Made by a program: the position numbers and the translations under genes | IMG/VR virus record: IMGVR_UViG_3300012154_000001 | Coordinates: 1 to 60,486 of that record | Strand: one strand, 5' to 3' | Origin: a virus | Length of the DNA: 60,486 nucleotides | The notes under the pieces: generated by a model | Seen by the model: the letters and a program-made list of their open reading frames with translations, nothing else | Database searches by the model: none | What the model was told of the DNA's origin: nothing | Shown: positions 1-60,486 of the stretch, piece by piece | How positions within the stretch are numbered: position 1 is the first letter of the stretch | Layout: each line of letters begins with the position of its first letter

Positions 1-123
1 GTGATCTTGCGGTTGGAGAAAAAGTGACCTTAATGTCATTCAACGCTGGCCAGCGCTACTTTGTCGAAAGGAGTGTGCTCGAATGATACCGCAGGTAAGC
101 GGAGTTACTATTGATCAAATTGA
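1..123. repeat. Terminal direct repeat, copy 1 (identical to 60364..60486)
   Basis: Bases 1-123 recur exactly at 60364-60486. The unique unit is 60363 bp, a typical circular-closure overlap. Confidence 0.95.
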
Positions 124-487
124 TGTAGTTCAATATCCGACATTCACGTACCGCGTCACTGATAATCAGATTTCTGGCAACGTGGACGGGATTGAAGCGA
201 TACAACAGGCGGTATATCATATTCTATCAACGGAGCGTTATGCGTACCCGATTTACAGTGACAATCGCGGGGTTGAATTTAAGAAATATATCGGCAGGCC
301 GTTCTCTTTTTTGCGCGATACAATACAAAAAACACTAAGAGACGCGCTATTGCAAGACGACCGAATTACGGCGGTTTCGGTCATAAATGTAAGTCGGACA
401 TCAAGAGACGGGGCACTGATTGAGTTTAAGGTAACAAGCGATAGAGGTACGTTTGGAAGCGAGGTGACGGTAAATGGCATCATTTGA
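83..487 (+). CDS. Baseplate protein, XkdS-like (DUF2634-type)
   Basis: 134 aa with AAAGGAG SD. Lies between the XkdR-like and baseplate-J-like genes, in PBSX gene order. Confidence 0.55.
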   Translation: MIPQVSGVTIDQIDVVQYPTFTYRVTDNQISGNVDGIEAIQQAVYHILSTERYAYPIYSDNRGVEFKKYIGRPFSFLRDTIQKTLRDALLQDDRITAVSVINVSRTSRDGALIEFKVTSDRGTFGSEVTVNGII

Positions 488-1568
488 CGAAACATTGACA
501 CGGATGCTTGCAAGAGTATCCACAGCACGGGACAAAAGGCAGGGATCAATCATATACGACACTCTTGCGCCGGTGGCTGCGGAATTAGCGCAACAGAGCA
601 TCGTGGCGACGATTTTTCAAGAGCAGGTGTCAATATTGTCCGCTGTCGGCGTCAATCTGGAAAATCTGGCCGCCAACCATGGTATCACGAGGAATCAGGC
701 GACCAGAGCAATCAGAATCGGCGAAATGGCCGATACGGACGGCAATCCCATTGATTTGACCATTGGGAGCCGCTTTTCCGTTCCTGCGCTTTCTGGTGGG
801 CAGATTTTCGTGTTAACCGAGAGATTTGAAGTCACCGGCCGCTGTCTTTTGGAATGCGAAACCGCCGGTACTGTCGGAAATACATATTTGGGTCCCGTTT
901 TGCCGCTGTTTACCATTAATAACCTGGGTTCCGCTGCCATCACCGGAACATACACGCCGGGGGAAGATACGGAAACCGACGAGGAACTAAGAAAGCGTAT
1001 AATCGAAAGAATTAACAATCGCGCATTCGGCGGCAATGTTTCCGATTACAAGCAGTTCACAACAGCTATTCCGGGTGTCGGGGCGGCCAAAATTTTTCCG
1101 GTCTGGGATGGTGGCGGCACGGTGATGGTATCCATCATTGATGCAGAATATAACCCTGCCACAAGCGAGTTTATTGGCGTTGTGCAGACTGCAATAGACC
1201 CCGTTCCGAACAGCGGAGAAGGGCTTGGAATAGCCCCAATTGGGCATCGGGTGACGGTTGTAACGCCTGATAAATTAAGCATTAATATAACCGCTTCCGT
1301 GAATCTGCAAACCGGCTACACGATTGGTCAGTTACAATCATTGATCGAAGATGCTTTGCTTGAATACATACTGGAAGTGCGGAAACAGTGGTCTGATTCC
1401 GATGGCTTGTCAATATTTGTCGCACGCATAACATCCGCTATAATCAGTCTGCCGGGAATCAACAATGTTACAAATGTATTAATTAATGGTTCGCCGATGG
1501 ATTTAAACATTCAGCAATCGCCCTTGTCCCAGCGCCTGCCGGTACTCGAAAGTGTGGTGATCAATTAA
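474..1568 (+). CDS. Baseplate J-like protein (XkdT-like)
   Basis: 364 aa with GAGGTGA SD. Size, position and an ETDEELRKRI-type segment are typical of baseplate J. Overlaps its neighbours. Confidence 0.75.
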   Translation: MASFDETLTRMLARVSTARDKRQGSIIYDTLAPVAAELAQQSIVATIFQEQVSILSAVGVNLENLAANHGITRNQATRAIRIGEMADTDGNPIDLTIGSRFSVPALSGGQIFVLTERFEVTGRCLLECETAGTVGNTYLGPVLPLFTINNLGSAAITGTYTPGEDTETDEELRKRIIERINNRAFGGNVSDYKQFTTAIPGVGAAKIFPVWDGGGTVMVSIIDAEYNPATSEFIGVVQTAIDPVPNSGEGLGIAPIGHRVTVVTPDKLSINITASVNLQTGYTIGQLQSLIEDALLEYILEVRKQWSDSDGLSIFVARITSAIISLPGINNVTNVLINGSPMDLNIQQSPLSQRLPVLESVVIN

Positions 1569-2104
1569 TGTTAAGAGATTTTTATAATCGCATCTATGAT
1601 GACAACATAGATATTCAGGAAATCATAAATGCGATTCAGCCAGAATTGGATATATTGGCTGAATCTGTTGAAAATTCATTCCGTGATGCGTTTCCGGTAA
1701 TAGCTACGGAACGGGGTGTTTTGCAGTGGGAAAATGCCTTAAGCATAATTTCCGATCCACTGACCGAAACGCTGGACTTTAGGCGTGGCCGAATATTGAA
1801 CAGGTTGATTAGTGATATCCCGTATACAGAAACAGCATTGCGGGATATTATGAACAACATTATGGGTTCCGGTGGCTGGTCTTACGAATTGAATTATCGT
1901 GCCCATACATTAAATATCTCCAGCCTGCGACACGGAAAAAACTGGGTAAATGAAGTGAAAATAACGATTGACAAGATTATTCCGGCAAATCTGGTGTATA
2001 CACTCACTATCAGATACAATCAGCACCAAGCACTAAGCGATTACACACATGGATTTTTGGGGCAATTTACGCATCTTAAAATCAGAGAGGAGGACTTGGG
2101 ATAA
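1568..2104 (+). CDS. Tail/baseplate protein, XkdU-like (DUF2313-type)
   Basis: 178 aa, TAATG coupling to the baseplate J gene. Position is conserved in PBSX-like tails. Confidence 0.55.
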   Translation: MLRDFYNRIYDDNIDIQEIINAIQPELDILAESVENSFRDAFPVIATERGVLQWENALSIISDPLTETLDFRRGRILNRLISDIPYTETALRDIMNNIMGSGGWSYELNYRAHTLNISSLRHGKNWVNEVKITIDKIIPANLVYTLTIRYNQHQALSDYTHGFLGQFTHLKIREEDLG

Positions 2105-3024
2105 TGGCAAGTTTTACGGAGAATTACAATTTGATCAAACCAAGCCCAGAGGACGTTTATAATATCGGTGATTTTAATGGTAATGCCGATATTATTGATG
2201 CAGAATTGAAAGATAGGGTGCCGAGAACCGGTGATATTTCCAATACACAAATAATGACATTCGACACAATCACTGGAGATTTTCCCGTGCCGGCGGCGGG
2301 CGAAACAACAAGAACGGTCATCGGTAAAATTCGAAAATTCATTCAAGATTTTAACAATTTCAAAACCGGCATTCTTACCGTGGGTATGCTGGTCAATAAT
2401 GCTGTTACTAATAACTCGCAGTTGCCAGTGTCGGCAGCGGTGGCCAAAGTACTGCAAGATCAAATCACACAAACAAATAGCGATTTAACCGCGGGATTAA
2501 GCGGCAAGGCACCCGTCGGGCATGCTAGCAGTGCAACAACTTATGGCATCGGAAATGCCAGCAATTATGGACACGTCAGGATATCTGATAGCTATACCAG
2601 TTCCAGTGGAGCTGCAAGTGCAGGAATGACAGCTAGCAGCGCAGCGGTATATAATGCATATTCATCACTTCTGAACAGTATGGGGACATGGTTTAGTAGT
2701 TCAGTTGCGAACGCCGGAAATATGAATGTTATCATAAACTACAGCGGCCTTGATTTAATTGGTTTTCAGATACAATTTTACACTGATGTTTATATTATCA
2801 CGGCAGTACCATCACAAATGGCGACAGGCTCAATTGGTCAAGCGGGTTTTAATTATACTTCCATAATATCTTCGAGTAATATATTACAAGGAATCAGTGC
2901 CATCAACAACGGAGATGGGACAGTGAGAATAAAGCTGATCCTATCCACGGGAGTTATCGGCGGAAACATAAAACTTTTTTACCCGAGACAAAGCGTTTCA
3001 AGCATAGCTTTTTCTGCGGTTTAA
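2104..3024 (+). CDS. Tail fibre / receptor-binding protein
   Basis: N-terminus is YNLIKPSPEDVYNIGDFNGNADIID, a conserved fibre N-terminal type. The C-terminal half is Ser/Ala/Gly-rich. Confidence 0.6.
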   Translation: MASFTENYNLIKPSPEDVYNIGDFNGNADIIDAELKDRVPRTGDISNTQIMTFDTITGDFPVPAAGETTRTVIGKIRKFIQDFNNFKTGILTVGMLVNNAVTNNSQLPVSAAVAKVLQDQITQTNSDLTAGLSGKAPVGHASSATTYGIGNASNYGHVRISDSYTSSSGAASAGMTASSAAVYNAYSSLLNSMGTWFSSSVANAGNMNVIINYSGLDLIGFQIQFYTDVYIITAVPSQMATGSIGQAGFNYTSIISSSNILQGISAINNGDGTVRIKLILSTGVIGGNIKLFYPRQSVSSIAFSAV

Positions 3025-3096
3025 TAATTAATTGATTCATTGAAGAATAGTTTACAATAAATCTTAACACGAAAATCAAAGAAAAGGAGTGTGAAA

Positions 3097-3801
3097 ATGG
3101 AGGCAATTAAAATTGGAAACAATAAGAAATTATACAATATCGAGAGTATTCATCCGCAAACACCAAATATTATGCAGATCATCTTCGCCGACGAGGTTCC
3201 GACGAGCTGGGGAAAAATCACATTATACACATCCGGCGGCGAAGAGGCAACCACTATAACTGGATACGAAACAATATATCGGAACAAAGGCCGAACGATA
3301 TATCTTAGCAATGATGGCAGCACGTATCAAGCGCCGACCGATACGCCGCAGGAACCGCCAGAACCATACACACCAACCTTACCAGAACGGCGGCTATCCA
3401 AGTTACAAGAGATAGCAACGGCTTGCGCTATGGTTATTGCGGCCGGCTTTGATGTGCGATTATCTGACGGCGGTATAGAACACTACAGCCTGACCGAAAC
3501 AGACCAAATCAATCTATCGGCAGCGGTGGCAGCGGTACAAGCTGGCGCTGCGACATATCCTTATCACGCAGACGGTACATTGTGCAAATTGTACCAAGCG
3601 GCAGACATCATAAGTATCGGCATAGCTGCGACAGAACACAAACTATACCACACAACGTACTGTAATCACCTCAACGCATGGATTCGTCGCGCCGAATCAT
3701 TTGCGGAGCTTGACACTATCGGTTATGGCGTGGCTTTGCCGGCCGATCTGGCTGATAACATGGATGCCATTATTGCGGCGGTGTCCGGAGGGAACGCATG
3801 A
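3097..3801 (+). CDS. Tail-fibre-associated protein, DUF4376/XkdW-like
   Basis: AAGGAG lies 7 nt before ATG 3097; the ORF-track GTG 3091 is too close to the SD. The C-terminal half resembles DUF4376. Confidence 0.45.
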   Translation: MEAIKIGNNKKLYNIESIHPQTPNIMQIIFADEVPTSWGKITLYTSGGEEATTITGYETIYRNKGRTIYLSNDGSTYQAPTDTPQEPPEPYTPTLPERRLSKLQEIATACAMVIAAGFDVRLSDGGIEHYSLTETDQINLSAAVAAVQAGAATYPYHADGTLCKLYQAADIISIGIAATEHKLYHTTYCNHLNAWIRRAESFAELDTIGYGVALPADLADNMDAIIAAVSGGNA

Positions 3802-4214
3802 AACAATTGATCAAGTGCTTAACCCTGCTGCTTACCGGCGGCGGGCTGTATGTCGTGATTGAACTACTCTGGCGCGGATACAGCCACTGGACTATGTTTG
3901 TTTTGGGCGGCATCTGTTTTGTCTGTCTGGGGCTGATCAATGAGATCATGCCATGGGAAATGCCACTCTGGCGGCAGGTATTGATTGGAACATGCATCGT
4001 AACGGCCTTAGAGTTCCTGACTGGTTGTGTTGTTAATCTGTACCTCGGGTGGGCAATATGGGATTACAGCGGTATGTGGGGGAATATTCTCGGCCAAGTG
4101 TGTCCGCAATACATGATACTGTGGATGCCGGTATCACTGATCGGGATTATATTGGATGATTGGCTTAGATATTGGTGGTTCGGACAGAAGCGGCCGCATT
4201 ACAAATTGACATGA
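3798..4214 (+). CDS. Polytopic membrane protein (DUF1113 / putative ABC-transporter type IV-like) in the lysis cassette
   Basis: 138 aa with about 4 hydrophobic helices and a WDYS...G..C motif. Immediately upstream of the holin. Confidence 0.5.
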   Translation: MKQLIKCLTLLLTGGGLYVVIELLWRGYSHWTMFVLGGICFVCLGLINEIMPWEMPLWRQVLIGTCIVTALEFLTGCVVNLYLGWAIWDYSGMWGNILGQVCPQYMILWMPVSLIGIILDDWLRYWWFGQKRPHYKLT

Positions 4215-4273
4215 GCAACAATCCACCTGCGGGTGGTTATTTTATTTTACAAAACGAAAGCGAGGAATTAAGA

Positions 4274-4468
4274 ATGAGTAAAGAATGGGTAAAAGCAGCG
4301 GGCGTGAGAGCATTGAAGACCTTTTGCCAGACTGGCTTGACAATGATTACAGTCGGACAGGCGGTGTCCGATGTTGATTGGCTTGGAATGCTGTCTATTT
4401 CGGCAGTAGCGGCGGTGGCTTCCGTGATGACATCGGTACTTACTGGCATGCCGGAAGTGACGGAATAA
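4274..4468 (+). CDS. Holin (small, phi LC3-type by resemblance)
   Basis: Internal ATG 4274 with a GAGGAA SD. 64 aa with two hydrophobic segments and a charged C-terminus, directly upstream of the endolysin. Confidence 0.65.
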   Translation: MSKEWVKAAGVRALKTFCQTGLTMITVGQAVSDVDWLGMLSISAVAAVASVMTSVLTGMPEVTE

Positions 4469-4528
4469 TTGCGATATCGCAACACTGACTGGGTCGGGAA
4501 TGTTCCGGCCCTTTTTGATCGGAGGATT

Positions 4529-5917
4529 ATGTCACAGATATTTATAGGATTAATCGCCGAAGCTGCCCGAGCTGATATGAAGACATCCGGCATCCTTGCA
4601 AGCGTTACAATCGCTCAGGCCTGCTTGGAATCGGCATATGGAACCAGTGAACTGGCGGTCATGGCAAACAATCTATTCGGCATGAAAGCCGTGCTGTCCG
4701 GCAACACATGGGCATCGGAGTGGGATGGCAGAACATACGGCAAGGAAACTAAGGAGCAGGATTCCGCCGGCAATGAATACACGATCACGGCAGCCTTTCG
4801 CAAGTATCAATCGCTTGCGCAGTCCATCAAGGATCACGGTGATTACTTGTTGGGAGCCATGAACGGGAACAACTTGCGCTATGCTGGTCTTTCCGGCTGC
4901 ACGGATTACCGAACGGCAGCGCAGATCATCAAGGCGGGCGGTTATGCGACTGATACGGCCTACGTAGACAAGCTATGCTCGGTTATTGAGAGTAACAATC
5001 TAACCCAGTACGACGGAGGGAAAACGATGAAAATATGTCTTGATGCAGGGCATTATGGAAAATACAATCAGTCACCGGCAGACAGCCGGTATTATGAATC
5101 AGACATGGCGTGGAAACTGACAGAGTTACAAAAAAAGTACTTACAGCAACATGGATTTGAGGTCATTACCACGCGCCCTAATCAGGCAACTGACAGGGAT
5201 TTGTATGATCGCGGAGCAGCATCCAAAGGTTGTGATCTATTCATCTCCAATCACTCAAATGCTGTAGCAAGCACAGTCAATAATAGTGTCGACTATCCCG
5301 CTGCTTATTGCGCTATAAATCACTCTGCGGACGCTGTAGGGCTTTTGCTGGCACAAGTGGTGGAAAGTTACATCGGAACCAAACAGGTTGCCAGAATCCA
5401 AAATAGAAGCGGCAATAACGGTGATTATTATGCTGTGCTTCGAGGGGCTACGGCAGTAGGAACGCCGGGGTTAATCCTGGAGCATTCGTTTCATACCAAC
5501 GCAGCCTCCACGGCCTGGTTGCTTGATGATAATAACCTTGACCGGCTGGCACAGGCAGAAGCGTCCGCGATAGCAATGCATTACGGCGTTACCGTAACAG
5601 TGAAATCCGGATGGATCGAGGAGAATGGTGGCTGGCGCTATTACAATGGCGACACGGGCAGTTATGTAGCTAACGATTGGGTGCTTGATGGCGGCAAATG
5701 GTATTGGTTCGACGCTGCCGGGATGATGGTGGCAAACGTCTGGTACATGCATAACGGCCATTGGTATTATCTTGGTGCAGACGGGGTTATGCTGAAAGGC
5801 TTGCAGGATATTGGCGGGAAGTGGTACTATTTGAATGGAAATGGCGAAATGGCAACGGAGCCGGTCACGCTAACACCTGACAGAGATGGCGCATTGCAAT
5901 ACCCGGGCATTGGATAA
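4529..5917 (+). CDS. Modular endolysin: glucosaminidase + Amidase_3 + cell-wall-binding repeats
   Basis: GGAGG precedes ATG 4529. Glucosaminidase-type N-terminus (AQACLESAYGTS...NNLFGMKA). Amidase_3 core (MKICLDAGHYG...SNHSNA). C-terminal GW/YY repeats of CW_binding_1 type. Confidence 0.9.
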   Translation: MSQIFIGLIAEAARADMKTSGILASVTIAQACLESAYGTSELAVMANNLFGMKAVLSGNTWASEWDGRTYGKETKEQDSAGNEYTITAAFRKYQSLAQSIKDHGDYLLGAMNGNNLRYAGLSGCTDYRTAAQIIKAGGYATDTAYVDKLCSVIESNNLTQYDGGKTMKICLDAGHYGKYNQSPADSRYYESDMAWKLTELQKKYLQQHGFEVITTRPNQATDRDLYDRGAASKGCDLFISNHSNAVASTVNNSVDYPAAYCAINHSADAVGLLLAQVVESYIGTKQVARIQNRSGNNGDYYAVLRGATAVGTPGLILEHSFHTNAASTAWLLDDNNLDRLAQAEASAIAMHYGVTVTVKSGWIEENGGWRYYNGDTGSYVANDWVLDGGKWYWFDAAGMMVANVWYMHNGHWYYLGADGVMLKGLQDIGGKWYYLNGNGEMATEPVTLTPDRDGALQYPGIG

Positions 5918-6011
5918 CCTCTCGAATTCGATAGGTTTAAATAACCATTTTGTTGACATTAACAAAATGGTATGGACATATCAGATAAAATAATATGACG
6001 GTGGTGATTAA

Positions 6012-6293
6012 ATGGACACGAATACAATACAGCTAATGTGCACTATTGTTTGCTGCTGTCTTGCTGCTGCTTCCTTTTGGCGAAGCGGTAATACAGACAG
6101 TGCGAGAGAAAATGAACGCTGGGGAGCGTTCAATAAAGAAATGGAGTATGTGCGCAAGGATTTGGACGAGATCAAGAATCTGGTCGGGCAAAATTCCAGA
6201 GATACAAAAGATTCTATCAGGCGCGTGCATGACCGTCTGGACGAACACTTAAGAAAAGAACACAATCAGACCGTGCCTAAACGCTCTGGTTAA
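6012..6293 (+). CDS. Membrane-anchored coiled-coil protein
   Basis: 93 aa with an N-terminal Cys-rich TM helix followed by a charged helix. Lysis-proximal. Confidence 0.45.
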   Translation: MDTNTIQLMCTIVCCCLAAASFWRSGNTDSARENERWGAFNKEMEYVRKDLDEIKNLVGQNSRDTKDSIRRVHDRLDEHLRKEHNQTVPKRSG

Positions 6294-6305
6294 CAAGGAG
6301 GGATT

Positions 6306-6602
6306 GTGGATATTAACAAAAGAATTGTGGACGTGGAAGAAAGAGTGGAACATCTCAACTTCGCCACGGAAATATTGCAGGAATTGAAGTCGACAATCAA
6401 GCGACTGTGGATAATTTTGATTATAATATTATCGCTATGGGCTGCCACTATTGGTGGATTTGTCTGGTACATTTCGCAATACGACTATATAGGTTACTCG
6501 CAGGATGGAAACGGTTACAACAACGTAAATGTCAACAATGGAGGATCGGTGCAGAATAACAATGGGACAAAAAGTCAAAACGAGACTCAAGAAGAGCGGT
6601 AA
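6306..6602 (+). CDS. XhlA-like membrane protein (coiled coil then TM)
   Basis: GTG start after AAGGAGGG. Architecture matches PBSX XhlA: an N-terminal helix, a TM segment (IILIIILSLWAATIGGFVWYI), then an Asn/Gly-rich tail. Confidence 0.4.
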   Translation: MDINKRIVDVEERVEHLNFATEILQELKSTIKRLWIILIIILSLWAATIGGFVWYISQYDYIGYSQDGNGYNNVNVNNGGSVQNNNGTKSQNETQEER

Positions 6603-6688
6603 CAAAAAAGGCACGGCGGTTAGAAAAACGAAAAAGAAATAAAATCGAGGATGTCACCCAGGGCATTCTTTTTGATTGGAGCAATTTA

Positions 6689-6901
6689 ATGGCCCAGCAG
6701 CTTAAAGTATGCGATTTTACAATGCCGGAAATTGAGCGGTTCCGTGCTCTTTGCAATTTCACATCGGAGGAAATGGAGTTTTTCAACCTTCGGAGCCGGA
6801 ACAAAAGTATCATAGAGATCACTTTCGCCATGAATATATCCAAATCCAAGGCAGATATTTTGTCTAAAAAAGTAAAATCGAAGATTATAAGAGTTTTATA
6901 A
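6689..6901 (+). CDS. Small HTH regulator (sigma-70 region 4 / LuxR-like)
   Basis: 70 aa. The segment FTSEEMEFFNLRSRNKSIIEITFAMNISKSKADILSKKVKSKI fits a region-4-type HTH. Confidence 0.45.
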   Translation: MAQQLKVCDFTMPEIERFRALCNFTSEEMEFFNLRSRNKSIIEITFAMNISKSKADILSKKVKSKIIRVL

Positions 6902-6941
6902 AAAGATAGCGGGTTCCAGATGTCCGGTTCCCGCTATCTTT
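6902..6941. terminator. Bidirectional hairpin terminator between convergent genes
   Basis: AAAGATAGCGGG (6902-6913) pairs with CCCGCTATCTTT (6930-6941), with A/T runs on both sides. Confidence 0.6.
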
Positions 6942-6957
6942 AAGGTTTTGCATGATT

Positions 6958-7155
6958 TTATTTGCTGTTATCAGCAAAGACCAACAGATACTCTTCAACG
7001 TCTTCCAAAGTTCCAAGTTCCCACGGACCAGCCGAACTATTGTCGGTCACATAAAAAGTATCGCCCGATTTATAAAAAGCAAAACTACTATCGCTATAAA
7101 CCCGAAACGCTTCTTCGCTCAATTCGTGCGAATCTGTAAATTCATATCTTTTCAT
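6958..7155 (-). CDS. Hypothetical acidic protein
   Basis: 65 aa, last gene of the minus-strand block. No recognisable family. Confidence 0.45.
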   Translation of the reverse strand: MKRYEFTDSHELSEEAFRVYSDSSFAFYKSGDTFYVTDNSSAGPWELGTLEDVEEYLLVFADNSK

Positions 7156-7200
7156 ATTTGCGCCTCCTTTTCTCCCGGTGATGAGCCGAAGTCAATTTGT

Positions 7201-7698
7201 CTAATCTTTGCGAAACCCCAGGTATTTCATTATTGTATCAGTTTCGTCATTAATTTTTTTATCCGTATATTCATCGGTTCCCCGACATCCGAATTGATCA
7301 GCAAGAGCTTTATGTATGTCATGTCTAAGCGTTTCGCCGGAAGTCAGCGCTGCACGTCGCTCCTTAGCGGCTGCTTCTCGCTGCCGTTCCAAGAGCTCCT
7401 CCTCTTCTTGCTCAGTCCTGAAAACGTTGTCTAATTCGGACTTGCGCCATGACTCCACCTCTTCGAAACGCATATAATCATGATTGTCAAAATTCTGATC
7501 CGCACCATCCTTAAATTCTACCTGCGTAATTTCCTCAATCGGATCATCAAATCCATCGACCATAATATAATAGCCTTTTTCGTCCTTTTTCAAGCAGGAC
7601 TCAATGGCTTCTTTCAGAGAATCAAATACTCCATACACATCGTCACGCTCCTTGCCAAATGATGCCTCATAACGCCCGATGGCTAAAAATTTTCTCAT
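7201..7698 (-). CDS. Hypothetical acidic protein
   Basis: Start moved to MRKFLAIG (GGGAGAAGGG SD), which avoids overlap with the upstream gene. Strongly D/E-rich. Confidence 0.5.
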   Translation of the reverse strand: MRKFLAIGRYEASFGKERDDVYGVFDSLKEAIESCLKKDEKGYYIMVDGFDDPIEEITQVEFKDGADQNFDNHDYMRFEEVESWRKSELDNVFRTEQEEEELLERQREAAAKERRAALTSGETLRHDIHKALADQFGCRGTDEYTDKKINDETDTIMKYLGFRKD

Positions 7699-7702
7699 AT
7701 TA

Positions 7703-7891
7703 TTATTTCCCTTCTCCCGGCGAAGCGGGTTTCCTCGCGCGGTTGTCCGCATTGGGCTCATCTTCATCGACCAGCCAAAATTTACCGCTTTTTTCAGCAG
7801 TTTTCAGAAAGCCTTTTTGTGCTTTCTGTCTGGCTGTGACATCGCTGATGCCGTTTTTACGTGCCCATTCCGATAATAATATTTTGCTCAT
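7703..7891 (-). CDS. MerR/excisionase-like HTH protein (possible Xis)
   Basis: 62 aa. LSEWARKNGISDVTARQKAQKG...FWLVDED resembles excisionase/IS607-type N-terminal HTH domains. Confidence 0.4.
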   Translation of the reverse strand: MSKILLSEWARKNGISDVTARQKAQKGFLKTAEKSGKFWLVDEDEPNADNRARKPASPGEGK

Positions 7892-7894
7892 ATT

Positions 7895-8515
7895 TTACGC
7901 CTCTCCTTTCAATCCTTCCAGTTTAAATTTTGCATTTTCAAGCGCTTCTTTGGTGATACATGAAGGGATATAGCCCTCGCCGCCCTCATTTATCACATTG
8001 TTATAATTCTTGCGCCAAGCTGCATATTCCGCATTGGTCGGCAGCCATTTTTGCCCTTCTGCTTTTTCGATAAACTTGACCAGTTCTGCTTTTTCGGTTT
8101 CGAGCTTCTTCGCTTTTCGCTCTACGATATCCGTAAAGCTATTTTCAAAATCACTCATTGTCTGCGCGATACTATTGTAGATGTCTTCTGGCATTGTTAT
8201 TATGCAAAACTGGCCATCGCTTCTGTGGCCTGCAACATAGTATCTTTCCCCGTTGGCGGTAACGTCTTCATCGGTCATAGTTATATATCCCGTTGCCGCG
8301 TCGCGCAGAACATTCCCACCGCAGTCTATTTCAAATAACCGGGAGCCATTAGCAGAGACCCTGGCGGTGAAAACGATTTTTGATTCGTGGGAAATGGTTC
8401 CACCCCAGCCATCGTCAATCACTTCATCGTAGGCAGCGCGGTATTCACATCCGAGAATATACTCGATCTTGCTCCCCCTTTTGGTTGTCCATGTAAATGT
8501 TTTGTCCTTTTTCAT
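7895..8515 (-). CDS. Hypothetical protein
   Basis: Start at MKKDKTF (AAGGAG SD). 206 aa with a C-terminal coiled coil. Confidence 0.5.
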   Translation of the reverse strand: MKKDKTFTWTTKRGSKIEYILGCEYRAAYDEVIDDGWGGTISHESKIVFTARVSANGSRLFEIDCGGNVLRDAATGYITMTDEDVTANGERYYVAGHRSDGQFCIITMPEDIYNSIAQTMSDFENSFTDIVERKAKKLETEKAELVKFIEKAEGQKWLPTNAEYAAWRKNYNNVINEGGEGYIPSCITKEALENAKFKLEGLKGEA

Positions 8516-8538
8516 TTTTTCTTTCTCCTTTATATTTT

Positions 8539-8844
8539 TTAACACCATGACAATCTGTATTTTTTTATGTCCGTTACCCTGCTGATGTCGATGCAAGTCT
8601 CCTTGCATTCGCCGCCAACTATTTCGCACCAGTACAATTCATCTTCTTCCAGTTCAGCGGTGCCATACATGTAGCTGGTGTAGTCCTGCCAGCCCATGGA
8701 TGATATTCTACTTAGCAGCCAATCAAGCGGATATTCAATATCGTCGAAGTATTCATAATTTTCGGGAAGAACAACGAAGCATTTTTCTCCTTGCAGGCTT
8801 GTTGTTTCGTTTCTATCATATACCCTCAATACCGTTCTTTTCAT
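8539..8844 (-). CDS. Hypothetical protein
   Basis: 101 aa with GGAGGG SD. First gene downstream of the 8877-8906 promoter. Confidence 0.5.
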   Translation of the reverse strand: MKRTVLRVYDRNETTSLQGEKCFVVLPENYEYFDDIEYPLDWLLSRISSMGWQDYTSYMYGTAELEEDELYWCEIVGGECKETCIDISRVTDIKKYRLSWC

Positions 8845-8876
8845 CGCTGTTCCCTCCGTTCTTTATCTTATACCTT

Positions 8877-8906
8877 ATTATACCATCGATGCCGATGGTT
8901 TGTCAA
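8877..8906 (-). promoter_or_regulatory. Sigma-70-type promoter (TTGACA, 18 nt spacer, TGGTATAAT) with a palindromic spacer
   Basis: Minus-strand read: TTGACA-AACCATCGGCATCGATGG-TATAAT. The spacer carries inverted CCATCG/CGATGG arms. Confidence 0.6.
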
Positions 8907-8924
8907 GGGGTTTTTACGAATATT

Positions 8925-9686
8925 TCAAACTTTTTCACATCTGCCCTTGGTTATTTTGTCAAAGCGCTCCGGGTAAGCCTCTTTATACCATTCGAGAAAA
9001 GGCCCGTGCAGTTTTTCTTCCCCTGCTTCCCTCGCTGCCTTTGCCTCATCAAACGTGCCGAATGTTCCGAGGGAATACCACTTTCCTTTGAATCCAATTC
9101 CCGCACGATACTTCCCGGTCTTTTTATTCAGATACACGCCTCTTGCTCCGGTCGTGTTATTTTTGAACATTTTCTTTGACATGATTCTTGTCGCATTCGT
9201 ATTATTCTCTAAGCCAAATGTCTCGACCGCCCTCATCGATGCCTTTTCGTTTTTTAAACATCCACAACTAAGCACGCGTCCTTTTTCCAAGCCCTGCCGT
9301 GCAATGGCCTTAGTTTTGCCACAGTCACATCTGCATTCCCACTTGTCTCGATATCCCCGCTCCCCCGTGGATGCCTTTTTTAGCACCGTCAGCCTGCCGA
9401 AACGTCTCCCTGTCAGGTCTTGATTGTGTACGACTTTTTTCTCGCCAGCTTTGTGTAATGCTTCTTTATGCAAGCAACCGCATGAGCGTGTATCTCCAAT
9501 CAGCAGACTTCTTTCCCTGACGTTTATGGGTGGTTTTCCACATTCACATTCACATTGCCACATTCTTTTATAGTCTTTCGTTTTTTCATTCACCATCCCA
9601 ATCACAGTCAATCTTCCGAATTTTTTGCCTGTCAAATCATTTTTGCAGTTTTGGGGGTGCCTGATAATTTCATTCTTCACTTTCAT
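8925..9686 (-). CDS. AP2-domain DNA-binding protein with duplicated Cys-rich modules
   Basis: Two repeats of FGRLTV...W.C.C.CG...SCGC. C-terminal AP2 signature: ARGVYLNKKTGKYRAGIGFKGKWYSLGTFGTFDEA. Confidence 0.75.
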   Translation of the reverse strand: MKVKNEIIRHPQNCKNDLTGKKFGRLTVIGMVNEKTKDYKRMWQCECECGKPPINVRERSLLIGDTRSCGCLHKEALHKAGEKKVVHNQDLTGRRFGRLTVLKKASTGERGYRDKWECRCDCGKTKAIARQGLEKGRVLSCGCLKNEKASMRAVETFGLENNTNATRIMSKKMFKNNTTGARGVYLNKKTGKYRAGIGFKGKWYSLGTFGTFDEAKAAREAGEEKLHGPFLEWYKEAYPERFDKITKGRCEKV

Positions 9687-10117
9687 CCCTCGCTGGAATA
9701 TATTACTGCGTCATCACTAATCATGACCTCACCGCCTACAACTTTTCCGGGCACCGAAAACGGGTATACGGAAAGATCAATAGTGCATTCGCCATCGTCC
9801 GTTATGTTATTCCCGGTTCTTCCGTCAACTGCATTCGCGCCGTCAAGAAGCATTTTTTGTTCCTCTGTCCGCAGGCTTCCCCATGTCAATCCTGCGTAAT
9901 TCTTTGCGACTTCTCGCAAAAGATTGTCCGTATCAAGAAAATCCTCCATGCGGCATCCCAGCACCAGCGCAAGTTTATACAGCTTTTCGCCTGACATTCC
10001 CTCGATACGTTTCTGGCCTTGTTCAATATTGCGGATCAGGGAATAGGATACCCCTGCCGCTTTTGCAAGTCCGGACTGGGAGTATCCGGCCCGGATTCTT
10101 AACTCTTGTAATTTCAT
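9683..10117 (-). CDS. XRE-family HTH transcriptional regulator
   Basis: Start at MKLQELR (GAGGTG SD). HTH segment is LRIRAGYSQSGLAKAAGVSYSLIRNIEQG. ATGA overlap with the AP2 gene. Confidence 0.8.
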   Translation of the reverse strand: MKLQELRIRAGYSQSGLAKAAGVSYSLIRNIEQGQKRIEGMSGEKLYKLALVLGCRMEDFLDTDNLLREVAKNYAGLTWGSLRTEEQKMLLDGANAVDGRTGNNITDDGECTIDLSVYPFSVPGKVVGGEVMISDDAVIYSSEG

Positions 10118-10118
10118 A

Positions 10119-10301
10119 TTACACCTCAACCGTTCCGTGAGTGTAATTATTAGTTACACGATCATGATTTGTAGCGAAATACTTATAACCGATTACGCTG
10201 GCACTGTAAGACGTGATTTCGATGTCTTTCATGTTCCTCCCGGTTGCTTTCTTAACAATTCTTTTCATTTCGGTAATTTCTTTTGCTGTTGGTGTTCTCA
10301 T
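10119..10301 (-). CDS. Hypothetical small protein
   Basis: 60 aa with AAAGGAGAA SD. First gene downstream of the 10351-10379 promoter. Confidence 0.45.
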   Translation of the reverse strand: MRTPTAKEITEMKRIVKKATGRNMKDIEITSYSASVIGYKYFATNHDRVTNNYTHGTVEV

Positions 10302-10350
10302 AGTTTTATTCTCCTTTTATTGTGTGTTTTGTGCTCCTTAACTTAATACT

Positions 10351-10379
10351 AGTATAACACTATAGTGTTAGAATGTCAA
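10351..10379 (-). promoter_or_regulatory. Sigma-70-type promoter (TTGACA, 17 nt spacer, TATACT) with a 16-bp perfect palindrome
   Basis: Minus-strand read: TTGACA-TTCTAACACTATAGTGT-TATACT. The palindrome TAACACTATAGTGTTA lies at 10355-10370. Confidence 0.6.
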
Positions 10380-10458
10380 GGGGTTTTTACAAATATTTTA
10401 AACTTTTTTGCATTGAGAAAGAAGAAAAAGACGGGATCGCTTTCCCATCTCCCACCTA

Positions 10459-10487
10459 TCGACAATTTTTCCGCAATCTGTTATAAT
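10459..10487 (+). promoter_or_regulatory. Promoter (TCGACA, 17 nt spacer, TGtTATAAT)
   Basis: Read directly. Extended -10 element, 30 nt upstream of the 10517 gene. Confidence 0.55.
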
Positions 10488-10516
10488 TAGAAAAAAAGAA
10501 AAGGAGAATGCGAAGT

Positions 10517-11158
10517 ATGAAGAAATTAGGAACTATTTTTATTTTGGCATTTGTTTTATTATCAACGCCAGTTATGAATGCGTTTGCCGGATGGGAGAAC
10601 ATTGGTTCTGATTCGTATTACCGCAATGCAGACGGCGAATTGCTCACGGGATGGGTGCTTTTTACGATGGGATGGTTTTATTTTTACGATGATGGAAAAA
10701 TGGCGCATGATACCACTATTGGTGAATATCAAATAGGAAGCAACGGCGTATGGAAAGATCCGAACACACCGCCGCCATTATATTCGGAAATGGGCGTTAA
10801 ATGGGAAATATGCAATGCTGACGGGCAGGATGCGATAAATAAAGGAAAGGCAAACGGAACCGTGGTCTATTATGGCGGGTATTATTGGAAAGCCCATACT
10901 GCCAGTCCAGCAGAAACCGCTTCATCCGTTGGCGCGCCGCCTTATGGGGGAACGTGGTATCGGTGCGGATCGATTGAATTATCCAAACTCTTAAAAGGTC
11001 TATCAGATGGAACAATTGTATATTGTGAAGGGGAATATTGGACAAATGTGCATATCACTGGCGAGGATGTTTATGTGTTGGAGGATTTAGCAACAGTCGA
11101 ATATCAGAAAACATATCAGACATTAACGCCAGAACTATCCCTGTCCCTAAGCAAATAA
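10517..11158 (+). CDS. Secreted protein with wall-binding-type repeats (moron)
   Basis: ATG 10517 lies 10 nt after GGAG. Signal peptide is KKLGTIFILAFVLLSTPVMNAFA. Has GW/YY repeats and an internal duplication (NGTVVYYGGYYW / DGTIVYCEGEYW). Carries its own promoter and terminator. Confidence 0.65.
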   Translation: MKKLGTIFILAFVLLSTPVMNAFAGWENIGSDSYYRNADGELLTGWVLFTMGWFYFYDDGKMAHDTTIGEYQIGSNGVWKDPNTPPPLYSEMGVKWEICNADGQDAINKGKANGTVVYYGGYYWKAHTASPAETASSVGAPPYGGTWYRCGSIELSKLLKGLSDGTIVYCEGEYWTNVHITGEDVYVLEDLATVEYQKTYQTLTPELSLSLSK

Positions 11159-11211
11159 TAGAAAAATAAAGGTATGTTACATATAATAGACCCAAAATTA
11201 TGATAATACAA

Positions 11212-11244
11212 GAGCCGGTGATTAAATTCACTGGCTCATTTTTT
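11212..11244 (+). terminator. Rho-independent terminator
   Basis: GAGCCGGTGA pairs with TCACTGGCTC (one G-U pair), followed by ATTTTTT. Confidence 0.6.
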
Positions 11245-11253
11245 AAAAAGGTA

Positions 11254-11295
11254 TTGACAAGTACTTATAAAGGTGTATAATAGTACTTATAAAGG
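11254..11295 (+). promoter_or_regulatory. Promoter (TTGACA, 16 nt spacer, TATAAT) bracketed by a 14-bp direct-repeat operator
   Basis: AGTACTTATAAAGG occurs at 11260-11273 and again at 11282-11295, 22 bp apart, flanking the -10 element. Confidence 0.6.
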
Positions 11296-11305
11296 AGGTG
11301 ATAAT

Positions 11306-11461
11306 ATGTCGCCAAAGCAGATAGAGAACACCGAAAGAGTGAGTACTTATATCAGAAAGGAGCATTTGGAATCCTTAAAGATTAAGGCAATGGAGAGGGG
11401 GTTAAATGTATCAAGCTTGATCAGAATGCTGATCGTAGAGTATTTGAATGAAAAGAAATAG
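11306..11461 (+). CDS. Ribbon-helix-helix (Arc/CopG-like) repressor
   Basis: 51 aa, AAAGGAGGTG SD. RVSTYIRKEHLESLKIKAMERGLNVSSLIRMLIVEYL fits a strand-helix-helix pattern. Confidence 0.65.
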   Translation: MSPKQIENTERVSTYIRKEHLESLKIKAMERGLNVSSLIRMLIVEYLNEKK

Positions 11462-11579
11462 GACACTTGTCGCCTGGTAAGCATAAACAAATGTCCCGAT
11501 GTGAGATCTCTCTCGTAAATATTATAACACGAGCAGGGATCTCCTGTCAAAGCACAAATTTGAAAGGAGATTTTTTATT

Positions 11580-12398
11580 ATGAACGAGCTACAGATTTTT
11601 AACAATCCGGAGTTTGGAGAAGTGAGAACAGTGGAAATTGATAATGAGGCATGGTTTGTCGGCAGGGATATCGCGTTGGCCTTGGGTTACGTAAAGCCTT
11701 ATGATGCTGTGGTGCGGCATGTGGATTCAGAGGATACCCTGAAACGGGGTATACCTCATCCGCAGAGTATCAGTAAAACAATCGATACAATTCTCATTAA
11801 TGAATCCGGCATGTATGCCCTTATCATCATGAGTGAATTGCCCAGCGCCAAGAAATTCAAGCGTTGGGTCACCGCCGAAGTACTTCCGGCCATCCGCAAA
11901 CAAGGAGGCTATAATCTCCCGCAGCTTACACAAGCCGAAATGATGTTGCAAATGGCGCGGAACACGGTAGAACTTGAACGAAAGTTAGAAGCACAGGGGC
12001 AACTGCTGGAAATCCAAGATCAGCGCCTTGCCGTCATTGAGCAGACAGCGCAGGAATCAGCGACGAAGCTGGAAACCACATTGAAAGTGTTTGCAAACCC
12101 GAGTATTGACCACTGGAGCGCTGATATGAACGGCGCAATCAATGTGATGGTAGCGACATATCATTTAAGCCCGGTCAAGTTTCGGGGAATGATATACAAA
12201 GAACTGGAGGAAAGCTCCGGCATCCTGTTGGGCAGCCGCTTAATCCGTCGCAGAAAAGATATGGTGAGGCGAGGAGCTACTAAAACCGAAGCGAAAACAT
12301 TGACAAAAATGGATGTTATCAGCAAGGATAAACAATTGCGGCAGATTTTTGAGGGAATAGTTAAAAAACATCAAGCCATACATGGCGTGCAGAGATGA
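11580..12398 (+). CDS. Bro-N domain antirepressor
   Basis: N-terminal motifs ELQIFNNPEFGEVRTVEIDNEAWFVGRDIALALGY and KRWVTAEVLPAIRKQG. Confidence 0.85.
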   Translation: MNELQIFNNPEFGEVRTVEIDNEAWFVGRDIALALGYVKPYDAVVRHVDSEDTLKRGIPHPQSISKTIDTILINESGMYALIIMSELPSAKKFKRWVTAEVLPAIRKQGGYNLPQLTQAEMMLQMARNTVELERKLEAQGQLLEIQDQRLAVIEQTAQESATKLETTLKVFANPSIDHWSADMNGAINVMVATYHLSPVKFRGMIYKELEESSGILLGSRLIRRRKDMVRRGATKTEAKTLTKMDVISKDKQLRQIFEGIVKKHQAIHGVQR

Positions 12399-12413
12399 AG
12401 GGAGATATAAATC

Positions 12414-12539
12414 ATGGCAGAACATAAGGAGTACATCAAGTTAATTATGGAAATATTAGAGAGAACTAATAATGTGACACTGACAAGGTGCGCGTACTAC
12501 TTTGTGAGAAGCATGTGCGGAGGAGGTAAAAAATTATGA
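12414..12539 (+). CDS. Micro-protein (41 aa), paralog A
   Basis: Not in the ORF track. GGAG SD. MAEHKEYIKLIMEILERTNNVTLTRCAYYFVRSMCGGGKKL. ATGA coupling to the next gene. Confidence 0.45.
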   Translation: MAEHKEYIKLIMEILERTNNVTLTRCAYYFVRSMCGGGKKL

Positions 12540-12667
12540 CCGAACGCGAAACGTACATTAAATCAATCGTGAATTACTTAGAAAGAATTGGCAGCGATAC
12601 ATTCGTGAGGCGCGTATATGTTCTTGTAAAAAGCGTATACACACAGAAGAGCAGTAAGGTGTCATGA
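12536..12667 (+). CDS. Micro-protein (43 aa), paralog B
   Basis: Not in the ORF track. GGAGGAGG SD. MTERETYIKSIVNYLERIGSDTFVRRVYVLVKSVYTQKSSKVS. Shares YIK.I...LER...T..R..Y..V.S with paralog A. Confidence 0.45.
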   Translation: MTERETYIKSIVNYLERIGSDTFVRRVYVLVKSVYTQKSSKVS

Positions 12668-12987
12668 AAAATAAGAGCGAAGCGAAAGGAGACAAAATGA
12701 CAAGGATGGAAAAATTAGAGATGGAGAATCTGGTATTAAAAAACATTCTGGATTGCATTTCAGAAAGTCTTGACGAATTAAAGAGCGCTGATTACGACAA
12801 AGATGGATATATTCTTTTTGCCGGTAGGGTAACAGCACACATTGAAAAGTATCCCGACTGCGCCAAGTTCGCCCTTGATAATGGGTATACCCTGGATTAT
12901 AGAAATTCTGCCTTTTTTAAGAATCAGCCGGACGGTCTGCCCGTTGTACTGTATCCGGTGAGTGCTGGCAAGAGAAAAACGAAATAG
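12664..12987 (+). CDS. Hypothetical protein
   Basis: 107 aa, ATGA-coupled. An alternative start at 12697 has an AAAGGAG SD. Confidence 0.5.
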   Translation: MKNKSEAKGDKMTRMEKLEMENLVLKNILDCISESLDELKSADYDKDGYILFAGRVTAHIEKYPDCAKFALDNGYTLDYRNSAFFKNQPDGLPVVLYPVSAGKRKTK

Positions 12988-13147
12988 ATTCAGACGCAAG
13001 AGGCTTCCTTGATATAGGAGGTCTCTTTTTTTATTGCATTTTTCTAACGCTTTTTCCAAACTTTATAAGCATTATTCAAATGCTTTTCTTTCCCCGAAAT
13101 CCCTTAAAATTACCATATAAGAAATGAACGTGACGGGAGGTTTCAGC

Positions 13148-13306
13148 GTGATTGACAAATTAGACGAAGCCTTGACAGATTTAACAGAAATGACACTTGA
13201 TGCAATCAAAGAAGCCAAGGAAAAGAAGCATTTCAGCAAGGATTTTATTGAAGCTGCATGCATCGTTTTGTCAATGAGCTACGGGAGGTTTGGAGATGGT
13301 AAGTAA
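13148..13306 (+). CDS. Hypothetical small protein (cargo operon gene 1)
   Basis: GTG 13148 lies 7 nt after GGGAGG. ATG 13124 is an alternative start. Confidence 0.4.
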   Translation: MIDKLDEALTDLTEMTLDAIKEAKEKKHFSKDFIEAACIVLSMSYGRFGDGK

Positions 13307-13541
13307 CTTGATTCAGCCGCCAGCACCCAAGAATGCAACTGCCGGCAAAAAAGAGAATAGCGACAGCCATTCAGTCACCGCCGGGAACTGCGCCAGGCTT
13401 TTTGTAAATGGGATGGGCGATGCGCAGCGGGAACGCTTCAAATTAATGCTGCAAAGCGGTGTTCAGTGCGGCGAGAGTGTTGCCAGAAGCTACGGCGTGC
13501 CGCTGGGCGACTTTATGGCGGAGGTACGGAAAATTATATGA
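13296..13541 (+). CDS. Hypothetical protein (cargo operon)
   Basis: ATG 13296 lies 7 nt after GGGAGG and overlaps the previous gene. Confidence 0.45.
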   Translation: MVSNLIQPPAPKNATAGKKENSDSHSVTAGNCARLFVNGMGDAQRERFKLMLQSGVQCGESVARSYGVPLGDFMAEVRKII

Positions 13542-13702
13542 GTGAAAAGCAGTTTGTTGACCGGATGATGCGAATCGGATACAAAGAAGCAGAGGCGGAG
13601 GATATGTTTGATTTCTATCTATCTATTGATTGCGCGGACAATCTAAATGTTTTTGCATTGATTGGAGAAATATCTATGGGATTACAGGAGGGGCATGAAT
13701 GA
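13538..13702 (+). CDS. Hypothetical small protein (cargo operon)
   Basis: ATGA coupling; 54 aa. Confidence 0.4.
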   Translation: MSEKQFVDRMMRIGYKEAEAEDMFDFYLSIDCADNLNVFALIGEISMGLQEGHE

Positions 13703-14121
13703 ATTATTCTTTTGAAAATGGGACCATAAACAGTTATCCAACCCGCGTTATCGCCGGGAGGGATATCCTGGAATTTCAATCAAATCAGCAGGTCCTGATA
13801 GGTCACACACTTGAGTATTGCAACGAACTCGAATCAACGCTAAATGAGGCCATATCAAAGGCAGAGGGGTTCTATAATCGCCTTGTGGAGCTGGGCGACA
13901 TTATACCGCCGAAGTCAGCAGAAGAGTTGTTGCAGGAGCAGGCAATACAGCAACAGGAAATCAATGCAACCCTTCTGGCAACCATTCAAAAACTATCTGA
14001 CAAAATAACTAAAATGGAGGAAAAAGATGGACTTAAATTCATTGGTGAGGACAGTAAGCAAAGTGAGCAAAAACGCAGCAGCAAGGATACAGTCAAACCC
14101 CGAAAGCAAACAGATGCTTGA
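13699..14121 (+). CDS. Hypothetical coiled-coil protein (cargo operon)
   Basis: 140 aa, ATGA coupling. The 3' end overlaps the next ORF by 95 nt. Confidence 0.45.
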   Translation: MNYSFENGTINSYPTRVIAGRDILEFQSNQQVLIGHTLEYCNELESTLNEAISKAEGFYNRLVELGDIIPPKSAEELLQEQAIQQQEINATLLATIQKLSDKITKMEEKDGLKFIGEDSKQSEQKRSSKDTVKPRKQTDA

Positions 14122-14431
14122 TCAGGCGATCCAGGGAGCAAAGCAGTTCGGGAGTAGCGAAGAGGGATTGTATAGGGCCATTGATGCCGTTGGTGGTGCA
14201 CCCATGGTCAACAGGATATCAACTATACTGGATCGCAATCCCGCCGTCAAAATAGCTGTTAATGGCATTTTATCGAGTAACGGCCTAAGTCTTAACAAGA
14301 TAAAAGATCGATTCCAGGAATCGCAATATAGACAAGCGCCATCTAATTTCAGCACGAACCAGTCTTTTCCCACTCGGCAGGCAGGTGCTCCAGCAAATTC
14401 GTATCGCGAGAAGCTTGACAGAATGAAATGA
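14027..14431 (+). CDS. Hypothetical protein (cargo operon)
   Basis: 134 aa, with a strong GGAGGAAAAAG SD just before the ATG. Confidence 0.45.
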   Translation: MDLNSLVRTVSKVSKNAAARIQSNPESKQMLDQAIQGAKQFGSSEEGLYRAIDAVGGAPMVNRISTILDRNPAVKIAVNGILSSNGLSLNKIKDRFQESQYRQAPSNFSTNQSFPTRQAGAPANSYREKLDRMK

Positions 14432-14490
14432 AACAAATGTTTATAGGCTTTTGCCTTTAACATATAAAATCATGAAAGGAGATAAAAAAC

Positions 14491-15057
14491 ATGGCAAGTT
14501 ATAGTATTGAAAATGACTCCATTGGCGGAGGTGGCCTCGGTTGGGGACTCGGCGGCGGTGGTGGTCTGGGATTTCTGATCATTATTTTGTTATTCTTCGC
14601 TTGCTTTTCCGGCGGTGGGTTATTTGGCGGCCGTTGCGGCGAAGGACATAATCATGATCGCGACTTCGATGAAGTTCGCAGCCGGTTTACGAACCCATGC
14701 TGCTGCGTAAGCAATTGTCAGATTGATAAGGATGTTGTCACGTCCAGGGATGCCGGTATCATCGAGCAGAACAAAATTTACGAAAAGAATCTGGAAAGAA
14801 AGCTGCTTGAAAAAGACATGGTTATCCAGGAGCAGAAGAATCAGCTGTTTGTCAGCGGCATGTTCGCAGAGCTTCAGGAGAATCTGAACGCTAAATTCGG
14901 CTGTCTGGAAAAGGAGATCGAACGTAAACCAAACGCAGTGCCGCATTTTGTAAAAACGGTCGATTCTTGTGTACAACCACAGATGAATTGCTTTGATCGA
15001 TTCCGTGAATTTAACGGGCGCGATAGAGGCAGGGATGATGACTGCGGCTGGTGCTAA
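14491..15057 (+). CDS. Gly-rich membrane protein with Cys-rich coiled-coil tail (YjcZ-like N-terminus)
   Basis: The N-terminus GGGGLGWGLGGGGGLGFLIIILLFFACFSGGGLFGG resembles YjcZ-type sporulation peptides. Has a CCC cluster and a C-terminal CGWC. Confidence 0.5.
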   Translation: MASYSIENDSIGGGGLGWGLGGGGGLGFLIIILLFFACFSGGGLFGGRCGEGHNHDRDFDEVRSRFTNPCCCVSNCQIDKDVVTSRDAGIIEQNKIYEKNLERKLLEKDMVIQEQKNQLFVSGMFAELQENLNAKFGCLEKEIERKPNAVPHFVKTVDSCVQPQMNCFDRFREFNGRDRGRDDDCGWC

Positions 15058-15143
15058 TACCGGAAATTAAATAATTCGTTTTGCCGTCGTAAAGGCTTCA
15101 CAGGGCGGCATGATGTCGCTCTGTTTTTTTAGGAGGTGAATAA

Positions 15144-15341
15144 ATGCCATTGCTTCAAGTTTTAGGGTTGTTATACGCCGGAACACTAATTGAGAATCCG
15201 GAAAAAAGAAAGAAATTTATAGGAATCATAAACGGCGCAAGCGTAAGTATTGAAAAAGCTGTGAATGGATTCATGGGCAAAGGCGGTGTTGCGGATGAGC
15301 CGACCGTGGTTTCAGGCGAAGAAACAACCGATTACCGATAA
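15144..15341 (+). CDS. Hypothetical small protein (cargo operon)
   Basis: 65 aa with a GGAGGTGA SD. Confidence 0.45.
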   Translation: MPLLQVLGLLYAGTLIENPEKRKKFIGIINGASVSIEKAVNGFMGKGGVADEPTVVSGEETTDYR

Positions 15342-15543
15342 CGAGATTGCTATACGCAGCTCTGTGGGCGCCTGGTGGGGATCTCTTTTGACCGCCGCAA
15401 TTCTAACCGTCGCGGTGAATAATCTGTTGATTAACATGAGAACCCTTGAATTAACAAAAGAAAATCTTGAAAACACAAGGCGTAACGCTTTAAATACTGC
15501 CGAAATGATTGAACAACTTAAACAAATAAATCAAAAAATTTAA
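15265..15543 (+). CDS. Hypothetical TM + coiled-coil protein, start uncertain
   Basis: TM segment is WWGSLLTAAILTVAVNNLLI. Candidate starts are 15295 (ATG) and 15364 (GTG). Overlaps the previous ORF. Confidence 0.3.
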   Translation: MDSWAKAVLRMSRPWFQAKKQPITDNEIAIRSSVGAWWGSLLTAAILTVAVNNLLINMRTLELTKENLENTRRNALNTAEMIEQLKQINQKI

Positions 15544-15555
15544 AGGAGAATAAAA

Positions 15556-15951
15556 ATGAGTGCATGCAAAAATTGCTTTACGAAACTTGTATCAACCGCT
15601 ATCGCTGTAGTCGGTACAAATTTACAAATCACCGTAACCGGCCCCACGGCCTTGGAACCAAGCACAAAATACTGTCTGGTATTGACATCCCCATTACCGG
15701 AAGCCGGAGAAAACCTCCCGGTCACGATATTATTGGCGGGGGGAACCGTCGCCATCCCGCTGCTCAAAACTGTTTGTAGAATCACAACGAGCTGCGGAAA
15801 AACAGCCCAATGCACATTTGGCGATCAGGAATTCGGGATTGATCTGCCGGAGCGTGGCCGCACAAGAATCCCGCTGTACTTGAATAACAACATGGCCGAT
15901 TTCTTCGACCTTCGCGGAGTGGAACATTTGCGCAGATGCCGGGAGGTGTAA
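15556..15951 (+). CDS. Hypothetical Cys-bearing, probably beta-rich protein (cargo operon)
   Basis: 131 aa with AAAGGAGAA SD and an N-terminal CKNC pair. No recognisable family. Confidence 0.5.
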   Translation: MSACKNCFTKLVSTAIAVVGTNLQITVTGPTALEPSTKYCLVLTSPLPEAGENLPVTILLAGGTVAIPLLKTVCRITTSCGKTAQCTFGDQEFGIDLPERGRTRIPLYLNNNMADFFDLRGVEHLRRCREV

Positions 15952-15954
15952 ACT

Positions 15955-16155
15955 ATGTACACGCAGAAATATATCGAAAAATTAGATATGGCCATTGATG
16001 AATTGGTTAGGTCGGAGTCCAAGGGGCTTACCAAGGCGGAACACGATCTGCACGTGTTGTTAGAAAACAGAAAGCATATCGAGAGATGGAAAGAGATGCA
16101 GAGCGGCACACATAAAGAGATGATGGACGGCAACCCGCGGACATCTTATTTCTAA
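15955..16155 (+). CDS. Hypothetical helical protein (cargo operon)
   Basis: 66 aa, tightly packed after the previous gene. Confidence 0.45.
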   Translation: MYTQKYIEKLDMAIDELVRSESKGLTKAEHDLHVLLENRKHIERWKEMQSGTHKEMMDGNPRTSYF

Positions 16156-16167
16156 GGAGGTAGAAAA

Positions 16168-16716
16168 ATGGTCAATAAAGCCGACTGCATAAGACAGATT
16201 CAGAATACCGTGAATTATCTGTATGCATTTGAAGAATTTGAAAATACAGCGTTTGTCAAGGCCTTATCCTTGGGAATTCAGGGTAAGAAACGAGAGGCAC
16301 GCATGGAAGGTACCAATGATGAAAACATTCGAAAATACCTGCAATCAGAAGCGTTCGATTTGTTCGAGGTTGAGATTTATCCTCAGAAATCAAATGCGTC
16401 GTTTCCGAACGTCAATAGTGTCGAAACATTTCTGGCGGAATACCGGAATGGGCTGTGGGATATGTACTGGAAGATCACGGAGAGCGCGAATATGTTTGCG
16501 GCCCCGCTCTGTCTTAGGGATTTGGCCTGCCCATTATATGAGCGCGCCAGCTGCATCAAGTGCGCCATTGTGGACCTGAACCGCAAGATCAAGAGATATG
16601 CCGATATGAAAGCACAGGGGACTGCCCTGCATGATCTCTACATCTACGAGACAACAGAATACAATAATCACGATGCAGCAGAGAAAAAAGAAGCAAAAAT
16701 GGGATACAAATATTAA
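16168..16716 (+). CDS. Hypothetical protein (last gene of cargo operon)
   Basis: 182 aa with a GGAGGT SD. Followed by a hairpin. Confidence 0.5.
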   Translation: MVNKADCIRQIQNTVNYLYAFEEFENTAFVKALSLGIQGKKREARMEGTNDENIRKYLQSEAFDLFEVEIYPQKSNASFPNVNSVETFLAEYRNGLWDMYWKITESANMFAAPLCLRDLACPLYERASCIKCAIVDLNRKIKRYADMKAQGTALHDLYIYETTEYNNHDAAEKKEAKMGYKY

Positions 16717-16721
16717 AAAAT

Positions 16722-16749
16722 CCCCGGTGGCAAGCCGGGGTTAATCTTT
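16722..16749 (+). terminator. Hairpin terminator (weak U-tract)
   Basis: CCCCGG-TGGCAAG-CCGGGG followed by TTAATCTTT. Confidence 0.45.
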
Positions 16750-16961
16750 GTATCTTGCCGGCAATATAATGCGTAGCATGATACGAAAATGATACGTTTT
16801 ATTTTGGTATATACTGTGAAAATCATTTTTTCGGATACTAAGCATTAAAATATATACCAAAAATATGTAAATTATGTAAAAATATAAAATCATCGATTCC
16901 GGCGGAATCATTCAAAAAAGGCTGGAAAGTGATGATTTTACGCCATTTTTTGCATTTAGAT
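16750..16961. other. Probable attP region (AT-rich, repeat-dense, 3' of int)
   Basis: Palindrome TTGCCGGCAA at 16755-16764. ATGATACG at 16778 and 16789. 12-bp inverted repeat TTTTGGTATATA / TATATACCAAAA at 16802-16813 and 16851-16862. Confidence 0.4.
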
Positions 16962-18029
16962 TTAGCTCGTGATACTATTTTGATACGATTGTGCCAATGC
17001 ATCGGCCACGTCCTTGTGCTTGTTTGGATATAGATGCCCGTAGGTGCTGTTAACTATCTCAACAGTATCTCCAATTCTTTCGGCTATCAACAAGGGGGAA
17101 AAACCCAGCTCTATAAGAAGGGAAACATGACTATGTCTAATATCATGTACTCGAATTTGCTTGATGCCGGATTGCTGACAACCCATGTTCATTGTTCTTC
17201 TTAATTTCGAACGCGAGAACAAAAATAACCTTTCTCTGGACTGAACGTCATAAATATGGCTCATGTAATCTTCGATTAGATCGATCAAAAAAGGCGGCAA
17301 CGTAACAACACGATTGCTGTTATCTGTTTTTGGCGGCGTAATTATGTCTTTGCCATCGTCTCGATAGTGAGTCTTCGACACGGTTAAGGTTTTGTTTTTC
17401 AAATCAATATCTTTGCTTGGATTAATAGCCATCATCTCGCCAAAACGCAAACCTGTGTAAAAAAGTATCTGAAAGGCCAGCCTGGTTTCCGGCTTTTTAA
17501 TATATTCGAGAAAAGTTATAAATTCTGATTGTGTCCAAAATTCCATGCGCCCTGCCTTTGATTTGCCTATAGTTTTTACCGGCGCACATGGATCAGTGTT
17601 CATTTTATAGTACCTCTTTGCAAAATTAAAAATAGCATTAAGGTCTTTGTTTATCAGCCTCTGGTATGTTGGACTAAATTCCTTTGTCATTATAATCCCC
17701 TGCCATTTTCGGATATCAGCGGGCGTTATTTCGTTTGCACGTTTTTCCTCAAAGTAAGGCAGTATATGATTCTTGATACGGCTTTCCTTGCCCTTAACCG
17801 TAGATGCTTTGATATGTAAGGCGATATCTTCCCTGTAGAGTGCGCAGAGGGCACGAAAGGTCATATCAGGGCTTCCTTGCTGCCGTTCCAGAAAATCCCG
17901 CTCCCAAGCGGCAGCCTCTTTCTTTGTGGAAAAACCGCGCTTCATTTTCTGATCAGACTTTCCCGTCCAATCGGTGTATGAGAATTTGCAGTACCACGTT
18001 TTTCTGGCTTCATCTTTGTATGCTGGCAT
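16962..18029 (-). CDS. int: Tyrosine integrase
   Basis: 355 aa. N-terminal arm/SAM-like domain (WYCKFSYTDWTGK...). C-terminal HDIRHSHVSLLIELG and GHLY catalytic region. Confidence 0.9.
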   Translation of the reverse strand: MPAYKDEARKTWYCKFSYTDWTGKSDQKMKRGFSTKKEAAAWERDFLERQQGSPDMTFRALCALYREDIALHIKASTVKGKESRIKNHILPYFEEKRANEITPADIRKWQGIIMTKEFSPTYQRLINKDLNAIFNFAKRYYKMNTDPCAPVKTIGKSKAGRMEFWTQSEFITFLEYIKKPETRLAFQILFYTGLRFGEMMAINPSKDIDLKNKTLTVSKTHYRDDGKDIITPPKTDNSNRVVTLPPFLIDLIEDYMSHIYDVQSRERLFLFSRSKLRRTMNMGCQQSGIKQIRVHDIRHSHVSLLIELGFSPLLIAERIGDTVEIVNSTYGHLYPNKHKDVADALAQSYQNSITS

Positions 18030-18099
18030 TGTTTTGATTACCTCCTTTTCTATTTGTCGAATAAATCAAAAAAAAGTCGAACTTATGTTCTTATTTTTA

Positions 18100-18128
18100 T
18101 TGACACGGCGTTATATCAAAGCTATAAT
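18100..18128 (+). promoter_or_regulatory. Perfect-consensus sigma-70 promoter (TTGACA, 17 nt spacer, TATAAT) facing the 3' end of the repressor gene
   Basis: Read directly. T-rich UP-like stretch upstream. No terminator before the convergent repressor gene. Confidence 0.6.
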
Positions 18129-18190
18129 ATACACATCAGCAAATTTGTAAGGAATATCTGATTTGCCGGCAATGAAAGGGGTGTATCAAT

Positions 18191-18301
18191 GTGGAAAGTC
18201 TCAAAAATGAACTACATGGATTAATCGACAAAATACATAGCGCAAAATTCCTGAAAAGTCTCATTAGTTTAATAAGGAGTGTTTTAGAGAGCGAGGATTA
18301 G
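18191..18301 (+). CDS. Possible micro-ORF (36 aa, GTG), 3' end overlapping the repressor gene
   Basis: VESLKNELHGLIDKIHSAKFLKSLISLIRSVLESED. A competing 11-codon ORF starts at ATG 18189. Coding status uncertain. Confidence 0.25.
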   Translation: MESLKNELHGLIDKIHSAKFLKSLISLIRSVLESED

Positions 18302-18699
18302 TCTTCGCTCTCTTTTTCTACCCTTTCTACTCTGTCGATACAAGCCTTGAATTCCTCATAGATACTTTCCCATTGTTCGTCCGGAAGTGTTTCTACTATC
18401 TTTAGAAGCATTGTAGCCATATTCTTCTTAATGGGACTTCCCACTTCCATTATCTTCCCGAAGCGTCCATATGTTTCTTCTTCTATGGAAAGATCTTTTT
18501 TCATATTGCCCTTGCCGGTCCGCAACCAAACTTCGCTTATACTTAATTTTTCGCATATTTTCGAAATGTGTATGTCCTTGGGGCTCCTTGTTCCCAACTC
18601 CCACATTGCTACCGTGGACGAACCGACCAATATTTCCTTGCTAAATTCCGCCTGGCTCATATTGAGGCTTTCCCTTACTTTTTTTATACGTTCTTTCAA
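18298..18699 (-). CDS. cI-like repressor (XRE HTH, no peptidase domain), TTG start
   Basis: HTH segment is LNMSQAEFSKEILVGSSTVAMWELG. AAGGAGGTG lies 7 nt before the TTG. Divergent from the early promoter. Confidence 0.75.
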   Translation of the reverse strand: MKERIKKVRESLNMSQAEFSKEILVGSSTVAMWELGTRSPKDIHISKICEKLSISEVWLRTGKGNMKKDLSIEEETYGRFGKIMEVGSPIKKNMATMLLKIVETLPDEQWESIYEEFKACIDRVERVEKESED

Positions 18700-18721
18700 A
18701 TCAACACCTCCTTATAAATAT

Positions 18722-18750
18722 AATATATCATATTTTCGCTCACTAAGCAA
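18722..18750 (-). promoter_or_regulatory. Repressor-maintenance-type promoter (TTGCTT, 17 nt spacer, TATATT)
   Basis: Minus-strand read. The -35 element overlaps the first AAGCAAGTA repeat (18745-18753). Confidence 0.5.
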
Positions 18751-18770
18751 GTAAAAAATTAAAAAAAGTG

Positions 18771-18799
18771 TTGACATCTCACTCACGCAGTGGTAATAT
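18771..18799 (+). promoter_or_regulatory. Early rightward promoter (TTGACA, 17 nt spacer, TGgTAATAT)
   Basis: Read directly. Flanked by AAGCAAGTA at 18745 and 18809 and by CTCAC/GTGAG motifs that could be operators. Confidence 0.6.
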
Positions 18800-18874
18800 A
18801 TACTTACAAAGCAAGTAGAAAGTGAGGTGAGACACATAATATTGAAAATCAAAGATGTTGAGAGAAAGGAGATT

Positions 18875-19627
18875 ATGAACGAGTTAATTAGAATCAATTA
18901 TGAAACAGAACAGCCGACAGTATCGGCAAGGGATTTACACGAAGCATTAGAAATTAATACACCATACACAATGTGGTTTGAGCGAATGACAGGTTATGGT
19001 TTTGAAGAAGGAAAAGACTTTCTCACAAAAATGTTAGAAAGTACTGGCGGTCGTCCAATGACCGATAATGACATATCAGTCAATATGGCAAAAGAAATTT
19101 GCATGATTCAGCGTTCCGAAAAAGGCAAACAATACCGCCAGTATTTTCTTGACTTGGAAGATGCTTGGAATACTCCCGAGCAGGTCATGGCCAGAGCATT
19201 AAAGATGGCCGAGCAATCCATGGCTAGCCTGAAAGACCGCTGTCGGTTCTTGGGTGGGCAGGTAGTGGAGCAACAAAAAGTGATCGAGGAGTTGCAACCA
19301 AAAGCATCGTATTATGATTTGATTCTCCAGTGCAAGGATTTGATTGCGACAACGATTATCGCCAAGGATTATGGGATGTCAGCAATAGCATTCAATAAAA
19401 TGCTTCACGAAATGGGAATTCAGTATCAACAGAGCGGAACTTGGGTTCTATATGCAAAATACCAGGGACAAGGGTATTTGAAGCCAAAGACTCATAATTA
19501 CGCCGATACCGCAGGCATTCAACATTCAAGAGAGCATTCCTATTGGACGCAGAAGGGCAGATTGTTTCTTTACGATTTATTGAAACAAGAATGTATATTG
19601 CCCTTGATGGAAAGGAAGATTGCTTGA
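18875..19627 (+). CDS. Antirepressor (AntA N-terminal domain + KilAC/ANT C-terminal domain)
   Basis: Start at MNELIRINY (AAAGGAG SD). Motifs VSARDLHEALEINTPYTMWFERM and YYDLILQCKDLIATTIIAKDYGMSA. Confidence 0.8.
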   Translation: MNELIRINYETEQPTVSARDLHEALEINTPYTMWFERMTGYGFEEGKDFLTKMLESTGGRPMTDNDISVNMAKEICMIQRSEKGKQYRQYFLDLEDAWNTPEQVMARALKMAEQSMASLKDRCRFLGGQVVEQQKVIEELQPKASYYDLILQCKDLIATTIIAKDYGMSAIAFNKMLHEMGIQYQQSGTWVLYAKYQGQGYLKPKTHNYADTAGIQHSREHSYWTQKGRLFLYDLLKQECILPLMERKIA

Positions 19628-19655
19628 AAATAAAAAAAGAAAGCGAGGTGAGTAA

Positions 19656-19814
19656 GTGAAAAAGTCCAAAAAATTGAAAGAGCGTCTTGATCAGATTGAA
19701 GAAATCTTGAACGGAACGGATGAATTGTCCCCTAAGGAGAAACAGATGTTGTTTACGACAATATCTACTATATTTAATCTGCATACCATTGCAAGTGATG
19801 AAAAAGTTGGATAA
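19656..19814 (+). CDS. Hypothetical small protein (52 aa, GTG)
   Basis: Not in the ORF track. GAGGTGAG SD. Confidence 0.35.
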   Translation: MKKSKKLKERLDQIEEILNGTDELSPKEKQMLFTTISTIFNLHTIASDEKVG

Positions 19815-19830
19815 GAAAAGGAGAAAAACT

Positions 19831-19986
19831 ATGAAAGCAACAATCAAGGCAACACCCAAAGAAATTGCCGCCCTCATAATTGAATTACAAGGGCGGCAGG
19901 CAGCCCCGGCTTATGAGACATTTGCGCCGGAGTTAAAGCTTTCGCTTAATCCGAAAGCCACTCGTGATACTGCCGAAGAATCTTAA
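19831..19986 (+). CDS. Hypothetical small protein (51 aa)
   Basis: Internal ATG with an AAAGGAGAA SD. Confidence 0.4.
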   Translation: MKATIKATPKEIAALIIELQGRQAAPAYETFAPELKLSLNPKATRDTAEES

Positions 19987-20149
19987 ACGTCATTTCAATA
20001 TTGGAATTCAATACAAATGACAAGAATTCTTCAACGGTTTCATCTGTGAGGGGTAGCCGGATTTGAAGCATCCGTGCATTTAATTCCCTCGACCATTCAT
20101 CCTGATGTTCTTGGGTGATTGACTGACAGAAATCGTCAAATGATTTCAT
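19946..20149 (-). CDS. Hypothetical protein on the opposite strand within the early region
   Basis: 67 aa with a GAAGGGA SD and its own promoter. Its 3' end overlaps 19831-19986 by 41 nt. Confidence 0.5.
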   Translation of the reverse strand: MKSFDDFCQSITQEHQDEWSRELNARMLQIRLPLTDETVEEFLSFVLNSNIEMTFKILRQYHEWLSD

Positions 20150-20199
20150 TGTGATTTTTTCCCTTCTTTTGTACTCGGCATGCCAGTGCCTGTACTTAG

Positions 20200-20228
20200 A
20201 TTATAGAAGGACTTGGAGAAAATAGCAA
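20200..20228 (-). promoter_or_regulatory. Promoter (TTGCTA, 17 nt spacer, TATAAT) for 19946-20149
   Basis: Minus-strand read of 20200-20228. Confidence 0.5.
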
Positions 20229-20253
20229 CAATTGTCAAAAAGGAGGTTACGAT

Positions 20254-20457
20254 ATGCAATCGCCAATCATGCGGGCGACAGAGGTCGCGGAACTAATGAA
20301 CGTATCACCGAATACGGCTTACAAGATTATTAAGCAGTTTAATGAAGAATTGAAGGCGAAAGGGTTTTACATTGTGGCCGGACGGATATCACGGAAGTAC
20401 TTTTATGAGCGCACCGGTTTGGAGTTGCCGGATGCCGGAGGCAAAGGCAATGATTAG
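20254..20457 (+). CDS. Excisionase-family / HTH_17-like DNA-binding protein
   Basis: ATEVAELMNVSPNTAYKIIKQFNEELKAKGFYIVAGRISRKYFYERTG is typical of Xis-like proteins from phages and conjugative transposons. Confidence 0.65.
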   Translation: MQSPIMRATEVAELMNVSPNTAYKIIKQFNEELKAKGFYIVAGRISRKYFYERTGLELPDAGGKGND

Positions 20458-20790
20458 CAATGCGCCGATTCGCGGCGCTAGGAGTGGCAAAGGAAGTGCG
20501 AGGCTCAGCATAGCATGGCAAAGGATTGGCAAGGCCAGGATGAGCGCGGCAAGGGAATTGCAGGGCATGGAGCGGCGGAGGAATGGCACTTCAATGCAAT
20601 GGAATTGAGCAGCGGAGAGTTGCAGTGATTGGCAAGGGAATGGCAACGCAATGAGATGCGATGGCAAAGCTGCGCGACACAACGCTTAGCAATGGCAGAG
20701 CAAGGCGCTACGGGGCATTGATTAGCGAAGGCAAGGCGAAGGGTGGTATTGCAAAGGAAACGCAGCGCGTTGCAAAGGCACGGCACAGGA
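20435..20790 (+). repeat. Non-coding array of same-orientation GGCAARG(G/C) motifs
   Basis: GGCAA starts at 20440, 20446, 20486, 20517, 20528, 20548, 20631, 20642, 20663 and 20730. TGCAAAGG at 20750 and 20771. No SD-led ORF; stop-poor in several frames on both strands. Confidence 0.8.
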
Positions 20791-20829
20791 TTCAAAAGCT
20801 AAAACATCAAAAAGAAGAGGAGAGCAGAA

Positions 20830-21471
20830 ATGAAGGAATTGAAAGTAAGAGTAACATTTACGGAGGAAATTTTGGGAACAGCAAGCAGTGACCCAGAGAT
20901 TCACAGCACATTCATTGCATCTAACGCACCTGACGCACCAACACGGGCCGAAGAAGTCGCGGCAATCGGAGTTGATGAAGTGATTGAAAAATCAATGACC
21001 ATCTTCCCGCGCAACAAAGAAGGGCATCCCATTATGTGGGATTATCAGGTGAAGGGATTTTTCAAGGATGCATGCGGCTGTTTGCGAAAAGTGCCAAATT
21101 CGGCATCATCAAAAATCAAGGCTTATAAAAAGGAAATTGATGGATTGATTTTCGTAAAAGAGCGGATGATACCAATCGTTTTTACCGGAGAGATCGGAAA
21201 CTGCCAGCGTCCGCTAAGAGGGCAGACAGCGCAGGGCGAACGAATTGCCCTAGCAAACAGCGAAACTATTCCGGCGGGTGCCTACATCGATTTTACGATC
21301 TCGTGCCTGTGTGATGCGCATGTTAATGCCGTGAGGGAATGGCTTGATTACGGAGAACTGAGGGGCATGGGACAGTGGCGGAACAGCGGGAAAGGCCGCT
21401 ATTTGTGGGACGAGATGGATGATTTGGGCAATGTGATTGGAGGAAACCGTGACTTTGGAGCAAGAAAATAA
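20830..21471 (+). CDS. Hypothetical early protein with C-terminal GxGxxxxxGxG loop
   Basis: 213 aa with a GAGGAG SD. GMGQWRNSGKG near the C-terminus resembles a RAMP-type glycine-rich loop. Family not established. Confidence 0.5.
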   Translation: MKELKVRVTFTEEILGTASSDPEIHSTFIASNAPDAPTRAEEVAAIGVDEVIEKSMTIFPRNKEGHPIMWDYQVKGFFKDACGCLRKVPNSASSKIKAYKKEIDGLIFVKERMIPIVFTGEIGNCQRPLRGQTAQGERIALANSETIPAGAYIDFTISCLCDAHVNAVREWLDYGELRGMGQWRNSGKGRYLWDEMDDLGNVIGGNRDFGARK

Positions 21472-21589
21472 GAAAATCGATTCGGAGTACTGTTACATCG
21501 TCAATGACGGCGCACTCAATCCCTTCGTGGTGAGGACTAATCCCGCCCGTGTGCGGCCGGAGAGGGAGCCGGAAGTAATCAGCGAATAA
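21449..21589 (+). CDS. Possible micro-ORF (46 aa, GTG)
   Basis: GGAGG lies 5 nt upstream. Overlaps the end of the previous gene. Weak support. Confidence 0.2.
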   Translation: MTLEQENKKIDSEYCYIVNDGALNPFVVRTNPARVRPEREPEVISE

Positions 21590-21607
21590 AGAATAGGAGA
21601 GAAGACA

Positions 21608-22231
21608 ATGAAGCTTAATCAGATTATCAAAACATGCAATGTCACAGTATTCGGATTTCCAGCATTCAAGGAACTCGAAAACATGGGAAACGAAATCGGA
21701 AATCAAGATGCTGTATCCACGGTTATATCCACGTTACCAGCGGCAGTCATGCTACATATCTATGATATTGGCGAATATTTTGCTCCTATCATACCGCGCG
21801 GTACAATCTTCGGGAACACAAGTGAGATTATCGAAGCTGACCTGGATGTTAATCACGTATCTGTATTTACGGCCCCCGGCCTTGACACATATGGCCCGGA
21901 CGAATTATTGATAGTAACGCAGCACAAGGCCACTATAGATATTTTGTCTGGCATGCACCCAGGAGCACCTGTTATAACGGCATCCGTATCCGCTGATGAC
22001 ATTAGGGACAAGGTGGTTATCGGAGTGTTGCCGCCGCACTTGATTCAGTTTTGCAAAGCCTTTTCAGCCGCCACAATCAAGGATTATAACGTGGCTGTGG
22101 ATGGGGATATATCTGCGGATGACTTGGGGGATAGGCTGGAGGTAATGTCGCCCATTACCGTCAAGATAAACCGAGAAGGGAGATCAATGATATGGAATGG
22201 GGAGAAGTTACAGAAAAGATTGCGCGGTTAG
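21608..22231 (+). CDS. Hypothetical early protein; C-terminal half Csx16/VVA1548-like
   Basis: LLIVTQHKATIDIL...ADDIRDKVVIGVLPPHLIQFC...GDISADDL resembles the Csx16 pattern (RHpGA..W, GDvViGtLPvhL, RG.eLs). Resemblance judged by eye only. Confidence 0.5.
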   Translation: MKLNQIIKTCNVTVFGFPAFKELENMGNEIGNQDAVSTVISTLPAAVMLHIYDIGEYFAPIIPRGTIFGNTSEIIEADLDVNHVSVFTAPGLDTYGPDELLIVTQHKATIDILSGMHPGAPVITASVSADDIRDKVVIGVLPPHLIQFCKAFSAATIKDYNVAVDGDISADDLGDRLEVMSPITVKINREGRSMIWNGEKLQKRLRG

Positions 22232-22377
22232 AAAAAGAGAATCACGAGTTGAAAAAGGAAGCTCAGAAATATCGAGAAAAAAGCTACTCCTTAAGCACTA
22301 CGGTTCACGAATTGGGCCGCCAGAATGACAAGCTACTGGCAATCATTGAACACTTAGCTAAAGGCGTAGGAAGGTAA
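22192..22377 (+). CDS. Hypothetical coiled-coil protein
   Basis: 61 aa. Overlaps the upstream gene by 40 nt. Confidence 0.4.
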   Translation: MEWGEVTEKIARLEKENHELKKEAQKYREKSYSLSTTVHELGRQNDKLLAIIEHLAKGVGR

Positions 22378-22399
22378 AAACAGTAAAGGAGGCAGAAAT

Positions 22400-22669
22400 A
22401 TGAAATTGAGAGAATTAGCCGGAGTGTTGACTTGTACAAAGACACTTAAATTAAATTTTTACGACGGAAACGAGACAGGCGAACCGGTTGAAGTAAAGAC
22501 GGGAGATAGCGATGCGGACTGTGTGAAACTATGTGAGACATATGGCGGTTATCGCGTGTTTGTAATACATGAAGTGTCTATGGGAAGCGTGCACATAACA
22601 TTAGAGACGCTTAACTACGGCAAAAGCAAAACCCCAGCTGCGGAGTCAGCCGGGGAATCGAGTAACTGA
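22400..22669 (+). CDS. Hypothetical protein
   Basis: 89 aa with an AAAGGAGG SD. Confidence 0.5.
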   Translation: MKLRELAGVLTCTKTLKLNFYDGNETGEPVEVKTGDSDADCVKLCETYGGYRVFVIHEVSMGSVHITLETLNYGKSKTPAAESAGESSN

Positions 22670-22718
22670 AAATTATTATACACCCTTTATTATAGGGAGA
22701 AAGAAAGAGGTTGTCAAG

Positions 22719-23264
22719 ATGGTAGCAAAAAAAGATGTGGTTATGTTTGTAGAGAAAAAGCATTCGGCGGCACTCAAGGCCGTCAAAGAGGAATACATGA
22801 GTGCGGTAAAAGCAGAAGAAGGCCGCATTGCATCAGAAAGCGGCGTTGTTGCTTGTGCACACAGGATTGAGAGGGCATTGTGTAAAGTACATCAAGAACA
22901 TGCTGTGTTTGCAGATCGGGTTGGAGAATCTGCGGAAATGTCCTATTCGAATGATTATCGGACGCTGGGTGCGCAATTGAATAGGCTTGGAAGCGTGGAG
23001 GAGGGTACCATCAAATGTATTAATTTCGAGAATGGGGTTCTGACAAAACTGGAAAAGATGCACAACGAGGTAACGAGGGGCGTCAACGCTAACTATGCGG
23101 CGGTGCTCGAAGAGGTCAAAAACAAGACGAACGCCAAAAGAGCTATCGCCTATTTGAAAGAAATTGGTTTCGATGTTTCGGAGCTGGAGCAGATGGAGCA
23201 CACGGAGATCGCAACCAAGCTTGATACCCGGTATCTGTTTGTGGGAGGAAACAAGGATGCGTGA
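22719..23264 (+). CDS. Hypothetical protein
   Basis: 181 aa with an AGAGG SD. Confidence 0.5.
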   Translation: MVAKKDVVMFVEKKHSAALKAVKEEYMSAVKAEEGRIASESGVVACAHRIERALCKVHQEHAVFADRVGESAEMSYSNDYRTLGAQLNRLGSVEEGTIKCINFENGVLTKLEKMHNEVTRGVNANYAAVLEEVKNKTNAKRAIAYLKEIGFDVSELEQMEHTEIATKLDTRYLFVGGNKDA

Positions 23265-23454
23265 TGATGATGTAATCAGAATACCGGCCAGAAAAAAGGA
23301 GCCGGTACAGGGACAGCAGGTGATCCGCGTGTCAGAAGAGGCATACAACGCGCTGGTGGACATCTACAATGAATCAACGCTGCCGATGAAGGAATTGGCG
23401 TCTATATTAATTTTGAACGCGTCCAAGCGCGTGGTTTTCGATAAGGAGGGATGA
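23257..23454 (+). CDS. Hypothetical small protein
   Basis: Internal ATG 8 nt after GGAGG; 65 aa. Confidence 0.45.
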   Translation: MRDDDVIRIPARKKEPVQGQQVIRVSEEAYNALVDIYNESTLPMKELASILILNASKRVVFDKEG

Positions 23455-23455
23455 A

Positions 23456-25378
23456 ATGAATATAAAACTGAAAGAAATACGTATTGAAAACTTCAAAGGC
23501 ATCAGGGAACTGACCGTGAATTTTCAGGACAGGACATATATTTTCGGTCAAAACGCCACGGGTAAAACGACCATCATGGACGGTTTTATGTGGCTGTTAT
23601 TCGGCAAAGACAGTCTGGGTAGGGCAGATTTTAGTATCCGGCCAAACGACACGGACGGCAAAGTCATCAATAATGTTGTTATCAAGGTTACAGCCGCCTT
23701 GGATATTGATGGATGGGAACTTATCCTAACCAAGACCCAAGAACAAAATTGGGTAAAGAAGCGCGGGAGTGATGTGACAGAGCTTCAGGGCAATATTAAC
23801 AGCTATGAAGTCAACGAAATTCCCAAATCCGAGAAGGATTACAAGGCGTACATAAGCGAGTTGATTAATGAGGAGCTTTTCAAGCTAATAACCAGTCCAC
23901 GGGCGTTCACCTCCTTGAAATGGAAAGATCAACGAGATATTCTGCTGAAACTGGTTTCGAATGTGACCGATCTGGATGTGGCTGAAACCGACGAAAAGTT
24001 TGCCGCGCTGGCGCCGATGTTAAAAGATGCGTCCGTAGATGACTTGACCGCCAAAACAAAAAAGGCGCTGAAAGAACTGAACAAGAAACAGGCAGAACTG
24101 CCGGCACGAATCGACGAAGCCAACAAGGGCCTGGTGGATGCCGACTTTGCGGCATGCGAAGCCCAAAAAACAGATTTGGAAAGCCAGATCAAGGAGTTGG
24201 AGAGTCAGGAGGCTGACGCGTCTAAGGTCGGCGAGGCCATGGAAAACCTACAGCGGGACATTGTCCGCAAGCAGTCCGAAATAGGGGAACTCCAGCGGCG
24301 GGAAAATGAAACGTTGATCAATCAGCGCCGGGAAATCCAAAAGCGGATAGACGGCGCAGAGGCGGTATTTACGCGGGCTTTTAGATTTCAAACCGAGATC
24401 GAGAACGATATACAGCACAAGAGCGAACTCATTGAGGGATACAGGACGCTTAAGGAGTCATTGCTCAAAAAGTACAAAGAAACAGCGGCTATTGACATGG
24501 ACATCAATGATTGTAACTGTCCCATGTGCGGCCAAGTCCTTCCTGCCGATCAGCAAGAAGAAAAGGTTGCGGAATTCCGCGAAAGCAAACAGAAATCTAT
24601 CGACGATACTGTGAGTACTGGCAAGAAGGTTGCTGCCGACATCCTCACACTGGAATCGGACATCAAAGAGTTACAAGGGCAGCTGGAAGAATGCAAGGCT
24701 GACAAGATCAAACAGAATGCCCTGAAAACGGCAGCCATGAAAGAGCTTGGAGCCTTGCCGCAGGAGGTGGATTTGACCACGAATGGCGAGTATCTGGTCT
24801 TGTGGGAAGAGGTTATGCAGCTACAGGCGAGAGCCAAGGACATGGAAAGCGGTTCGGGCTATCTTGATCAGATCAGACGGCAAAAAGCTGGCTTAGTGGC
24901 AGAACTGGATAGCGTCAAGACCATTCTTGCCGGAAAAGACAATAATCAGCGGGTTAAGGATCGCATTGCAGAGCTACAACAAGAACAGCGATCTGTAGCG
25001 CAGAAAATTGCCAATCAGGAAAAGGGATTGTTTCTTTTGGAGGAATTCACAAGGGCCAAAATGGATATGTTATCATCCCGGATCAATGAAAAATTCAAGC
25101 TGGTTAACTTCCGGTTGTTTGAAGATCAGCTGAATGGCGGGTGCAAGGAAACCTGTGAGTGCACGATTTACGGTGTGCCTTTTGAATCTTTGAGTTTTGC
25201 ATTTAAAACAGTCGCCGGACTGGACATTATAATCGCCTTGCAAGACATTTATGGCACGACTGCCCCGATCTTTGTTGACAACGCGGAGTCTATTAATGGC
25301 TTTAATATCCCGGATGTGGCTGGTCAGTTAATTTTATTAATAGTGTCCGAAGACGAAAAATTGAAAGTTGAGGTATAG
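23456..25378 (+). CDS. SbcC/Rad50-like AAA ATPase with zinc hook
   Basis: Walker A GQNATGKTT. Long coiled coils with a central CPMCGQ hook. C-terminal IFVDNAES (Walker B / D-loop). Confidence 0.8.
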   Translation: MNIKLKEIRIENFKGIRELTVNFQDRTYIFGQNATGKTTIMDGFMWLLFGKDSLGRADFSIRPNDTDGKVINNVVIKVTAALDIDGWELILTKTQEQNWVKKRGSDVTELQGNINSYEVNEIPKSEKDYKAYISELINEELFKLITSPRAFTSLKWKDQRDILLKLVSNVTDLDVAETDEKFAALAPMLKDASVDDLTAKTKKALKELNKKQAELPARIDEANKGLVDADFAACEAQKTDLESQIKELESQEADASKVGEAMENLQRDIVRKQSEIGELQRRENETLINQRREIQKRIDGAEAVFTRAFRFQTEIENDIQHKSELIEGYRTLKESLLKKYKETAAIDMDINDCNCPMCGQVLPADQQEEKVAEFRESKQKSIDDTVSTGKKVAADILTLESDIKELQGQLEECKADKIKQNALKTAAMKELGALPQEVDLTTNGEYLVLWEEVMQLQARAKDMESGSGYLDQIRRQKAGLVAELDSVKTILAGKDNNQRVKDRIAELQQEQRSVAQKIANQEKGLFLLEEFTRAKMDMLSSRINEKFKLVNFRLFEDQLNGGCKETCECTIYGVPFESLSFAFKTVAGLDIIIALQDIYGTTAPIFVDNAESINGFNIPDVAGQLILLIVSEDEKLKVEV

Positions 25379-25382
25379 GAAG

Positions 25383-26303
25383 ATGGCAAATGAGATACAG
25401 GAAGTCAAGATGGGAATCACCCAAGCTGGTATCGACTACGTGGTCGGGGAGCTGGACAAAAAGAAGGAAAAAGGACTTAAGTTTCCAGTCAACTACAGCA
25501 TTACAAATGCAATGCAGTCCGCATTTTTGATGTTGCGGGAAGCGGAAAACAAAGAGGGGAAGCCGTTATTGTCTGTCTGTACCCAAGATTCCGTTGTCCA
25601 ATCACTGATGCAGATGGCAACGCAAGGACTTAACCCGGTGAAAAAACAATGCTATTTCGTTGCTTACGGGAAAAAGTGTTCATTGGTTCCGTCCTATTTT
25701 GGGACGCTGGCCATCCTTAAAAGGGTTGTTAATGTAGTTGGAGAGCCAGTAGCGAACATTATCTATAAGGGTGATATTTTCGAATATTCCTTTGATCTAG
25801 ACACAGGCGAAACCGTTATTACGAAGCACGAGCAGAAGTTAGATAATATGGATAATGCCAATATTGGGGGTGCATATGCCATCGTTAGGACTGAAAATCA
25901 GAAGATTATTGAAATCATGAATATTAATCAACTGAAAAAGGCATGGGCGCAGGGAAGATCATGGCAAGCAGCAGAAAAGGGTGGCTATGACTCCAAAACA
26001 CATACTAATTTCACGGAAGAAATGGCGAAAAAAACGGTGCTGAACCGGGCCTGTAAAAAACTGATCAATTCCACTGACGACAGTTCATTGATGGGACATG
26101 AGTTCCTGGAGGCATACAACGACACAGAATCCAACGACACCTTGGATGTCGTAGCCGAACAAGTGGCGGTTACGATTGAGGAAAACGCAAACAGCGTTGA
26201 TTTTGTCGAGGACGATCAGGCACCGGCAGCGGATGCGACACCAACGACACCGGCAGCACCGGAGCCAGCCGAAGAAGTGACCGAGGAAAAAGACCCATTT
26301 TAA
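25383..26303 (+). CDS. recT: RecT-family single-strand annealing protein
   Basis: Start at MANEIQ. QCYFVAYGKKCSLVPSYFGTLAILKRV fits the RecT core. Acidic, Pro/Ala-rich tail. Confidence 0.75.
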   Translation: MANEIQEVKMGITQAGIDYVVGELDKKKEKGLKFPVNYSITNAMQSAFLMLREAENKEGKPLLSVCTQDSVVQSLMQMATQGLNPVKKQCYFVAYGKKCSLVPSYFGTLAILKRVVNVVGEPVANIIYKGDIFEYSFDLDTGETVITKHEQKLDNMDNANIGGAYAIVRTENQKIIEIMNINQLKKAWAQGRSWQAAEKGGYDSKTHTNFTEEMAKKTVLNRACKKLINSTDDSSLMGHEFLEAYNDTESNDTLDVVAEQVAVTIEENANSVDFVEDDQAPAADATPTTPAAPEPAEEVTEEKDPF

Positions 26304-26312
26304 GGAGAGCGC

Positions 26313-27008
26313 ATGAAAGTAACATGTTTAGGGAGCGGATCGGCGGGTAACTGCTATCTGCTCCACAACGAAACAGAGTGTTTGGTCATAGAGGCCGGAA
26401 TATCGTTTAAAGAAGTAAAAAAGGCGTTGAACTTTGATGTCGACAAGATTCACGGCGTGATAGTGACCCACGAACACGGAGATCATGCCGCGTATATCAA
26501 TCAATATTTGCAAGCAGGTATACCGGTTTTGAGACCGTGGCATGAGTCCGGCATAGATGCCTTGTCATATCCACTTACGGCTGGGTTCTTGCCGTTTACG
26601 GTCAAAGTTTTTGATCAAGTGCATGACGTTCCCTGTTATGGCTTTCTGATTTCCCACAGGGAAATGGGGCGGCTGCTTTTTGCAACTGATACCGAGTACG
26701 TAAAGTATCGGTTCAAAAGCTTGAACCACATCATGATTGAATGTAACTACAGCGTCCGTCTACTACGGAGTGCCTACCATGAGGGTTTGCGGGATCGTGT
26801 CCGAATGACTCACATGGAGTTAGAGACATGTAAAGACTTCATCCGAGCCAATCAGAGCAATGACTTGAAATCGGTCTGTTTGATGCACTTGTCCAACCAG
26901 ACAAGCGACGAAGAGGGATTCCGGCGAGAGATAGAGGACTTGGTGACGTGTCCGGTCTACGTGGCGGATAAGGGTTTAGAATATGAATTACAAGGAGGGA
27001 ACAAATGA
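26313..27008 (+). CDS. MBL-fold metallo-hydrolase (likely recombination exonuclease)
   Basis: Has the THEHGDH (HxHxDH) motif. Sits between the RecT and SSB genes. Confidence 0.75.
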   Translation: MKVTCLGSGSAGNCYLLHNETECLVIEAGISFKEVKKALNFDVDKIHGVIVTHEHGDHAAYINQYLQAGIPVLRPWHESGIDALSYPLTAGFLPFTVKVFDQVHDVPCYGFLISHREMGRLLFATDTEYVKYRFKSLNHIMIECNYSVRLLRSAYHEGLRDRVRMTHMELETCKDFIRANQSNDLKSVCLMHLSNQTSDEEGFRREIEDLVTCPVYVADKGLEYELQGGNK

Positions 27009-27442
27009 ATAAAGTAATTTTAATCGGGCGCTTAACCGATGACCCGGACGTGCGTTATTCAGATTCGGGTACCACGGTAGCCAAATTCAGCGTGGCAGTT
27101 GACCGTAGGTATAAAAAAGATGGGGAGCAGAGCGCAGACTTTCCCCGCATAGTAGCATTTGGAAAGACGGCTGAATTTATCGAAAAATATTTCAGAAAGG
27201 GAAACCGGATTGTGCTTGAGGGAAGATTGCAAACCAGCTCTTACACGAACAAGGATGGGCAGAAGGTCTACACCACTGATGTGATTGTTGACCAGGTGGA
27301 ATTTGGTGAAAGCAAAGCCCCTTCTGCCAATAACGGAGGCGATTATCAGCCAACCAGCCGACCGGTTCCAGCAACCGTGATCAACGACGGATTCATGAAC
27401 ATTCCGGACGGCGTAGAAGACGAAAGTTTACCATTTAATTAA
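27005..27442 (+). CDS. ssb: Single-stranded DNA-binding protein
   Basis: OB-fold N-terminus (MNKVILIGRLTDDPDVRY). Acidic C-terminal tip DESLPF. Confidence 0.9.
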   Translation: MNKVILIGRLTDDPDVRYSDSGTTVAKFSVAVDRRYKKDGEQSADFPRIVAFGKTAEFIEKYFRKGNRIVLEGRLQTSSYTNKDGQKVYTTDVIVDQVEFGESKAPSANNGGDYQPTSRPVPATVINDGFMNIPDGVEDESLPFN

Positions 27443-27457
27443 ACAGGAGGTCAGCAG

Positions 27458-27925
27458 ATGGTAATACAAATTGATTCACGCGAAAAGGCTCGTGCAATCC
27501 GCAAGATTGTGGAGACTTTTGATAAGCAGGGAGTACAGCACTTTATAAGCAAGCTTCACGTTGGTGATTACATGAATTTTGATAACCCGCGGCTGATCAT
27601 TGACCGCAAACAAAATCTGACGGAACTGACAAGCAACGTCTGCCAGGGCCACAGGCGGTTCACGGACGAACTGCGGAGGGCGCAAGAAATCGGTGTAAAG
27701 GTGATTGTTTTGGTCGAGCATAGCAATCAGATCAAGAGCATTGACGATGTGCACAAATGGACTAATCCCCGCCTAAAATCATCCCCTAAAGCCGTCACCG
27801 GCGAGAAGCTGGAAAAGATACTGAAAACCATGGAACGGAAGTATAACACGGAATTTCTGTTTTGTGACAAGCTACACACAGGAACGCGGATAATTGAACT
27901 CTTAGAAGGGCGTGAGGCAACTTGA
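27458..27925 (+). CDS. ERCC4-type nuclease (structure-specific / resolvase-like)
   Basis: IDSREK, GDY and IIDRKQNLTELTSNV fit the ERCC4 GDY...ERK..DL..S pattern. Confidence 0.6.
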   Translation: MVIQIDSREKARAIRKIVETFDKQGVQHFISKLHVGDYMNFDNPRLIIDRKQNLTELTSNVCQGHRRFTDELRRAQEIGVKVIVLVEHSNQIKSIDDVHKWTNPRLKSSPKAVTGEKLEKILKTMERKYNTEFLFCDKLHTGTRIIELLEGREAT

Positions 27926-28203
27926 CCAGCCGAAAAATGGAAGCAATCAAAAAGGCAGAGTCAAAGCAAAAGCATGCCTTAATCGAGGCAGAGAACAGGT
28001 CTTTTATGGCCTGGCGCAAAACGCGACTCTTTCAAGTGTGTAGATTGTTGCGGCTCTTGGATCAGTTGATTCCGTTGTATCCTCCTTTTTCGGACGAACA
28101 ATGTGTAGCTGTTGAAATGATGATTCAAAATGAACAAAAATACCAAGTCCTTGCAAGCGGGACAAGGGAGGAGCAGGAGGAAATGAGACGACAGGATGAA
28201 TGA
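27922..28203 (+). CDS. Hypothetical protein
   Basis: TTG 27922 or ATG 27937 as start. Overlaps both neighbours. Confidence 0.4.
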   Translation: MTSRKMEAIKKAESKQKHALIEAENRSFMAWRKTRLFQVCRLLRLLDQLIPLYPPFSDEQCVAVEMMIQNEQKYQVLASGTREEQEEMRRQDE

Positions 28204-30031
28204 GCCGTGGAAAGAATTTACAAAAGACGAATTTAATACGGAAGCGCCCTATGCCCTCTTATTCAGCCACAAGGACGATGGTTTTGCCCACATGCAGTTA
28301 TTTAATACGTTATCGGCCAATGCCGAACGGGTGGGATTTAAACGCTTTAGCATGATGGTTAAGGCTTACTTTGCCCAGCATGAGGACCGTAAAGGGGGAA
28401 TAAGTAGCGTTGTCAACAACCTGACCAACTTTCGGGATCAGTCAATTGAGCTTTTTACCGGCGATTGGATGGCCGACGATCATGGCATTGTCCGGCGAAA
28501 CGATAACCAAGGCATGGACGTGGCCTGTATCCATCCGATCCTGCCGGTGCAGCGGCTGGTCAATATCGACGATGGAACCGTGCGCTTGAAACTGATGTTT
28601 CGCCGGGATTTCAGGGATTGGAAAGAAGTAGTGGCCGACAAGAGTATGTTATTCAGTGCAAGGGAGATAAAAAAATTGGCTGACAGGGATGTGTCGGTTT
28701 CCGACAAGAACGCATCATATTTGGTGGAATACCTCCAGGATATTGACGATCTGAACCACAACACAATTCCCGAGGTGCAGTCAGTAAGTCACCTTGGGTG
28801 GACATCCAACGGGATGTTTAGCCCTTACATGAAAAACTTGGAATTTGATGGGCTGGACAATTTCCGCAGTATTTTTCAGGCCGTTCGAACGCATGGAACG
28901 TTTGAGGAATGGCTTGAGATCGCGAGAGAAGTGCGAAAGACTAACACACCGGCCCGGATTGCTCTGGCTTCGAGTTTTGCGTCGGTGATTCTTAAGACGA
29001 TTGGAAAACTGAATTTTATGGTCCATTTCTGGGGTGGATCGGGAACCGGTAAAACAGTTGCCCAGCTGCTTGCCGTATCCGTGTGGGCAGACCCCGGCGA
29101 CGGCGCGGGCTATATGCAGACGTTCAATGGGACCCTTGTGGGGCTGGAACAACAGGCGAGTTTTGTCAACAACCTACCGCTGGTCCTGGATGAATTCCAG
29201 CTGGTAAAAGACAAGAAATCTTTTGAGCAAGCCGTCTATATGCTGTGCGAGGGAGTGGGCAAGACAAGGGGAGCTAAGACCGGTGGACTGCAAAAGACAC
29301 CTGTATGGAAGAATTGTATTATCACGTCCGGAGAAAGCCCGATCACCCATGCGGCATCCGGTGCCGGAGCTATGAACCGAATTATAGAGATTGAATGCCG
29401 GGATAACCTGTTTGCGGACGCACCGACGCTATTGGATGGTATCCGGCACAATTACGGACATGCCGGAAAGCTGTTTATGGGCTTCATGACCGCAGAGGCG
29501 GCGAGAGAAAAGGCGGTAGGACTGTACAAGAGCTATTATCAGGCTCTTGGTACGGCCAGCACGGAAAAACAGACCATGGCGGCGGCTGCCATCCTTACAG
29601 CGGACGCTCTGGCCACGGAATGGCTGTTTTGCGACGGTAGAGGGCTCACAGTAGAGGATATTGAAAAATACCTGCACAGCAAGGATAACGTGGACGCTGG
29701 GCTTCGAGGGTACGAGTACATACAAGAGTACTACGTGAGCAACTCAGCCAAATTTGAGGCTGATTTTGATCCCTGTTTCGGTACTGTCATGGGTGACGAA
29801 TTGCGGTTCATCAAGCGCAATTTTGAGCAAGTATGCGAAGAGGGCGGGTATAATCCCAAAGCGCTTCTGTCATGGCTTGATCAGGCGGGCAGATTAGACA
29901 AGGGAAAAGACAGTCTGTATAAGTCGACTAAGATTAACGGGACTGCTACTCGCTGCGCTTGTATTAACATGGCGGAGTCCCTACAAATAGAGTTTGATCC
30001 GGTCGGAAACACGGATTTGCCGTTTAAATAG
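28196..30031 (+). CDS. Replicative primase/helicase-like protein (DUF927 / SF3-type NTPase)
   Basis: 611 aa. Walker A FWGGSGTGKT and Walker B LVLDEF. The iteron array lies immediately downstream. Confidence 0.65.
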   Translation: MNEPWKEFTKDEFNTEAPYALLFSHKDDGFAHMQLFNTLSANAERVGFKRFSMMVKAYFAQHEDRKGGISSVVNNLTNFRDQSIELFTGDWMADDHGIVRRNDNQGMDVACIHPILPVQRLVNIDDGTVRLKLMFRRDFRDWKEVVADKSMLFSAREIKKLADRDVSVSDKNASYLVEYLQDIDDLNHNTIPEVQSVSHLGWTSNGMFSPYMKNLEFDGLDNFRSIFQAVRTHGTFEEWLEIAREVRKTNTPARIALASSFASVILKTIGKLNFMVHFWGGSGTGKTVAQLLAVSVWADPGDGAGYMQTFNGTLVGLEQQASFVNNLPLVLDEFQLVKDKKSFEQAVYMLCEGVGKTRGAKTGGLQKTPVWKNCIITSGESPITHAASGAGAMNRIIEIECRDNLFADAPTLLDGIRHNYGHAGKLFMGFMTAEAAREKAVGLYKSYYQALGTASTEKQTMAAAAILTADALATEWLFCDGRGLTVEDIEKYLHSKDNVDAGLRGYEYIQEYYVSNSAKFEADFDPCFGTVMGDELRFIKRNFEQVCEEGGYNPKALLSWLDQAGRLDKGKDSLYKSTKINGTATRCACINMAESLQIEFDPVGNTDLPFK

Positions 30032-30333
30032 GCATCCGTTACAGGAAAAACGCAAAAAGTTACGGGATTTTTAGCAGTTCTGTAACCGAAGAATGTAGCA
30101 TTTATGCGGGTTTGAGGGGCATGGTTACAGGGTTACAGAAGTTACAGACTTTTTATAAGCTTATAGGGAGGCACACTGAGAGAGAAAAAAAACAGGTTTT
30201 ACACATACCCCGCGCACGTGAGGAAAAAACGTTGTAACCCTGTAACCCTGTAACCGCACCCTCTAAAGCCAGTAAAATCAAGGGTTTTACGGTTACAGAC
30301 AGTTGTAACCCTTTGTAACGGAAAGGAGGCAGC
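30032..30333. repeat. Iteron array, probable replication origin
   Basis: GTTACAG at 30038, 30124, 30132, 30141 and 30292. CTGTAAC at 30080, 30240 and 30248. TTGTAAC at 30232, 30303 and 30313. GTTACGG at 30059. A-rich spacer around 30150-30230. Confidence 0.7.
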
Positions 30334-30579
30334 ATGACGGATAAAGAGGCTCAAAACAGTTTCAATGATGTCTGGTTGAATTTATGGAACAAGTACAAAG
30401 ACCTTTCGTCAAAAGATGATTACGCTAAAATATGGGAAGCACTCCACGAGGAATCTACCAACATGAAAAAGAAGTATCCACTGATGGAAGAAGCGATCAG
30501 TCGGATGACATCCGAAATTATTGAGCGGGCCAGAGGTCGGGGAAGGATTTCCGGCGATTACCACCGGCCGCCGACTTAG
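30334..30579 (+). CDS. Hypothetical protein
   Basis: 81 aa with an AAAGGAGG SD. Confidence 0.5.
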   Translation: MTDKEAQNSFNDVWLNLWNKYKDLSSKDDYAKIWEALHEESTNMKKKYPLMEEAISRMTSEIIERARGRGRISGDYHRPPT

Positions 30580-30604
30580 ATAATTATTTACAGGAGGATA
30601 AATA

Positions 30605-31072
30605 ATGGGACATCCGGAGCAAAGAGTACTAGACCTTGTGCCGCAGATGACAGAGCTTTTTAAACAAGGCGAAGATATATATACCATAGCCCGTCATCTG
30701 GGCGTAAGGTACGAGACAGTGGCGCGCTACCTGGAAAGATGTGAATTAATCGCAGAACAGCGCAAGAATAGCCGGAGACAACGGGAGGAGCGGATGGAGA
30801 ACGAAGCCATAACCAAAGCTGACATAGCGAGGTTACGCTCCTGCATCCGCATAGGTGACACGGTTCCGGTGGTGATGGAAGTGGCCGACCGCGAGAGCGC
30901 CAACCTCGCACCAATTGAGGTTCGCAAAGATATGTATGTCACGAAGATTTTAGACGGCGGCAGGGGTGTTTTGGTTAGCGAGGACATGGGTGAACGGTCC
31001 GTGAGGATGGTAACGTATGTGGATATTTTACAAGAATTAGAGGGGGTAAGACGTGAAAAACATATTATTTAG
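30605..31072 (+). CDS. Hypothetical HTH-containing protein
   Basis: IYTIARHLGVRYETVARYLERC looks like an HTH segment. Confidence 0.45.
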   Translation: MGHPEQRVLDLVPQMTELFKQGEDIYTIARHLGVRYETVARYLERCELIAEQRKNSRRQREERMENEAITKADIARLRSCIRIGDTVPVVMEVADRESANLAPIEVRKDMYVTKILDGGRGVLVSEDMGERSVRMVTYVDILQELEGVRREKHII

Positions 31073-31670
31073 GGCGAAGCGAAAAGATACGGGCGAAATG
31101 GTGCAGGGTTCCGTGGTTAAATACGGGCCGGGTGAAGGGAAATACTATATTGTTCCTTCATACGCGTCTGCCCTGTATGGGTTTGAGGTGGAACCGGAAA
31201 CTATACGCCATTTCAACGAATCACATGATAGGGGATGGATACCAGTTGGGGAGCGGCTGCCGGAAAATGAAAAAGAGGTTGAGGTTAGCATCGAACGCCG
31301 CCTGGAGAATGGCACGCGGAGACTTACGTGTAGAGCCATTTACGAAGACGGGACTATCTGGTCGGAAAGCAGCCGTTTCAACTGGAACGACTTTGACGGC
31401 CTTGACAGTGATCTTGAGTACAGCAAGGAGCTTGACGACTGGAAGGTACCGCAAGGATGGTTTGAGGCTGCTACTTACGCGGAGGAATTTGCGGCTATAG
31501 GTGATTTTGTTGTAGCATGGCGGCCACTGCCGGAACCGTATGTGGTAGAAAACAACCAGCAAAAGAAATGCCCGTTTTTGGGATTTGACGGGCATGCGAT
31601 ATGTTTTAGCGAAGGTGAATGCCTACAGGAATATTTGGCTGGCTGCCCGGTATATGTTCCGACCGATTGA
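31053..31670 (+). CDS. YopX-like N-terminal domain + DUF551-like C-terminal domain protein
   Basis: Motifs ILFRAKRKDTGEMVQG and WIPVGERLPENEKEV. Confidence 0.55.
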   Translation: MKNILFRAKRKDTGEMVQGSVVKYGPGEGKYYIVPSYASALYGFEVEPETIRHFNESHDRGWIPVGERLPENEKEVEVSIERRLENGTRRLTCRAIYEDGTIWSESSRFNWNDFDGLDSDLEYSKELDDWKVPQGWFEAATYAEEFAAIGDFVVAWRPLPEPYVVENNQQKKCPFLGFDGHAICFSEGECLQEYLAGCPVYVPTD

Positions 31671-31690
31671 TCAGAAAAGGAGGTACAAAA

Positions 31691-31909
31691 ATGAGACAAT
31701 ATTGCCGGTACTGTTCCTTCTGTGTCACCGGGAACGGTATCTATTGCAGCGAAAAGAAAAAGACAATGAGCGAGGCAAGCGCAAAGTCAGTTAATCACTG
31801 TAAGTCATTCGATCTCAATCCGATGGACGCATTTGATCTGGACAAGGTGTATAAGCCGCGGGAAGTGAAGCAGCGGCAGTGCGACGGACAAATTGAAATG
31901 TTCGGGTGA
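31691..31909 (+). CDS. Cys-rich small protein (CxxCxxC N-terminus)
   Basis: Internal ATG after AAAGGAGGT. Begins MRQYCRYCSFC. Confidence 0.45.
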   Translation: MRQYCRYCSFCVTGNGIYCSEKKKTMSEASAKSVNHCKSFDLNPMDAFDLDKVYKPREVKQRQCDGQIEMFG

Positions 31910-31936
31910 ATTAATTTTTGGCGGAGGAAAACTATA

Positions 31937-32092
31937 ATGTCTAAAGCATGCGAAAACTGCGGTGAATGTCAATGTCTGTCCTGCCTACTAAGAGATAGCA
32001 ATATATATAATGAGGCACTTGCTTGCAATAGATGTAGCTACTGTGAGGATAATCCGGTGCATGGTTGTACAGATTTTGTTTATGAAAATTAA
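31937..32092 (+). CDS. Cys-rich micro-protein (51 aa, 9 Cys)
   Basis: Not in the ORF track. GGAGG lies 9 nt upstream. MSKACENCGECQCLSCLLRDSNIYNEALACNRCSYCEDNPVHGCTDFVYEN. Confidence 0.4.
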   Translation: MSKACENCGECQCLSCLLRDSNIYNEALACNRCSYCEDNPVHGCTDFVYEN

Positions 32093-32122
32093 AGTTAGAT
32101 TGATCAGAAAGGCGGTGAGGAT

Positions 32123-33049
32123 ATCAAGATAGGATTGATAGACGTGGACGGCCATAATTTTCCTAATTTGCCCTTAATGAAGCTATCAGCATGGCATAAG
32201 CAGCAAGGGGACAGGGTTGAGTGGTACGATCCGATGTTTTCTAATCATTGTGACCGGGTGTATATGAGCAAGGTGTTTTCTTTCTCACCGGACTATGACG
32301 ATTGTATTGATGCCAATGAGGTCATCCGGTGTGGTAGTGGTTATTGTATTGACCTGGTTGACGGCAAAGAGGTTTACCGGTCAGACCGTGATACTTCGCT
32401 GCCGGAAGAGATTGAACACATCTATCCGGATTACAGCATATACCCGGACTTGACCAAGGACACGGCGTTCGGATTCCTAACCCGCGGATGCCCAAGGGGG
32501 TGCAGCTTCTGCCACGTTGCCGCCAAAGAGGGCCGGTGCAGTATCAAGGTTGCTGATCTACGGGCGTTCTGGGACGGACAGGGGCATGTAACACTATGCG
32601 ACCCTAACATATTAGCTTGTCGGGATAGGGACGACCTATTAAGGCAGCTGGTGGAGTCAAGGGCGATTATAGATTTCACCCAAGGCATTGATGTCAGACT
32701 TGCAACACCGGAGCGCATAGAAATGCTTAACCGGATGCGAATCAAGAGGATACATATGGCTTGGGACCATCCCGATCAGGACTTGACAGAGGATTTCAAA
32801 CGGTTTTCGGAGTGTTACAACCGGAAGTCGGAAAGCGGCAAAGTGGTCTACGTGCTGACAAATTATAACAGCACGATAGAGCAAGACCTGCACCGGATAT
32901 ATACCTTGCGTGATCTCAAATATGATCCCTACGTGATGTTATACGACAAGGAGCATGCTGATCAGCAGCACAGGGACCTACAGCGATGGGTTAACAATCG
33001 AATCATCTGGCGAAAGTGCCGGAGATTTGAGGATTATGAAAAAGTATAA
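32123..33049 (+). CDS. Radical SAM enzyme with N-terminal B12-binding-like domain; start probably ATC 32123 (ORF-track TTG 32135)
   Basis: CPRGCSFC is a CxxxCxxC cluster. In-frame IKIGLIDVDGHNF lies upstream of the TTG. GGCGG SD is 7 nt before the ATC. Confidence 0.75.
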   Translation: MKIGLIDVDGHNFPNLPLMKLSAWHKQQGDRVEWYDPMFSNHCDRVYMSKVFSFSPDYDDCIDANEVIRCGSGYCIDLVDGKEVYRSDRDTSLPEEIEHIYPDYSIYPDLTKDTAFGFLTRGCPRGCSFCHVAAKEGRCSIKVADLRAFWDGQGHVTLCDPNILACRDRDDLLRQLVESRAIIDFTQGIDVRLATPERIEMLNRMRIKRIHMAWDHPDQDLTEDFKRFSECYNRKSESGKVVYVLTNYNSTIEQDLHRIYTLRDLKYDPYVMLYDKEHADQQHRDLQRWVNNRIIWRKCRRFEDYEKV

Positions 33050-33080
33050 GTACAAAACAGAGAGGCGGTGAGAATCAAGC

Positions 33081-33854
33081 ATGGCAAAGACAAACATAAT
33101 AGTGCCAGAGGGGCTACATAGCGACTATACAAGTATAATTGTAAGTTACTCAAACGGTATTGATAGTGCCGGGGCGCTATATTGGGCATTGCAGAATTTT
33201 GACAGAAAAAAGATATTTCTGTTATATTGTGACACCGGATTTGAGTACCCGGAGAACATCCAAATGTTTTACCGGACAGCGGCTTTCATGCGGGTTAAGC
33301 CTGTTTTGCTGGAACATCCAAAAGGATTCTTGGGATTGCTGTTAGAAGAACGGCTCATGTGGCCGGACATGAAAAACCGGTGGTGTACAGCATATTTAAA
33401 AACCGGTATCACCGATAAGTGGATTCGGGCAAATAGGCATATCCTTGGTAAAAAATGTCTATTCGTTTCAGGAGAGCGCCGGGACGAAAGCAAAAGCCGG
33501 GCGAAGCTGCCGGAGATTGAGTATCACAGCACAACGCTGAAAACAAAACGGGTAGCAGATTTTACCTGCCACTGGTACCGCCCTTGCTTGGATTATGAAA
33601 AAGGAAAGATGTTTGAGCAGGGAAGAGAGTTAAAGCTTGAACCACATTTTTGCTATGAATATCTTGGTAGATGCAGTTGCATGGGATGTATGTTCATGTC
33701 AGATGTCCATGCTATTGAAAATATAAAAAGATATCCCGAGCAAATGAAGAAGTTTGTGGATGCAGAAATAAAGTTATCCCACACATGGAAATCCAAAAAA
33801 GGATTGAAAGAAATATGGGACCAGTGCCACGATATTGACGATGTAGACAAATAA
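33081..33854 (+). CDS. PAPS-reductase/DndC-like PP-loop ATPase
   Basis: SYSNGIDS (PP-loop variant), RWCT..LK, GERRDESKSR and a C-terminal CSCMGC cluster. Confidence 0.8.
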   Translation: MAKTNIIVPEGLHSDYTSIIVSYSNGIDSAGALYWALQNFDRKKIFLLYCDTGFEYPENIQMFYRTAAFMRVKPVLLEHPKGFLGLLLEERLMWPDMKNRWCTAYLKTGITDKWIRANRHILGKKCLFVSGERRDESKSRAKLPEIEYHSTTLKTKRVADFTCHWYRPCLDYEKGKMFEQGRELKLEPHFCYEYLGRCSCMGCMFMSDVHAIENIKRYPEQMKKFVDAEIKLSHTWKSKKGLKEIWDQCHDIDDVDK

Positions 33855-33916
33855 AGAAAAGGGGAAAAGGGGTTTGCTGGCCAGCATGAAAGAACGTTCT
33901 TTACTCCTGACGAAAA

Positions 33917-34531
33917 ATGAATAATGCGATATATACAGTACATACCGGGAACAACGCCGGTTTGCTATCCCAGGTGGTTGATCTCTATTTCAAGGCCGGG
34001 GATACAGTGGCAGACGTCACATACGGCAAAGGGGCATTTTGGAGGGAAGTTGACCAGGGCAAATATACAATTGTTGGGACTGACATAAAAACAGGAACCG
34101 ATTTCCGGTGTCTGCCTTACGAAAATGAGCTATTTGATCACGGGGTTTTAGACCCGCCATATGCCAGGACCGAGCTGGGGGACATGGTTAAATGTTATAA
34201 CACATCGAAGAGTAGCAGCCACGCCGGGATAATGGATTTGTACAGAGGCGGCTTGAAAGAGCTTTACAGGGTTATCAAGCCGGGCGGCTACATCCTTGTC
34301 AAATGTCAAGACGAAGTGTACGGAGGTAAGCAGCATTGGAGCCACATCGAGATCAAGGACATGGCGGAAGACTTGGGATTATACGCAAAAGACATGTTCG
34401 TTCTCGTAAATACCAAAACGCCGAAAGTGCATCACAATCAAAAGCATGCACGGAAAAACCATAGCTATTTGTGGGTGTTTGAAAAAACCAAAGCGAAGCA
34501 GTCAGAAGGTGAAAAAAATGTACTCACATGA
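33917..34531 (+). CDS. DNA methyltransferase (N6A/N4C type)
   Basis: SAM motif DVTYGKG followed by the catalytic DPPY motif; 204 aa. Confidence 0.75.
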   Translation: MNNAIYTVHTGNNAGLLSQVVDLYFKAGDTVADVTYGKGAFWREVDQGKYTIVGTDIKTGTDFRCLPYENELFDHGVLDPPYARTELGDMVKCYNTSKSSSHAGIMDLYRGGLKELYRVIKPGGYILVKCQDEVYGGKQHWSHIEIKDMAEDLGLYAKDMFVLVNTKTPKVHHNQKHARKNHSYLWVFEKTKAKQSEGEKNVLT

Positions 34532-34727
34532 AATACAAGCACTGCTCGATCGCAACAGCCACACCATTAGCTCTGATATGTACCGCGACATCGTGATCAG
34601 TTCCCGCCAGATCGATCACGTGCGGTATGATCCTTATCAGGAGTTCTTCCAGGCGTGGACCAGCGACGGGTATAGTTGGGAATTCAGGGTGGTGCCGGCG
34701 GGGCAGCCATCGAAAGGAAAAAAATGA
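34518..34727 (+). CDS. Hypothetical small protein
   Basis: Internal ATG overlapping the end of the MTase gene; 69 aa. Confidence 0.4.
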   Translation: MYSHEIQALLDRNSHTISSDMYRDIVISSRQIDHVRYDPYQEFFQAWTSDGYSWEFRVVPAGQPSKGKK

Positions 34728-34747
34728 GCATAACAGGAGGGAATTTT

Positions 34748-35062
34748 ATGGATAACAGAATTATAAAAATAGCAGAGGAATACGGACACAAGCCACAACT
34801 GCAAATGTTGATTGAAGAAATGGCAGAATTGACACAAGCAATCTGTAAATTTATCAGAGTAGACGACAGGGCGAAACGTGAGCCGGTGCAGGCGGCTGAA
34901 TGTACGGAAGTTATCGAAAACATTATTGAAGAAATGGCAGACGTGCAAATAATGATATTGCAGCTACAACATTTTACAAACTTGTCAGATGAAAGCTTTA
35001 AAGAGCAGATGAATAAGAAACTTGACAGGCAGATAGAGCGCATAAATTTAAAAAAAGGATAG
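34748..35062 (+). CDS. MazG-like nucleotide pyrophosphohydrolase
   Basis: AGGAGGG SD. EEMAEL...EEMADV paired EExxE/D helices in a 104-aa all-helical protein. Confidence 0.55.
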   Translation: MDNRIIKIAEEYGHKPQLQMLIEEMAELTQAICKFIRVDDRAKREPVQAAECTEVIENIIEEMADVQIMILQLQHFTNLSDESFKEQMNKKLDRQIERINLKKG

Positions 35063-35135
35063 ACCGCTTACTCAAAATGAACTTGAAAAGATGTTTGAAG
35101 CAAAGGGAATGTAAATTAGTTTCAGGAGGAGTAAA

Positions 35136-35324
35136 ATGCAAAGGTTAACAGCAACTATTATCAGAAAATATCAGAAAAGAAAAGAAGGAATTGCAACTAT
35201 TGGAGAATTCAAGGAGCTGGGAAGAGAGTTGAGAGATCAATTTGGGTTGTCTGATCGTGACGCTATTGATTTGTTGAATAACAACAATATTGTAGACATC
35301 ATGAGTCGGCATGAAGCAGATTAA
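35136..35324 (+). CDS. Hypothetical protein
   Basis: 62 aa with an AGGAGGAG SD. Confidence 0.45.
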   Translation: MQRLTATIIRKYQKRKEGIATIGEFKELGRELRDQFGLSDRDAIDLLNNNNIVDIMSRHEAD

Positions 35325-35344
35325 ATTTTAAAGGAGGTATTGGT

Positions 35345-35617
35345 ATGGAGTGGAAAGAGATAAATCCGCAGCAAAATAACTGGAAGAAGCAATGGGATTT
35401 GACAGCATATTATGGCGAACATGTAATAGGCAGCATTGTTTTGGACAATGATAATTGGGGCGTGTTTTACTCGGTAATAGACGGAGATGTTGAATTTATA
35501 CCCACGTCAGACTTGGAGGAAGCGAAAGGGATATTTTACGAAAGCCTTGATTGTTTCTTTGAGGGTGAAATCAATTATTATAACGAGCTGAGGAAAATGC
35601 TTGGTGAAATAAATTAA
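35345..35617 (+). CDS. Hypothetical protein
   Basis: 90 aa with an AAGGAGGT SD. Confidence 0.5.
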   Translation: MEWKEINPQQNNWKKQWDLTAYYGEHVIGSIVLDNDNWGVFYSVIDGDVEFIPTSDLEEAKGIFYESLDCFFEGEINYYNELRKMLGEIN

Positions 35618-35637
35618 GCTTAACGGAGGTGAAAACA

Positions 35638-35838
35638 ATGGACAGGTACACAGCGATAGATAAGGAATATATAACCTATCGTGAAGCCAAGGACAAAGGC
35701 TGGAATGAATACGCCTGCCGCGAAGAAGAATTGAAGCGGCGGTTAAAGCTTTACGAGGATACCGGGCTGGAGCCGGAAGAGGTGGCGCGGCAGGTGGAAG
35801 CGCTTAAACTGATAACGGGCATTGTGAAAAAGATATGA
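35638..35838 (+). CDS. Hypothetical protein
   Basis: ATG 35638 lies 8 nt after GGAGG. Confidence 0.45.
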   Translation: MDRYTAIDKEYITYREAKDKGWNEYACREEELKRRLKLYEDTGLEPEEVARQVEALKLITGIVKKI

Positions 35839-35856
35839 TTAATGGAGGTGGAAAAG

Positions 35857-36366
35857 ATGGATTTAGCCAAATTGCATGATGATGCACTTGATTATGAAAA
35901 CGATATTGAAATGGACGTTGAAATGTTGTGTGAAGTACGCATGAGAATGTACAGCAAGAGGGATTGCAGGATACTGGAAGAAATACTGCCGGCGCTTAAT
36001 GCCCTTGTGCGTGACATTGATGCATACAGGACTTGGGTTATGGAGCAGCAGGACAAATTGAAATTAGAGGCAGAGAAGGTGGAGCGGCGGGATGATATTG
36101 CCCTCCTGTCGGATGATCATTGTGAATGTGGCATGGCAATTGATGATGGGTGGAAGTGCTGCCCAGGTTGCGGCAGACGGTTGGTATGTTCCAATAGAGA
36201 AAGCGGGTTGCTCGTAAAATTCAATGACGGCCGCAAGATGATTATGTCAGAAGATGCTTACAAATGGTTTTCGGATACCCGAGAAAGGGATTATACAATA
36301 GAGCATTGGTTTAAGTTGAATGATGCCATTGAAAAAAATCCCGGTGTGGAAATTTTGGTGATGTAG
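35857..36366 (+). CDS. Hypothetical zinc-ribbon protein
   Basis: ATG 35857 lies 8 nt after GGAGG. Contains CECG...CCPGCG. Confidence 0.5.
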   Translation: MDLAKLHDDALDYENDIEMDVEMLCEVRMRMYSKRDCRILEEILPALNALVRDIDAYRTWVMEQQDKLKLEAEKVERRDDIALLSDDHCECGMAIDDGWKCCPGCGRRLVCSNRESGLLVKFNDGRKMIMSEDAYKWFSDTRERDYTIEHWFKLNDAIEKNPGVEILVM

Positions 36367-36390
36367 ATTAATTTTAGGAGGTGAAACAAT

Positions 36391-36726
36391 ATGAATGTCA
36401 CGAAAGCTAATGAATATTTAAAAAAATGCATGGATAATTGCTCAGATAAACTTTCTGATCCTTCATTTTTCGCAGGAAATAAACTTCAAAGCAATGCCCT
36501 TAGAGGCGAAGGGTTACGGGATATTAGTCCTCGGTGTGGGTGTAAAATGCCTGCGCAATGGAGCGATGGAGCAAAAAGACGCGGATGGGGGATGTGGATT
36601 TTTTCAGGCGGTACAGCCGAAGTGTTCGGACATTGCAGATATACTGATTGTCCACGTCGCAATGAGTTTTTAAGAACGGCACCCAGAAAAGAAATTCGGA
36701 AACTGGCGGATATTCAATGTGACTAA
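36391..36726 (+). CDS. Hypothetical protein
   Basis: 111 aa with an AGGAGGTGA SD. Confidence 0.45.
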   Translation: MNVTKANEYLKKCMDNCSDKLSDPSFFAGNKLQSNALRGEGLRDISPRCGCKMPAQWSDGAKRRGWGMWIFSGGTAEVFGHCRYTDCPRRNEFLRTAPRKEIRKLADIQCD

Positions 36727-36750
36727 ATTTAAATCTAGGAGGTGCGAAAC

Positions 36751-37008
36751 ATGGTTTTCCTAACAGAAAAAGAAGCAGAGGAGCTGGAACGCTTTCGCAA
36801 AAGGAGGCAGCATTTCGGCGGCGATCTGGAAATAGCCAATATCCACAATGCACCAAGCTCTTTCCCGGAAATGTACAAAAGGGTTTTCGAGACAGAATCA
36901 ACGGAAAACTGCCTTTTCGGGCGGCCTTGGTATTCCGACAAAAAAGATGATGTGATCAAGATGTATGAAACGGCGTTATCTAATGGTTATGTGGTGGCAC
37001 AAAATTGA
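36751..37008 (+). CDS. Hypothetical protein
   Basis: ATG 36751 lies 8 nt after GGAGG. Confidence 0.45.
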   Translation: MVFLTEKEAEELERFRKRRQHFGGDLEIANIHNAPSSFPEMYKRVFETESTENCLFGRPWYSDKKDDVIKMYETALSNGYVVAQN

Positions 37009-37026
37009 TTTCAGGAGGAATAAAAA

Positions 37027-37278
37027 ATGGGCATTGACCTAAGCAGATTCAAAGTGATTCATGGCGACAAAGTATTAAACGCGGTTACATTGCAGTGCAT
37101 ACAACTGCCGGAAGGAACGGACTTTCCGCTTAAAACCAGTGTGATAAAGCCGAGGTTTTTGGAAGTTCTGGCGATAAATGAGGATGGCAATATAATCGTA
37201 ATTCATGACGAAGCGTGGCGTTTTCAGTTCTTGCCTATAGTACATAATTGCGGAGGATGTAAAAATGGATCTGAATAA
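37027..37278 (+). CDS. Hypothetical protein
   Basis: 83 aa with an AGGAGGA SD. Confidence 0.45.
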   Translation: MGIDLSRFKVIHGDKVLNAVTLQCIQLPEGTDFPLKTSVIKPRFLEVLAINEDGNIIVIHDEAWRFQFLPIVHNCGGCKNGSE

Positions 37279-37555
37279 AAATCAGCAGATTATCAAGAGG
37301 ATGTACGAACCTAGGGTATTGTCGGCTGCGAGAAATGAGGCAGAACATAATAAATTAGAACAGGTAAGACAAGAGACCGTGGCTAGCATGATGGAAAAGC
37401 TGGAAAAGATGCAGAAAGATGCATTATACCAAGCTTTTGACAAAGAACTGGCCAAAAATGACACTAAGGCAGCTAAGCGCCCGTGTTTCAAGGGTCTGGA
37501 TAAATATACTACCCAGCAGCTCAAGGAAGAATTGCGGCGTAGGAAAGGCAAGTAA
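37265..37555 (+). CDS. Hypothetical charged helical protein
   Basis: 96 aa with a GGAGGA SD. Confidence 0.45.
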   Translation: MDLNKNQQIIKRMYEPRVLSAARNEAEHNKLEQVRQETVASMMEKLEKMQKDALYQAFDKELAKNDTKAAKRPCFKGLDKYTTQQLKEELRRRKGK

Positions 37556-37581
37556 ATTTAATTTGATGAAGGTGGTGAAAA

Positions 37582-37836
37582 ATGATGAAGTGTGGCGATA
37601 TAGTCAGAAACTATTGGGCGGGGGATGAAAATCCGACACGATATTTTATTTATCTCAAAAACGAGGGTAAATATACGAGTGCGATCAGCTTCGACGGAAA
37701 AAAACTACGGAAAGCCCAATATTACACCAACGACATAAAAAAAGAGCCTGACAAATTTGTCGTTGTTGGACATATTGATTTGATTGACTATATAAAAGTT
37801 CCATTATTGGAACTTATTCAATCGGATTGTTTGTAA
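37582..37836 (+). CDS. Hypothetical protein
   Basis: 84 aa with a GGTGGTGA SD. Confidence 0.45.
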   Translation: MMKCGDIVRNYWAGDENPTRYFIYLKNEGKYTSAISFDGKKLRKAQYYTNDIKKEPDKFVVVGHIDLIDYIKVPLLELIQSDCL

Positions 37837-37879
37837 TTAGATCAACTTGGGTTAATATTTTTGAGAAAGAAGGGAAGAT

Positions 37880-38173
37880 ATGAAGATAGAAAAGGCAATC
37901 GAGATAATAAACCGGAAAACATCAATCCCGGAACAAGGAGAAAGCTTTGATGATATTGTAGAAGCTTTTGATATGGCGGCAGAAGCCTTGAAAAGACAGA
38001 TACCAAAGAAGATGGAAGCAAGGGAGTTTTTCAGAAAAACAAATGAGATATGCAAAGATAACGACTGCCACGTATGCCCAATATGCGAGCATTGCAGTGA
38101 CGGCATATTTATAGGCGCAGACGATGCCGAAGGGCTGGTGGCGATTGTAGAGGGATACCAGAACGGGAGGTGA
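37880..38173 (+). CDS. Hypothetical Cys-containing protein
   Basis: 97 aa. Contains CKDNDCHVCPICEHC. Confidence 0.45.
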   Translation: MKIEKAIEIINRKTSIPEQGESFDDIVEAFDMAAEALKRQIPKKMEAREFFRKTNEICKDNDCHVCPICEHCSDGIFIGADDAEGLVAIVEGYQNGR

Positions 38174-38178
38174 AAAAG

Positions 38179-38301
38179 ATGAAAAAAATCTTGATTCTGT
38201 TAAATGTTTTTTCGCTATGTGGCATATTTTATATGCAGAAATGGAGTGTAATACCGTACGTCTGTGTATCGTTACTTGCAATTGCAGTTTCTGGAGATTA
38301 G
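38179..38301 (+). CDS. Possible membrane micro-protein (40 aa)
   Basis: Not in the ORF track. MKKILILLNVFSLCGIFYMQKWSVIPYVCVSLLAIAVSGD. Confidence 0.3.
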   Translation: MKKILILLNVFSLCGIFYMQKWSVIPYVCVSLLAIAVSGD

Positions 38302-38314
38302 AGGAGGTGATAAC

Positions 38315-38533
38315 ATGGCGCATCATTACAAAAGCCACTGTAAGCAGTGTTACGCTTATAAGCATTGCAGCAAAGTAGAAGAGAGGATGGCCTACATTGC
38401 ATGGTGGAACAAGAACGGCCAGCCTATAGGAATGGGAAATCATGATTGTTTTGCATCGCCGGAAGAATTCGAAAAAGACTTAAAAAACAAACAGAATATT
38501 AGAATCTCGTATTGTAAAAAATGGAGGAATTAG
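38315..38533 (+). CDS. Hypothetical protein
   Basis: ATG follows GAGGAGGTGA; 72 aa. Confidence 0.45.
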   Translation: MAHHYKSHCKQCYAYKHCSKVEERMAYIAWWNKNGQPIGMGNHDCFASPEEFEKDLKNKQNIRISYCKKWRN

Positions 38534-38534
38534 A

Positions 38535-38888
38535 ATGGGACGAAGCGCTGAGGTTAAAAGTTATGACTATGAGCAGTTGGTAAAAGAGATTAAGGCATAT
38601 TACAAAACTACTGATAGTGCCCTGATTGAAAAGATATTGCTTGCCGGTGGCGATAAGATAGGAGACAGATACATAATCCTAAACAATGAGTTCTGGGAGA
38701 CTTATGATAGTTATTATAATGTGACATCAGTACTGGACGAATATTTGGGCAATGAAGAATTGGAGAATGTATTTGGCAAAGTATTCTGTACATTTGATAA
38801 AAAAGCTGATTGCCGCAGTGTTGCACCAAGCGCGAGCAAGGAGGAAATATATCAAGCTTGCAAACTTGGCGAGTATGCGGAAAATTAA
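38535..38888 (+). CDS. Hypothetical protein
   Basis: 117 aa. Confidence 0.45.
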   Translation: MGRSAEVKSYDYEQLVKEIKAYYKTTDSALIEKILLAGGDKIGDRYIILNNEFWETYDSYYNVTSVLDEYLGNEELENVFGKVFCTFDKKADCRSVAPSASKEEIYQACKLGEYAEN

Positions 38889-38899
38889 AGTGTTAGGAG

Positions 38900-39238
38900 G
38901 TGGAAATTTTGGAGCTGAAAGAATTACTAAGAACAGAGGTCAATAGTGCCCTAATAACAATAAAAAATCATGATAGAGATAATGGTTTTTTCCGAGATAC
39001 TGTAACGGAAATTGAAAGAGATCTGAGAAGTAGAAATTATGAGCCTATTGGAATTTGTAAAAATGTCCCTTTTAAATGTGGGGTATCAAGTGAATCAGTG
39101 GCATTTGTTTATAAGTACGATGGTGAAATATATTGGTGTCATATGCCAGCAACATACTGGCATCACCTGTTGACGGACTGTTTTGGACGCAAAGAAGCAG
39201 AGAAAATTTATTGTGAGATTTTATATTCAATAAATTAA
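38900..39238 (+). CDS. Hypothetical protein (start GTG 38900 or TTG 38909)
   Basis: The AGGAGGTG SD overlaps the GTG, so TTG 9 nt downstream is equally plausible. Confidence 0.4.
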   Translation: MEILELKELLRTEVNSALITIKNHDRDNGFFRDTVTEIERDLRSRNYEPIGICKNVPFKCGVSSESVAFVYKYDGEIYWCHMPATYWHHLLTDCFGRKEAEKIYCEILYSIN

Positions 39239-39257
39239 AATTTGAGGAGAAAAGACA

Positions 39258-39422
39258 ATGGACAAAAAAGACGGAAGCGCCCGCCGGGCCGGATATATGG
39301 ATATGCTTGAGAGGTCGCCGGTGAAGACATGGCCGCCGTATTGCTTCACGGAGTTATGTCCAGATCGGCGGTATCGGCTGGGTGGGGAGTGGTATGGAAA
39401 AGTAATTATGAGGAGATCGTAA
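39258..39422 (+). CDS. Possible small protein (54 aa)
   Basis: Not in the ORF track. GAGGAG SD. Locally GC-rich. Confidence 0.3.
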   Translation: MDKKDGSARRAGYMDMLERSPVKTWPPYCFTELCPDRRYRLGGEWYGKVIMRRS

Positions 39423-39424
39423 AA

Positions 39425-39859
39425 ATGAACAAAAGAGTGCGCGACTTGAATTGGGATGATTACGGCATCTCAAAGGACAGATACGACGAGCTTAGAGCGT
39501 TCTGCCGGCAGTATGAGGAAAAAAAGAAAAAAATAAAATACGGACTACCAGCCGTGAAGTTTGACGGGATGCCGCGGGGAACCGGTGTGAGCAATCAGAC
39601 AGAGGGGACAGCCATCCAGAACGAAGAACTGCGAAGAGACTGCCAGCTAATAGAGGAGGCGGCGATCCGCGCGAATCCGAGCATATACAGACATATTTTA
39701 AAGAGTGTGACCAAGAACATACCGTACGAGATGGTTGAATACGATCACGAATACGGACGGATACCGGTGGGAAAGACGGATTTCAACGGATATCGCCGAT
39801 TATTTTACTTTAATTTACATCTTTTGAAAAATGGGTTCAAATTGAGCGACATAATGTGA
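39425..39859 (+). CDS. Putative late-gene transcriptional regulator (ArpU/RinA-like by position)
   Basis: Start at MNKRVRDL (GAGGAG SD). Last gene before terminase. DGMPRG-type motif. Weak assignment. Confidence 0.35.
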   Translation: MNKRVRDLNWDDYGISKDRYDELRAFCRQYEEKKKKIKYGLPAVKFDGMPRGTGVSNQTEGTAIQNEELRRDCQLIEEAAIRANPSIYRHILKSVTKNIPYEMVEYDHEYGRIPVGKTDFNGYRRLFYFNLHLLKNGFKLSDIM

Positions 39860-40132
39860 TATAACTGTATTATCGATATTTGGGAACAATATTAACTCCC
39901 TGATAATGTTCCTAAATTTCCGGTCCTCCTCTCCAATTTTATATACGGTTTCCGGGTGTCACAGCCCGGTAGCTGATTGTTTCATGACACTCTCCTTTGA
40001 AAGAGGCATTTGTTGCTTAGCGCGGTAGGTGTCTCTTTTTGTGAGGGAAAAATAGGTGGGTATCCTCTGATGAGGTAGGCAAGCGGCGCAAGAGGCAAGC
40101 GCAAATAATTATATACGGAATGGGTGATAGAT

Positions 40133-40684
40133 ATGGCCTTAACTGAAAAACAAAAGCGGTTTGTGGATGAATACCTGATTGACTTGAATGCCACTCGCGC
40201 TTATAAGGCAGCGTATCCAAGTTGTAAGAAGGATGAAGCTGCAAGGGTTAACGGAAGCAAGGCACTAACAAATACTAACATCGTAGAATACATTGAGCAA
40301 CGCATGGAGGACAGAGAACAGCGAACGAAGATCACCCAGGACGCGGTATTGCGCGAATTGGGACGGCTTGGATTCTTTGACCCGAGAAAACTATTTCACG
40401 CCGATGGAAAACCGAAAGATATTACGGAGCTTGATGATGATACGGCAGCATGTATTGCCGGTCTGGATGTGCAGGAGGTATATGAGGGGTACGGTGAAGA
40501 TAGGGAGTTTGTCGGCTATGTTAAGAAATATAAGCTGACTGATAAAAAGGGATCACTGGAACTGATTGGCCGGCACCTGGGTATGTTCAAGGATAGGGTG
40601 GAAATGTCTGGCGGAATGGAAATAAATAATCCCTTTGCCGGTCTGTCAACTGAAAATTTAAAGAAGCTGATAGACGATGGATAA
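40133..40684 (+). CDS. Terminase small subunit
   Basis: LTEKQKRFVDEYLIDLNATRAYKAAY is the classic Terminase_2 N-terminus. Confidence 0.85.
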   Translation: MALTEKQKRFVDEYLIDLNATRAYKAAYPSCKKDEAARVNGSKALTNTNIVEYIEQRMEDREQRTKITQDAVLRELGRLGFFDPRKLFHADGKPKDITELDDDTAACIAGLDVQEVYEGYGEDREFVGYVKKYKLTDKKGSLELIGRHLGMFKDRVEMSGGMEINNPFAGLSTENLKKLIDDG

Positions 40685-42080
40685 GAAGTTGATACAATTA
40701 GGCGCAAAAATAGAGCTTGCCCGGCGGGAGTTCTTTTTTTATTGTAACTTAAAAGCACCCAGTTTCTATAAGAGAGATCGCCGTTATCTAATCGACCTCT
40801 GTAATGAATTCCAAGATTTCATCCAATCCGATGAAGACGTAATGATTGTTAACGAGCCACCCAGACACGGAAAATCGCGCACCGCCGGACTTTTGGTTGA
40901 GTGGGTGTTGGGCAATGACCCAAAACAAAAAATCATGACCGGTTCCTATAACGAAACATTGTCGACCATGTTTTCGAAAAACGTGAGGAATGATATACAG
41001 GAAATAAAAGCCGATATATACAAGCCGGTGTTTTCAGATGTGTTTCCTGGCATCCGGATTAAGTGTGGTGACGGCGCCATGAACCTGTGGAGCCTGGATG
41101 GAGGATATAATAATTACCTGGCCACATCTCCCACCGGTACGGCCACTGGTTTCGGCGCGACGCTGTTAATTATAGATGATCTTATCAAAAATGCCGAAGA
41201 GGCCAATAATGAGTTGACAAAAGAAAAGCACTGGACTTGGTTTACGGATACCATGTTGTCCCGCTTGGAAGAGGGCGGGAAGATTATCATCATCATGACC
41301 CGTTGGGCATCAGATGACCTCGCAGGACGGGCGCTGGAGCATTTCAAAGAAGCCGGTGCGAAGATGCGCCACATTAGCATGAAGGCCCTCCAGGACGACG
41401 GCACCATGCTTTGTGACGAAATCCTGTCCCGGAAGTCCTATGATGCCAAAGTGAGAGCAATGGGTGATAATATAGCCAGTGCAAATTATCAGCAGGAACC
41501 AATTGATTTGAAAGGGCGGCTTTATACTTCTCTCAAGACTTATACCGAACTGCCGAAAGACCAGAGCGGTAATATGCTCTATTCATCAGTCAAAAATTAT
41601 ACAGATACAGCAGATACCGGCGACGATTATCTTTGCAGTATTAACTATGTAGTGTACAACAACGAAGCTTACGTCATTAATGTTCTATACACCAAAGCGG
41701 GCATGGAGATCACAGAACCAGCCACTGCAAAGATGCTTTATGAAGATGGTGTAAATACAGCAGACATCGAATCAAACAATGGCGGCAGAGGATTTGCGAG
41801 AAATGTGCAGACTGAATTAAAAAATAGATATGGATCAAACAAATGTCATGTTGCCACTTTTCATCAGTCAAAAAATAAGCAATCCAGAATTCTGTCAAAC
41901 AGCACATGGGTAATGAATCATATTTACTTCCCTGTCAACTGGGCGGATAAGTGGCCAGAATATTACAAAGCAATGACAAGGTATCAAAAGGAAGGCAAGA
42001 ACGCGCACGACGACGCCCCCGATGCCACTACGGGAATTGCAGAAAAGAACAACAGAGGCAAGCGCGAAAGTTTAATATAA
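40677..42080 (+). CDS. Terminase large subunit
   Basis: 467 aa. ATPase motifs PPRHGKSR and LLIIDD, with a C-terminal nuclease region. Overlaps the small subunit gene. Confidence 0.9.
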   Translation: MDKKLIQLGAKIELARREFFFYCNLKAPSFYKRDRRYLIDLCNEFQDFIQSDEDVMIVNEPPRHGKSRTAGLLVEWVLGNDPKQKIMTGSYNETLSTMFSKNVRNDIQEIKADIYKPVFSDVFPGIRIKCGDGAMNLWSLDGGYNNYLATSPTGTATGFGATLLIIDDLIKNAEEANNELTKEKHWTWFTDTMLSRLEEGGKIIIIMTRWASDDLAGRALEHFKEAGAKMRHISMKALQDDGTMLCDEILSRKSYDAKVRAMGDNIASANYQQEPIDLKGRLYTSLKTYTELPKDQSGNMLYSSVKNYTDTADTGDDYLCSINYVVYNNEAYVINVLYTKAGMEITEPATAKMLYEDGVNTADIESNNGGRGFARNVQTELKNRYGSNKCHVATFHQSKNKQSRILSNSTWVMNHIYFPVNWADKWPEYYKAMTRYQKEGKNAHDDAPDATTGIAEKNNRGKRESLI

Positions 42081-42185
42081 GATATTAATTGTGCAATTTG
42101 CCATTCGAGTGCCAGAAAATGCGAACTTAGACAAAACAGAATGGTTTGAAATTGTACAATATATACAAAATATAACATTCGTCCT

Positions 42186-43655
42186 TTGACGGATGCTTTT
42201 TATACCAAGAGGGGCGGTGATATTATCAAAACAGCACAGGATTTCTACGCCGCAGATGACAAAGCGGCATTTATTTCCATAGCGATAGCAGAATACAAGG
42301 CCTCAGCAGAGTTCAAGCACATGCTGGAAGCCGAGGCATATTTCCACGGTGACAACACTGCTATTGCCAACCGCCCCAAATGGAAAATGACCAAATCGGG
42401 GAAGGAAATAACGTTTAGTCAGAATATTGCAATATCAAATTTCTTCTTCCGGTTTACCGTTCAATTGAATCAATTTCTATTGGCGAATGGCGTACAACTT
42501 GACGATGGGATCAAAGAAAAGCTGGGTTTTGGTTTCGATAATTCATTCGAAGAAGCGGGGGAAATGGCACTAATAAACAGCGTGAGCTATCTATTTTTCG
42601 ATCTCGACCATGTGGAAAAATTTGAGGCCGCAGGGGATAAAGGCGGCAAAGGGTTTTTGATGCTATTTGACGAGCGCACGTCAGAACCTACAGTTGGCAT
42701 AAGATTCTGGCAAATAGATGATATGCGGCCGATGTATGTTGAATTATTTGAGATCAGTGGGATAACGGAGTTTGACACGAGCGATAATAACCAGCTTAAA
42801 ATGACACAGCCGAAGCGCTCCTACAAGCGCAAAACCACAAATTATCCGGGCGGGATACTTCCGGCAGAGGTGAAAGAGGCCGGAGATTACGGCGTACTTC
42901 CGATCGTGCCATTTTACGCAAACCGGCACCACCGCAGCGAGTTCACTAAGCCAATCAAAACCAAGATCGATATGTACGATAAAATATTTTCTGATTTCGG
43001 GGATAACCTTGAGCGCACAAATGATATTTTGTGGGTAATCAGTAATTTCGGCGGCACAACAGACGAAATCAAAGAAATGATCGCCGAAATCAATGAACTA
43101 GGGGCTACATACTCACAATCTGACGGAAGCGGAAACTCTTCGATAATGCCGCACACAATCGAGGTTCCATATGCCGCCAGACAGATAGCCTTGAAAATAC
43201 TGGAAGATTCTCTGTATGCTGATTACATGGCTATGAACTTTTCGGAAATATCTGGCGGATCACTGACCAACGTTGCTATTGATACAGCAAAATTCAATCT
43301 GAATACAAAATGTAACCGATTCGAATATCAGGCATTTCAGGCGGTCAGAAAGCTGTTGCAAATCGCTGGCGTCGAAACGGAAAACATCAAGTTCCGGCGA
43401 CAAGCAGTATCCAACCAGACAGAGAATATCAATAACGTGTTGGCTATATATGACCGGCAGTTGATTGATAAGCAAACAGCACTGGAGAAGTTGGACAATA
43501 TCGACATTGACGAAGTAAAAACTATACTGGAGCGGCTAAAAGAAGAGGAAGCGGCCGCCCTATCCGACATGAGCGCAGAGCGCGAACTCGCAAGGCTGCG
43601 GGAAGAAAATGAGCGGTTGACGCAGGAGGGGGAAGAAACGGTAAATAGCCAATAG
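42186..43655 (+). CDS. Portal protein (SPP1 gp6-like); true start probably ATC 42225
   Basis: 489-aa ORF. TTG 42186 has no SD, whereas GGCGG at 42213 lies 7 nt before the in-frame ATC 42225. Confidence 0.8.
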   Translation: MTDAFYTKRGGDIIKTAQDFYAADDKAAFISIAIAEYKASAEFKHMLEAEAYFHGDNTAIANRPKWKMTKSGKEITFSQNIAISNFFFRFTVQLNQFLLANGVQLDDGIKEKLGFGFDNSFEEAGEMALINSVSYLFFDLDHVEKFEAAGDKGGKGFLMLFDERTSEPTVGIRFWQIDDMRPMYVELFEISGITEFDTSDNNQLKMTQPKRSYKRKTTNYPGGILPAEVKEAGDYGVLPIVPFYANRHHRSEFTKPIKTKIDMYDKIFSDFGDNLERTNDILWVISNFGGTTDEIKEMIAEINELGATYSQSDGSGNSSIMPHTIEVPYAARQIALKILEDSLYADYMAMNFSEISGGSLTNVAIDTAKFNLNTKCNRFEYQAFQAVRKLLQIAGVETENIKFRRQAVSNQTENINNVLAIYDRQLIDKQTALEKLDNIDIDEVKTILERLKEEEAAALSDMSAERELARLREENERLTQEGEETVNSQ

Positions 43656-43688
43656 GCTTTTACGGTATAAGGCGATATGTACAATCGT

Positions 43689-43720
43689 AGAGCGGGAACC
43701 AGTCCCCCGCTCTTTTCTTA
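43689..43720 (+). terminator. Rho-independent terminator (cassette copy 1)
   Basis: AGAGCGGG pairs with CCCGCTCT, then TTTTCTT. Sequence is related to 51588-51616. Confidence 0.65.
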
Positions 43721-43762
43721 TGCTTATTTTGGACTGGAATAATAATTTAGGAGGACTGGAAC

Positions 43763-44281
43763 ATGCAACTGAACAAAAAGGCTTTACAGGAAGAAAACGA
43801 AGAATTGAGGCATGATATTGAGCAACTCAGGTGCGATATTGAGCAATGGAAACAAGACGCGCAAAAGTACAAACGCGATAAAGAGGGCGCCCTAGACCGC
43901 ATTAATAGCCTAAACATTGTGATTGATGGAATAAAGAAAGAACAGGACGAAACCAAGAAGCAAGCCGCTGGATATAAGCAGGAGCTTGACGGACTTACCG
44001 ATATCAAATCTATCCTGCGAGATATTAAATTCCGTCTTGACGGTCCTGCCGTTTCGCTCAATAAGCAAATCGAGGAATTAATGGCGCGGCTTGCCGATGA
44101 ACAGGATAGAGCAAATAATTTGGAGCGCGACCTTTGCAATAGATATGAAGATAGCCAGCGCATTCAATTCCTAGAGGGCAAAGTACAGGCGTACGAAGCT
44201 ATGTTTCGAGTGAATCCGGTCAGGATTGCATGGGGTGAAATTGAACAGGGCGAAATGCCGGAAAGCCGTTTTCCTCTTTAA
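43763..44281 (+). CDS. Hypothetical coiled-coil protein (moron)
   Basis: 172 aa with a TAGGAGGA SD and heptad-rich sequence. Confidence 0.5.
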   Translation: MQLNKKALQEENEELRHDIEQLRCDIEQWKQDAQKYKRDKEGALDRINSLNIVIDGIKKEQDETKKQAAGYKQELDGLTDIKSILRDIKFRLDGPAVSLNKQIEELMARLADEQDRANNLERDLCNRYEDSQRIQFLEGKVQAYEAMFRVNPVRIAWGEIEQGEMPESRFPL

Positions 44282-44327
44282 CATTCGTTCTTCGGCGGCA
44301 TAGCTTCGAAAGGATGAAGAGAAATGC

Positions 44328-44356
44328 TTGCGCATGAGTTTTGCAAATGATATACT
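44328..44356 (+). promoter_or_regulatory. Promoter (TTGCGC, 17 nt spacer, TATACT)
   Basis: Read directly, upstream of the 44382 gene. Confidence 0.45.
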
Positions 44357-44381
44357 CTATGTGTAAGGATGGTGAAATATT

Positions 44382-44615
44382 ATGTTAGAGCCGAGAAACC
44401 CAAACGAAACAGCGCAAGAACATTATGAGAGACACGAGCGGGCGAAAGAATACCTTAAAAGGCAAGAGCAGGAATTGGAATTATGGGAAAATCCACTATA
44501 TAGAGAAATGAAATACACGCAAGGAATTGTTGGGGCTTATGGCGGATCGCCCAAGGCCGAACAAAATAAAACAGTACTACAGACTATTATTGAATCATTT
44601 AAACCGTCCAGATAG
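44382..44615 (+). CDS. Hypothetical protein (moron)
   Basis: 77 aa, followed by a small hairpin and a T-run. Confidence 0.45.
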   Translation: MLEPRNPNETAQEHYERHERAKEYLKRQEQELELWENPLYREMKYTQGIVGAYGGSPKAEQNKTVLQTIIESFKPSR

Positions 44616-44648
44616 GGCGGTTTTTACGTACCATGAAAGGCGGAGAGA

Positions 44649-45053
44649 ATGGACAGATTTAAATTTAGAGCGTGGGACAAAGAGGCTGAGAAGATGATTA
44701 GCTTCGAATCATTAAAAAACATGACTAGCCTTGTCGGCAACGAAGCTGTAACGCGCAAGGGTGTGTTTTACCCGTTTTTAATGGAAGAATTGGAATTTAT
44801 GCAGTGTGTCGACCGGAAGAGCAAGGGTGGAAACTTGATATACGAGGGTGATATCGTCTCATGGCGGCAGTTCTGCACAGGGGTAGTCGTTTTTTCTTGT
44901 TGTGGATTTTTCATAGAGTGGGATTCCGAAGGGTTCGGCAGAGAAATTTATGCGTGGCTGGGCGAACTTGAAATTATCGGAAACATATACGAAAATCCAG
45001 GATTGCTTGAGGAGATTGAAAGGAAAAGAAAGATAGGAGGGAATAGTCTATGA
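44649..45053 (+). CDS. YopX-like protein
   Basis: FKFRAWDKEAEKM ... GNIYENPGLLE. Confidence 0.6.
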   Translation: MDRFKFRAWDKEAEKMISFESLKNMTSLVGNEAVTRKGVFYPFLMEELEFMQCVDRKSKGGNLIYEGDIVSWRQFCTGVVVFSCCGFFIEWDSEGFGREIYAWLGELEIIGNIYENPGLLEEIERKRKIGGNSL

Positions 45054-45226
45054 CGCGTAATAAAGTAATAATGGACATACAAGATATTTTAAATTCCGTT
45101 GATAAAATCAAGGATATTTCAGAATTAAATATAAAAATTATCGCAGAAGGTGATCGTGGTATTTATACAATAAACGCAAAATTGACCGAACGGGATGGCC
45201 CAACTCAACCAGACGAAGCACCTTAG
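45050..45226 (+). CDS. Possible small protein (58 aa)
   Basis: Not in the ORF track; ATGA coupling. Confidence 0.3.
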   Translation: MTRNKVIMDIQDILNSVDKIKDISELNIKIIAEGDRGIYTINAKLTERDGPTQPDEAP

Positions 45227-45247
45227 CGCTTATCATCCGGAGGGAAA

Positions 45248-45514
45248 ATGAAAGCATATCAAATTATCGCACTGCAAAAACAATACGGGAACATAACGCT
45301 GGATGAAGTAATAGCTATATTAAACAGAAAATATATTTGCCCCAAATGCGCCGGAAAAGGATTGGAAAAGGTTATTGTGAGATATGGTTCGTATGGTTAT
45401 TCGGAAGACGAATACGAAAATAGAGATTGCGATATTTGCGATGGTCACGGATATACCGAAAAAGAAATGATTCCCGATGTGATAACAAAAGTAGTTGGTT
45501 ATGAATTAAAATAA
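45248..45514 (+). CDS. Zinc-finger small protein (DnaJ-type CxxCxGxG)
   Basis: Contains CPKCAGKG and CDICDGHG. Confidence 0.5.
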   Translation: MKAYQIIALQKQYGNITLDEVIAILNRKYICPKCAGKGLEKVIVRYGSYGYSEDEYENRDCDICDGHGYTEKEMIPDVITKVVGYELK

Positions 45515-45547
45515 AACATCAAAACTATTTTCGATAGGGGCATGTGA

Positions 45548-45763
45548 ATGAAAGAACACTTTGAGTCACTCAACAAAGAAATAAAACATTGGAGCGGACG
45601 CAAATTTAACTTTTCAAAGGAGCACATTTGCGAAGAGGCGAAAGAAAGCTCATGTAATTTACTTTATGACACATTGAGCAAGAAGTGGCTTTATGTTGAC
45701 GAATATATAGAGGAATTTAGCTATTGCCCACATTGCGGGGTAAAATTGCAGGATTTGTTATGA
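45548..45763 (+). CDS. Hypothetical zinc-ribbon protein
   Basis: Contains CPHCG. Followed by the hairpin AGACATC/GATGTCT and a T-run. Confidence 0.45.
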   Translation: MKEHFESLNKEIKHWSGRKFNFSKEHICEEAKESSCNLLYDTLSKKWLYVDEYIEEFSYCPHCGVKLQDLL

Positions 45764-45842
45764 TAAAAATATAAAACAGCAATATCAACATTAAGACATC
45801 CGAGGAGATGTCTTTTTCTGTGTCATGAAGGGCGGTGATGTT

Positions 45843-46064
45843 ATGAAGAACATTGAAGTGTTTTGCAATGTCGGAGACTATGTATATATACCCACATACA
45901 GGGTGCCGATAAAGGCCAAGATACGACAAATAAGCATAAGCGAAAATGAAATCACCTATTATACCAACGGCCCCGTACTGGCTTATTTTACTGAAAGAGA
46001 CATCGGAATTGCGGTATTTAACACAAAAGATGAATGCGAAAAACGTTGCACGATTAATCGTTGA
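45843..46064 (+). CDS. Hypothetical protein
   Basis: ATG 45843 lies 7 nt after GGCGG. Confidence 0.45.
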   Translation: MKNIEVFCNVGDYVYIPTYRVPIKAKIRQISISENEITYYTNGPVLAYFTERDIGIAVFNTKDECEKRCTINR

Positions 46065-46091
46065 TTCACTATCCCGAAAGGCGGTGATGTC

Positions 46092-47450
46092 ATTTCAATA
46101 TTCAGCAAATCAAAAGAAGCACAAGAACGCTATTGGTCGCAGAGAGCAGAGAGGGTTATACTGGCTTCGGAAAAGACCGCCGCCGAAATGACAACCGATC
46201 TCGCGAAAACATACAGGGAAGCGCAAAAAGCCATACAAAAGGAAATTGAAAGCTTTTACGGAAAATATTCACGCGATACCGGAGTGACATTGGAAGAGGC
46301 CCGCCAAGCCCTCAGCAAATCAGAGATGAAGTCCTATCTTGAACAGACGCAGGAATACTACGACGCGATCAAGGAGACGGGATATGCATTCGATCCGGCC
46401 TATCGGCAGAAACTACACCGGCGGCTGTCATTGAAGTCTGCGGTGAGCCGTCTGGAGGCGCTACAGGATAACATACAATTCCAGGTTGAGAAATTGTATG
46501 CACAGGAGCAGGACGCGTTCAGGGAGGGTTTAGGTGTTGCATACGAGGATGCGTACTACCGGACGATCTTCAATATCCAGCAAGGATTAGGCTTCGGTTC
46601 TCCATTTTCTTCGTTGGATACGAAAACGATAGAAAAAGCCGTATCGCAAAAGTGGCTTGGAGAGAACTATTCTGACCGGATATGGACGGACAAAGACCGG
46701 CTGACTATTGCGATGGGGCAGATCATACCGCGCGGAATTGCGCTTGGTAATAATCCCCGGATTATCGGTAATGATGTAGCCGACCAGCTGGGCGTTCGGC
46801 GGTCTTATGGTGAGAGATTGGCGAGGACGGAAACAAATTTCATCGCTAATGCCGCAACGTACGACACTTACGAAGAAGCCGGTATTGAGCGATATCAGTT
46901 TTTGGCCACGCTTGACAATCGAACATCGGATATCTGTCAGAGCCTTGATTTGAGGATATTCAATTTGTCGGAAAAGATAGTGGGAGTAACTTACCCGCCC
47001 ACACATCCGAATTGCCGAAGCACCACAGTCGCGTACTGGCCTCCCGATGAGATTGACGCTATGTTCGATGATGTGGCAACCAGAATTGCCCGTGATCCCG
47101 TTACAGGAAAAAACTATTACGTTCCCGCAGACATGCCGTACAAAGAATGGCGTGCGAGTTTGACGGAAGATCAGGGGAAGGAATTTTTATCTACCCAAAA
47201 ACGTGAAAAGTATTACGAGAACGACAAGGAGCAGCTGGCAAACTATAAACGGTTTATCGCCGCTGCCAAAAAAGAGCACGGTAGCGATCTCGTGTCCGGC
47301 CTGTTTGAAGGAATGCCGAAAACCATTGCTGAATTCCAAGAAATGAAATATTTGGATTCAAAGAAGTGGGAAATCATCAAAGACAACAGGAAACAATTGA
47401 CCGGTAGCTGGTGGAAAGAAGAGCTTGAAAAGAAGAAAGCGCAGGGATAA
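46092..47450 (+). CDS. Head morphogenesis protein (SPP1 gp7 / Mu F-like); probable ATT start
   Basis: NRTSDICQSLD...HPNCRST core. A family-typical N-terminal helix (ERYWSQRAERV) is encoded in frame upstream of ATG 46188. GGCGG lies 7 nt before ATT 46092. Confidence 0.75.
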   Translation: MSIFSKSKEAQERYWSQRAERVILASEKTAAEMTTDLAKTYREAQKAIQKEIESFYGKYSRDTGVTLEEARQALSKSEMKSYLEQTQEYYDAIKETGYAFDPAYRQKLHRRLSLKSAVSRLEALQDNIQFQVEKLYAQEQDAFREGLGVAYEDAYYRTIFNIQQGLGFGSPFSSLDTKTIEKAVSQKWLGENYSDRIWTDKDRLTIAMGQIIPRGIALGNNPRIIGNDVADQLGVRRSYGERLARTETNFIANAATYDTYEEAGIERYQFLATLDNRTSDICQSLDLRIFNLSEKIVGVTYPPTHPNCRSTTVAYWPPDEIDAMFDDVATRIARDPVTGKNYYVPADMPYKEWRASLTEDQGKEFLSTQKREKYYENDKEQLANYKRFIAAAKKEHGSDLVSGLFEGMPKTIAEFQEMKYLDSKKWEIIKDNRKQLTGSWWKEELEKKKAQG

Positions 47451-47453
47451 TCA

Positions 47454-47921
47454 ATGGCGAAAGAAGCTGATTTCAGAGAGTTGGAGAAGTTTTTAGAGAA
47501 TTGGACGGATGCCTATAATGATTTTGACGATTTTTTAAGAAAGTTTTTGCTCGAAATGGCCTTGCGGGCAATCGCCAAGATCAAACCGAGAACGCCAGTC
47601 GATACCGGAGCATTAAGAAACACGTGGGGAGTTGGCAACCAGTCCTTGCAAGTCGGCCGGAAAACAGGCGAAGCGTTGAGTGCGTTCGAACAAGCAGCAA
47701 CGATAGATAGTGTGGAAATAGTCGGTGACAGCGTTCAAATCTCAATCTGGAATATAATGGACTATGCGTCGTTTGTTGAGTATGGGCATAGGCTCACCAA
47801 TGGCGCATGGCAAGACGGACGGTTCATGATGACTTTGAGTGTAGACGAAATCAGTCGCCAGATTCCGGCCCGCTGGAACAAGGCGTTCAAAGCTTATTTG
47901 CAGAGCAAGGGGGCAACCTAA
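47454..47921 (+). CDS. HK97 gp10-like protein
   Basis: Motifs PVDTGALRNTW and DYASFVEYG. Confidence 0.55.
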   Translation: MAKEADFRELEKFLENWTDAYNDFDDFLRKFLLEMALRAIAKIKPRTPVDTGALRNTWGVGNQSLQVGRKTGEALSAFEQAATIDSVEIVGDSVQISIWNIMDYASFVEYGHRLTNGAWQDGRFMMTLSVDEISRQIPARWNKAFKAYLQSKGAT

Positions 47922-47968
47922 TCTCGCGGCGCGGAATTATGCGCTCAATAAAATTAAGGAGAATTGAT

Positions 47969-48160
47969 ATGAAACGACAAGTAACTACAATTACCAAAGA
48001 ATACGATAAGGACGGAAATCTTATCAATGAAATCACCGAAACTACTCTGGAAGAAGATGACGGCTATATTTATCCACAACAACCCTATCAGTGGTGTCCA
48101 CCAACCGGAAATCCGCTTGTGTCAACGTGCGAAGGTGCATGTAATTGCAATAAGGAGTAG
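47969..48160 (+). CDS. Hypothetical small protein
   Basis: Internal ATG after AAGGAG; 63 aa. Confidence 0.4.
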   Translation: MKRQVTTITKEYDKDGNLINEITETTLEEDDGYIYPQQPYQWCPPTGNPLVSTCEGACNCNKE

Positions 48161-48207
48161 CCCTGCGCTTCATCATTGCGCGTAATTTAAATAAGGAGAA
48201 TTGAATT

Positions 48208-48369
48208 ATGAATGAAAAACAGAAAGAATTTGAGGCATTAGCAAAGCCGTTGATTAAGTTCCTAAATAACAATTATTGTCCGCATGTATCAGTCATCATA
48301 ACGCCAGATAGTGCAGAGTTGTTAAGCGGCGAAATGGCGTTTTACACGGACGAATTTATAAAAGATTGA
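48208..48369 (+). CDS. Possible small protein (53 aa)
   Basis: Not in the ORF track. AAGGAGAATTGA leader like that of the previous gene. Confidence 0.35.
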   Translation: MNEKQKEFEALAKPLIKFLNNNYCPHVSVIITPDSAELLSGEMAFYTDEFIKD

Positions 48370-48414
48370 ATTCGCCATCTGACTGATAGTTGTGTTTGGG
48401 GGGAACGAAAAGCA

Positions 48415-48621
48415 ATGGAAATATATAAGATTATTGCAGACAGAAAACCAAAAGAATGTCTATTGTGTCCTATTCGAAATACCGTTGAGGGACAATGTGG
48501 AAAGCGAAAATTTGAAAAGCTTACAGGCGGTTGGGAAACAGAATATTTAGCACCAGACGATAGGTGCAAATTCGAAATATTCGAAGGGCGTTTCATAAAG
48601 GCGGTGAAAAATGAAACATGA
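48415..48621 (+). CDS. Hypothetical Cys-containing protein
   Basis: 68 aa. Confidence 0.4.
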   Translation: MEIYKIIADRKPKECLLCPIRNTVEGQCGKRKFEKLTGGWETEYLAPDDRCKFEIFEGRFIKAVKNET

Positions 48622-49012
48622 TTACTTGTGCCCCGATTGTGGGAAACGAATAGCGACATACAACGACGATGCCGAGAGCGAAGGTGTTTTCTGTTGGTGC
48701 AAATCTTGCCGGGGTGAGAAAGAAATTAAAATTAAAAACAATACCCGCGTTAATAATTGGCCGACAAAGATTCCGGAGCATGTGCCGGAATCAGCGAAAA
48801 CATATTGGGATAGATGTCCGCTCTGTCAAATGATCACAGAATCAACGCACCCGACACTCAAAATGAAGTATCGCTGTGTACCTGGCGGTGTCAATATTTT
48901 TTTGTCATTGTTAGAAATAACACATCTGAGCAACGAAGAATTTTTAAGAATTATTAATTTAAAAATGGAAGAGGCATGTCACTATTGCCAGTGTGAAAGA
49001 GAAGAGGAATAA
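48611..49012 (+). CDS. Hypothetical zinc-ribbon protein
   Basis: Contains CPDCG...CWCKSC. Confidence 0.45.
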   Translation: MKHDYLCPDCGKRIATYNDDAESEGVFCWCKSCRGEKEIKIKNNTRVNNWPTKIPEHVPESAKTYWDRCPLCQMITESTHPTLKMKYRCVPGGVNIFLSLLEITHLSNEEFLRIINLKMEEACHYCQCEREEE

Positions 49013-49035
49013 GAGCCAAAAGGAGAGCCAAGAGG

Positions 49036-49323
49036 ATGAAAGAGTATAAAAGAGTTGAGCGAGTCGTGTTCAAGGATATTCCATCTGGAATCTATTGCGA
49101 TAAATGCGGCAAAACGATAGGAATGGAACAATGCGGGCAGGCGGGAAAAAGATATTACGAAGTAATCACCGGTCACAATGATTGGGGAAATAGCAGCCAC
49201 GAAAGCATAAAGAATCTTGATTTCTGCTCATACGAATGCTTGACAGAGCATCAAAATGATTACTTTTCAAAAGCCTCGGGATCAGCGTATTATGAAATAA
49301 AGCTAAACTATGCAAAACAATAA
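49036..49323 (+). CDS. Hypothetical zinc-ribbon protein
   Basis: Contains CDKCG...CSYEC. Confidence 0.45.
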   Translation: MKEYKRVERVVFKDIPSGIYCDKCGKTIGMEQCGQAGKRYYEVITGHNDWGNSSHESIKNLDFCSYECLTEHQNDYFSKASGSAYYEIKLNYAKQ

Positions 49324-49341
49324 AATAATTAGAGCCATCGA

Positions 49342-49378
49342 GCCATTCATTTCCTAACGGAAGTGGGTGGCTTTTTTT
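49342..49378 (+). terminator. Rho-independent terminator
   Basis: 13-bp stem GCCATTCATTTCC / GGAAGTGGGTGGC (3 G-U pairs), TAAC loop, then seven T. Confidence 0.7.
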
Positions 49379-49394
49379 ATTGTCAAAATTCGCT

Positions 49395-49490
49395 TAGCGT
49401 GGAACCGCTATAAAAGCCAGGAGCGAGAATTACAAAACGGCAACCAAAAAACCAAATACTCTAGCGTGGAACCGCTATAAAAGCCAGGAG
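49395..49490 (+). repeat. Two exact 29-bp direct repeats upstream of the head operon
   Basis: TAGCGTGGAACCGCTATAAAAGCCAGGAG occurs at 49395-49423 and 49462-49490. Each copy contains a TAGCG/CGCTA inverted pair. Confidence 0.85.
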
Positions 49491-49500
49491 GAGTACGCAC

Positions 49501-49677
49501 ATGAAAGCTACGATTACATTAAGCGATGGCACTACCATTGTCCTTGAAGAATTTCATCACTACGAAGAAAATGGCGACACAACAATTGATTTTCTTGATG
49601 AACAGGGAAGATTACTTGCATCTGTGAATAAAAACCATTTTGTTCATGTGACTAGATTTCAAGAGGGGGATAAATAA
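49501..49677 (+). CDS. Possible small protein (58 aa)
   Basis: Not in the ORF track. The AGGAGGAG SD is supplied by the second repeat copy. TAATG coupling to the scaffold gene. Confidence 0.4.
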   Translation: MKATITLSDGTTIVLEEFHHYEENGDTTIDFLDEQGRLLASVNKNHFVHVTRFQEGDK

Positions 49678-50330
49678 TGGATATTTTAGCAATCATCAAA
49701 GACAACTTGCCGGACGACGTAGAGATTACGGACAAGACCTTGAAGGCAATCGAAAAAGAAATTAAGGCCGAACAGGGCAAGGAGTTCGTGCCAAAAGAGC
49801 AGTACAGCAAAAAAACGGACAGGATCATCGAGCTGGAAGCCGAAAACAAAGACCTGCAAGGGAAGTCTGCTGATGCGGATACGTATAAGCAGAAATTTGA
49901 AGATTTGCAAACCAAGTACGATGCTGATATCGCGGCCAAGGAAAAAGAATACAGCGATTACAAAACCAATGTCGAATCGGAAAAAACCACATCGGCAATC
50001 ACGGCAGATATCGAAACGCGATTACTCAAAGACGGCGCAAATCAGAAACTTGTCAAGCTGCTGCTGAAAGAGGTTGATGTAACAAAAGCCGAGTACAAAG
50101 ATGGCGCTGTGTCCAATTATGACGATCTGACGAAATCGGTCAAGGAAAGCTATGCCGACGTATTCGGGACAACCACCACTACCGGAGCGGGAGTGGCTAC
50201 GCCGCCAGCAGGAGCCGGTGAAAAGCCGGATTATGTAAGCCAGCTTACTGCCGCAAGAAAAGCAGGAAGCACACAGGATGCGATAAGGATTAAAACAGAA
50301 GCCGCCGAAAACGGGGTTTATTTAATTTAA
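49677..50330 (+). CDS. Capsid scaffolding protein (GP20-like)
   Basis: 217 aa, helical and charged (KEFVPKEQYSKKTDRIIELEAENKDL). Directly upstream of the capsid gene. Confidence 0.75.
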   Translation: MDILAIIKDNLPDDVEITDKTLKAIEKEIKAEQGKEFVPKEQYSKKTDRIIELEAENKDLQGKSADADTYKQKFEDLQTKYDADIAAKEKEYSDYKTNVESEKTTSAITADIETRLLKDGANQKLVKLLLKEVDVTKAEYKDGAVSNYDDLTKSVKESYADVFGTTTTTGAGVATPPAGAGEKPDYVSQLTAARKAGSTQDAIRIKTEAAENGVYLI

Positions 50331-50348
50331 GAAAAGGAGATATAAAAT

Positions 50349-51308
50349 ATGCCAGTAGTAGCAGGAATTGGAACAACTTGGAACCTTCCGAACTATGCGG
50401 GGGAATTATTTACAGCAGCACCGACTGCCACGCCGCTTTTATCGATGATCGGCGGTTTGTCAGGAGGAATTACGACCACTAACGCAGAATTCCCAACCGC
50501 GCAGCTTTTTGATTATCCGGATGCAGAGCAGCCAGGGATATCGGAAGCAGCTTCGGCGACCGCACCAACAGCAAGGCACATTGAGCGCAACCAGGAAACC
50601 AACGTAGTACAGATTCACCAGGACACCACGGACTTGACTTACCACAAGCTTGCCAATACGGGCAGGATGGCCGGACTCAACACGGCGGGCCAGACACCGA
50701 ACCCGGCCGGGGAATTGGCTTGGCAGATTCAGCACAGCCTGCTTGTTCCGGCAGCCCGAAATATCGAATATTCGTTCATTGCCGGAAGATACCAGTTAGC
50801 CACAGGGGTGAGCGTGCCAAATAAGACAAGAGGAATGCTCCAATTGTGTGAGGATGGTACCAATATCGCCGCAGCGGGCGCGGAATTGACTTTTGATATG
50901 CTACAGTCATTGTATCAGGAGATGGCTGATAATGGGGCTTATTTTGAGAATATGGTTATGTTTGTTCCGGCGAAACTCAAGCAAAAGATTTCATCCATTT
51001 ACGCAAGTCTCCCTGGTGGCAATTTGCCGCCATCGAGAAACGAGGGTGGTATCAATATCACAGATATCGAAACGGATTTTACGAAAATTGGCGTAGTGTG
51101 GAATCGGTTTATGCCGAACGGTACTATCTTGCTTTGCGATATCGCATATATGGCACCGGTATTTCTGGAAGTTCCGGGCAAGGGCGTATTCTTTGTGGAA
51201 GAGCTGGCAAAAGTAGGAGCCAGCGAGAAGCGTCAGTTGTATGGAGAGGTAGGACTTGACCACGGCCCCGCGTTCCTGCATGGCTCAATAACAGGTCTGG
51301 CGGTGTAA
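50349..51308 (+). CDS. Major capsid protein (DUF5309 / SU10-type by resemblance)
   Basis: 319 aa with N-terminal NLPNYAGELF. Position after the scaffold gene. Confidence 0.8.
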   Translation: MPVVAGIGTTWNLPNYAGELFTAAPTATPLLSMIGGLSGGITTTNAEFPTAQLFDYPDAEQPGISEAASATAPTARHIERNQETNVVQIHQDTTDLTYHKLANTGRMAGLNTAGQTPNPAGELAWQIQHSLLVPAARNIEYSFIAGRYQLATGVSVPNKTRGMLQLCEDGTNIAAAGAELTFDMLQSLYQEMADNGAYFENMVMFVPAKLKQKISSIYASLPGGNLPPSRNEGGINITDIETDFTKIGVVWNRFMPNGTILLCDIAYMAPVFLEVPGKGVFFVEELAKVGASEKRQLYGEVGLDHGPAFLHGSITGLAV

Positions 51309-51309
51309 T

Positions 51310-51546
51310 ATGGGCCGGTTTGTTTGGGATGCAGGGAAAAACAAAGCCATCCCGCTATCGGAAATAAGTATTGAACCGGAGCAGGGGGAAACCTTTGCTC
51401 CAGCCGTTCCGGAGGAATCCACGGATTACAACGACATGAACGACGAGGCCCTTGCTGCCCTTGCCACTGAAAGGCACATTGATACCACAGGAAAAACCCG
51501 TAGGCAGGTGATAAACGCGCTTCGCAAGGCCGACGAACAAGGTTAA
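51310..51546 (+). CDS. Small head-associated protein with Rho_N/SAP-like C-terminus
   Basis: MNDEALAALATERHIDTTGKTRRQVINALRKA. Confidence 0.4.
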   Translation: MGRFVWDAGKNKAIPLSEISIEPEQGETFAPAVPEESTDYNDMNDEALAALATERHIDTTGKTRRQVINALRKADEQG

Positions 51547-51587
51547 ATGCCATTGGCTTTAACAGCATAGAACGGTATCATGAACCG

Positions 51588-51616
51588 TAGGCGGGTTACG
51601 CTCCCCCGCCTTTTTC
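51588..51616 (+). terminator. Rho-independent terminator (cassette copy 2)
   Basis: AGGCGGG pairs with CCCGCCT, then TTTTTCT. Related to 43689-43720. Confidence 0.65.
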
Positions 51617-51658
51617 TATGCTTATAACCAGGAGCGGATAAGAAAAGGAGCGTTTATT

Positions 51659-52054
51659 ATGTTATTATGGATTTTTGTTATTCTTCTTATCGGAGGAATA
51701 ATATATTGGAAATTTATTGATGACAATGGTTTTGCTTTTGCTGCGATGGTAATCGGCGTGGGTGGATTGATGGTCTGTGTTCCGATTGCGATTGGCGCTC
51801 ATGCTTTGGTTGATGGGGACTTGTTGGAATTTCAAAACTACCGACAATCTATTGAATATAAACTGGACAGCGGTTTGTATGAAGACGAATTTGGAGTAAA
51901 TGACAAGGAGATCATCAACGAGATCAGATTTTATAATGAATGCGTAATTAACAGACAACGGTATATCGGGAATTTTTGGATAGGGATATTTAATCCTGAT
52001 GATTTCGCGGAATTAGAAATCATTGATTACGATATTGTTCCCGCCAGAGAATAA
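51659..52054 (+). CDS. Two-TM membrane protein (moron inside the structural module)
   Basis: TM segments LLWIFVILLIGGIIYW and FAFAAMVIGVGGLMVCVPIAIGA. Confidence 0.5.
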   Translation: MLLWIFVILLIGGIIYWKFIDDNGFAFAAMVIGVGGLMVCVPIAIGAHALVDGDLLEFQNYRQSIEYKLDSGLYEDEFGVNDKEIINEIRFYNECVINRQRYIGNFWIGIFNPDDFAELEIIDYDIVPARE

Positions 52055-52069
52055 AGGACGGTGATACAT

Positions 52070-52219
52070 ATGCTGACAGAACTTTCACGACAACAGATAA
52101 TCAACAAACGACAGGAGCGGGCAGAAAAGAAGGCTGAGCCTGAAAAAACGGCTGCGAAAAAATCGAAGAAGGAAAGCATATTTGCGCCGGAAAGCGAGGC
52201 GGTTGCGGATGAGTTGTAA
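52070..52219 (+). CDS. Possible small basic protein (49 aa)
   Basis: Not in the ORF track. GACGGTGA SD. Confidence 0.3.
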   Translation: MLTELSRQQIINKRQERAEKKAEPEKTAAKKSKKESIFAPESEAVADEL

Positions 52220-52619
52220 ATATTGTTCAAAGTCAATAGGCGCAGATATTGAAATTAATAAAGGTACAGCAGAGGGTAATTGTCCGCAAATCGCAATAAT
52301 TCATCAGATAGAAACGGATACACCGGGCATTGTCCTAATTAAGAATAACATGGCAAACGGATATTTTGAAATCAATTACTGTCCTATATGCGGCAGAAAA
52401 TTGACAACAGCGGCGGCGACGGATGGAATAATCAAAGAGGGTGATAGGGCAAGAGTATTTCCCGCACACCGCTTTGAATGTTGCGACTGTGGCTGTATTT
52501 TTAAACGCGAAGCCGGGGAATGCAGGCAACTATCCATCATCGGCGGTTCCATAGCTTTGATTGCGAGATGCCCGACATGTAATAACGATGTGGAGGTGAT
52601 GACTCGTGAGTCTGCTTGA
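52209..52619 (+). CDS. Hypothetical double zinc-ribbon protein
   Basis: Start at MSCKYC. Contains CPICG, CCDCGC and CPTCN. Confidence 0.45.
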   Translation: MSCKYCSKSIGADIEINKGTAEGNCPQIAIIHQIETDTPGIVLIKNNMANGYFEINYCPICGRKLTTAAATDGIIKEGDRARVFPAHRFECCDCGCIFKREAGECRQLSIIGGSIALIARCPTCNNDVEVMTRESA

Positions 52620-52950
52620 TATAGTCAAAACCCTGCTGGGGATAACGGACACTTCCAAGGACACAATCTTGACGCTGTATGTCGACATGACCATACAGCA
52701 GATATTGAACTACATCAATCGCGCAGAATTGCCGAATGAATTGACTTACGTCGCAGCACAGATGGTTGTTGATACGTACAATGAAATGCTGGACGCAAGC
52801 AAAACAACAACCGGAAAAGCAACGAGCGTTTCGGAAGCCGGTCGGTCGGTATCATTCGATTCTTCGCTGGCAACAATGGCGATTGAGCGCCGGATCGGGG
52901 ATAGGCAAAAGCAGTTAAACAGTTTCAGGCTGCCGTTTAGGAGGGGATAG
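52606..52950 (+). CDS. Head-tail connector protein (gp6/QLRG-like)
   Basis: GTG start 9 nt after GGAGG. LLGITDTSKDTILTLYVDMTIQQILNY. Confidence 0.65.
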   Translation: MSLLDIVKTLLGITDTSKDTILTLYVDMTIQQILNYINRAELPNELTYVAAQMVVDTYNEMLDASKTTTGKATSVSEAGRSVSFDSSLATMAIERRIGDRQKQLNSFRLPFRRG

Positions 52951-52951
52951 C

Positions 52952-53347
52952 ATGGATAGTTTTGATTTCGGCATCATAGGCGGCATCATAGGCGAGTATG
53001 TGGATAGCGACGAAATTGATGTATACAGAGCGGGAATGGTTGAATTACCCGATGGCTCCTTTGCTCCAATTGACCCGAATGTGCCATACTACCCCAGCCT
53101 CAAGGCCCACATATCTTTTTCGGATGTTGACAACCCTGATCCCGTGGTAGTGGGCGCTGTGCCCATTATTCACGCTTTGCGCATTAGCTGTGCCGTGTGG
53201 ATAGACCTGCAAAACGACGACAGAATTGTAGCGCGCAAAATGTCGGCAGACGGTACGGTGCTTGAAATTTATGAAGGTGTTATTGGCGCGCCCGTGGTCA
53301 ATCAATCGCGGCAAGAGGCCACAATGAGCGTTAGGCAGGGGGTGTAA
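52952..53347 (+). CDS. Head closure / head-tail adaptor protein
   Basis: 131 aa; assigned by position. Confidence 0.45.
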   Translation: MDSFDFGIIGGIIGEYVDSDEIDVYRAGMVELPDGSFAPIDPNVPYYPSLKAHISFSDVDNPDPVVVGAVPIIHALRISCAVWIDLQNDDRIVARKMSADGTVLEIYEGVIGAPVVNQSRQEATMSVRQGV

Positions 53348-53351
53348 TAAT

Positions 53352-53549
53352 ATGGCGAAGATGCCTTGCAATATTGTGAATGGTGGAATTTCTGTTCGCA
53401 TTGAGGATACGGACTTGTTCCGTGATATTGTCGAACTTTTAAAGGATGCCGCAGAAAAAGATACAACCATATTACCACGATTGGCTAAAATTATGTCAAA
53501 ACACAGTACGGAACACGAATATTCCGTAAAGGGTGATGCCGATGGCTAA
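53352..53549 (+). CDS. Hypothetical small structural-module protein
   Basis: 65 aa. Confidence 0.4.
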   Translation: MAKMPCNIVNGGISVRIEDTDLFRDIVELLKDAAEKDTTILPRLAKIMSKHSTEHEYSVKGDADG

Positions 53550-53997
53550 TCTGTATGAACTCACAGCAACCAGCGTCACCAGCGGTCTTGTAATAGCTCT
53601 GGGTGAGGCATTCCCGGGTGTAATGCGGTTTCGGGAAACAGCGCCGGTTCAGTTGCTTACATACCCCCACTTTTTTGTCAATCAGTTGACACTTGACATA
53701 CAACCGGAACGCCGCAACCACTGGATGGTTTCTTATTTTGTGACAATTCGTTATCATGTCGCTGCCGATCCAAGTAGCGTCAACCTTTTGCAGCAGCAGC
53801 TTGATGATATAAGTATCCGGATGCTGTCGGACTTGGAATATATCACGTGGAACGGCATGCCAGTGCGATTAACTGGCCGCAGGACGGAAAAAGTTGACGG
53901 CGTACTCCACTTTTTTTGCAATATATCCGTCATGGCGACGAAGCCGGTTGAACTCGGACCGTTGCAGGAACAGATTGAATCAGACATTAAGATTTGA
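53533..53997 (+). CDS. Tail completion / neck protein (XkdJ-like by position)
   Basis: 154 aa. Start could be 53533, 53536 or 53542. Confidence 0.45.
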   Translation: MMPMANLYELTATSVTSGLVIALGEAFPGVMRFRETAPVQLLTYPHFFVNQLTLDIQPERRNHWMVSYFVTIRYHVAADPSSVNLLQQQLDDISIRMLSDLEYITWNGMPVRLTGRRTEKVDGVLHFFCNISVMATKPVELGPLQEQIESDIKI

Positions 53998-54056
53998 CGG
54001 CATCTGCCAAAGGCGGCAGGTGCTTTTATTATACATAATTTTAAGGAGGTAATTAT

Positions 54057-55376
54057 ATGGGTGGACGGTGGACGTCTCAGAACAAGCGTATACCGGATAC
54101 ATATCTAAATTTTACCGCCGTGGCGCAGCCATTAATGGTTGTGGGCGACCGCGGAATTGGCACACTTGCCATACCGCTTTCGTGGGGCCCGGAAGGTGAA
54201 TTGATAGAAGTATTCAGTACAGATTTAATCGATGGTAACAGTCTTTCAAAGGTTGGATTCACGGCGTTTGATGAAGAATCAAAAGTGCTCAATCTCATGT
54301 TGTCCAATTGCTACAAGGCCCTTGTTTACAGGCTTAATAGCGGCGGTGTAAAAGCCACGGCGACAAGCGGCGGACTGACGGCGCGGGCCGTTTATCCTGG
54401 TACAAAGGGCAATCAGATTACAATTATGGTTACGGAAACGGATGGTGTTTTTACCGTCACAACCTTTGTTGCCGGAATAAGTCGGGATGCACAACCCGTA
54501 TCTACTGTGCAGGAACTCAAAAATAACGCTTATGTGGAATTTAGCGGTTTTGGAGCATTGACGGTCAATGCAGGAATTTCACTTACCGGCGGCACGGACG
54601 GTACGGTAAACACAGCAACGGCATACCCGAGCTATTTGGCGCTTGCGCGCAAAGCCCGCTGGCAAACAATGGCGCTTACCCAAGACAATGAGGCATTTGC
54701 GGCGCAGTTTGCTTCTTTCGCAAATCAAATGTGGAATGACGAAGGAAGATATGTCCAGGTTGTGGTTGCTAATTATCCCAGCGCAGACGATCGCGCCGTG
54801 CTTAACTCTGATGTTGGCGCCATGATGGGTAGCGTGGAAGTTACAGCAGAAGAAGCTACCGCATGGGCAGCCGGTATCACAGCGGGGGCCTCTATTGTGC
54901 AATCCAATGTGGGCAAAGTATTTGCTGGTGCTACGAGGATATTGAATGAGCGCACGCGCAGCGAAATCGAGGACGCTCTGGAAAGAGGAATGTTTATTTT
55001 GTCTACCAACCAGAGCGGCGAAATTGCTGTTGTTAATGACATCAACAGTCTTCACACGTTTACAAGCGAACTATCCGAAGGTATGCAACTGAACCAAGTT
55101 GTTAGGGTTATGTCAGAGGTTGGAACAACCGTAACGGATACATGGGAGCGATCGTTTAAGGGCAAGGTTCAGAACAATGCTGATGGCCGTTCTACGCTTA
55201 AATCTGTATTACTGACTTATTTTAACGAGTTGCAAAGGTTGGGCGCTATTGAGGATTTTGACAGCGAAACTCTTATAGTCGGAGCCGGAACGGCAAAGGA
55301 TGCTGTTGTTGTGGAAGTTGCTATTGATCCGGTCGCAGCAATGGCGATTTTATATATGACCGTATATGTTTCGTAA
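54057..55376 (+). CDS. Contractile tail sheath protein (XkdK-like)
   Basis: 439 aa with the N-terminus GRWTSQNKRIPDTYLNF. Confidence 0.85.
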   Translation: MGGRWTSQNKRIPDTYLNFTAVAQPLMVVGDRGIGTLAIPLSWGPEGELIEVFSTDLIDGNSLSKVGFTAFDEESKVLNLMLSNCYKALVYRLNSGGVKATATSGGLTARAVYPGTKGNQITIMVTETDGVFTVTTFVAGISRDAQPVSTVQELKNNAYVEFSGFGALTVNAGISLTGGTDGTVNTATAYPSYLALARKARWQTMALTQDNEAFAAQFASFANQMWNDEGRYVQVVVANYPSADDRAVLNSDVGAMMGSVEVTAEEATAWAAGITAGASIVQSNVGKVFAGATRILNERTRSEIEDALERGMFILSTNQSGEIAVVNDINSLHTFTSELSEGMQLNQVVRVMSEVGTTVTDTWERSFKGKVQNNADGRSTLKSVLLTYFNELQRLGAIEDFDSETLIVGAGTAKDAVVVEVAIDPVAAMAILYMTVYVS

Positions 55377-55389
55377 AGGAGGAAAGTAA

Positions 55390-55848
55390 ATGGCATTAGC
55401 ATTTGAGGCGGTTCCCGTCCATGGAAGAGAAGGAACAGTTACCGCAGTTATCAGCGGAAACGTTGTAACATTGGGCGAAATTAAGACTTTAACCGGTTCT
55501 ATAGAATTTAATAAAAGCGAGTACAATGTGCTCGGGGACAGAGCAACAAGACATAAGTATGCAGGATGGACAGGAACGGGATCATGCACCTATCACTGGC
55601 TGTCGCCGGTTTTTACCGCAATGATTATCAGAGGGGCAAAGACGGGAGTTATGCCGTTTTTCACAATTACCGCCACCAATGACGATCCGGCCAGTTCCGC
55701 AGGACGGCAAACTATAAAGTTAGGGCAGGTAAGTATTAATGGTGGCGATATCGTTCAGCTTGACGTGGACAGTGAATCGTTGGAAGGAAGTTTTGATTTT
55801 ACGTTCAGCGAAGTAGACGGTCTGGAATATTTCAATACACCAGTTTAA
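55390..55848 (+). CDS. Tail tube protein (XkdM-like)
   Basis: 152 aa with a KYAGWTGTGSCTYHW motif. Follows the sheath gene. Confidence 0.8.
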   Translation: MALAFEAVPVHGREGTVTAVISGNVVTLGEIKTLTGSIEFNKSEYNVLGDRATRHKYAGWTGTGSCTYHWLSPVFTAMIIRGAKTGVMPFFTITATNDDPASSAGRQTIKLGQVSINGGDIVQLDVDSESLEGSFDFTFSEVDGLEYFNTPV

Positions 55849-55860
55849 GGAGGATTTTTT

Positions 55861-56238
55861 ATGAGTAGATTACAGGATTTATTGTTATTGCCGGACGTGT
55901 CAGAAATCAAAAAAGATATATATATTAGCAAACAACTTGGTTCGTTTGTGGTTGAACCATTAACCGAGAAGCAGTTGCAAGGATATCGTATACGGAGCAA
56001 AAAAAAAGATAACGATATTGATGTTAATAAGTTAAATTGCTTGGTTATTGAAAATCATGTAATAGATCCAAATCTTAAGGATGCGGATTTTTTGGAAAAA
56101 GCAAAGTGCGATACCGTTGCGGATTTTATTAACAGGAAATTTACTGCCGGAACGACCGCAAGGATTGTCAATAAAATCATGGAAATAAGCGATTTGAGCG
56201 ATATTGACAAGGATATAGAAGAAGCAAAAAACTTATAG
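55861..56238 (+). CDS. Tail assembly chaperone, short form (XkdN-like)
   Basis: 125 aa, between the tube and tape-measure genes. Confidence 0.7.
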   Translation: MSRLQDLLLLPDVSEIKKDIYISKQLGSFVVEPLTEKQLQGYRIRSKKKDNDIDVNKLNCLVIENHVIDPNLKDADFLEKAKCDTVADFINRKFTAGTTARIVNKIMEISDLSDIDKDIEEAKNL

Positions 56239-56447
56239 CGTCCGACGGCGAGGCGGCATATTGCCAATATGCCGTCCTTAACATGGGCTATAAGCCGCAT
56301 GAGTTTGTCGGACTTTCCAAAGAATGCATCGATCCGCGAAAAGAAGAGGCTTTTGTAATTGCTTGTATAGGAAATAAAATAGATGATACAAAACGTCGGC
56401 AAAAAGAAGTACAAACAAAGCCGAGGATAAGGAAGAGGGGCAGGTGA
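55861..56447 (+). CDS. Tail assembly chaperone, -1 frameshift-extended form
   Basis: The -1 frame is open from 56232 to the TGA at 56445-56447, checked codon by codon. It ends 10 nt before the tape-measure ATG. Confidence 0.6.
56226..56232 (+). promoter_or_regulatory. Slippery heptamer A_AAA_AAC for programmed -1 frameshift
   Basis: Zero-frame codons are GCA AAA AAC TTA TAG. The X_XXY_YYZ pattern sits 4 nt before the stop. Confidence 0.6.
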
Positions 56448-56457
56448 ACATTATATC

Positions 56458-58503
56458 ATGAGTACGATCAGTAGCACATTGGCGCTTGAGGATCAAATGA
56501 GCGCCGTCCTTGCTAGTATTACTAATGCGATGACAGGCACTACATCAGCAACGAATGACCTTGTTCAAAAAATTGAACAATTAAGTTCGGTTTTTGCTCC
56601 GGTAGCAACTGATGCAGAAACAGCAGGAGATGCTGTAGATCAAATGAATCAGAGCTTGGCGGACACATCAGTTGTCGCACAAGATGCTGCTGATCCTATT
56701 GATGCCGTAGTCGATAGTATGTCGGCGGCCGAAGCTGCAATAAATACAACAAGCCAGGCCGTTGATGATGTATCTTCGTCTGCACAATCAGCGACCGAAT
56801 CAATAACAGATACAGAAGACGCATTACAAGTAATAAATCAAGCAACAACAAATACATCCGCAGCTATGCAATCAACATCATCATCAATATTAGCGGTGGA
56901 AAATGCACTTCAAAAAGCTTATGATGCCATGAATATCGCTTCGCAGAGCGCGGCCAATTACCAGAGTGAATTGGATAGGATCACGGAGGCCATGGATAGA
57001 AATGAAGCAAAAATACACGAATTAAATGCAGCACAGGAACTCGCGTATTCGGAAAAACGGCAATCCGTGATAGACAAACTCATAGCGGCGCAAGATAAGC
57101 TTAACGGAACCTACGGAAGGACAGAGGTTGCATTAATGAAAGCAAATGCGGCCTATGGACAACAAAAAAGTAAGGTTGAGCAACTGGAGCAAAAAATAAA
57201 GGAAATGTCAGGAAGCAAAGAAGCCGAAGAATGGAACAAGGAAATGCTCAAATCGGAACGCCAGCTTGCAAAGATACAAGATGGGCTTTCTGGAATTGCG
57301 CAAAAAATAAAAGGAGCAGCAAATCCGTTCGGCGGTTGGTTATCGAAAGCTGCCGGAGTATATAGCACCATGCGCCTGATCAACCGGATAACCAACTCTA
57401 TCAAAGGTTCCGTTGTTTCAGTTCTTGACGCCACTGGAAAATGGGGGACGACCACTGACGGAACGGCGACGGTCATGAACAAATTTAATCAATCAATCGA
57501 AAAATCACAAAAGGCGATTGGTGACCAACTTCTCCCACTCATGGCGATAGGATCAGAAATGGCGGCGAGTGCATTTGACTGGATGGCGCAGAAGGCTGTA
57601 GCTGCCGTCACCTGGATTAATGAAAATATTGACAAGGTCGTGATGGGATTAACGATACTTAGCGTGGTTGTGTTGGCGGCTGCGGCAGTATGGGGCATAT
57701 CGTGGGCACTTGCGAACCTGCCGCTGCTTCTGATTATCGGATTGATAGTGGCCGTATCCTCCGCGCTGGTTGATGCCGGGGTAACGGTAACAGATGTTTT
57801 GAGCGTTGCAGGTGCGGGGTTTGGGGCGCTATATGCCGTTGTAGATAATGTTGTAACATTGGCATGGAATGCGATAGCGTCATTTGTGAATTTTATTGGC
57901 AATGCATTCAAGGACCCCATAGGAGCTGTAAAGGTTTTGTTCTACGATATGTCAATAGGAGTCATTGAAGTTATTGATGGTATGGTTACTGCTATCTTAA
58001 ATCTTATCAAAATAATACCAGGCGTTAGTAGCGACATTGGCTCTGGGGTATCCGGGTATCTTCAAAGCAAGGTGGAAGAACTTGGTATTGCCCGCGAGGC
58101 GGCGAAGGAAGCCATGAATTGGGAAGAGTTCGTTGCACCCAGGGAATATAAAGACATCGGCGATACAATGAATGAATTTTCCGAAAAGTTTGCAGGCATC
58201 GGCGACAAGCTGGGCGGCATCGGAGATAAACTTACCAATTTTGATTTAAGCAAATACACCGCTGCGGGCCCAGGCGGCGGAAAAGCATTAAAAACCACTG
58301 GCGAAGTCAAAATTTCCGGCGAAGACATTAAATTGCTGATGGACTTGGCAACTATTGATTATCAAGTGACCTTTCAAACACTGGAACCGCAAATGACTGT
58401 GACTATTGGTACAGTCCGGGAAACTGTAGATGTTGACTACGTTGTCGAAGAGATAGCGGCAGTGCTTGAAGAAGCTGCGGATTCGAGGGTGGTGCTGGCA
58501 TGA
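56458..58503 (+). CDS. Tape measure protein
   Basis: 681 aa with Ala/Ser-rich helices and a central hydrophobic block. Assigned by position. Confidence 0.85.
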   Translation: MSTISSTLALEDQMSAVLASITNAMTGTTSATNDLVQKIEQLSSVFAPVATDAETAGDAVDQMNQSLADTSVVAQDAADPIDAVVDSMSAAEAAINTTSQAVDDVSSSAQSATESITDTEDALQVINQATTNTSAAMQSTSSSILAVENALQKAYDAMNIASQSAANYQSELDRITEAMDRNEAKIHELNAAQELAYSEKRQSVIDKLIAAQDKLNGTYGRTEVALMKANAAYGQQKSKVEQLEQKIKEMSGSKEAEEWNKEMLKSERQLAKIQDGLSGIAQKIKGAANPFGGWLSKAAGVYSTMRLINRITNSIKGSVVSVLDATGKWGTTTDGTATVMNKFNQSIEKSQKAIGDQLLPLMAIGSEMAASAFDWMAQKAVAAVTWINENIDKVVMGLTILSVVVLAAAAVWGISWALANLPLLLIIGLIVAVSSALVDAGVTVTDVLSVAGAGFGALYAVVDNVVTLAWNAIASFVNFIGNAFKDPIGAVKVLFYDMSIGVIEVIDGMVTAILNLIKIIPGVSSDIGSGVSGYLQSKVEELGIAREAAKEAMNWEEFVAPREYKDIGDTMNEFSEKFAGIGDKLGGIGDKLTNFDLSKYTAAGPGGGKALKTTGEVKISGEDIKLLMDLATIDYQVTFQTLEPQMTVTIGTVRETVDVDYVVEEIAAVLEEAADSRVVLA

Positions 58504-59129
58504 TAGATATCATTATTGAAACGAGCGACGGTGACTATGAATTGCCGATCGCGCCGGAAGAAATCGAAATATCAATACCCGGGAACAACGAGACAGTTAA
58601 TATTATCGGGACCGGCGAGGTTGTAATTCCGCGCAAGCCGGGCCTTGCCACTTTTGTGATCGAAAGTTTTATCGAAGATGATGGCGACGAGTTCATTGAA
58701 TTTATTGAAGACTGGCGGGATTCCGAGCGGGCCGGTGAATTCACGGCAAGTGACATTGACATTAACATGGATGTGGTTGTTGATGATTTTAAGCATACCC
58801 GTAAGGCAGGAGAAGAACACAGAGTGTATTATACCTTGTCATTGTCGGAATACCGCCCTTATGGTGCCAAGATTATCGTTATACAAGCGGTGGAAGAGAC
58901 TACCAGCGCGACGGTGCCGGAAGAGCCGAGAAAAGATAACACCGAATCGGTTCCGCAGACTTACACAGTCAAAAGCGGTGATAATTTATGGGCAATCACA
59001 AGGCGGCTGTCCGGGAATGGTGCAAACTGGCCGGAGCTGTACGCGGCGAATAAAGCGGTGGTCGGTAGTAATCCGAATCTTATCTATCCCGGACAGGTCT
59101 ACGTGATTCCGCAAGGGTGGGTGACTTAA
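58500..59129 (+). CDS. LysM-domain tail protein (XkdP-like)
   Basis: C-terminal LysM: YTVKSGDNLWAITRRL...LIYPGQVYVIP. Confidence 0.8.
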   Translation: MIDIIIETSDGDYELPIAPEEIEISIPGNNETVNIIGTGEVVIPRKPGLATFVIESFIEDDGDEFIEFIEDWRDSERAGEFTASDIDINMDVVVDDFKHTRKAGEEHRVYYTLSLSEYRPYGAKIIVIQAVEETTSATVPEEPRKDNTESVPQTYTVKSGDNLWAITRRLSGNGANWPELYAANKAVVGSNPNLIYPGQVYVIPQGWVT

Positions 59130-60145
59130 TGCAATACACTATTCAATGCCAGAATACATTGACCGGCACGATGTACGATATTACAACCTTGGTGGATTCC
59201 ATAACACACGATACTTTTATTAGCGGCCAGCCGGGCAAATGTACATTTACGGTGCGCGACGATCCGGGCAACCGGCTGCAAATCGTCAATGGCAGCATCA
59301 TCAAGTTTTCCGTCAATGGCCGTGGCGTATTCTACGGCTATGTATTTTCGATGGAAACATCCAGAGATGGAGATAACAAGATAACAGCTTATGACCAGAT
59401 TCGATATCTGCAAAACAAGGAAGTCTATATTACCGAGGGCGTGACCGCCAGCCAAATATTCGAGCTGGTTTGCAGTGAAAACTTCGGCGAATCTGCCGGG
59501 CGCAAAACTGATTCACAATATAAGGTCGTCACGCCGTCAGTGTGGATTCCGGAATACAAAATACATAACGGCACACTGTACGAGGTCATTCAGTACGGTA
59601 TTGAGCAGTCAATCGTTCATGAGGCTGGGAAGTATTATTTCATCCGGGATAATTACGGAACACTTGAATTCACAGAGCTGGCGCAGTGCAAGACAAATTA
59701 TATCATCGGCGACGGCTCATTACTGACGGACTATACGTACAAGCTTAGCATTGACAAGGATGTCTACAACCGAATCAAGATAACGCGGACAGACAAGGAT
59801 ATCGGAAGAATAATATCCCACGTATCGCCCTACACGGAATCACAAAAGCAGTGGGGCGTGTTGCAAATGGTCGAGGAAATTGACACACCCATGACCATCG
59901 AGCAAATGACGGATTTGGCCGCCAAATATCTGAAAAGATACAACAGAGAAGCGCAGACCTTGAAGCTGAATGCGCTTGGTGTGCCGGAACTGATAGCCGG
60001 TAGCGGGTTTACACTGTCAATCACTAAGTTGGGCATCAAACAGGACATGTGGATAGTATCCGCATCACACAACTATCAACAGGGGCTTCACACGATGCAG
60101 TTGGAAGTTTCTATCATGGGAGGCGTATATGGGAATATCAGCTAA
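59129..60145 (+). CDS. XkdQ-like baseplate hub / late-control-D-like protein
   Basis: TAATG-coupled start at MQYTIQC; about 338 aa. PBSX gene order. Confidence 0.6.
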   Translation: MQYTIQCQNTLTGTMYDITTLVDSITHDTFISGQPGKCTFTVRDDPGNRLQIVNGSIIKFSVNGRGVFYGYVFSMETSRDGDNKITAYDQIRYLQNKEVYITEGVTASQIFELVCSENFGESAGRKTDSQYKVVTPSVWIPEYKIHNGTLYEVIQYGIEQSIVHEAGKYYFIRDNYGTLEFTELAQCKTNYIIGDGSLLTDYTYKLSIDKDVYNRIKITRTDKDIGRIISHVSPYTESQKQWGVLQMVEEIDTPMTIEQMTDLAAKYLKRYNREAQTLKLNALGVPELIAGSGFTLSITKLGIKQDMWIVSASHNYQQGLHTMQLEVSIMGGVYGNIS

Positions 60146-60449
60146 CAGATTGGCCGGAGTGGTGACCAAAATAGGCAATGACAGCGCAAGCGTAATACGG
60201 TCGGAGATATTTGACGGAACCGTTGCCAGCGTATCACCACTACAAATACTGATCATGGCATCGGAAAGCCGAGAATTGCCATTACCGGCGGGTGCGCTTG
60301 TCCTGTCTCCACTTTGCAAAGCGAAAACAATTACAGTCGCCGGGGAAACCGTTCGGCTGTGGGGTGATCTTGCGGTTGGAGAAAAAGTGACCTTAATGTC
60401 ATTCAACGCTGGCCAGCGCTACTTTGTCGAAAGGAGTGTGCTCGAATGA
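60129..60449 (+). CDS. XkdR-like small baseplate protein (DUF2577-type)
   Basis: 106 aa with a GGGAGG SD. Its 3' end lies in the terminal repeat (= bases 1-86). Confidence 0.5.
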   Translation: MGISANRLAGVVTKIGNDSASVIRSEIFDGTVASVSPLQILIMASESRELPLPAGALVLSPLCKAKTITVAGETVRLWGDLAVGEKVTLMSFNAGQRYFVERSVLE

Positions 60450-60486
60450 TACCGCAGGTAAGCGGAGTTACTATTGATCAAATTGA
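60364..60486. repeat. Terminal direct repeat, copy 2 (identical to 1..123)
   Basis: See copy 1. Confidence 0.95.

What the first reader, a model, noticed from the sequence alone, without database searches (positions are those of the whole stretch)
13124..16716. Eleven-gene cargo operon of unknown function between the antirepressor region and attP/int, including a YjcZ-like Gly-rich membrane protein and Cys-rich proteins
Seen:
- The genes are tightly packed and partly translationally coupled (ATGA/overlap junctions at 13296, 13538 and 13699). The block ends at a hairpin (16722-16749) just before the AT-rich attP-like region.
- I could not place any product in a standard phage family.
- 14491-15057 begins with GGGGLGWGLGGGGGLGFLIIILLFFACFSGGGLFGG, carries a CCC cluster and ends in CGWC.
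- 15556-15951 begins MSACKNC and looks beta-rich.
- 15265-15543 is a TM plus coiled-coil protein.

Established: genes next to attP in temperate phages are typically lysogenic-conversion or defence cargo. YjcZ-family peptides are glycine-rich sporulation-associated membrane peptides of Bacillota.

Inference: this is the most likely place for an undescribed host-directed system, such as envelope or spore-surface remodelling, exclusion or defence.
Basis: partly seen in the sequence, partly recalled or inferred. Interest (0 to 1): 0.62.

Follow-up and report, generated by a model that had tools for sequence, protein, structure and literature searches.

The report
Conserved unknown late-gene cassette of gut phages
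The eleven genes are real, but they are a conserved and so far undescribed gene cassette that sits after the lysis genes in a group of gut phages and probably builds a membrane-anchored protein assembly, not swappable cargo tied to the integration site.

Summary
There are eleven co-oriented genes with strong ribosome-binding sites, ATGA junctions, and bounding terminators at 12998 and 16722. Two starts need correction: c1 at GTG 13148 and c8 at ATG 15295.

No product matches Pfam, PHROGs, NCBIfam or PADLOC, so "YjcZ-like" rests on amino-acid composition only.

- **Conservation.** Genes c4-c8 and c11 keep their order in distant prophages (30-75% identity) that carry different lysins. Their steady neighbour is the lysis cassette. 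The integrase lies 0.25 to 13.6 kb away.
- **Selection.** Purifying selection is strong.
- **Attenuator.** A covarying hairpin with a T-run between c6 and c7 is kept in five lineages.
- **c6.** A predicted N-out/C-in membrane protein with a His/Asp linker, Cys clusters and a coiled coil.
- **c7 and c8.** Small membrane partners.
- **c9.** Fills a variable beta-protein slot, which holds a BclA-C-like protein in one relative.
- **c11.** Folds like ferritin but lacks the di-iron ligands.

A reduced version occurs in a phage with spanin-type lysis genes, which argues against a spore-specific role.

Best reading: a late, membrane-associated assembly of unknown purpose. Earlier notes of this scan describe what appears to be the same cassette in at least ten other genomes.

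The parts
6689..6901 (+). 70-aa sigma-region-4-like / HTH small regulator. It follows the lysis genes and in relatives lies directly upstream of the cassette. Here about 6 kb of inserted DNA separates the two.
   Evidence: 57% identical to the 71-aa gene that precedes the cassette in L032. Weak hit to phrog_1190, sigma factor, E 0.008. The positional counterparts in L014 and L015 hit Sigma70_r4 at E 1e-5 and 0.015.
12998..13035 (+). Intrinsic-terminator-like hairpin (12 bp stem plus T7) that insulates the cassette from the Bro-N operon.
   Evidence: A hairpin with a T-run sits in the same place upstream of the first cassette gene in L014, L031 and L032.
13148..13306 (+). c1, a 52-aa acidic helical protein, lineage-specific.
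   Evidence: RBS GGGAGG plus GTG. Homologues in L014 and L015 at 51-63% identity. Absent from L031 and L032.
13296..13541 (+). c2, about 81 aa, with an HTH-like C-terminus, lineage-specific.
   Evidence: dN/dS about 0.15.
13538..13702 (+). c3, a 54-aa small helical protein, lineage-specific.
   Evidence: ATGA coupling at both ends. Found in close relatives only by tblastn. Positional analogues exist in L015 and L034.
13699..14121 (+). c4, 140 aa: a conserved N-domain (YPTRVI.G.DILEF...LIG.T..YC.ELE), a coiled coil and a disordered basic tail. Core cassette gene.
   Evidence: 53% identity to L031 and 37% to L032.
14027..14431 (+). c5, a 134-aa basic, fast-evolving protein whose gene overlaps c4 by 95 nt. 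Core cassette gene.
   Evidence: Own RBS. The N-terminus encoded in the overlap is conserved in L014 and L015. 30% identity to L031.
14491..15057 (+). c6, the 188-aa signature membrane 'stalk' protein. It has a conserved acidic N-peptide, a Gly-rich hydrophobic segment, a His/Asp-rich linker, CCC, a coiled coil of about 70 aa and a C-terminal Cys cluster.
   Evidence: Alignment A1. Hydropathy 2.5-2.8 over 17 residues; no K/R in the N-flank and 1-4 in the C-flank in 20 of 20 homologues. Only 29 clusters in 5.8 billion proteins. hhalign probability 98% to the L032 version.
15100..15131 (+). Conserved hairpin plus T-run that abuts the c7 ribosome-binding site. Read as an internal attenuator that splits the operon into c1-c6 and c7-c11.
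   Evidence: A 10-bp stem is kept in five lineages with compensatory changes, and there is no room for a promoter before c7.
15144..15341 (+). c7, a 65-aa protein with a hydrophobic N-terminal helix and an acidic tail. Core cassette gene.
   Evidence: 37% identity to L031..
15295..15543 (+). c8, 82 aa: a basic N-terminus, one transmembrane segment and a coiled coil of about 40 aa. Core cassette gene.
   Evidence: Conserved from DNEIAIRSS onward. 35% identity to L031. Hydropathy.
15556..15951 (+). c9, a 131-aa Cys-containing beta protein that occupies a variable slot.
   Evidence: AF2 model is all-beta, pLDDT 64, with no PDB fold or sequence match. The slot holds unrelated beta proteins in L031, L032 and L034; the L032 one is BclA_C-like and collagen-fibre-tip-like.
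15955..16155 (+). c10, a 66-aa helical protein paired with c11.
   Evidence: 53% identity to L032. A 56-aa analogue is translationally coupled to the c11-like gene in L035.
16168..16716 (+). c11, a 182-aa protein with a ferritin-like four-helix-bundle fold and a conserved C-terminal tail (HD..E.KE..GY). It is the best-conserved cassette protein.
   Evidence: 75% identity to L031 and L032. AF2 pLDDT 80. Foldseek top hits are ferritin, bacterioferritin and Dps, TM 0.55-0.65. Only 43 representative clusters in 1.84 billion proteins. Alignment A5.
16722..16740 (.). Bidirectional terminator hairpin that ends the cassette before the attP-like region and int.

Best explanation
The block is one copy of a conserved, undescribed phage cassette. 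It belongs to the end of the late (tail and lysis) gene string. It is not attP-linked cargo.

Shown:
- c4, c5, c6, c7, c8, a variable beta-protein slot (c9), c10 and c11 travel together in fixed order in several lineages of temperate gut phages.
- They always lie downstream of the holin and lysin genes. In relatives they directly follow a small sigma-region-4-like regulator.
- They are bounded by hairpin-plus-T-run elements.
- A conserved internal hairpin directly abuts the c7 ribosome-binding site.

Inferred mechanism:
- The cassette is transcribed in the lytic cycle, either by read-through of the attenuators or from a weak regulator-dependent promoter. The internal hairpin sets c1-c6 above c7-c11.
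- The products build an assembly on the cytoplasmic membrane.
- c6 inserts with its short acidic, Gly-rich N-terminus outside. Its His/Asp-rich linker, Cys clusters and coiled-coil 'stalk' lie inside.
- c7 and c8 are small membrane partners.
- The soluble proteins c4 and c5, the variable c9 'knob' and the c10-c11 pair dock on the stalk. None of these has a signal peptide. c11 has the ferritin fold but no di-iron site.
- c1-c3 are lineage-specific adaptors or regulators.

Purpose: not established. My best guess is a role at the envelope in the last stage of infection, such as control of lysis or release, or exclusion of further phage.
For: - **Conserved synteny.** Order is kept at 43-80% identity in L014, L015, L012 and L030. 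It is kept at 30-53% identity (c11 at 75%) in L031 and L032, whose lysins differ (CHAP, PG_binding_1-type, M23-like, glucosaminidase/amidase).
- **Position.** The cassette follows the lysis genes in every lineage. Integrase distance varies from 0.25 to 13.6 kb.
- **Selection.** Purifying selection is strong.
- **Regulator.** A sigma-r4-like gene lies upstream in L014, L015, L032 and L035, and the window's copy is at 6689-6901.
- **Attenuator.** The hairpin is conserved with covariation and leaves no promoter space before c7.
- **Membrane topology.** c6 has hydropathy 2.5-2.8 and a positive-inside pattern in 20 of 20 homologues. c8 and c7 have hydrophobic segments.
- **Holin.** A canonical r1t-type holin is present at about 4274-4468, so the cassette is not the holin.
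- **c11 fold.**
- **Homing endonucleases.** Related phages carry HNH-AP2 genes inserted between cassette genes without loss of the cassette.
Against:
- The strong terminator upstream of c1 and sigma-70-like -10 elements in some relatives (TGcTATAAT in L031) fit an autonomous, moron-like unit that could be expressed in lysogens.
- All four complete carriers I checked are temperate.
- In this window the cassette is no longer adjacent to the lysis genes. It lies behind a Bro-N operon.
- Membrane topology and protein-protein contacts are inferred from sequence only.
- No biochemical function is assigned to any product.
Confidence: 0.45

Rival explanations
1. It is lysogenic-conversion, exclusion or defence cargo. 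On this reading it is an autonomous terminator-bounded unit expressed from the prophage, and it changes the host envelope or blocks other phages.
For: - It lies 250 bp from the int end and the attP-like region in this window.
- A strong terminator lies upstream and a bidirectional terminator downstream, which is moron-like insulation.
- Plausible -10 elements follow the upstream terminator in L031 and L015.
- All complete carriers checked encode a tyrosine integrase.
- Membrane proteins are typical of superinfection-exclusion genes.
Against: - No PADLOC hit.
- The cassette is conserved rather than variable among relatives, and its constant neighbour is the lysis cassette, not int.
- The attenuator between c6 and c7 and the one before the regulator gene suggest read-through from the late operon.
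- Seven or more co-evolving genes is unusual for exclusion genes.
Confidence: 0.2
2. It encodes an accessory virion fibre. c6 would be a trimeric, metal- or Cys-stabilised coiled-coil shaft and c9 a variable receptor-binding knob. The other genes would be connectors and assembly chaperones.
For: - The c9-slot protein of L032 matches the C-terminal part of 'collagen like minor tail' phrog_30509 (E 3e-7) and BclA_C (E 3.5e-5, below threshold).
- The slot varies between phages as receptor-binding tips do.
- c6-like proteins with a Gly-rich N-terminus, CCCET, a coiled coil and a C-terminal Cys tail sit right after the lateral tail fibre gene in 132 GenBank enterobacterial phage records.
- His-rich stretches are known metal sites in phage fibres (my own knowledge of T4 gp37).
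Against: - c6 of this family has a very hydrophobic 17-19 residue segment, and c7 and c8 are membrane proteins.
- The cassette is separated from the tail genes by the lysis cassette and terminators.
- Profile comparison of the window's c6 family with the enterobacterial set is not significant, at probability 12-13%.
- phrog_9288 is a promiscuous model that matches 7 of 14 control genomes.
Confidence: 0.2
3. It is a spore-surface or sporulation module, with a YjcZ-like peptide and exosporium-like proteins that remodel the host spore.
For: - The Gly-rich hydrophobic N-terminus of c6 resembles tiny sporulation peptides in composition.
- A BclA_C-like protein fills the c9 slot of a relative.
- Several spore-coat proteins have a ferritin-like fold (my own knowledge).
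- The regulator is about the size of GerE.
Against: - No YjcZ or tiny-TM model hits c6.
- The window's own c9 is not BclA-like by Pfam, fold search or hhalign.
- A reduced cassette (regulator, c6-like, c10-like, c11-like) sits in a phage with Peptidase_M15_3 and a lipobox-plus-C-terminal-TM spanin-like gene, which points to a host with an outer membrane.
- Earlier notes of this scan reached the same view on other genomes.
Confidence: 0.05

Closest known systems
Morons and lysogenic-conversion cassettes of temperate phages (genes between the lysis module and attP/attR)
   Same: It lies after the lysis genes and, in this window, next to attP. It is bounded by terminators and is not needed for virion structure as far as can be seen.
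   Different: It is not variable. Seven to eight genes keep their order down to 30-50% identity across phages with different lysins. It is linked to the lysis cassette rather than to int, has an internal attenuator, and has a dedicated sigma-r4-like regulator in relatives.
BclA C-terminal domain / C1q-TNF-like knobs and collagen-like phage tail-fibre tips (Pfam PF18573, phrog_30509)
   Same: In the relative L032 the c9 slot holds a free-standing 144-aa protein that matches these models weakly. It sits next to a coiled-coil protein.
   Different: The window's own c9 shows no such similarity by sequence, profile or predicted fold. There is no collagen repeat and no exosporium leader. The partner c6 is membrane-anchored.
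Ferritin-like superfamily (ferritin, bacterioferritin, Dps; phage Dps-like proteins)
   Same: c11 is predicted as a four-helix bundle with the long B-C crossover. Its best fold matches are ferritin-like proteins (TM 0.55-0.65) and phage Dps-like proteins.
   Different: No Pfam ferritin model matches. The E...ExxH di-iron ligands are absent. The conserved residues are instead GLQGEKR..R, D64, R139 and a C-terminal HD..E.KE..GY tail.
YjcZ / tiny transmembrane sporulation peptides of Bacillota
   Same: A Gly-rich run followed by a very hydrophobic stretch at the N-terminus of c6.
   Different: c6 is 188 aa with a coiled coil and Cys clusters. No YjcZ or tiny-TM model matches. A c6-like protein also occurs in a phage of a probable diderm host.
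Four-gene set after the lateral tail fibre gene of enterobacterial siphophages (Edwardsiella phage eiAU gp08-gp11; Escherichia phage DanielBernoulli bas08_0030-0027; CAjan)
   Same: The first protein has the same layout as c6-like proteins: a Gly-rich N-terminus, a CCCET motif, a coiled coil and a C-terminal Cys tail. It is followed by a small protein, a beta-rich protein of about 170 aa and a small helical protein. The L032 c6-like protein matches eiAU gp08 pairwise at E 1e-9.
   Different: These proteins have no transmembrane segment (hydropathy 1.2). No c11-like protein is present. Profile-profile comparison with the window's c6 family is not significant. The function there is also unknown.

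Membership tests
YjcZ-family / tiny-TM sporulation peptides | Match to the curated family models (Pfam YjcZ, NCBIfam tiny-TM/YjcZ) | tested here: not met
   No hit for c6 at E <= 0.1 in Pfam or NCBIfam.
YjcZ-family / tiny-TM sporulation peptides | Very small peptide (tens of residues) made only of the Gly-rich and hydrophobic segment | tested here: not met
   c6 is 188 aa with a His/Asp linker, Cys clusters and a coiled coil.
Known anti-phage defence systems (PADLOC) | At least one component matching a PADLOC model | tested here: not met
   Only chance-level hits (E >= 0.01, to a coiled-coil region of c4) among ten products.
Moron / lysogenic-conversion cargo | Insulated unit with its own terminator | tested here: met
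   Terminators at 12998-13027 and 16722-16740.
Moron / lysogenic-conversion cargo | Presence or absence, or replacement by other genes, among related phages | tested here: not met
   The cassette is present in the same order in all related loci that cover the region, and in distant lineages.
Moron / lysogenic-conversion cargo | Expression from the repressed prophage | not testable with these tools
The promoter scan found no strong sigma-70 site between 13035 and 13148.
BclA_C / C1q-TNF-like jelly roll (for c9) | Match to PF18573 or to a TNF-like fold | tested here: not met
   The window's c9 has no Pfam hit, no PDB fold match for the AF2 model, and hhalign probability 0.1% to the BclA_C-like protein of L032. 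Only the L032 protein matches, at E 3.5e-5 and below the cut-off.
Ferritin-like superfamily (for c11) | Four-helix bundle with ferritin topology | tested here: met
   AF2 pLDDT 80. Foldseek probability 1.0 and TM 0.55-0.65 to ferritin, bacterioferritin and Dps, though E is only about 1e-2.
Ferritin-like superfamily (for c11) | Di-iron ligands (E, ExxH on helices A-D) | tested here: not met
   No conserved His in the helices. The conserved positions are K41, R42, D64, R139, H168 and D169.
Holin / lysis proteins (for c7, c8) | Match to a holin family, or being the only holin candidate next to the lysin | tested here: not met
   No holin model hits c7 or c8. An r1t-type holin lies at about 4274-4468 next to the lysin.
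Sigma-70 region 4 / small HTH regulator (for 6689-6901) | Match to Sigma70_r4 models | tested here: inconclusive
   The window protein has no Pfam hit and matches phrog_1190 (sigma factor) at E 0.008. The positional counterpart in L014 matches Sigma70_r4_2 at E 1e-5, just below the cut-off.

The most novel reading that the evidence does not exclude
The cassette encodes a previously unknown late-stage phage apparatus. It would be a membrane-anchored, cytoplasm-facing, Cys/His (metal)-stabilised coiled-coil stalk (c6 with c7 and c8). The stalk would carry an exchangeable beta-sandwich knob (c9 slot) and a catalytically novel ferritin-fold protein (c10-c11). Output would be set by a dedicated region-4-only regulator and an internal attenuator. 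The apparatus would be used by many phages of gut anaerobes to control the end of infection, for example lysis timing, release or exclusion. A soluble cousin may sit next to the lateral tail fibres of E. coli phages.
Probability: 0.3. Interest if true: 0.75.

Novelty: categorically new. Interest (0 to 1): 0.55.

Why it matters
A fixed set of seven or more genes is kept together under strong selection in many gut phages, yet none of them matches a described family. That marks a phage function that is still unknown.

It sits at the end of the late operon and includes membrane proteins. It may therefore bear on how phages of gut anaerobes finish infection or deal with the host envelope.

Proteins of similar layout in E. 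coli K-12 phages of the BASEL collection could make the question testable in a laboratory system, if the relationship holds.

It also shows that 'next to attP' is a weak guide to cargo. The position in this window results from a 6-kb insertion between the lysis genes and the cassette.

Tried and rejected
- **Family scans.** Pfam, PHROGs, NCBIfam and PADLOC scans of all products gave nothing above chance.
- **GenBank phages.** blastn of the block gave no match. tblastn of c11 gave none and of c4 one weak fragment.
- **GTDB genomes.** Two pattern scans of the representative genomes with c11 and c4 alignments confirmed no relatives. The c4 pattern chosen by the tool was poor, so this is weak evidence of absence.
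- **c9.** The AF2 model is only moderately confident (pLDDT 64) and matches nothing in the PDB by fold or sequence. hhalign finds no link to the slot proteins of L031 or L032.
- **Link to enterobacterial phages.** I tried to link the window's c6 to the eiAU gp08 family. It is supported only through L032 (pairwise E 1e-9). Direct profile comparison gives probability 12-13%. phrog_9288 matches 7 of 14 control genomes, so it is unspecific. I keep this link as a lead only.
- **Rfam.** No family found in 12900-17000.
- **Literature.** Searches on YjcZ, BclA plus prophage, eiAU and Seuratvirus proteomics found nothing that describes the cassette.
- **Double-glycine leader.** I considered reading the c6 N-terminus this way and dropped it. 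There is no peptidase or transporter partner, and the protein is 188 aa.
- **Holin role for c7 and c8.** Dropped because a canonical holin is present.

Full report
**What the window is.** The window is a complete 60,486-bp phage record with direct terminal repeats, which means a circular map.

Read around the circle, the gene order is as follows:
- int (16962-18029, minus strand), a cI-like repressor and an antirepressor;
- replication, head and tail genes, including baseplate J (474-1568) and tail fibre genes;
- an r1t-type holin (about 4274-4468) and a lysin with glucosaminidase, amidase and choline-binding domains (4469-5917);
- two transmembrane/coiled-coil genes (6012-6293, 6306-6602) and a 70-aa HTH gene (6689-6901);
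- a stretch of about 6 kb holding minus-strand HTH and AP2 genes, a cell-wall-binding protein, and an RHH-plus-Bro-N unit;
- the eleven-gene block, a hairpin, an AT-rich region and int again.

**The observation.**
- All eleven ORFs are there, and each has a strong Shine-Dalgarno sequence.
- The coupled junctions at 13296, 13538 and 13699 are real.
- Two starts should move. c1 starts at GTG 13148, because GGGAGG lies 7 nt upstream and the homologues begin MxDKxD. c8 starts at ATG 15295, because conservation begins just downstream and an ATG sits at the same place in L014.
- The c4/c5 overlap of 95 nt is genuine. c5 has its own ribosome-binding site, and its N-terminus, which is encoded inside the overlap, is conserved in diverged relatives.
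- Besides the terminal hairpin (16722-16740) there is a 12-bp hairpin with a T7 run directly upstream of c1 (12998-13027), and an 11-bp hairpin with a T7 run between c6 and c7 (15100-15124).
- Against relatives at 45-80% protein identity, dN is 0.2-0.5 while synonymous sites are saturated. Where it can be computed, dN/dS is 0.07-0.32.

**No known families.** Pfam, PHROGs, NCBIfam and PADLOC give nothing above chance for any of the eleven products. 'YjcZ-like' therefore describes composition and is not a family assignment.

The families are small:
- c6: 29 clusters among 5.8 billion proteins.
- c9: 19 clusters.
- c11: 42 clusters, and 43 representatives at 50% identity in 1.84 billion proteins with a profile search.

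None of them carries a name. No GenBank phage has c11, and c4 gives only a weak fragment hit.

**The block is a conserved cassette.** IMG/VR relatives (L002-L030) keep c1, c2, c4, c5, c6, c7, c8 and c9 in order at 43-80% identity.

More distant copies were reached through single homologues:
- **L031.** Order: CHAP lysin, HTH, Bro-N, then c4 (53%), c5 (30%), c6 (32%), c7 (37%), c8 (35%), an unrelated 136-aa beta protein, c11 (75%), and then bacterial genes.
- **L032/L033.** Order: r1t holin; a lysin carrying a PG_binding_1 domain; the two transmembrane/coiled-coil genes; a 71-aa gene 57% identical to window 6689-6901; then c4, c5, a 230-aa c6 (hhalign probability 98%), c7, c8, a 144-aa BclA_C-like protein, c10 (53%) and c11 (75%).
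- **L034.** c11 (49%) lies at a prophage end next to ruvA and ruvC.
- **L014 and L015.** The cassette directly follows holin, lysin, the two transmembrane/coiled-coil genes and a Sigma70_r4-like gene.

The core is therefore c4-c8, a variable slot, c10 and c11. c1-c3 are lineage-specific.

The integrase lies 0.25 kb from the cassette here, but 4.7, 6.3 and 13.6 kb away in three other complete genomes. The lysis cassette is the neighbour that stays. In this window, and in its close relatives, that adjacency was broken by the 6-kb insertion.

Related phages carry HNH-AP2 genes inserted between c5/c6, c6/c7 or c8/c9 without losing any cassette gene.

**Transcription signals.**
- In every lineage a hairpin with a T-run precedes the first cassette gene.
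- The c6-c7 spacer folds into a 10-bp hairpin followed by a T-run that runs straight into the c7 ribosome-binding site. The stem is kept in five lineages and several of its pairs change on both sides. No promoter fits between it and c7, so c7-c11 depend on read-through. I read this as an attenuator that sets stoichiometry.
- The regulator gene is preceded by the same kind of element.
- I found no convincing sigma-70 promoter in 13035-13148. L031 has a TGcTATAAT there.

**The proteins.**
- **c6.** It has a conserved acidic N-peptide (MASYxVENDxIGG), a Gly-rich and very hydrophobic segment (hydropathy 2.5-2.8 over 17 residues), SGGGLFG, a His/Asp-rich linker, conserved cysteines (C70, C76, C160, C167, C188), about 70 residues of coiled coil, and a terminal Cys cluster. 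None of 20 homologues has Lys or Arg in the 15 residues before the hydrophobic segment, and all have 1-4 after it. By the positive-inside rule this suggests N-out/C-in, which places the stalk and the cysteines in the cytoplasm. This is an inference.
- **c8.** A basic N-terminus, one transmembrane segment and a coiled coil.
- **c7.** A hydrophobic N-terminal helix.
- **c9.** Predicted all-beta (pLDDT 64), with no fold or sequence match. Its slot holds unrelated beta proteins elsewhere. The L032 protein matches BclA_C (E 3.5e-5, below the cut-off) and the C-terminal part of a 'collagen like minor tail' PHROG (E 3e-7).
- **c11.** It folds with confidence (pLDDT 80) into a four-helix bundle. Its best matches are ferritin, bacterioferritin, Dps and phage Dps-like proteins (TM 0.55-0.65). 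It lacks the di-iron ligands. What it conserves is GLQGEKR..R, D64, R139 and a C-terminal HD..E.KE..GY tail. The 181- and 203-aa proteins in the same position in L014 and L015 align as distant members.
- **Signal peptides.** c4, c5, c9, c10 and c11 have no apparent signal peptide, judged by reading the sequences and not by a prediction tool.

**Host range.** A reduced form sits in a complete 37-kb temperate phage (L035). It consists of a small HTH gene, a 287-aa c6-like protein with the same N-terminal motif and CCCETNLN repeats, a c10-like gene and a c11-like gene. That phage's lysis genes are a holin, a Peptidase_M15_3 and a lipobox-plus-C-terminal-TM protein of the unimolecular-spanin type. 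This points to a host with an outer membrane and argues against a spore-specific role. Only the c11 homology is solid here. The c6 link rests on the N-terminal motif (E 4e-4) and on shared layout.

**A lead, not a result.** The L032 c6-like protein matches gp08 of Edwardsiella phage eiAU (tblastn E 8e-5; pairwise E 1e-9). The gp08 family occurs in 132 GenBank phage records, among them DanielBernoulli (Bas08), CAjan, Sasha and haarsle. In the three records I examined (eiAU, DanielBernoulli and CAjan) it lies directly after the tail fibre gene and is followed by three conserved small genes.

These proteins share the Gly-rich N-terminus, CCCET, coiled coil and C-terminal Cys tail, but have no transmembrane segment. 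Direct profile comparison with the window's family is not significant. The PHROG that joins them matches 7 of 14 control genomes.

**Verdict.**
- The interpretation as attP cargo, defence or spore remodelling is only partly supported.
- The best reading, at confidence about 0.45, is a conserved late cassette that builds a membrane-associated stalk-and-partner assembly of unknown purpose.
- The rivals are prophage-expressed conversion or exclusion genes (0.2), an accessory virion fibre (0.2) and a spore module (0.05).
- No paper in the library describes the cassette.
- Earlier notes of this scan describe what appears to be the same cassette in at least ten other genomes and reach similar conclusions. 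I tested their main claims only in part.

Noticed in passing
window 6012-6293 and 6306-6602: This is a pair of small genes, one with a TM followed by a coiled coil and one with a coiled coil followed by a TM. It lies directly after the lysin and is conserved in the same place in L014, L015, L032 and L034 (motif RR.H.R.D.HL). It has no family match. It may be a lysis accessory pair.
   Followed up: partly
window 6952-13030: About 6 kb separates the lysis genes and small regulator from the cassette here, whereas they are adjacent in L014, L015 and L032. The stretch holds a minus-strand HTH gene, an AP2-domain gene, a secreted choline-binding-repeat protein and an RHH-plus-Bro-N unit with a perfect consensus promoter at 11254. 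It looks like an inserted second regulatory island.
   Followed up: partly
L008-L011 (8624-9244), L015 (7427-7888 and 9059-9709), L012 (1872-2516): Minus-strand HNH/AP2-type homing-endonuclease genes are inserted at different intergenic sites of the cassette (c5/c6, c6/c7, c8/c9) in related phages. The window has none of these insertions.
   Followed up: partly
window 15058-15146 and the same spacer in L014, L015, L031, L032: A conserved two-hairpin RNA element with compensatory changes ends in a T-run that abuts the c7 ribosome-binding site. No Rfam family matches it.
   Followed up: yes
L037 5641-7495 (Edwardsiella phage eiAU gp08-gp11); L038 4821-6666 (Escherichia phage DanielBernoulli bas08_0030-0027); L039 4806-6770 (CAjan): A conserved four-gene set of unknown function follows the tail fibre gene in these three phages. 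The family of its first protein is found in 132 GenBank phage records. That protein has a Gly-rich N-terminus, a CCCETNLNIER motif and a C-terminal GCCGC tail.
   Followed up: partly
L035 2615-3641 (minus strand): A SocA/Panacea-domain antitoxin-like gene and a membrane-protein gene are inserted between the small regulator and the c6-like gene of a putative diderm-host phage.
   Followed up: no
L015 12676-13812: A TnpB/IS200-605-like gene lies a few kb downstream of the cassette in a related phage genome. I identified it by reading the translated sequence and did not run a family search on it.
   Followed up: no

What the first reader, a model, noticed from the sequence alone, without database searches (positions are those of the whole stretch)
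20435..20790. About 350-bp non-coding array of same-orientation GGCAARG motifs spaced at about helical-turn multiples
Seen: the array lies between the Xis-like HTH gene (stop at 20457) and the first early gene (ATG 20830).
- GGCAA(A/G/C)G starts at 20440, 20446, 20486, 20517, 20528, 20548, 20631, 20642, 20663 and 20730.
- TGCAAAGG starts at 20750 and 20771; GAGCAAGG is near 20698.
- All copies are on the + strand.
- Successive spacings are 6, 40, 31, 11, 20, 83, 11, 21, about 35, about 32, 20 and 21 bp, mostly close to multiples of 10-11 bp.
- No ORF here has an SD. Several long ORFs overlap on both strands, which is typical of a stop-poor, GC-rich non-coding repeat.

Inference: this is a phased binding array for a DNA-binding protein. 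It could be a centromere-like site, a regulatory or nucleoprotein platform, or a second origin. The adjacent HTH protein (20254-20457) is the obvious candidate binder. Alternatively, as an RNA leader, the repeated CAAAGGA/CAAGGGA units loosely resemble CsrA-type GGA sites, which would suggest a protein-sponge RNA.
Basis: partly seen in the sequence, partly recalled or inferred. Interest (0 to 1): 0.72.

Follow-up and report, generated by a model that had tools for sequence, protein, structure and literature searches.

The report
Phage VIPR guide-RNA repeat array
The "GGCAARG motif array" is part of a run of about 70 five-base repeats that sits beside a small Cas7-like (RAMP) gene in a prophage, and it is most likely the guide-RNA array of a VIPR system, an RNA-guided DNA-silencing system of phages first described in 2026 preprints.

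Summary
The whole 20440-20788 gap is a one-strand lattice of about 70 units, 56 pentamers and 12 hexamers. 65 of 69 units end in G. The period is 5.16-5.2 nt, not 10-11. GGCAARG is the hexamer unit (GGCAAN) plus the next G.

The gene just downstream (20830-21471) models as a minimal RAMP. Its PDB structural matches are all Csm3/Cas7 backbone subunits. A broad family profile aligns end to end with the tested Vipr protein of phage SUSP1, keeping the G-loop W-R that holds the repeat's G and Y.

All 98 related loci examined carry the same kind of array (30-148 units, mean unit 5.10-5.24 nt). It lies next to the RAMP gene, upstream or downstream, on the same strand. The HTH gene is present in only 3.

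Between related arrays the phased G changes 6-7 times less often than positions 2-4.

This fits a VIPR locus with MNNNG-type repeats. The DNA-site, HTH-binder, origin and CsrA readings are not supported.

Not shown: transcription, processing, targets. Unusual features: array length, no interspersed tails, no conserved accessory gene, and regularly spaced hexamers.

The parts
20175..20194 (+). Conserved 20-nt element TCGGCATGCCAGTGCCTGTA, containing the inverted repeat GGCA..TGCC. It is the likely core of the early promoter/operator that drives the array-RAMP transcription unit.
   Evidence: The same element (up to 3 mismatches) lies upstream of the array on the same strand in 28 loci. It is 34 nt before the array start in 22 of them. 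Its promoter role is inferred. In L051 it is followed by TATAAA. The simple sigma-70 scan did not call a + strand promoter here.
20254..20457 (+). Xis-like HTH gene (67 aa), inserted between the promoter element and the array in this clade. It is not part of the conserved module.
   Evidence: It matches NCBIfam ICEBs1 excisionase at E 1.6e-11, below that family's cut-off (43.7 against 100 bits), and phrog_989. A homologue is present in only 3 of 98 related loci.
20440..20788 (+). vrRNA-like array of about 70 tandem units. Pentamers are M-N-N-N-G. They are punctuated every 4-8 units by hexamers C-A-A-N-G-G, which read GGCAAN in the G-first frame. The dynamic-programming call extends to 20407, inside the 3' end of the HTH ORF.
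   Evidence: The local dynamic-programming score is 49.8 against a maximum of 10.6 over 170 control chunks taken from both strands of the rest of the window. G is conserved 6-7 times better than positions 2-4.
20789..20829 (+). A-rich spacer with the ribosome-binding site GAGGAG (20817-20822) for the RAMP gene. Window 20772-20832 is conserved among close relatives. There is no terminator between the array and the gene.
   Evidence: The sequence is. The 61-62-nt 3' block is 87-97% identical in L001-L005 and L008. No + strand terminator was called in 19800-21700.
20830..21471 (+). vipr-like gene: a 213-aa minimal RAMP (single RRM, thumb hairpin, C-terminal G-loop G179-M-G-Q-W183-R184...G187-K-G189).
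   Evidence: The AF2 model has pLDDT 78 and pTM 0.74. The top 50 Foldseek PDB matches are all Csm3/Cas7 subunits of type III, type VII and Cas7-11 complexes (best E 1.6e-6). The best BFVD match is a 'Cas system-associated RAMP superfamily protein' at 61% identity. hhalign against the SUSP1 Vipr family gives E 6.3e-5 over residues 1-198 against 1-192. There are about 2000 clusters at 50% identity.
21608..22231 (+). Csx16-family gene (207 aa), in the position where a VIPR accessory gene (vap) would sit. It is not conserved beside vipr in relatives. It is probably variable cargo, possibly a cA4 ring nuclease.
   Evidence: Its homologues carry Pfam PF09652, and one is named Csx16 (39% identity, E 4e-25). 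PADLOC Csx16 matches at E 2.8e-4. It is present in only L001 and L002. Csx16 was shown to be a cA4 ring nuclease in PMC12409355.

Best explanation
The region is the guide-RNA (vrRNA) array of a VIPR (Viral Interference Programmable Repeat) system carried by a temperate phage of gut or rumen Clostridia.

Proposed mechanism, marked as shown here, taken from the literature, or inferred:
1. The array is transcribed on the + strand from the early promoter upstream of the Xis-like gene, together with the RAMP gene (inferred).
2. The 213-aa RAMP protein (Vipr) polymerises along the RNA, one protomer per 5-nt unit. It grips the conserved G, and the following A/C, with its G-loop Trp-Arg and thumb. It presents the variable bases in between (inferred from homology; shown for phage SUSP1 in bioRxiv 10.64898/2026.04.26.720927).
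3. The presented bases pair discontinuously with double-stranded DNA of a competing mobile element and silence its transcription (shown only for the tested type II systems; the targets here are unknown).
4. The regularly spaced GGCAAN hexamers carry the full canonical GGY motif. They may mark guide boundaries, assembly registers, or one extra nucleotide per roughly 6-subunit turn of the filament (speculative).
For: Array and period:
- The lattice has a 5.16-5.2-nt period and 65 of 69 units end in G.
- It is unique in the window.

The adjacent gene is a RAMP:
- Structural matches to Csm3/Cas7.
- An end-to-end profile alignment to the tested SUSP1 Vipr family: E 6.3e-5, HHalign probability 64%.
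- The G-loop Trp and Arg are conserved. In SUSP1 these stack on G2 and hold Y3.
- The two SUSP1 residues that read G1 (H17, D177) are replaced by T17 and Q182. This matches the fact that only one G per unit is conserved here.

Linkage:
- All 98 related loci examined have such an array on the same strand beside the RAMP gene. It is upstream in most (ending 21-52 nt before the ATG) and immediately downstream in L057 and L083-L097.
- Arrays have 30-148 units, with a mean unit length of 5.10-5.24 nt.

Selection pattern:
- Between homologous array blocks the mismatch rate is 1.25% at the G and 7.5-8.9% at positions 2-4.
- Phages with 97-99% identical RAMP proteins have arrays that differ by block insertions and deletions.

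Fit to the published description:
- VIPR is described as a phage or prophage minimal RAMP plus tandem YNNGG repeats in flanking intergenic DNA.
- Described variants include YNNNG and NNNNG repeats and tail-less 'staggered' arrays.

No rival signals:
- No Rfam family matches.
- The RNA fold is no more stable than shuffles, z = -1.28.
- The window has no CRISPR-like array.
Against: - Transcription, processing and RNP formation are not shown.
- Sequence homology to a tested Vipr is weak: HHalign probability 64%, and the narrow profiles matched only the G-loop.
- The array departs from the characterised vrRNAs. It has about 70 contiguous units (up to 148 in relatives) against 9-16, or at most 30, reported. 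It has no interspersed 3' tails. It has one conserved G rather than GG, and A/C rather than Y after it.
- No conserved accessory gene was found.
- No target was found with any tested reading rule, either in 667 kb of related phage DNA or in two IMG/VR scans. Those searches had low power.
Confidence: 0.85

Rival explanations
1. It is a phased duplex-DNA binding array (centromere-like site, nucleoprotein platform or operator bank) for the adjacent Xis-like HTH protein or another phage DNA binder.
For: The repeats are same-orientation and lie next to an HTH gene. Twice the period is 10.3 nt, close to the DNA helical repeat.
Against: - The HTH gene is absent from 95 of the 98 loci that carry the array. 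The array follows the RAMP gene both upstream and downstream.
- The 10.5-nt component is weak and the 5.2-nt component dominates.
- Only one base per 5 nt is conserved, and only on one strand. That is too little for a sequence-specific duplex binder.
Confidence: 0.03
2. It is a 5' leader that only regulates the downstream operon. For example, the RAMP protein or a single-strand-binding or annealing protein (RecT binds 5 nt per monomer) coats the unstructured purine-rich RNA to autoregulate translation, with no guide function.
For: - In this clade the array lies in the 5' UTR of the RAMP gene with no terminator in between.
- The RNA has no fold more stable than its shuffles.
- RecT and SSB are encoded downstream.
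- LiRecT binds 5 bp per monomer (PMC9772228).
Against: - In L057 and L083-L097 the array lies downstream of the RAMP gene, so it cannot be that gene's leader.
- The variable positions turn over fast and whole blocks are gained or lost between near-identical phages. This is expected of a guide library, not of a fixed regulatory leader.
- RecT has no known sequence preference.
- Autoregulation could still coexist with guide function.
Confidence: 0.07
3. It is a replication origin, or an R-loop-forming primer zone, built of G-rich iterons.
For: There is strong G over C skew and 68% purine on the transcribed strand. The region lies upstream of the replication and recombination module.
Against: - A classical iteron cluster (GTTACAG in both orientations) lies at 30035-30312, directly after the DUF927 primase-helicase gene.
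- The array's position tracks the RAMP gene, not the replication genes.
- There is no AT-rich unwinding element inside it.
Confidence: 0.02
4. It is a CsrA-type protein-sponge RNA with multiple GGA sites.
For: CAAAGGA and CAAGGGA units occur several times.
Against: - GGA count is 13 against 14.4 expected from composition, and ANGGA is 7 against 4.3 (P = 0.13).
- Many related arrays are dominated by GAAAAG, GAAATG or GAATAG rather than GGA-containing words.
- No hairpin-presented GGA sites are predicted.
Confidence: 0.01
5. It is protein-coding: a small basic protein or proteins, such as ATG 20450-20608 with an SD, or ATG 20661-20891.
For: There is an SD-like GGAGG 8 nt before ATG 20450. Open frames exist on both strands.
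Against: - The period is 5.2 nt with a 2.6-nt harmonic and no 3-nt signal.
- Stops occur in all three + frames.
- T is scarce at 13%, which explains the long spurious ORFs.
- Related arrays differ by block insertions and deletions of about 47 and about 290 nt.
Confidence: 0.02

Closest known systems
VIPR type II systems (Escherichia phage SUSP1, Pseudomonas fulva prophage): Vipr + vap1 + YNNGG vrRNAs (bioRxiv 10.64898/2026.04.26.720920 and 10.64898/2026.04.26.720927)
   Same: - Carried by a phage or prophage.
- A roughly 200-aa single-RRM RAMP with a thumb and a G-loop ending G-x-G-(D/Q)-W-R.
- Tandem 5-nt repeats with a conserved G-containing motif and variable bases in between.
- The repeats lie in intergenic DNA flanking the RAMP gene, on the same strand.
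- No cas genes or CRISPR array nearby.
   Different: - Here one G per unit is conserved, followed by A/C (M-N-N-N-G), rather than GG + Y.
- The G1-reading residues H17 and D177 are replaced by T and Q.
- There are about 70 (30-148 in relatives) contiguous units, not 9-16 plus a roughly 40-nt structured tail per vrRNA.
- A hexamer carrying GGC occurs about every 6 units.
- No vap1 homologue was found, and the downstream gene varies.
- I re-read the SUSP1 locus directly (L100).
Other VIPR types with YNNNG/NNNNG repeats and 'staggered' tail-less arrays (the same preprint's methods and the legends of figs S17-S18)
   Same: The degenerate pentamer consensus, and arrays in which one vrRNA abuts the next without a tail, are mentioned there. 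This is probably the closest described architecture.
   Different: I could read only the text and legends, not the figures or data tables. I therefore could not verify whether this clade, its regular hexamer spacing or its array lengths are among the 667 typed systems.
Class 1 CRISPR crRNA bound by a Cas7/Csm3 backbone
   Same: The protein fold is homologous. One protomer binds per short RNA segment, with a thumb that flips bases at a fixed period.
   Different: - The period is 5 nt and is written into the RNA sequence itself. It is not a 6-nt period imposed on an arbitrary spacer.
- There is no repeat-spacer array, no Cas6-type handle, no Cas10 or Cas8, and no adaptation genes.
TRAP-trp leader (11 G/UAG triplets spaced by 2-3 nt) and other RNA-binding proteins that read short periodic repeats
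   Same: One conserved short element about every 5 nt on single-stranded RNA, read by a homo-oligomer.
   Different: The protein fold is unrelated. TRAP reads 11 repeats on a closed ring. Here there are tens to more than a hundred units and a RAMP protein.
CsrB/RsmZ-type sponge RNAs; plasmid or phage iteron and centromere arrays
   Same: Many same-orientation short repeats in a non-coding stretch.
   Different: GGA is not enriched. The partner gene, the period and the strand asymmetry do not fit.

Membership tests
VIPR system | Vipr protein: a small single-RRM RAMP with a thumb and a glycine-rich loop | tested here: met
   - AF2 model with pLDDT 78.
- The top 50 PDB matches are all Csm3/Cas7 (E down to 1.6e-6).
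- A BFVD match is named a RAMP superfamily protein.
- Invariant G179, G181, W183, N185, S186, G187 and G189.
VIPR system | Sequence homology to an experimentally characterised Vipr (SUSP1) | tested here: inconclusive
   The broad profile (87 sequences) against the SUSP1-family profile gives E 6.3e-5 and probability 64.5%, collinear over 1-198 against 1-192. The narrow profiles matched only the G-loop (E 0.008).
VIPR system | G-loop residues that hold the repeat motif (SUSP1 W178 stacks on G2; R179 holds Y3; D177 and H17 read G1) | tested here: met
   W183 is invariant and R184 is conserved in at least 90% of sequences. Both align to W178 and R179. D177 aligns to Q182 and H17 to T17, consistent with the loss of the first G in the repeat. 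This rests on alignment only, not on a structure with RNA.
VIPR system | Tandem pentanucleotide repeats with a conserved G-motif and hypervariable bases, in intergenic DNA flanking vipr | tested here: met
   - 69 units, of which 65 end in G.
- Profile M-N-N-N-G, with G at 0.96.
- Mismatch rate of 1.25% at G against 7.5-8.9% at positions 2-4.
- Present next to the gene in 98 of 98 loci examined.
- The consensus is the YNNNG/NNNNG variant, not YNNGG.
VIPR system | Individual vrRNAs of 9-16 (up to 30) repeats, each capped by a conserved structured 3' tail | tested here: not met
   The array is uninterrupted for about 70 units (up to 148 in L057) with no interspersed tails. The fold is no more stable than shuffles. 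The preprint does describe tail-less 'staggered' arrays for other types, so this excludes type II architecture, not VIPR as a whole.
VIPR system | A conserved accessory gene (vap) next to vipr | tested here: not met
   The downstream gene differs between relatives: a 93-aa wHTH-like protein in 19 loci, a 203-aa protein in 14 loci, the Csx16-like protein in only 2 loci, and others. No similarity to SUSP1 vap1 was found. The preprint says 'typically', not always.
VIPR system | vrRNA is expressed, processed and co-purifies with Vipr | not testable with these tools
   This needs sRNA-seq and pull-down.
VIPR system | The variable bases match natural DNA targets through a gapped (1-nt skip) code | tested here: inconclusive
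   - 24 NN rules (6 reading positions x skip 0-3) and 15 NNN/NNNN rules showed no excess over unit-shuffled controls in 667 kb of related phage DNA.
- Two IMG/VR scans gave 0 hits and 12 chance-level hits.
- The database was small and the handling of hexamers is unknown.
CRISPR-Cas (class 1) | A repeat-spacer array plus a multi-subunit effector (Cas5, Cas7, large subunit) and usually Cas6 and Cas1-Cas2 | tested here: not met
   There are no interspaced direct repeats in the 60 kb. No cas families were found among the neighbouring ORFs, apart from the Csx16-like gene.
CsrA/RsmA sponge RNA | GGA (A(N)GGA) motifs enriched and presented in hairpin loops | tested here: not met
   GGA count is 13 against 14.4 expected. 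The fold z-score is -1.28. No Rfam family matched.
Iteron origin or partition centromere | Duplex repeats of at least 7-20 bp bound by a linked initiator or centromere-binding protein, phased by helical turns | tested here: not met
   The period is 5.16 nt, with one conserved base per unit on one strand. The array is linked to a RAMP gene, not to a Rep or ParB/ParR gene.

The most novel reading that the evidence does not exclude
This very large gut- and rumen-phage clade may use a VIPR architecture that has not been characterised.

Features that point to this:
- Uninterrupted arrays of 30-148 units with a single conserved G per unit.
- The lattice is phase-locked at 5.155 nt over more than 100 nt.
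- The phase is kept by a canonical GGC-containing hexamer about once every 6 units. That spacing matches the six-subunit helical turn reported for the Vipr-vrRNA filament.

Two readings remain open:
1. The whole transcript is coated as one multi-turn filament that needs one extra nucleotide per turn. Such a filament could read or cover hundreds of base pairs.
2. The hexamers are processing or registration marks that cut the array into a dense library of 5-7-unit mini-guides.

Either would extend the published rules (9-16 repeats, at most 30, plus a tail).
Probability: 0.35. Interest if true: 0.8.

Novelty: new member of a known kind. Interest (0 to 1): 0.62.

Why it matters
VIPR was reported only in April-June 2026 preprints. 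It is described there as a non-CRISPR, RNA-guided DNA-recognition system of phages and a proposed ancestor of CRISPR RAMP effectors.

What this window adds:
- A clade with about 2000 protein clusters at 50% identity, mostly in gut and rumen Clostridia phages.
- Arrays in that clade are several times longer than the vrRNAs described so far.
- The repeat motif has relaxed to a single G, together with matching substitutions in the G1-reading residues.
- The array can sit on either side of the gene.

The regular hexamer spacing gives a concrete, testable link between RNA sequence and filament geometry or guide processing.

For annotation, it shows that G+A-rich 'non-coding gaps with long spurious ORFs' next to a small unannotated gene in prophage early regions can be guide arrays.

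Tried and rejected
1. Helical-turn (10-11 bp) phasing was not significant; the real period is 5.2 nt.
2. Rfam at gathering thresholds found nothing in the window.
3. Tandem Repeats Finder saw only a 2.2-copy 11-mer, because the units are too degenerate.
4. Near and distant DNA similarity to GenBank phages gave one unannotated record, matching inside the RAMP gene only.
5. Pfam, PHROGs, NCBIfam and PADLOC on the 213-aa protein gave no significant family match, and phmmer against PDB sequences found nothing. Only structure comparison identified it (then 37).
6. Ideas considered before the fold result, and why they were dropped:
   - TRAP-like ring binder: unrelated protein.
   - RecT 5-nt footprint: the array tracks the RAMP gene, not RecT.
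   - Sigma-54-like GG-N10-GC at 20548: a by-product of the 5/6-nt lattice.
   - Two-tetrad G-quadruplexes: relatives use single Gs.
   - Chi-like decoys and curved DNA: neither explains the lattice.
7. The 207-aa gene as the accessory 'vap': it is not conserved beside the RAMP gene.
8. Target prediction:
   - NN at any of six positions with skip 0-3, and NNN/NNNN readings, showed no excess over shuffled-unit controls.
   - An earlier run was invalid because of a boolean-addition bug and a time-out.
   - IMG/VR pattern scans gave 0 hits and 12 chance-level hits.
9. No supplementary tables of the VIPR preprint are held, so I could not check whether this clade is already typed.
Full report
**1. 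Observation**

- GGCAA[ACG]G occurs nine times on the + strand and never on the - strand.
- Against 5000 dinucleotide-preserving shuffles of the region itself, 8 GGCAARG compare with 0.76 expected, and no shuffle reached 8. A test that does not pre-select the motif (count of the commonest k-mer) gives P of about 0.005-0.03.
- The claimed 10-11-bp phasing does not hold. The dominant period is 5.2 nt: for GCA the power is 15.2, reached by 0 of 1000 random placements. The 9.5-11.5 band is not significant.
- Over the whole 60-kb window, the seven strongest 300-nt windows for a roughly 5-nt period in G or A all start between 20301 and 20601.
- A dynamic-programming parse of 20440-20800 gives 69 units, of which 65 end in G: 56 pentamers, 12 hexamers and 1 heptamer.
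- The local score of the array is 49.8. The maximum over 170 control chunks from the rest of the window, both strands, is 10.6.

**2. Context**

The window holds a prophage lysogeny and early region:

- integrase (16962-18029, - strand)
- CI-like repressor (18298-18699, - strand)
- Ant (18827-19627)
- the Xis-like HTH gene
- the array
- a 213-aa ORF with no Pfam or PHROG match
- a 207-aa ORF
- an SbcC/LmuB-like ATPase
- RecT
- an MBL-fold hydrolase
- SSB
- an ERCC4 nuclease
- a DUF927 primase-helicase

**3. Relatives**

The 213-aa protein has more than 8000 homologous clusters at 90% identity and about 2000 at 50% identity. I fetched 80 IMG/VR loci and 19 genome loci, from Lachnospiraceae, Oscillospiraceae and other Clostridia MAGs.

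- In about 80 loci, the 150-690 nt immediately upstream of the homologue (ending 21-52 nt before its ATG) is the same kind of lattice. It is G+A-rich, and the commonest hexamers all have the form G-N4-G.
- Every locus that lacked an upstream array (L057, L083-L097) has one immediately downstream of the gene, on the same strand, with 43-148 units.
- Linkage to this gene is therefore 98 of 98 examined (L094 is cut too short upstream to parse). The mean unit length is 5.10-5.24 nt in the arrays beside the gene.
- The HTH gene is present in only 3 loci.
- The primary sequence of the array is not conserved. Phages with 97-99% identical protein share some blocks at 95-97% identity and differ by block insertions and deletions of about 47 and about 290 nt.

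**4. Anatomy of the lattice**

These figures pool 62 non-redundant arrays: 3678 pentamers and 880 hexamers.

| Unit | Profile |
|---|---|
| Pentamer | position 1 A/C (0.47/0.42); position 2 A-rich; positions 3-4 free; position 5 G (0.96) |
| Hexamer | C-N-A(0.81)-N-G(0.81)-G(1.0) |

- Between homologous blocks the mismatch rate is 1.25% at the G, 5.0% at position 1 and 7.5-8.9% at positions 2-4.
- Hexamers are regularly spaced. The interval is peaked at 6 units, with sd 2.2 against 4.9 for random placement. For the window alone the permutation P is 0.00125.
- As a result the pooled autocorrelation keeps sharp peaks out to more than 100 nt, at 5, 26, 31, 36, 62, 67, 98, 103 and 108. That is a phase-locked period of about 5.155 nt.
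- There is no 3-nt signal.
- The RNA fold is no more stable than shuffles, z = -1.28.
- No Rfam family matches.
- GGA is not enriched, with 13 observed against 14.4 expected.

**5. The partner protein**

- AF2 on a 27-sequence alignment gave pLDDT 78 and pTM 0.74.
- All 50 listed Foldseek matches in the PDB are Csm3/Cas7 RAMP backbone subunits of type III-A/B/D, type VII and Cas7-11 complexes. The best has E 1.6e-6, probability 1.0 and TM about 0.5.
- In BFVD the best match is annotated 'Cas system-associated RAMP superfamily protein' at 61% identity. Two archaeal-virus proteins follow.
- The C-terminal glycine-rich loop is invariant.

**6. Literature**

A full-text search for RAMP, prophage and non-CRISPR terms found bioRxiv 10.64898/2026.04.26.720920. 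A second search found its structural companion, 10.64898/2026.04.26.720927. I read both. They describe VIPR systems as follows:

- a phage or prophage minimal RAMP (Vipr), usually with an accessory gene (vap);
- vrRNAs made of tandem YNNGG pentamers plus a 3' tail, encoded in the intergenic DNA flanking vipr;
- Vipr polymerises one protomer per repeat, with six subunits per turn in the binary complex and five in the DNA-bound complex;
- it sequesters GGY and presents NN, which pairs with dsDNA while skipping every third target base;
- the outcome is transcriptional silencing of competing phages, satellites and prophages;
- seven types are defined, with variant repeats (NNNGG, YNNNG, NNNNG), 'staggered' tail-less arrays and ribozyme-interspersed arrays;
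- the longest natural vrRNAs are said to reach about 30 repeats.

**7. Direct comparison with a tested system**

I located the SUSP1 locus in KT454805.2: Vipr at 28474-29061 (- strand), vap1 at 28031-28471 (- strand), and YNNGG runs on both sides.

- A broad profile of the window family (87 representatives, Neff 3.7) aligns to the SUSP1-family profile end to end, 1-198 against 1-192, with E 6.3e-5 and probability 64.5%.
- Narrower profiles found only the G-loop.
- SUSP1 W178 stacks on G2 and R179 holds Y3. These align to the conserved W183 and R184.
- The two residues that read G1, H17 and D177, align to T17 and Q182. This agrees with the repeat here keeping one G, not two.
- The 207-aa downstream gene has no similarity to vap1 and is not conserved in relatives.

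**8. Interpretation**

The best explanation is a VIPR locus whose guide array is the finding. I put confidence at about 0.85.

- Shown here: the lattice, its selection pattern, its strict linkage to a RAMP gene, and the fold and G-loop match.
- Inferred: transcription from the early promoter, RNP assembly and DNA targeting. A conserved 20-nt element at 20175-20194 lies 34 nt before the array in 22 loci, and no terminator was called between the array and the gene.
- Not met for the type II template: repeat number, tails and vap. The locus therefore belongs to VIPR in the broad sense, with the type undetermined.
- Target prediction failed. The database was small and the reading rule for MNNNG units and hexamers is unknown.

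**9. Rivals**

- Duplex-DNA site for the HTH protein: rejected on linkage, period and strand asymmetry.
- Leader-only regulation: cannot explain arrays that lie downstream of the gene. Autoregulation may coexist with guide function.
- Origin: a classical iteron cluster lies at 30035-30312, after the primase-helicase gene.
- CsrA sponge: GGA is not enriched.
- Coding: the period is 5 nt, not 3.

**10. What remains unexplained**

- Why the hexamers are so regularly spaced.
- Whether the roughly 6-unit interval reflects the six-subunit filament turn, guide boundaries or nucleation sites.
- How arrays of up to 148 units are processed.
- What they target.

Noticed in passing
window 21608-22231 (+): The 207-aa gene right after the RAMP gene belongs to the Csx16 (Pfam PF09652) family. 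Csx16 is a type III CRISPR-associated protein shown to be a cA4-specific ring nuclease (PMC12409355). On a phage it could act as an anti-type-III-CRISPR enzyme. It is present beside the RAMP gene only in L001 and L002, so it looks like variable cargo.
   Followed up: partly
window 30035-30312: There is a dense cluster of GTTACAG/CTGTAACC repeats in both orientations, for example GGTTACAGGGTTACAG at 30122-30137 and its complement at 30233-30250. It lies immediately after the DUF927 primase-helicase gene (28196-30031). This is a likely replication origin with iterons.
   Followed up: partly
window 20175-20194; also 27 related loci (e.g. L051 2523-2542): The 20-nt element TCGGCATG(C/G)CAGTGCCTGTA is conserved across phages whose RAMP proteins are only about 67% identical. 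It contains the inverted repeat GGCA..TGCC. In the window it sits in the divergent intergenic region between the ORF at 19946-20149 (- strand) and the + strand early genes. It is probably an early promoter with a repressor operator.
   Followed up: partly
window 49395-49423 and 49462-49490: A perfect 29-nt direct repeat, TAGCGTGGAACCGCTATAAAAGCCAGGAG, occurs twice 67 nt apart. Each copy has a small hairpin (TAGCG..CGCTA) followed by an SD-like AGGAG. The second copy lies just upstream of an ATG at 49502. Its function is unknown.
   Followed up: no
L057 3586-4351; L083-L097; L087 (arrays at 2218-2434, 3589-3771, 5520-5827); L098 (2807-2958 and 3556-3982): In the more divergent homologues (about 58-71% identity) the pentamer array lies downstream of the RAMP gene instead of upstream. 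Some loci carry two or three arrays. The 'ORFs' there are low-complexity R/G/K/E translations of the arrays, which is an annotation trap.
   Followed up: partly
window 20437-20608 (+): An SD-like GGAGG lies 8 nt before ATG 20450. This opens a 52-codon ORF that overlaps the stop of the Xis-like gene and runs through the first third of the array. It is probably spurious, given the 5-nt period and the T-poor sequence, but translation was not excluded.
   Followed up: no
window 23456-27925 (+): The early operon carries an SbcC/LmuB-like ABC ATPase (640 aa) directly upstream of RecT, an MBL-fold hydrolase, SSB and an ERCC4-type nuclease. This recombination module is not linked to the RAMP gene in most relatives.
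   Followed up: no
L012-L017, L038-L050 etc., about 5 nt after the RAMP gene stop (e.g. L012 1276-1557): In 19 related loci the gene immediately after the RAMP gene is a 93-aa protein that looks like a winged-helix DNA binder. In 14 others it is a 203-aa protein with a Cys-rich N-terminus that may be an HNH or NUMOD-type endonuclease. Both readings are from inspecting the sequences only; no family search was run on them. They may be clade-specific VIPR accessory (vap-like) genes.
   Followed up: no

Follow-up and report, generated by a model that had tools for sequence, protein, structure and literature searches.

A Vipr-type RAMP protein and a two-domain Csx16 relative are probably independent neighbours in a viral early region

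Two adjacent genes in the early region of a viral genome, here called p1 and p2, are probably independent phage conflict genes that became neighbours by chance in one early transcription unit. According to our analysis, p1 would encode a Vipr-type RAMP protein and p2 a phage-specific two-domain relative of Csx16, which likely binds and cleaves cyclic tetra-adenylate (cA4). To our knowledge, the viral proteins known to inhibit type III CRISPR systems are few; AcrIII-1, AcrIIIA proteins, viral SAVED and Crn4b are examples. A first-pass annotation made from the sequence had read both genes as possibly directed against type III CRISPR. This reading held for p2, which falls into the Csx16 superfamily and there into a subfamily found in phages and prophages only, but not for p1, which matches a Vipr-type RAMP with an array of its own.

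The window, that is the whole stretch of 60,486 nucleotides that was analysed, comprises a viral record of 60.5 kb that is complete and has terminal repeats. The record is referred to as a gut phage. Coordinates of the relevant features are collected in Table 1. The first-pass annotation had placed p1 at the very start of the early operon, but two plus-strand ORFs (18827-19627 and 20254-20457) precede it. The second of these, a small HTH gene, is separated from p1 by a non-coding stretch of 370 bp. On the 3' side of p2 the early region contains several small ORFs, an SbcC-like ATPase and a RecT-like protein. Scans with Pfam, PHROGs, NCBIfam and PADLOC did not reveal any cas-family match among the ORFs on either side of p1 and p2. 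Positions 20400-20900 showed no repeat of the CRISPR type, and no Rfam family was found in the window, the array tract included.

Table 1. Features of the early region around p1 and p2 (positions in the window).
Feature	Position	Strand	Basis or remark
Integrase	16962-18029	minus	
cI-like repressor	18298-18699	minus	
ORF upstream of p1	18827-19627	plus	
Small HTH gene, 67 aa	20254-20457	plus	phrog_989; rightward early region
Pentanucleotide repeat array, vrRNA-like, non-coding, purine-rich	20436-20800 (end approximate)	plus	phase-tracking segmentation
p1, solo Cas7/Csm3-like RAMP, matching Vipr type, 213 aa	20830-21471	plus	AF2 and Foldseek (PDB, BFVD)
p2, two-domain Csx16-like, 207 aa	21608-22231	plus	profile comparisons
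p2 N-half, residues 1-96, probable degenerate second Csx16-like repeat	21608-21895	plus	alignment and hhalign
p2 C-half, residues 97-190, full-length Csx16 (Cas_VVA1548) domain	21896-22177	plus	Pfam, PADLOC, hhalign, 23-sequence alignment
p2-bearing segment, absent from sister phages	21580-22146	plus	blastn against L003, L004 and L005

For the fold of p1, an AF2 model was computed from 73 diverse sequences (pLDDT 83.5, pTM 0.80). A Foldseek search of this model against the PDB resulted in 175 chains at E<=1e-3. The best match was 6xn3_F (E 3.9e-8, TM about 0.55), and 8z4j and 9j9e were also matched. The folds recovered were those of Csm3, type VII Cas7, Cas7-11, Cmr4 and Csf2, at an identity of about 12%. 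The top match in BFVD was a gut siphovirus protein, 61% identical to p1, that is named 'Cas system-associated RAMP superfamily protein'. In the predicted structure, residues 123-147 form a long beta-hairpin that represents the thumb. Comparison of p1 with Pfam, PHROG, NCBIfam and PADLOC models gave no match, and NCBIfam, PHROGs and PDB sequence searches returned nothing useful for either p1 or p2.

The glycine-rich loop of p1, G179-M-G-Q-W-R-N-S-G-K-G189 (nt 21364-21396), had been noticed before as fitting the pattern GxGx5GxG. The fit is correct and the loop is conserved, with G179, Q182, W183, N185 and G189 invariant in the p1 family (73 homologues from many phyla). It does not form the very end of the protein, as had been stated, but is located 24 residues before the C-terminus. 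Because the loop is conserved and 175 PDB chains match the fold, the RAMP reading of p1 is far beyond chance. Thus the earlier RAMP-type assignment was confirmed, and p1 is a member of the RAMP superfamily with a predicted Cas7/Csm3-like fold. The p1 family comprises more than 8000 clusters, and relatives with 42-75% identity occur in Bacillota, Actinomycetota, Bacteroidota, Planctomycetota, Synergistota and others.

The 370-bp tract 5' of p1 is purine-rich and contains repeated GGCAARG-like words. Phase tracking resolved the tract into an array in which about 80 units with the pattern G-[C/A]-N-N-N are grouped into 10 blocks; each block closes with an extra G and hence a shift of +1 nt. Two other interpretations of the GGCAARG words, as helically phased iterons and as a CsrA-type sponge, were dropped, since phase tracking revealed a strict 5-nt unit with +1 shifts. 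Windows with at least eight of nine G at 5-nt spacing were counted 22 times on the plus strand of the 60-kb genome, and 19 of the 22 are located at 20437-20695. Runs of at least eight NNNNG units were found solely in the tract upstream of p1 and nowhere else in the genome. Canonical YNNGG (GGY/NN) runs of at least four units were not found on either strand.

Comparable upstream tracts are present at other p1-family loci, with words that are specific for the lineage: GAAAAG, GAAACG (in a Bacteroidales genome) or GAGACG (in a Synergistaceae genome). A periodic window within 800 nt upstream was detected in 106 of 149 p1-family loci. Around the p1-family genes, periodic windows had a density of 10.1 per kb upstream versus 2.1 per kb downstream.

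VIPR systems consist of a phage-encoded ancestral solo RAMP (Vipr) and RNAs with five-base repeats (vrRNA), and they silence the DNA of competing elements. Their repeats are GGY/NN with the variants NNNGG, YNNNG and NNNNG, and 'staggered arrays' are mentioned (bioRxiv 10.64898/2026.04.26.720920, 10.64898/2026.04.26.720927). With its RAMP fold and the adjoining five-base array, p1 matches a Vipr-type protein, and we have filed it as such on fold and array context by analogy. As in the characterised systems, p1 protomers would polymerise on RNAs transcribed from the upstream five-base array. The resulting p1-RNA complex would then act on competing mobile elements, whose double-stranded DNA it would bind and silence.

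p1 was also compared with phage SUSP1, which carries a validated VIPR system. The SUSP1 locus was found through its YNNGG arrays, and the 195-aa gene between them is the presumed Vipr. The p1 family profile did not match phage SUSP1. When the p1 profile was aligned to the 195-aa gene by hhalign, the two were co-linear over 171 columns, with a result that was not significant (7%, P 0.005). As a control, the neighbouring SUSP1 gene was aligned to the p1 profile and gave P 0.48. The motif GxGxWR..GRF is common to the p1 profile and the 195-aa gene, in an alignment that itself is non-significant. The vap genes of described systems are located directly downstream of vipr, and their products are DNA-binding proteins, nucleases or helicases (bioRxiv 10.64898/2026.04.26.720920, 10.64898/2026.04.26.720927). 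The genes downstream of p1-family members were sorted into 236 clusters, from which no conserved vap partner emerged. The upstream 67-aa HTH gene had been considered as a conserved partner or vap and was rejected, as it is kept in 4 of 157 p1 loci.

For p2, the C-terminal sequence quoted in the first-pass annotation was exact, and the similarity to Csx16 seen there by eye was corroborated. Pfam Cas_VVA1548 (PF09652) matches residues 102-151 of p2 at model positions 2-52 (E 0.0028), and the score of 18.3 bits puts p2 itself below the gathering cut-off of 25 bits. The PADLOC Csx16 model matched p2 with E 2.8e-4. At the level of the family, 22 of 27 p2-family members are matched by PF09652 (best 1.5e-9). 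A search with the p2-family profile retrieved 681 proteins, about 71 of them with two domains, and the rest were short canonical Csx16 proteins that align to the C-half only. Nine of ten short proteins tested scored above the Pfam cut-off. Alignment of the p2 C-half with canonical Csx16 by hhalign gave 99.8% and E 2.8e-30 over 92 columns. The C-half contains the motifs T-Q-H106 (nt 21923-21925) and G139-V-L-P142, and neither the p2 family nor 23 canonical Csx16 proteins show any variation at H106, G139, L141 or P142. The canonical R-G-x-E after strand 4 is replaced by D165-G-D167 in p2 (about 20 of the 23 canonical proteins have R-G). Identity between the p2 family and canonical Csx16 is 24-34%. 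Judged by these profile alignments, the p2 C-half is a complete Csx16 domain.

In the fold comparison, Foldseek of the whole p2 model against the PDB resulted in chance-level matches only (best E 0.37), and no Csx16 chain was present among the PDB sequence or fold matches of p2. DUF1874 did not match p2 in Pfam or in PDB sequence searches, and the DUF1874 entries 2j6b, 2j85 and 2x4i were absent from the 50 Foldseek matches listed for p2. Structure and profile comparison had been proposed earlier as the check on both proteins; it linked p1 to Csm3/Cas7 and, by hhalign, the p2 C-half to Csx16, but it yielded neither a fold match for p2 nor similarity to DUF1874.

The N-terminal half of p2 has the motifs STLP (residues 40-43) and P-x-x-P-R-G (residues 60-65, with R64 invariant) and no His. 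Its invariant residues in the p2 family are K2, L3, F17, T42, P60 and R64. With 71 sequences, hhalign of the N-half against canonical Csx16 gave 85.4% and E 5.8e-6 over 82 columns. In this alignment the motifs are in register, with STLP on G-x-LP and P-R-G on P-x-R-G. The order of secondary-structure elements in the AF2 model is parallel in both halves. Direct comparison of the N-half with the C-half by hhalign was weak (P 0.002-0.003), and the idea of a duplication therefore rests on the comparison of the N-half with canonical Csx16. The N-half is probably a degenerate second Csx16 repeat. For the same reason, the evidence is of moderate strength for an origin of p2 by tandem duplication with complementary motif loss.

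The arginine of P-RG in the N-half replaces the one lost to DGD in the C-half, and a single p2 chain may thus mimic a Csx16 homodimer in which H106 and R64 would make up one composite site. In its widest form, which we put forward tentatively, p2 could be the founding member of a family of ring nucleases that is specific to phages and in which one chain acts as a pseudo-dimer. Such a family would have arisen by tandem Csx16 duplication and complementary decay (LP and P-RG kept in the N-half, RH and G-x-LP in the C-half). It would carry one asymmetric composite cA4 site and would form a new AcrIII family across Bacillota phages.

About 70 cluster representatives of the two-domain form were found. 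Nine independent genomic contexts of p2 homologues were examined; all nine were phage or prophage and none was a CRISPR locus. Among them are a prophage of Bacillus sp. KCTC 13219, Robertmurraya prophages and several metagenomic prophages. Three phage records carry p2 homologues, two of which are the same phage; the phages are Bacillus phage Shbh1 and Clostridium phage phiCs5676-1, which both count among the nine contexts. No cas10, csm or cmr was found, by Pfam match or annotation, among the called or annotated neighbours in the nine contexts. Within these contexts the two-domain subfamily is restricted to phages and prophages.

The sole cas match near p2 homologues was a Cas8c fragment. This phage fragment of 178 aa is encoded directly upstream of the p2 homologue in L166 and matches the Cas8c C-terminus (PF09709, E 3.6e-11). 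In four of the nine contexts (L166-L170), a Pfam check of the neighbours gave no cas match except this fragment. In another context (L160), a DUF1874 protein of the AcrIII-1/Crn2 family is encoded about 830 bp away from the p2 homologue; its matches are AFV3-109 (PDB 2j6b, E 6.9e-17) and STIV B116. The p2 homologue of Shbh1, gp42, is annotated as 'CRISPR related domain' and lies 4 kb from an ocr-like gene. With DUF1874 and the Cas8c fragment as neighbours, these surroundings are consistent with an anti-CRISPR region.

Experiments have confirmed canonical Csx16 as a ring nuclease specific for cA4 (Hoikkala et al. 2025, Phil Trans R Soc B, PMC12409355), in agreement with the relation to cyclic-oligoadenylate ring nucleases that had been given in the first-pass annotation. 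The link to DUF1874 made there stands as a functional one, but no similarity of p2 to DUF1874 was found. On its domain content, p2 is a plausible cA4 ring-nuclease anti-CRISPR. It would bind and cleave cA4, or at least capture it; removal of cA4 early in infection would switch off type III CRISPR effectors, which would make p2 a functional analogue of AcrIII-1.

Two other functions were weighed against this proposal. p2 might be a cyclic oligoadenylate sponge that does not cleave, or a signal sensor for the regulation of the phage itself. The change of RG-x-E to DGD in its Csx16 domain points in this direction, as do phage cyclic-nucleotide sponges, which are known, and the related Csx15, in which nuclease activity was nearly absent and for which a possible role as sponge was suggested (PMC12409355). 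In contrast, the two-domain family has the invariant His of canonical Csx16 without exception, and the N-half keeps an invariant Arg in the P-RG context. We regard a sponge or sensor as rather unlikely. A second messenger other than cA4, such as a CBASS, Thoeris or Pycsar signal or cA3/cA6, would be consistent with the divergence of the p2 family (24-34% identity to canonical Csx16), with an asymmetric pseudo-dimer that could suit a non-symmetric ligand, and with the example of Crn4 as a ring nuclease of broad specificity. Against this, specificity for cA4 persisted when the enzyme was raised ten-fold in the one Csx16 representative that was assayed (PMC12409355), and one p2 homologue is linked to a homologue of the DUF1874 (cA4) ring nuclease. 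Such a change of ligand is improbable, and cA4 remains the preferred candidate ligand of p2.

Sister phages inform on the relation between p1 and p2. In three of these (L003-L005), p1 is 97-99% identical and p2 is absent. Homology in blastn ends at 21579 and resumes at about 22619. The deleted segment is bounded by the imperfect direct repeats GGAAGTAAT (21571-21579) and GGAGGTAAT (22138-22146), and the junction in the sister phages, ...GGAGCCGGARRTAATGYCGCCCATTACYGTTAAGRTAAATTRA, falls within these repeats that flank p2. Only the last p2 codons remain there (PITVKIN or PITVKVN and the stop). p2 was lost from the sister phages by a microhomology deletion. Since the sister phages are devoid of p2 and the junction lies at the flanking repeats, p2 is a dispensable accessory gene, and it occupies a replaceable slot downstream of p1.

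These data bear on the idea that p1 and p2 form a single anti-type-III module, with p1 as a RAMP decoy or RNA binder against Csm/Cmr and p2 as a degrader of cyclic oligoadenylates. In favour of a module, the two genes lie side by side on one strand, no site resembling a terminator was detected between them, and the solved folds closest to p1 are those of Csm3 and Cmr4, which are backbone subunits of type III. The structure of the p1-p2 spacer is not unusual (z +1.27). However, a p2-like gene is located beside p1 in 2 of 157 p1 loci, and a profile search did not detect a Vipr homologue in the flanks (about 4-8 kb on each side) of five p2-homologue contexts (L158-L165). The deletion of p2 from phages with a nearly identical p1 speaks against a module as well, and a family that is 42-75% identical over many phyla and tied to a 5-nt array is better explained by VIPR than by a host-specific decoy. 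A single module is therefore largely refuted by distribution and we consider it very improbable; the signal-degrading pair of the first-pass annotation was not supported. That p2 is a VIPR accessory (vap) protein and partner of p1 is scarcely credible: it does lie directly downstream of vipr, the usual vap position, but described vap products are of other kinds (DNA-binding proteins, nucleases or helicases), and p2 is rare beside p1, common away from it and dispensable in the sister phages.

Independent neighbours remain the preferred reading of p1 and p2, with several implications. Phage Csx16 has so far been mentioned once, as a count of 2 in 28,114 phage genomes (PMC12409355). We have defined a two-domain, phage-only Csx16 subfamily with about 70 representatives and with H106 and R64 as the hypothetical active site. 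Two-domain Csx16 is a new candidate for an anti-CRISPR that degrades cyclic oligoadenylates and may represent a natural experiment in fusing homodimeric ring nucleases. The annotation of p1 is corrected, as this very abundant 'orphan RAMP' of gut phages would belong to the VIPR world and not to the anti-CRISPRs. The slot downstream of vipr is a site where accessory genes are swapped in this phage group.

Compared with known systems, p1 has its best structural matches in Csm3/Cas7 of type III and type VII effectors. It differs from these in that no cas match, be it cas10, cas5 or cas6, was found among the neighbouring ORFs scanned and that the only regular array found is a 5-nt one. At D22, the position equivalent to the catalytic Asp loop of Csm3, the p1 family alternates between D and N. 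The likeness to VIPR is closer: p1 is a small, phage-encoded single-RRM RAMP with G-loop and thumb, it has no cas neighbours, and the long intergenic five-base array beside it has +1-shifted blocks that are compatible with 'staggered arrays'. In contrast to the GGY/NN repeats, the array of p1 has the consensus G-[C/A]-NNN and is thereby compatible with the variant classes NNNNG/YNNNG. Further differences are that no recognisable vap emerged near p1 and that the sequence comparison of p1 with the validated SUSP1 system did not reach significance. The system of p1 is already described in the 2026 preprints, and the two-domain form of p2 is a new variation on Csx16. The p2 C-half aligns along the whole Csx16 domain and shares with it the invariant His of [ST]-[RQ]-H and the G-x-L-P motif. 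p2 differs by its two domains in 207 aa, where canonical Csx16 is a stand-alone protein of about 100-130 aa, by DGD instead of RG-x-E, by a score below the Pfam cut-off and by an activity that is predicted from its sequence. Canonical Csx16 is found in type III CRISPR loci, whereas the p2 family has no type III cas neighbours in the nine contexts. AcrIII-1/Crn2 (DUF1874, PF08960), the viral cA4 ring nuclease, is of another family and has no sequence or fold match to p2, but the role proposed for p2 would be alike, namely the removal of cA4 against type III CRISPR.

The locus of p1, the Vipr-type RAMP protein, was compared between the window and the near-identical phages L001-L007. The greatest variability was found in the upstream repeat array (window 20461-20620), and blastn matches of the array were limited to the islands 20626-20671 and 20736-20791. 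In the same comparison the DNA identity of p1 was 92-94%. Guide-like content would be expected to show such array variability beside a conserved p1. Arrays were also observed upstream of p1 homologues in Bacteroidales, Synergistaceae and Clostridia. Each of these lineages has its own repeated word, and thus co-variation of the p1-family protein with the fixed part of the repeat is suggested.

Features of the p1 and p2 loci and of related loci
Feature	Location	Strand	Remarks
Array upstream of p1 homologue, Bacteroidales	L102 3560-3990		own repeated word GAAACGGAA
Array upstream of p1 homologue, Synergistaceae	L135 3410-3960		own repeated word GAGACGGA
Array upstream of p1 homologue, Clostridia	L110 3310-3920		own repeated word GCAAAG
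Putative 50-aa ORF	window 21437-21589	+	overlaps p1 end
61-aa coiled-coil protein	window 22192-22377		rest of swappable cassette
89-aa protein	window 22400-22669		rest of swappable cassette; no family match
178-aa phage protein	L166 1505-2041		Robertmurraya prophage; PF09709 match; immediately precedes p2 homologue
DUF1874 (AcrIII-1/Crn2 family) protein	L160 9389-9763		830 bp downstream of two-domain Csx16 homologue; 2j6b, E 6.9e-17
Extended two-domain Csx16 homologue, 342 aa	L164 4989-6017		phiCs5676-1
SUSP1 YNNGG arrays	L172, record 27619-27969 and 29170-29234	minus	YNNGG x6 pattern search

In the sister phages, which lack the two-domain Csx16 homologue p2, the putative 50-aa ORF is kept, and the deletion joins it in frame to the final p2 codons. 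The same slot is filled there by small genes unrelated to the 61-aa and 89-aa proteins of the window.

We also inspected p2 homologues elsewhere. In many of them (P0014, P0018-P0023 and the L164 protein), the chain continues at the C-terminus for a further 80-150 aa that are poorly conserved. At L160, the DUF1874 protein lies near a two-domain Csx16 homologue, and therefore one small island holds two candidate ring nucleases. The similarity of the 178-aa protein of L166 to Cas8c/Csd1 is confined to the last 100 residues of the latter; at E 3.6e-11, the PF09709 hit passes the cut-off. This protein is a possible Cas11c-like decoy directed at type I-C CRISPR.

The simple YNNGG x6 pattern search recovered the published VIPR locus of phage SUSP1 (27300-29500). 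Two genes without annotation, coding for 195 aa and 146 aa, lie there, with one array upstream and three downstream of them. The recovery of this locus offers scans for such arrays a useful positive control.
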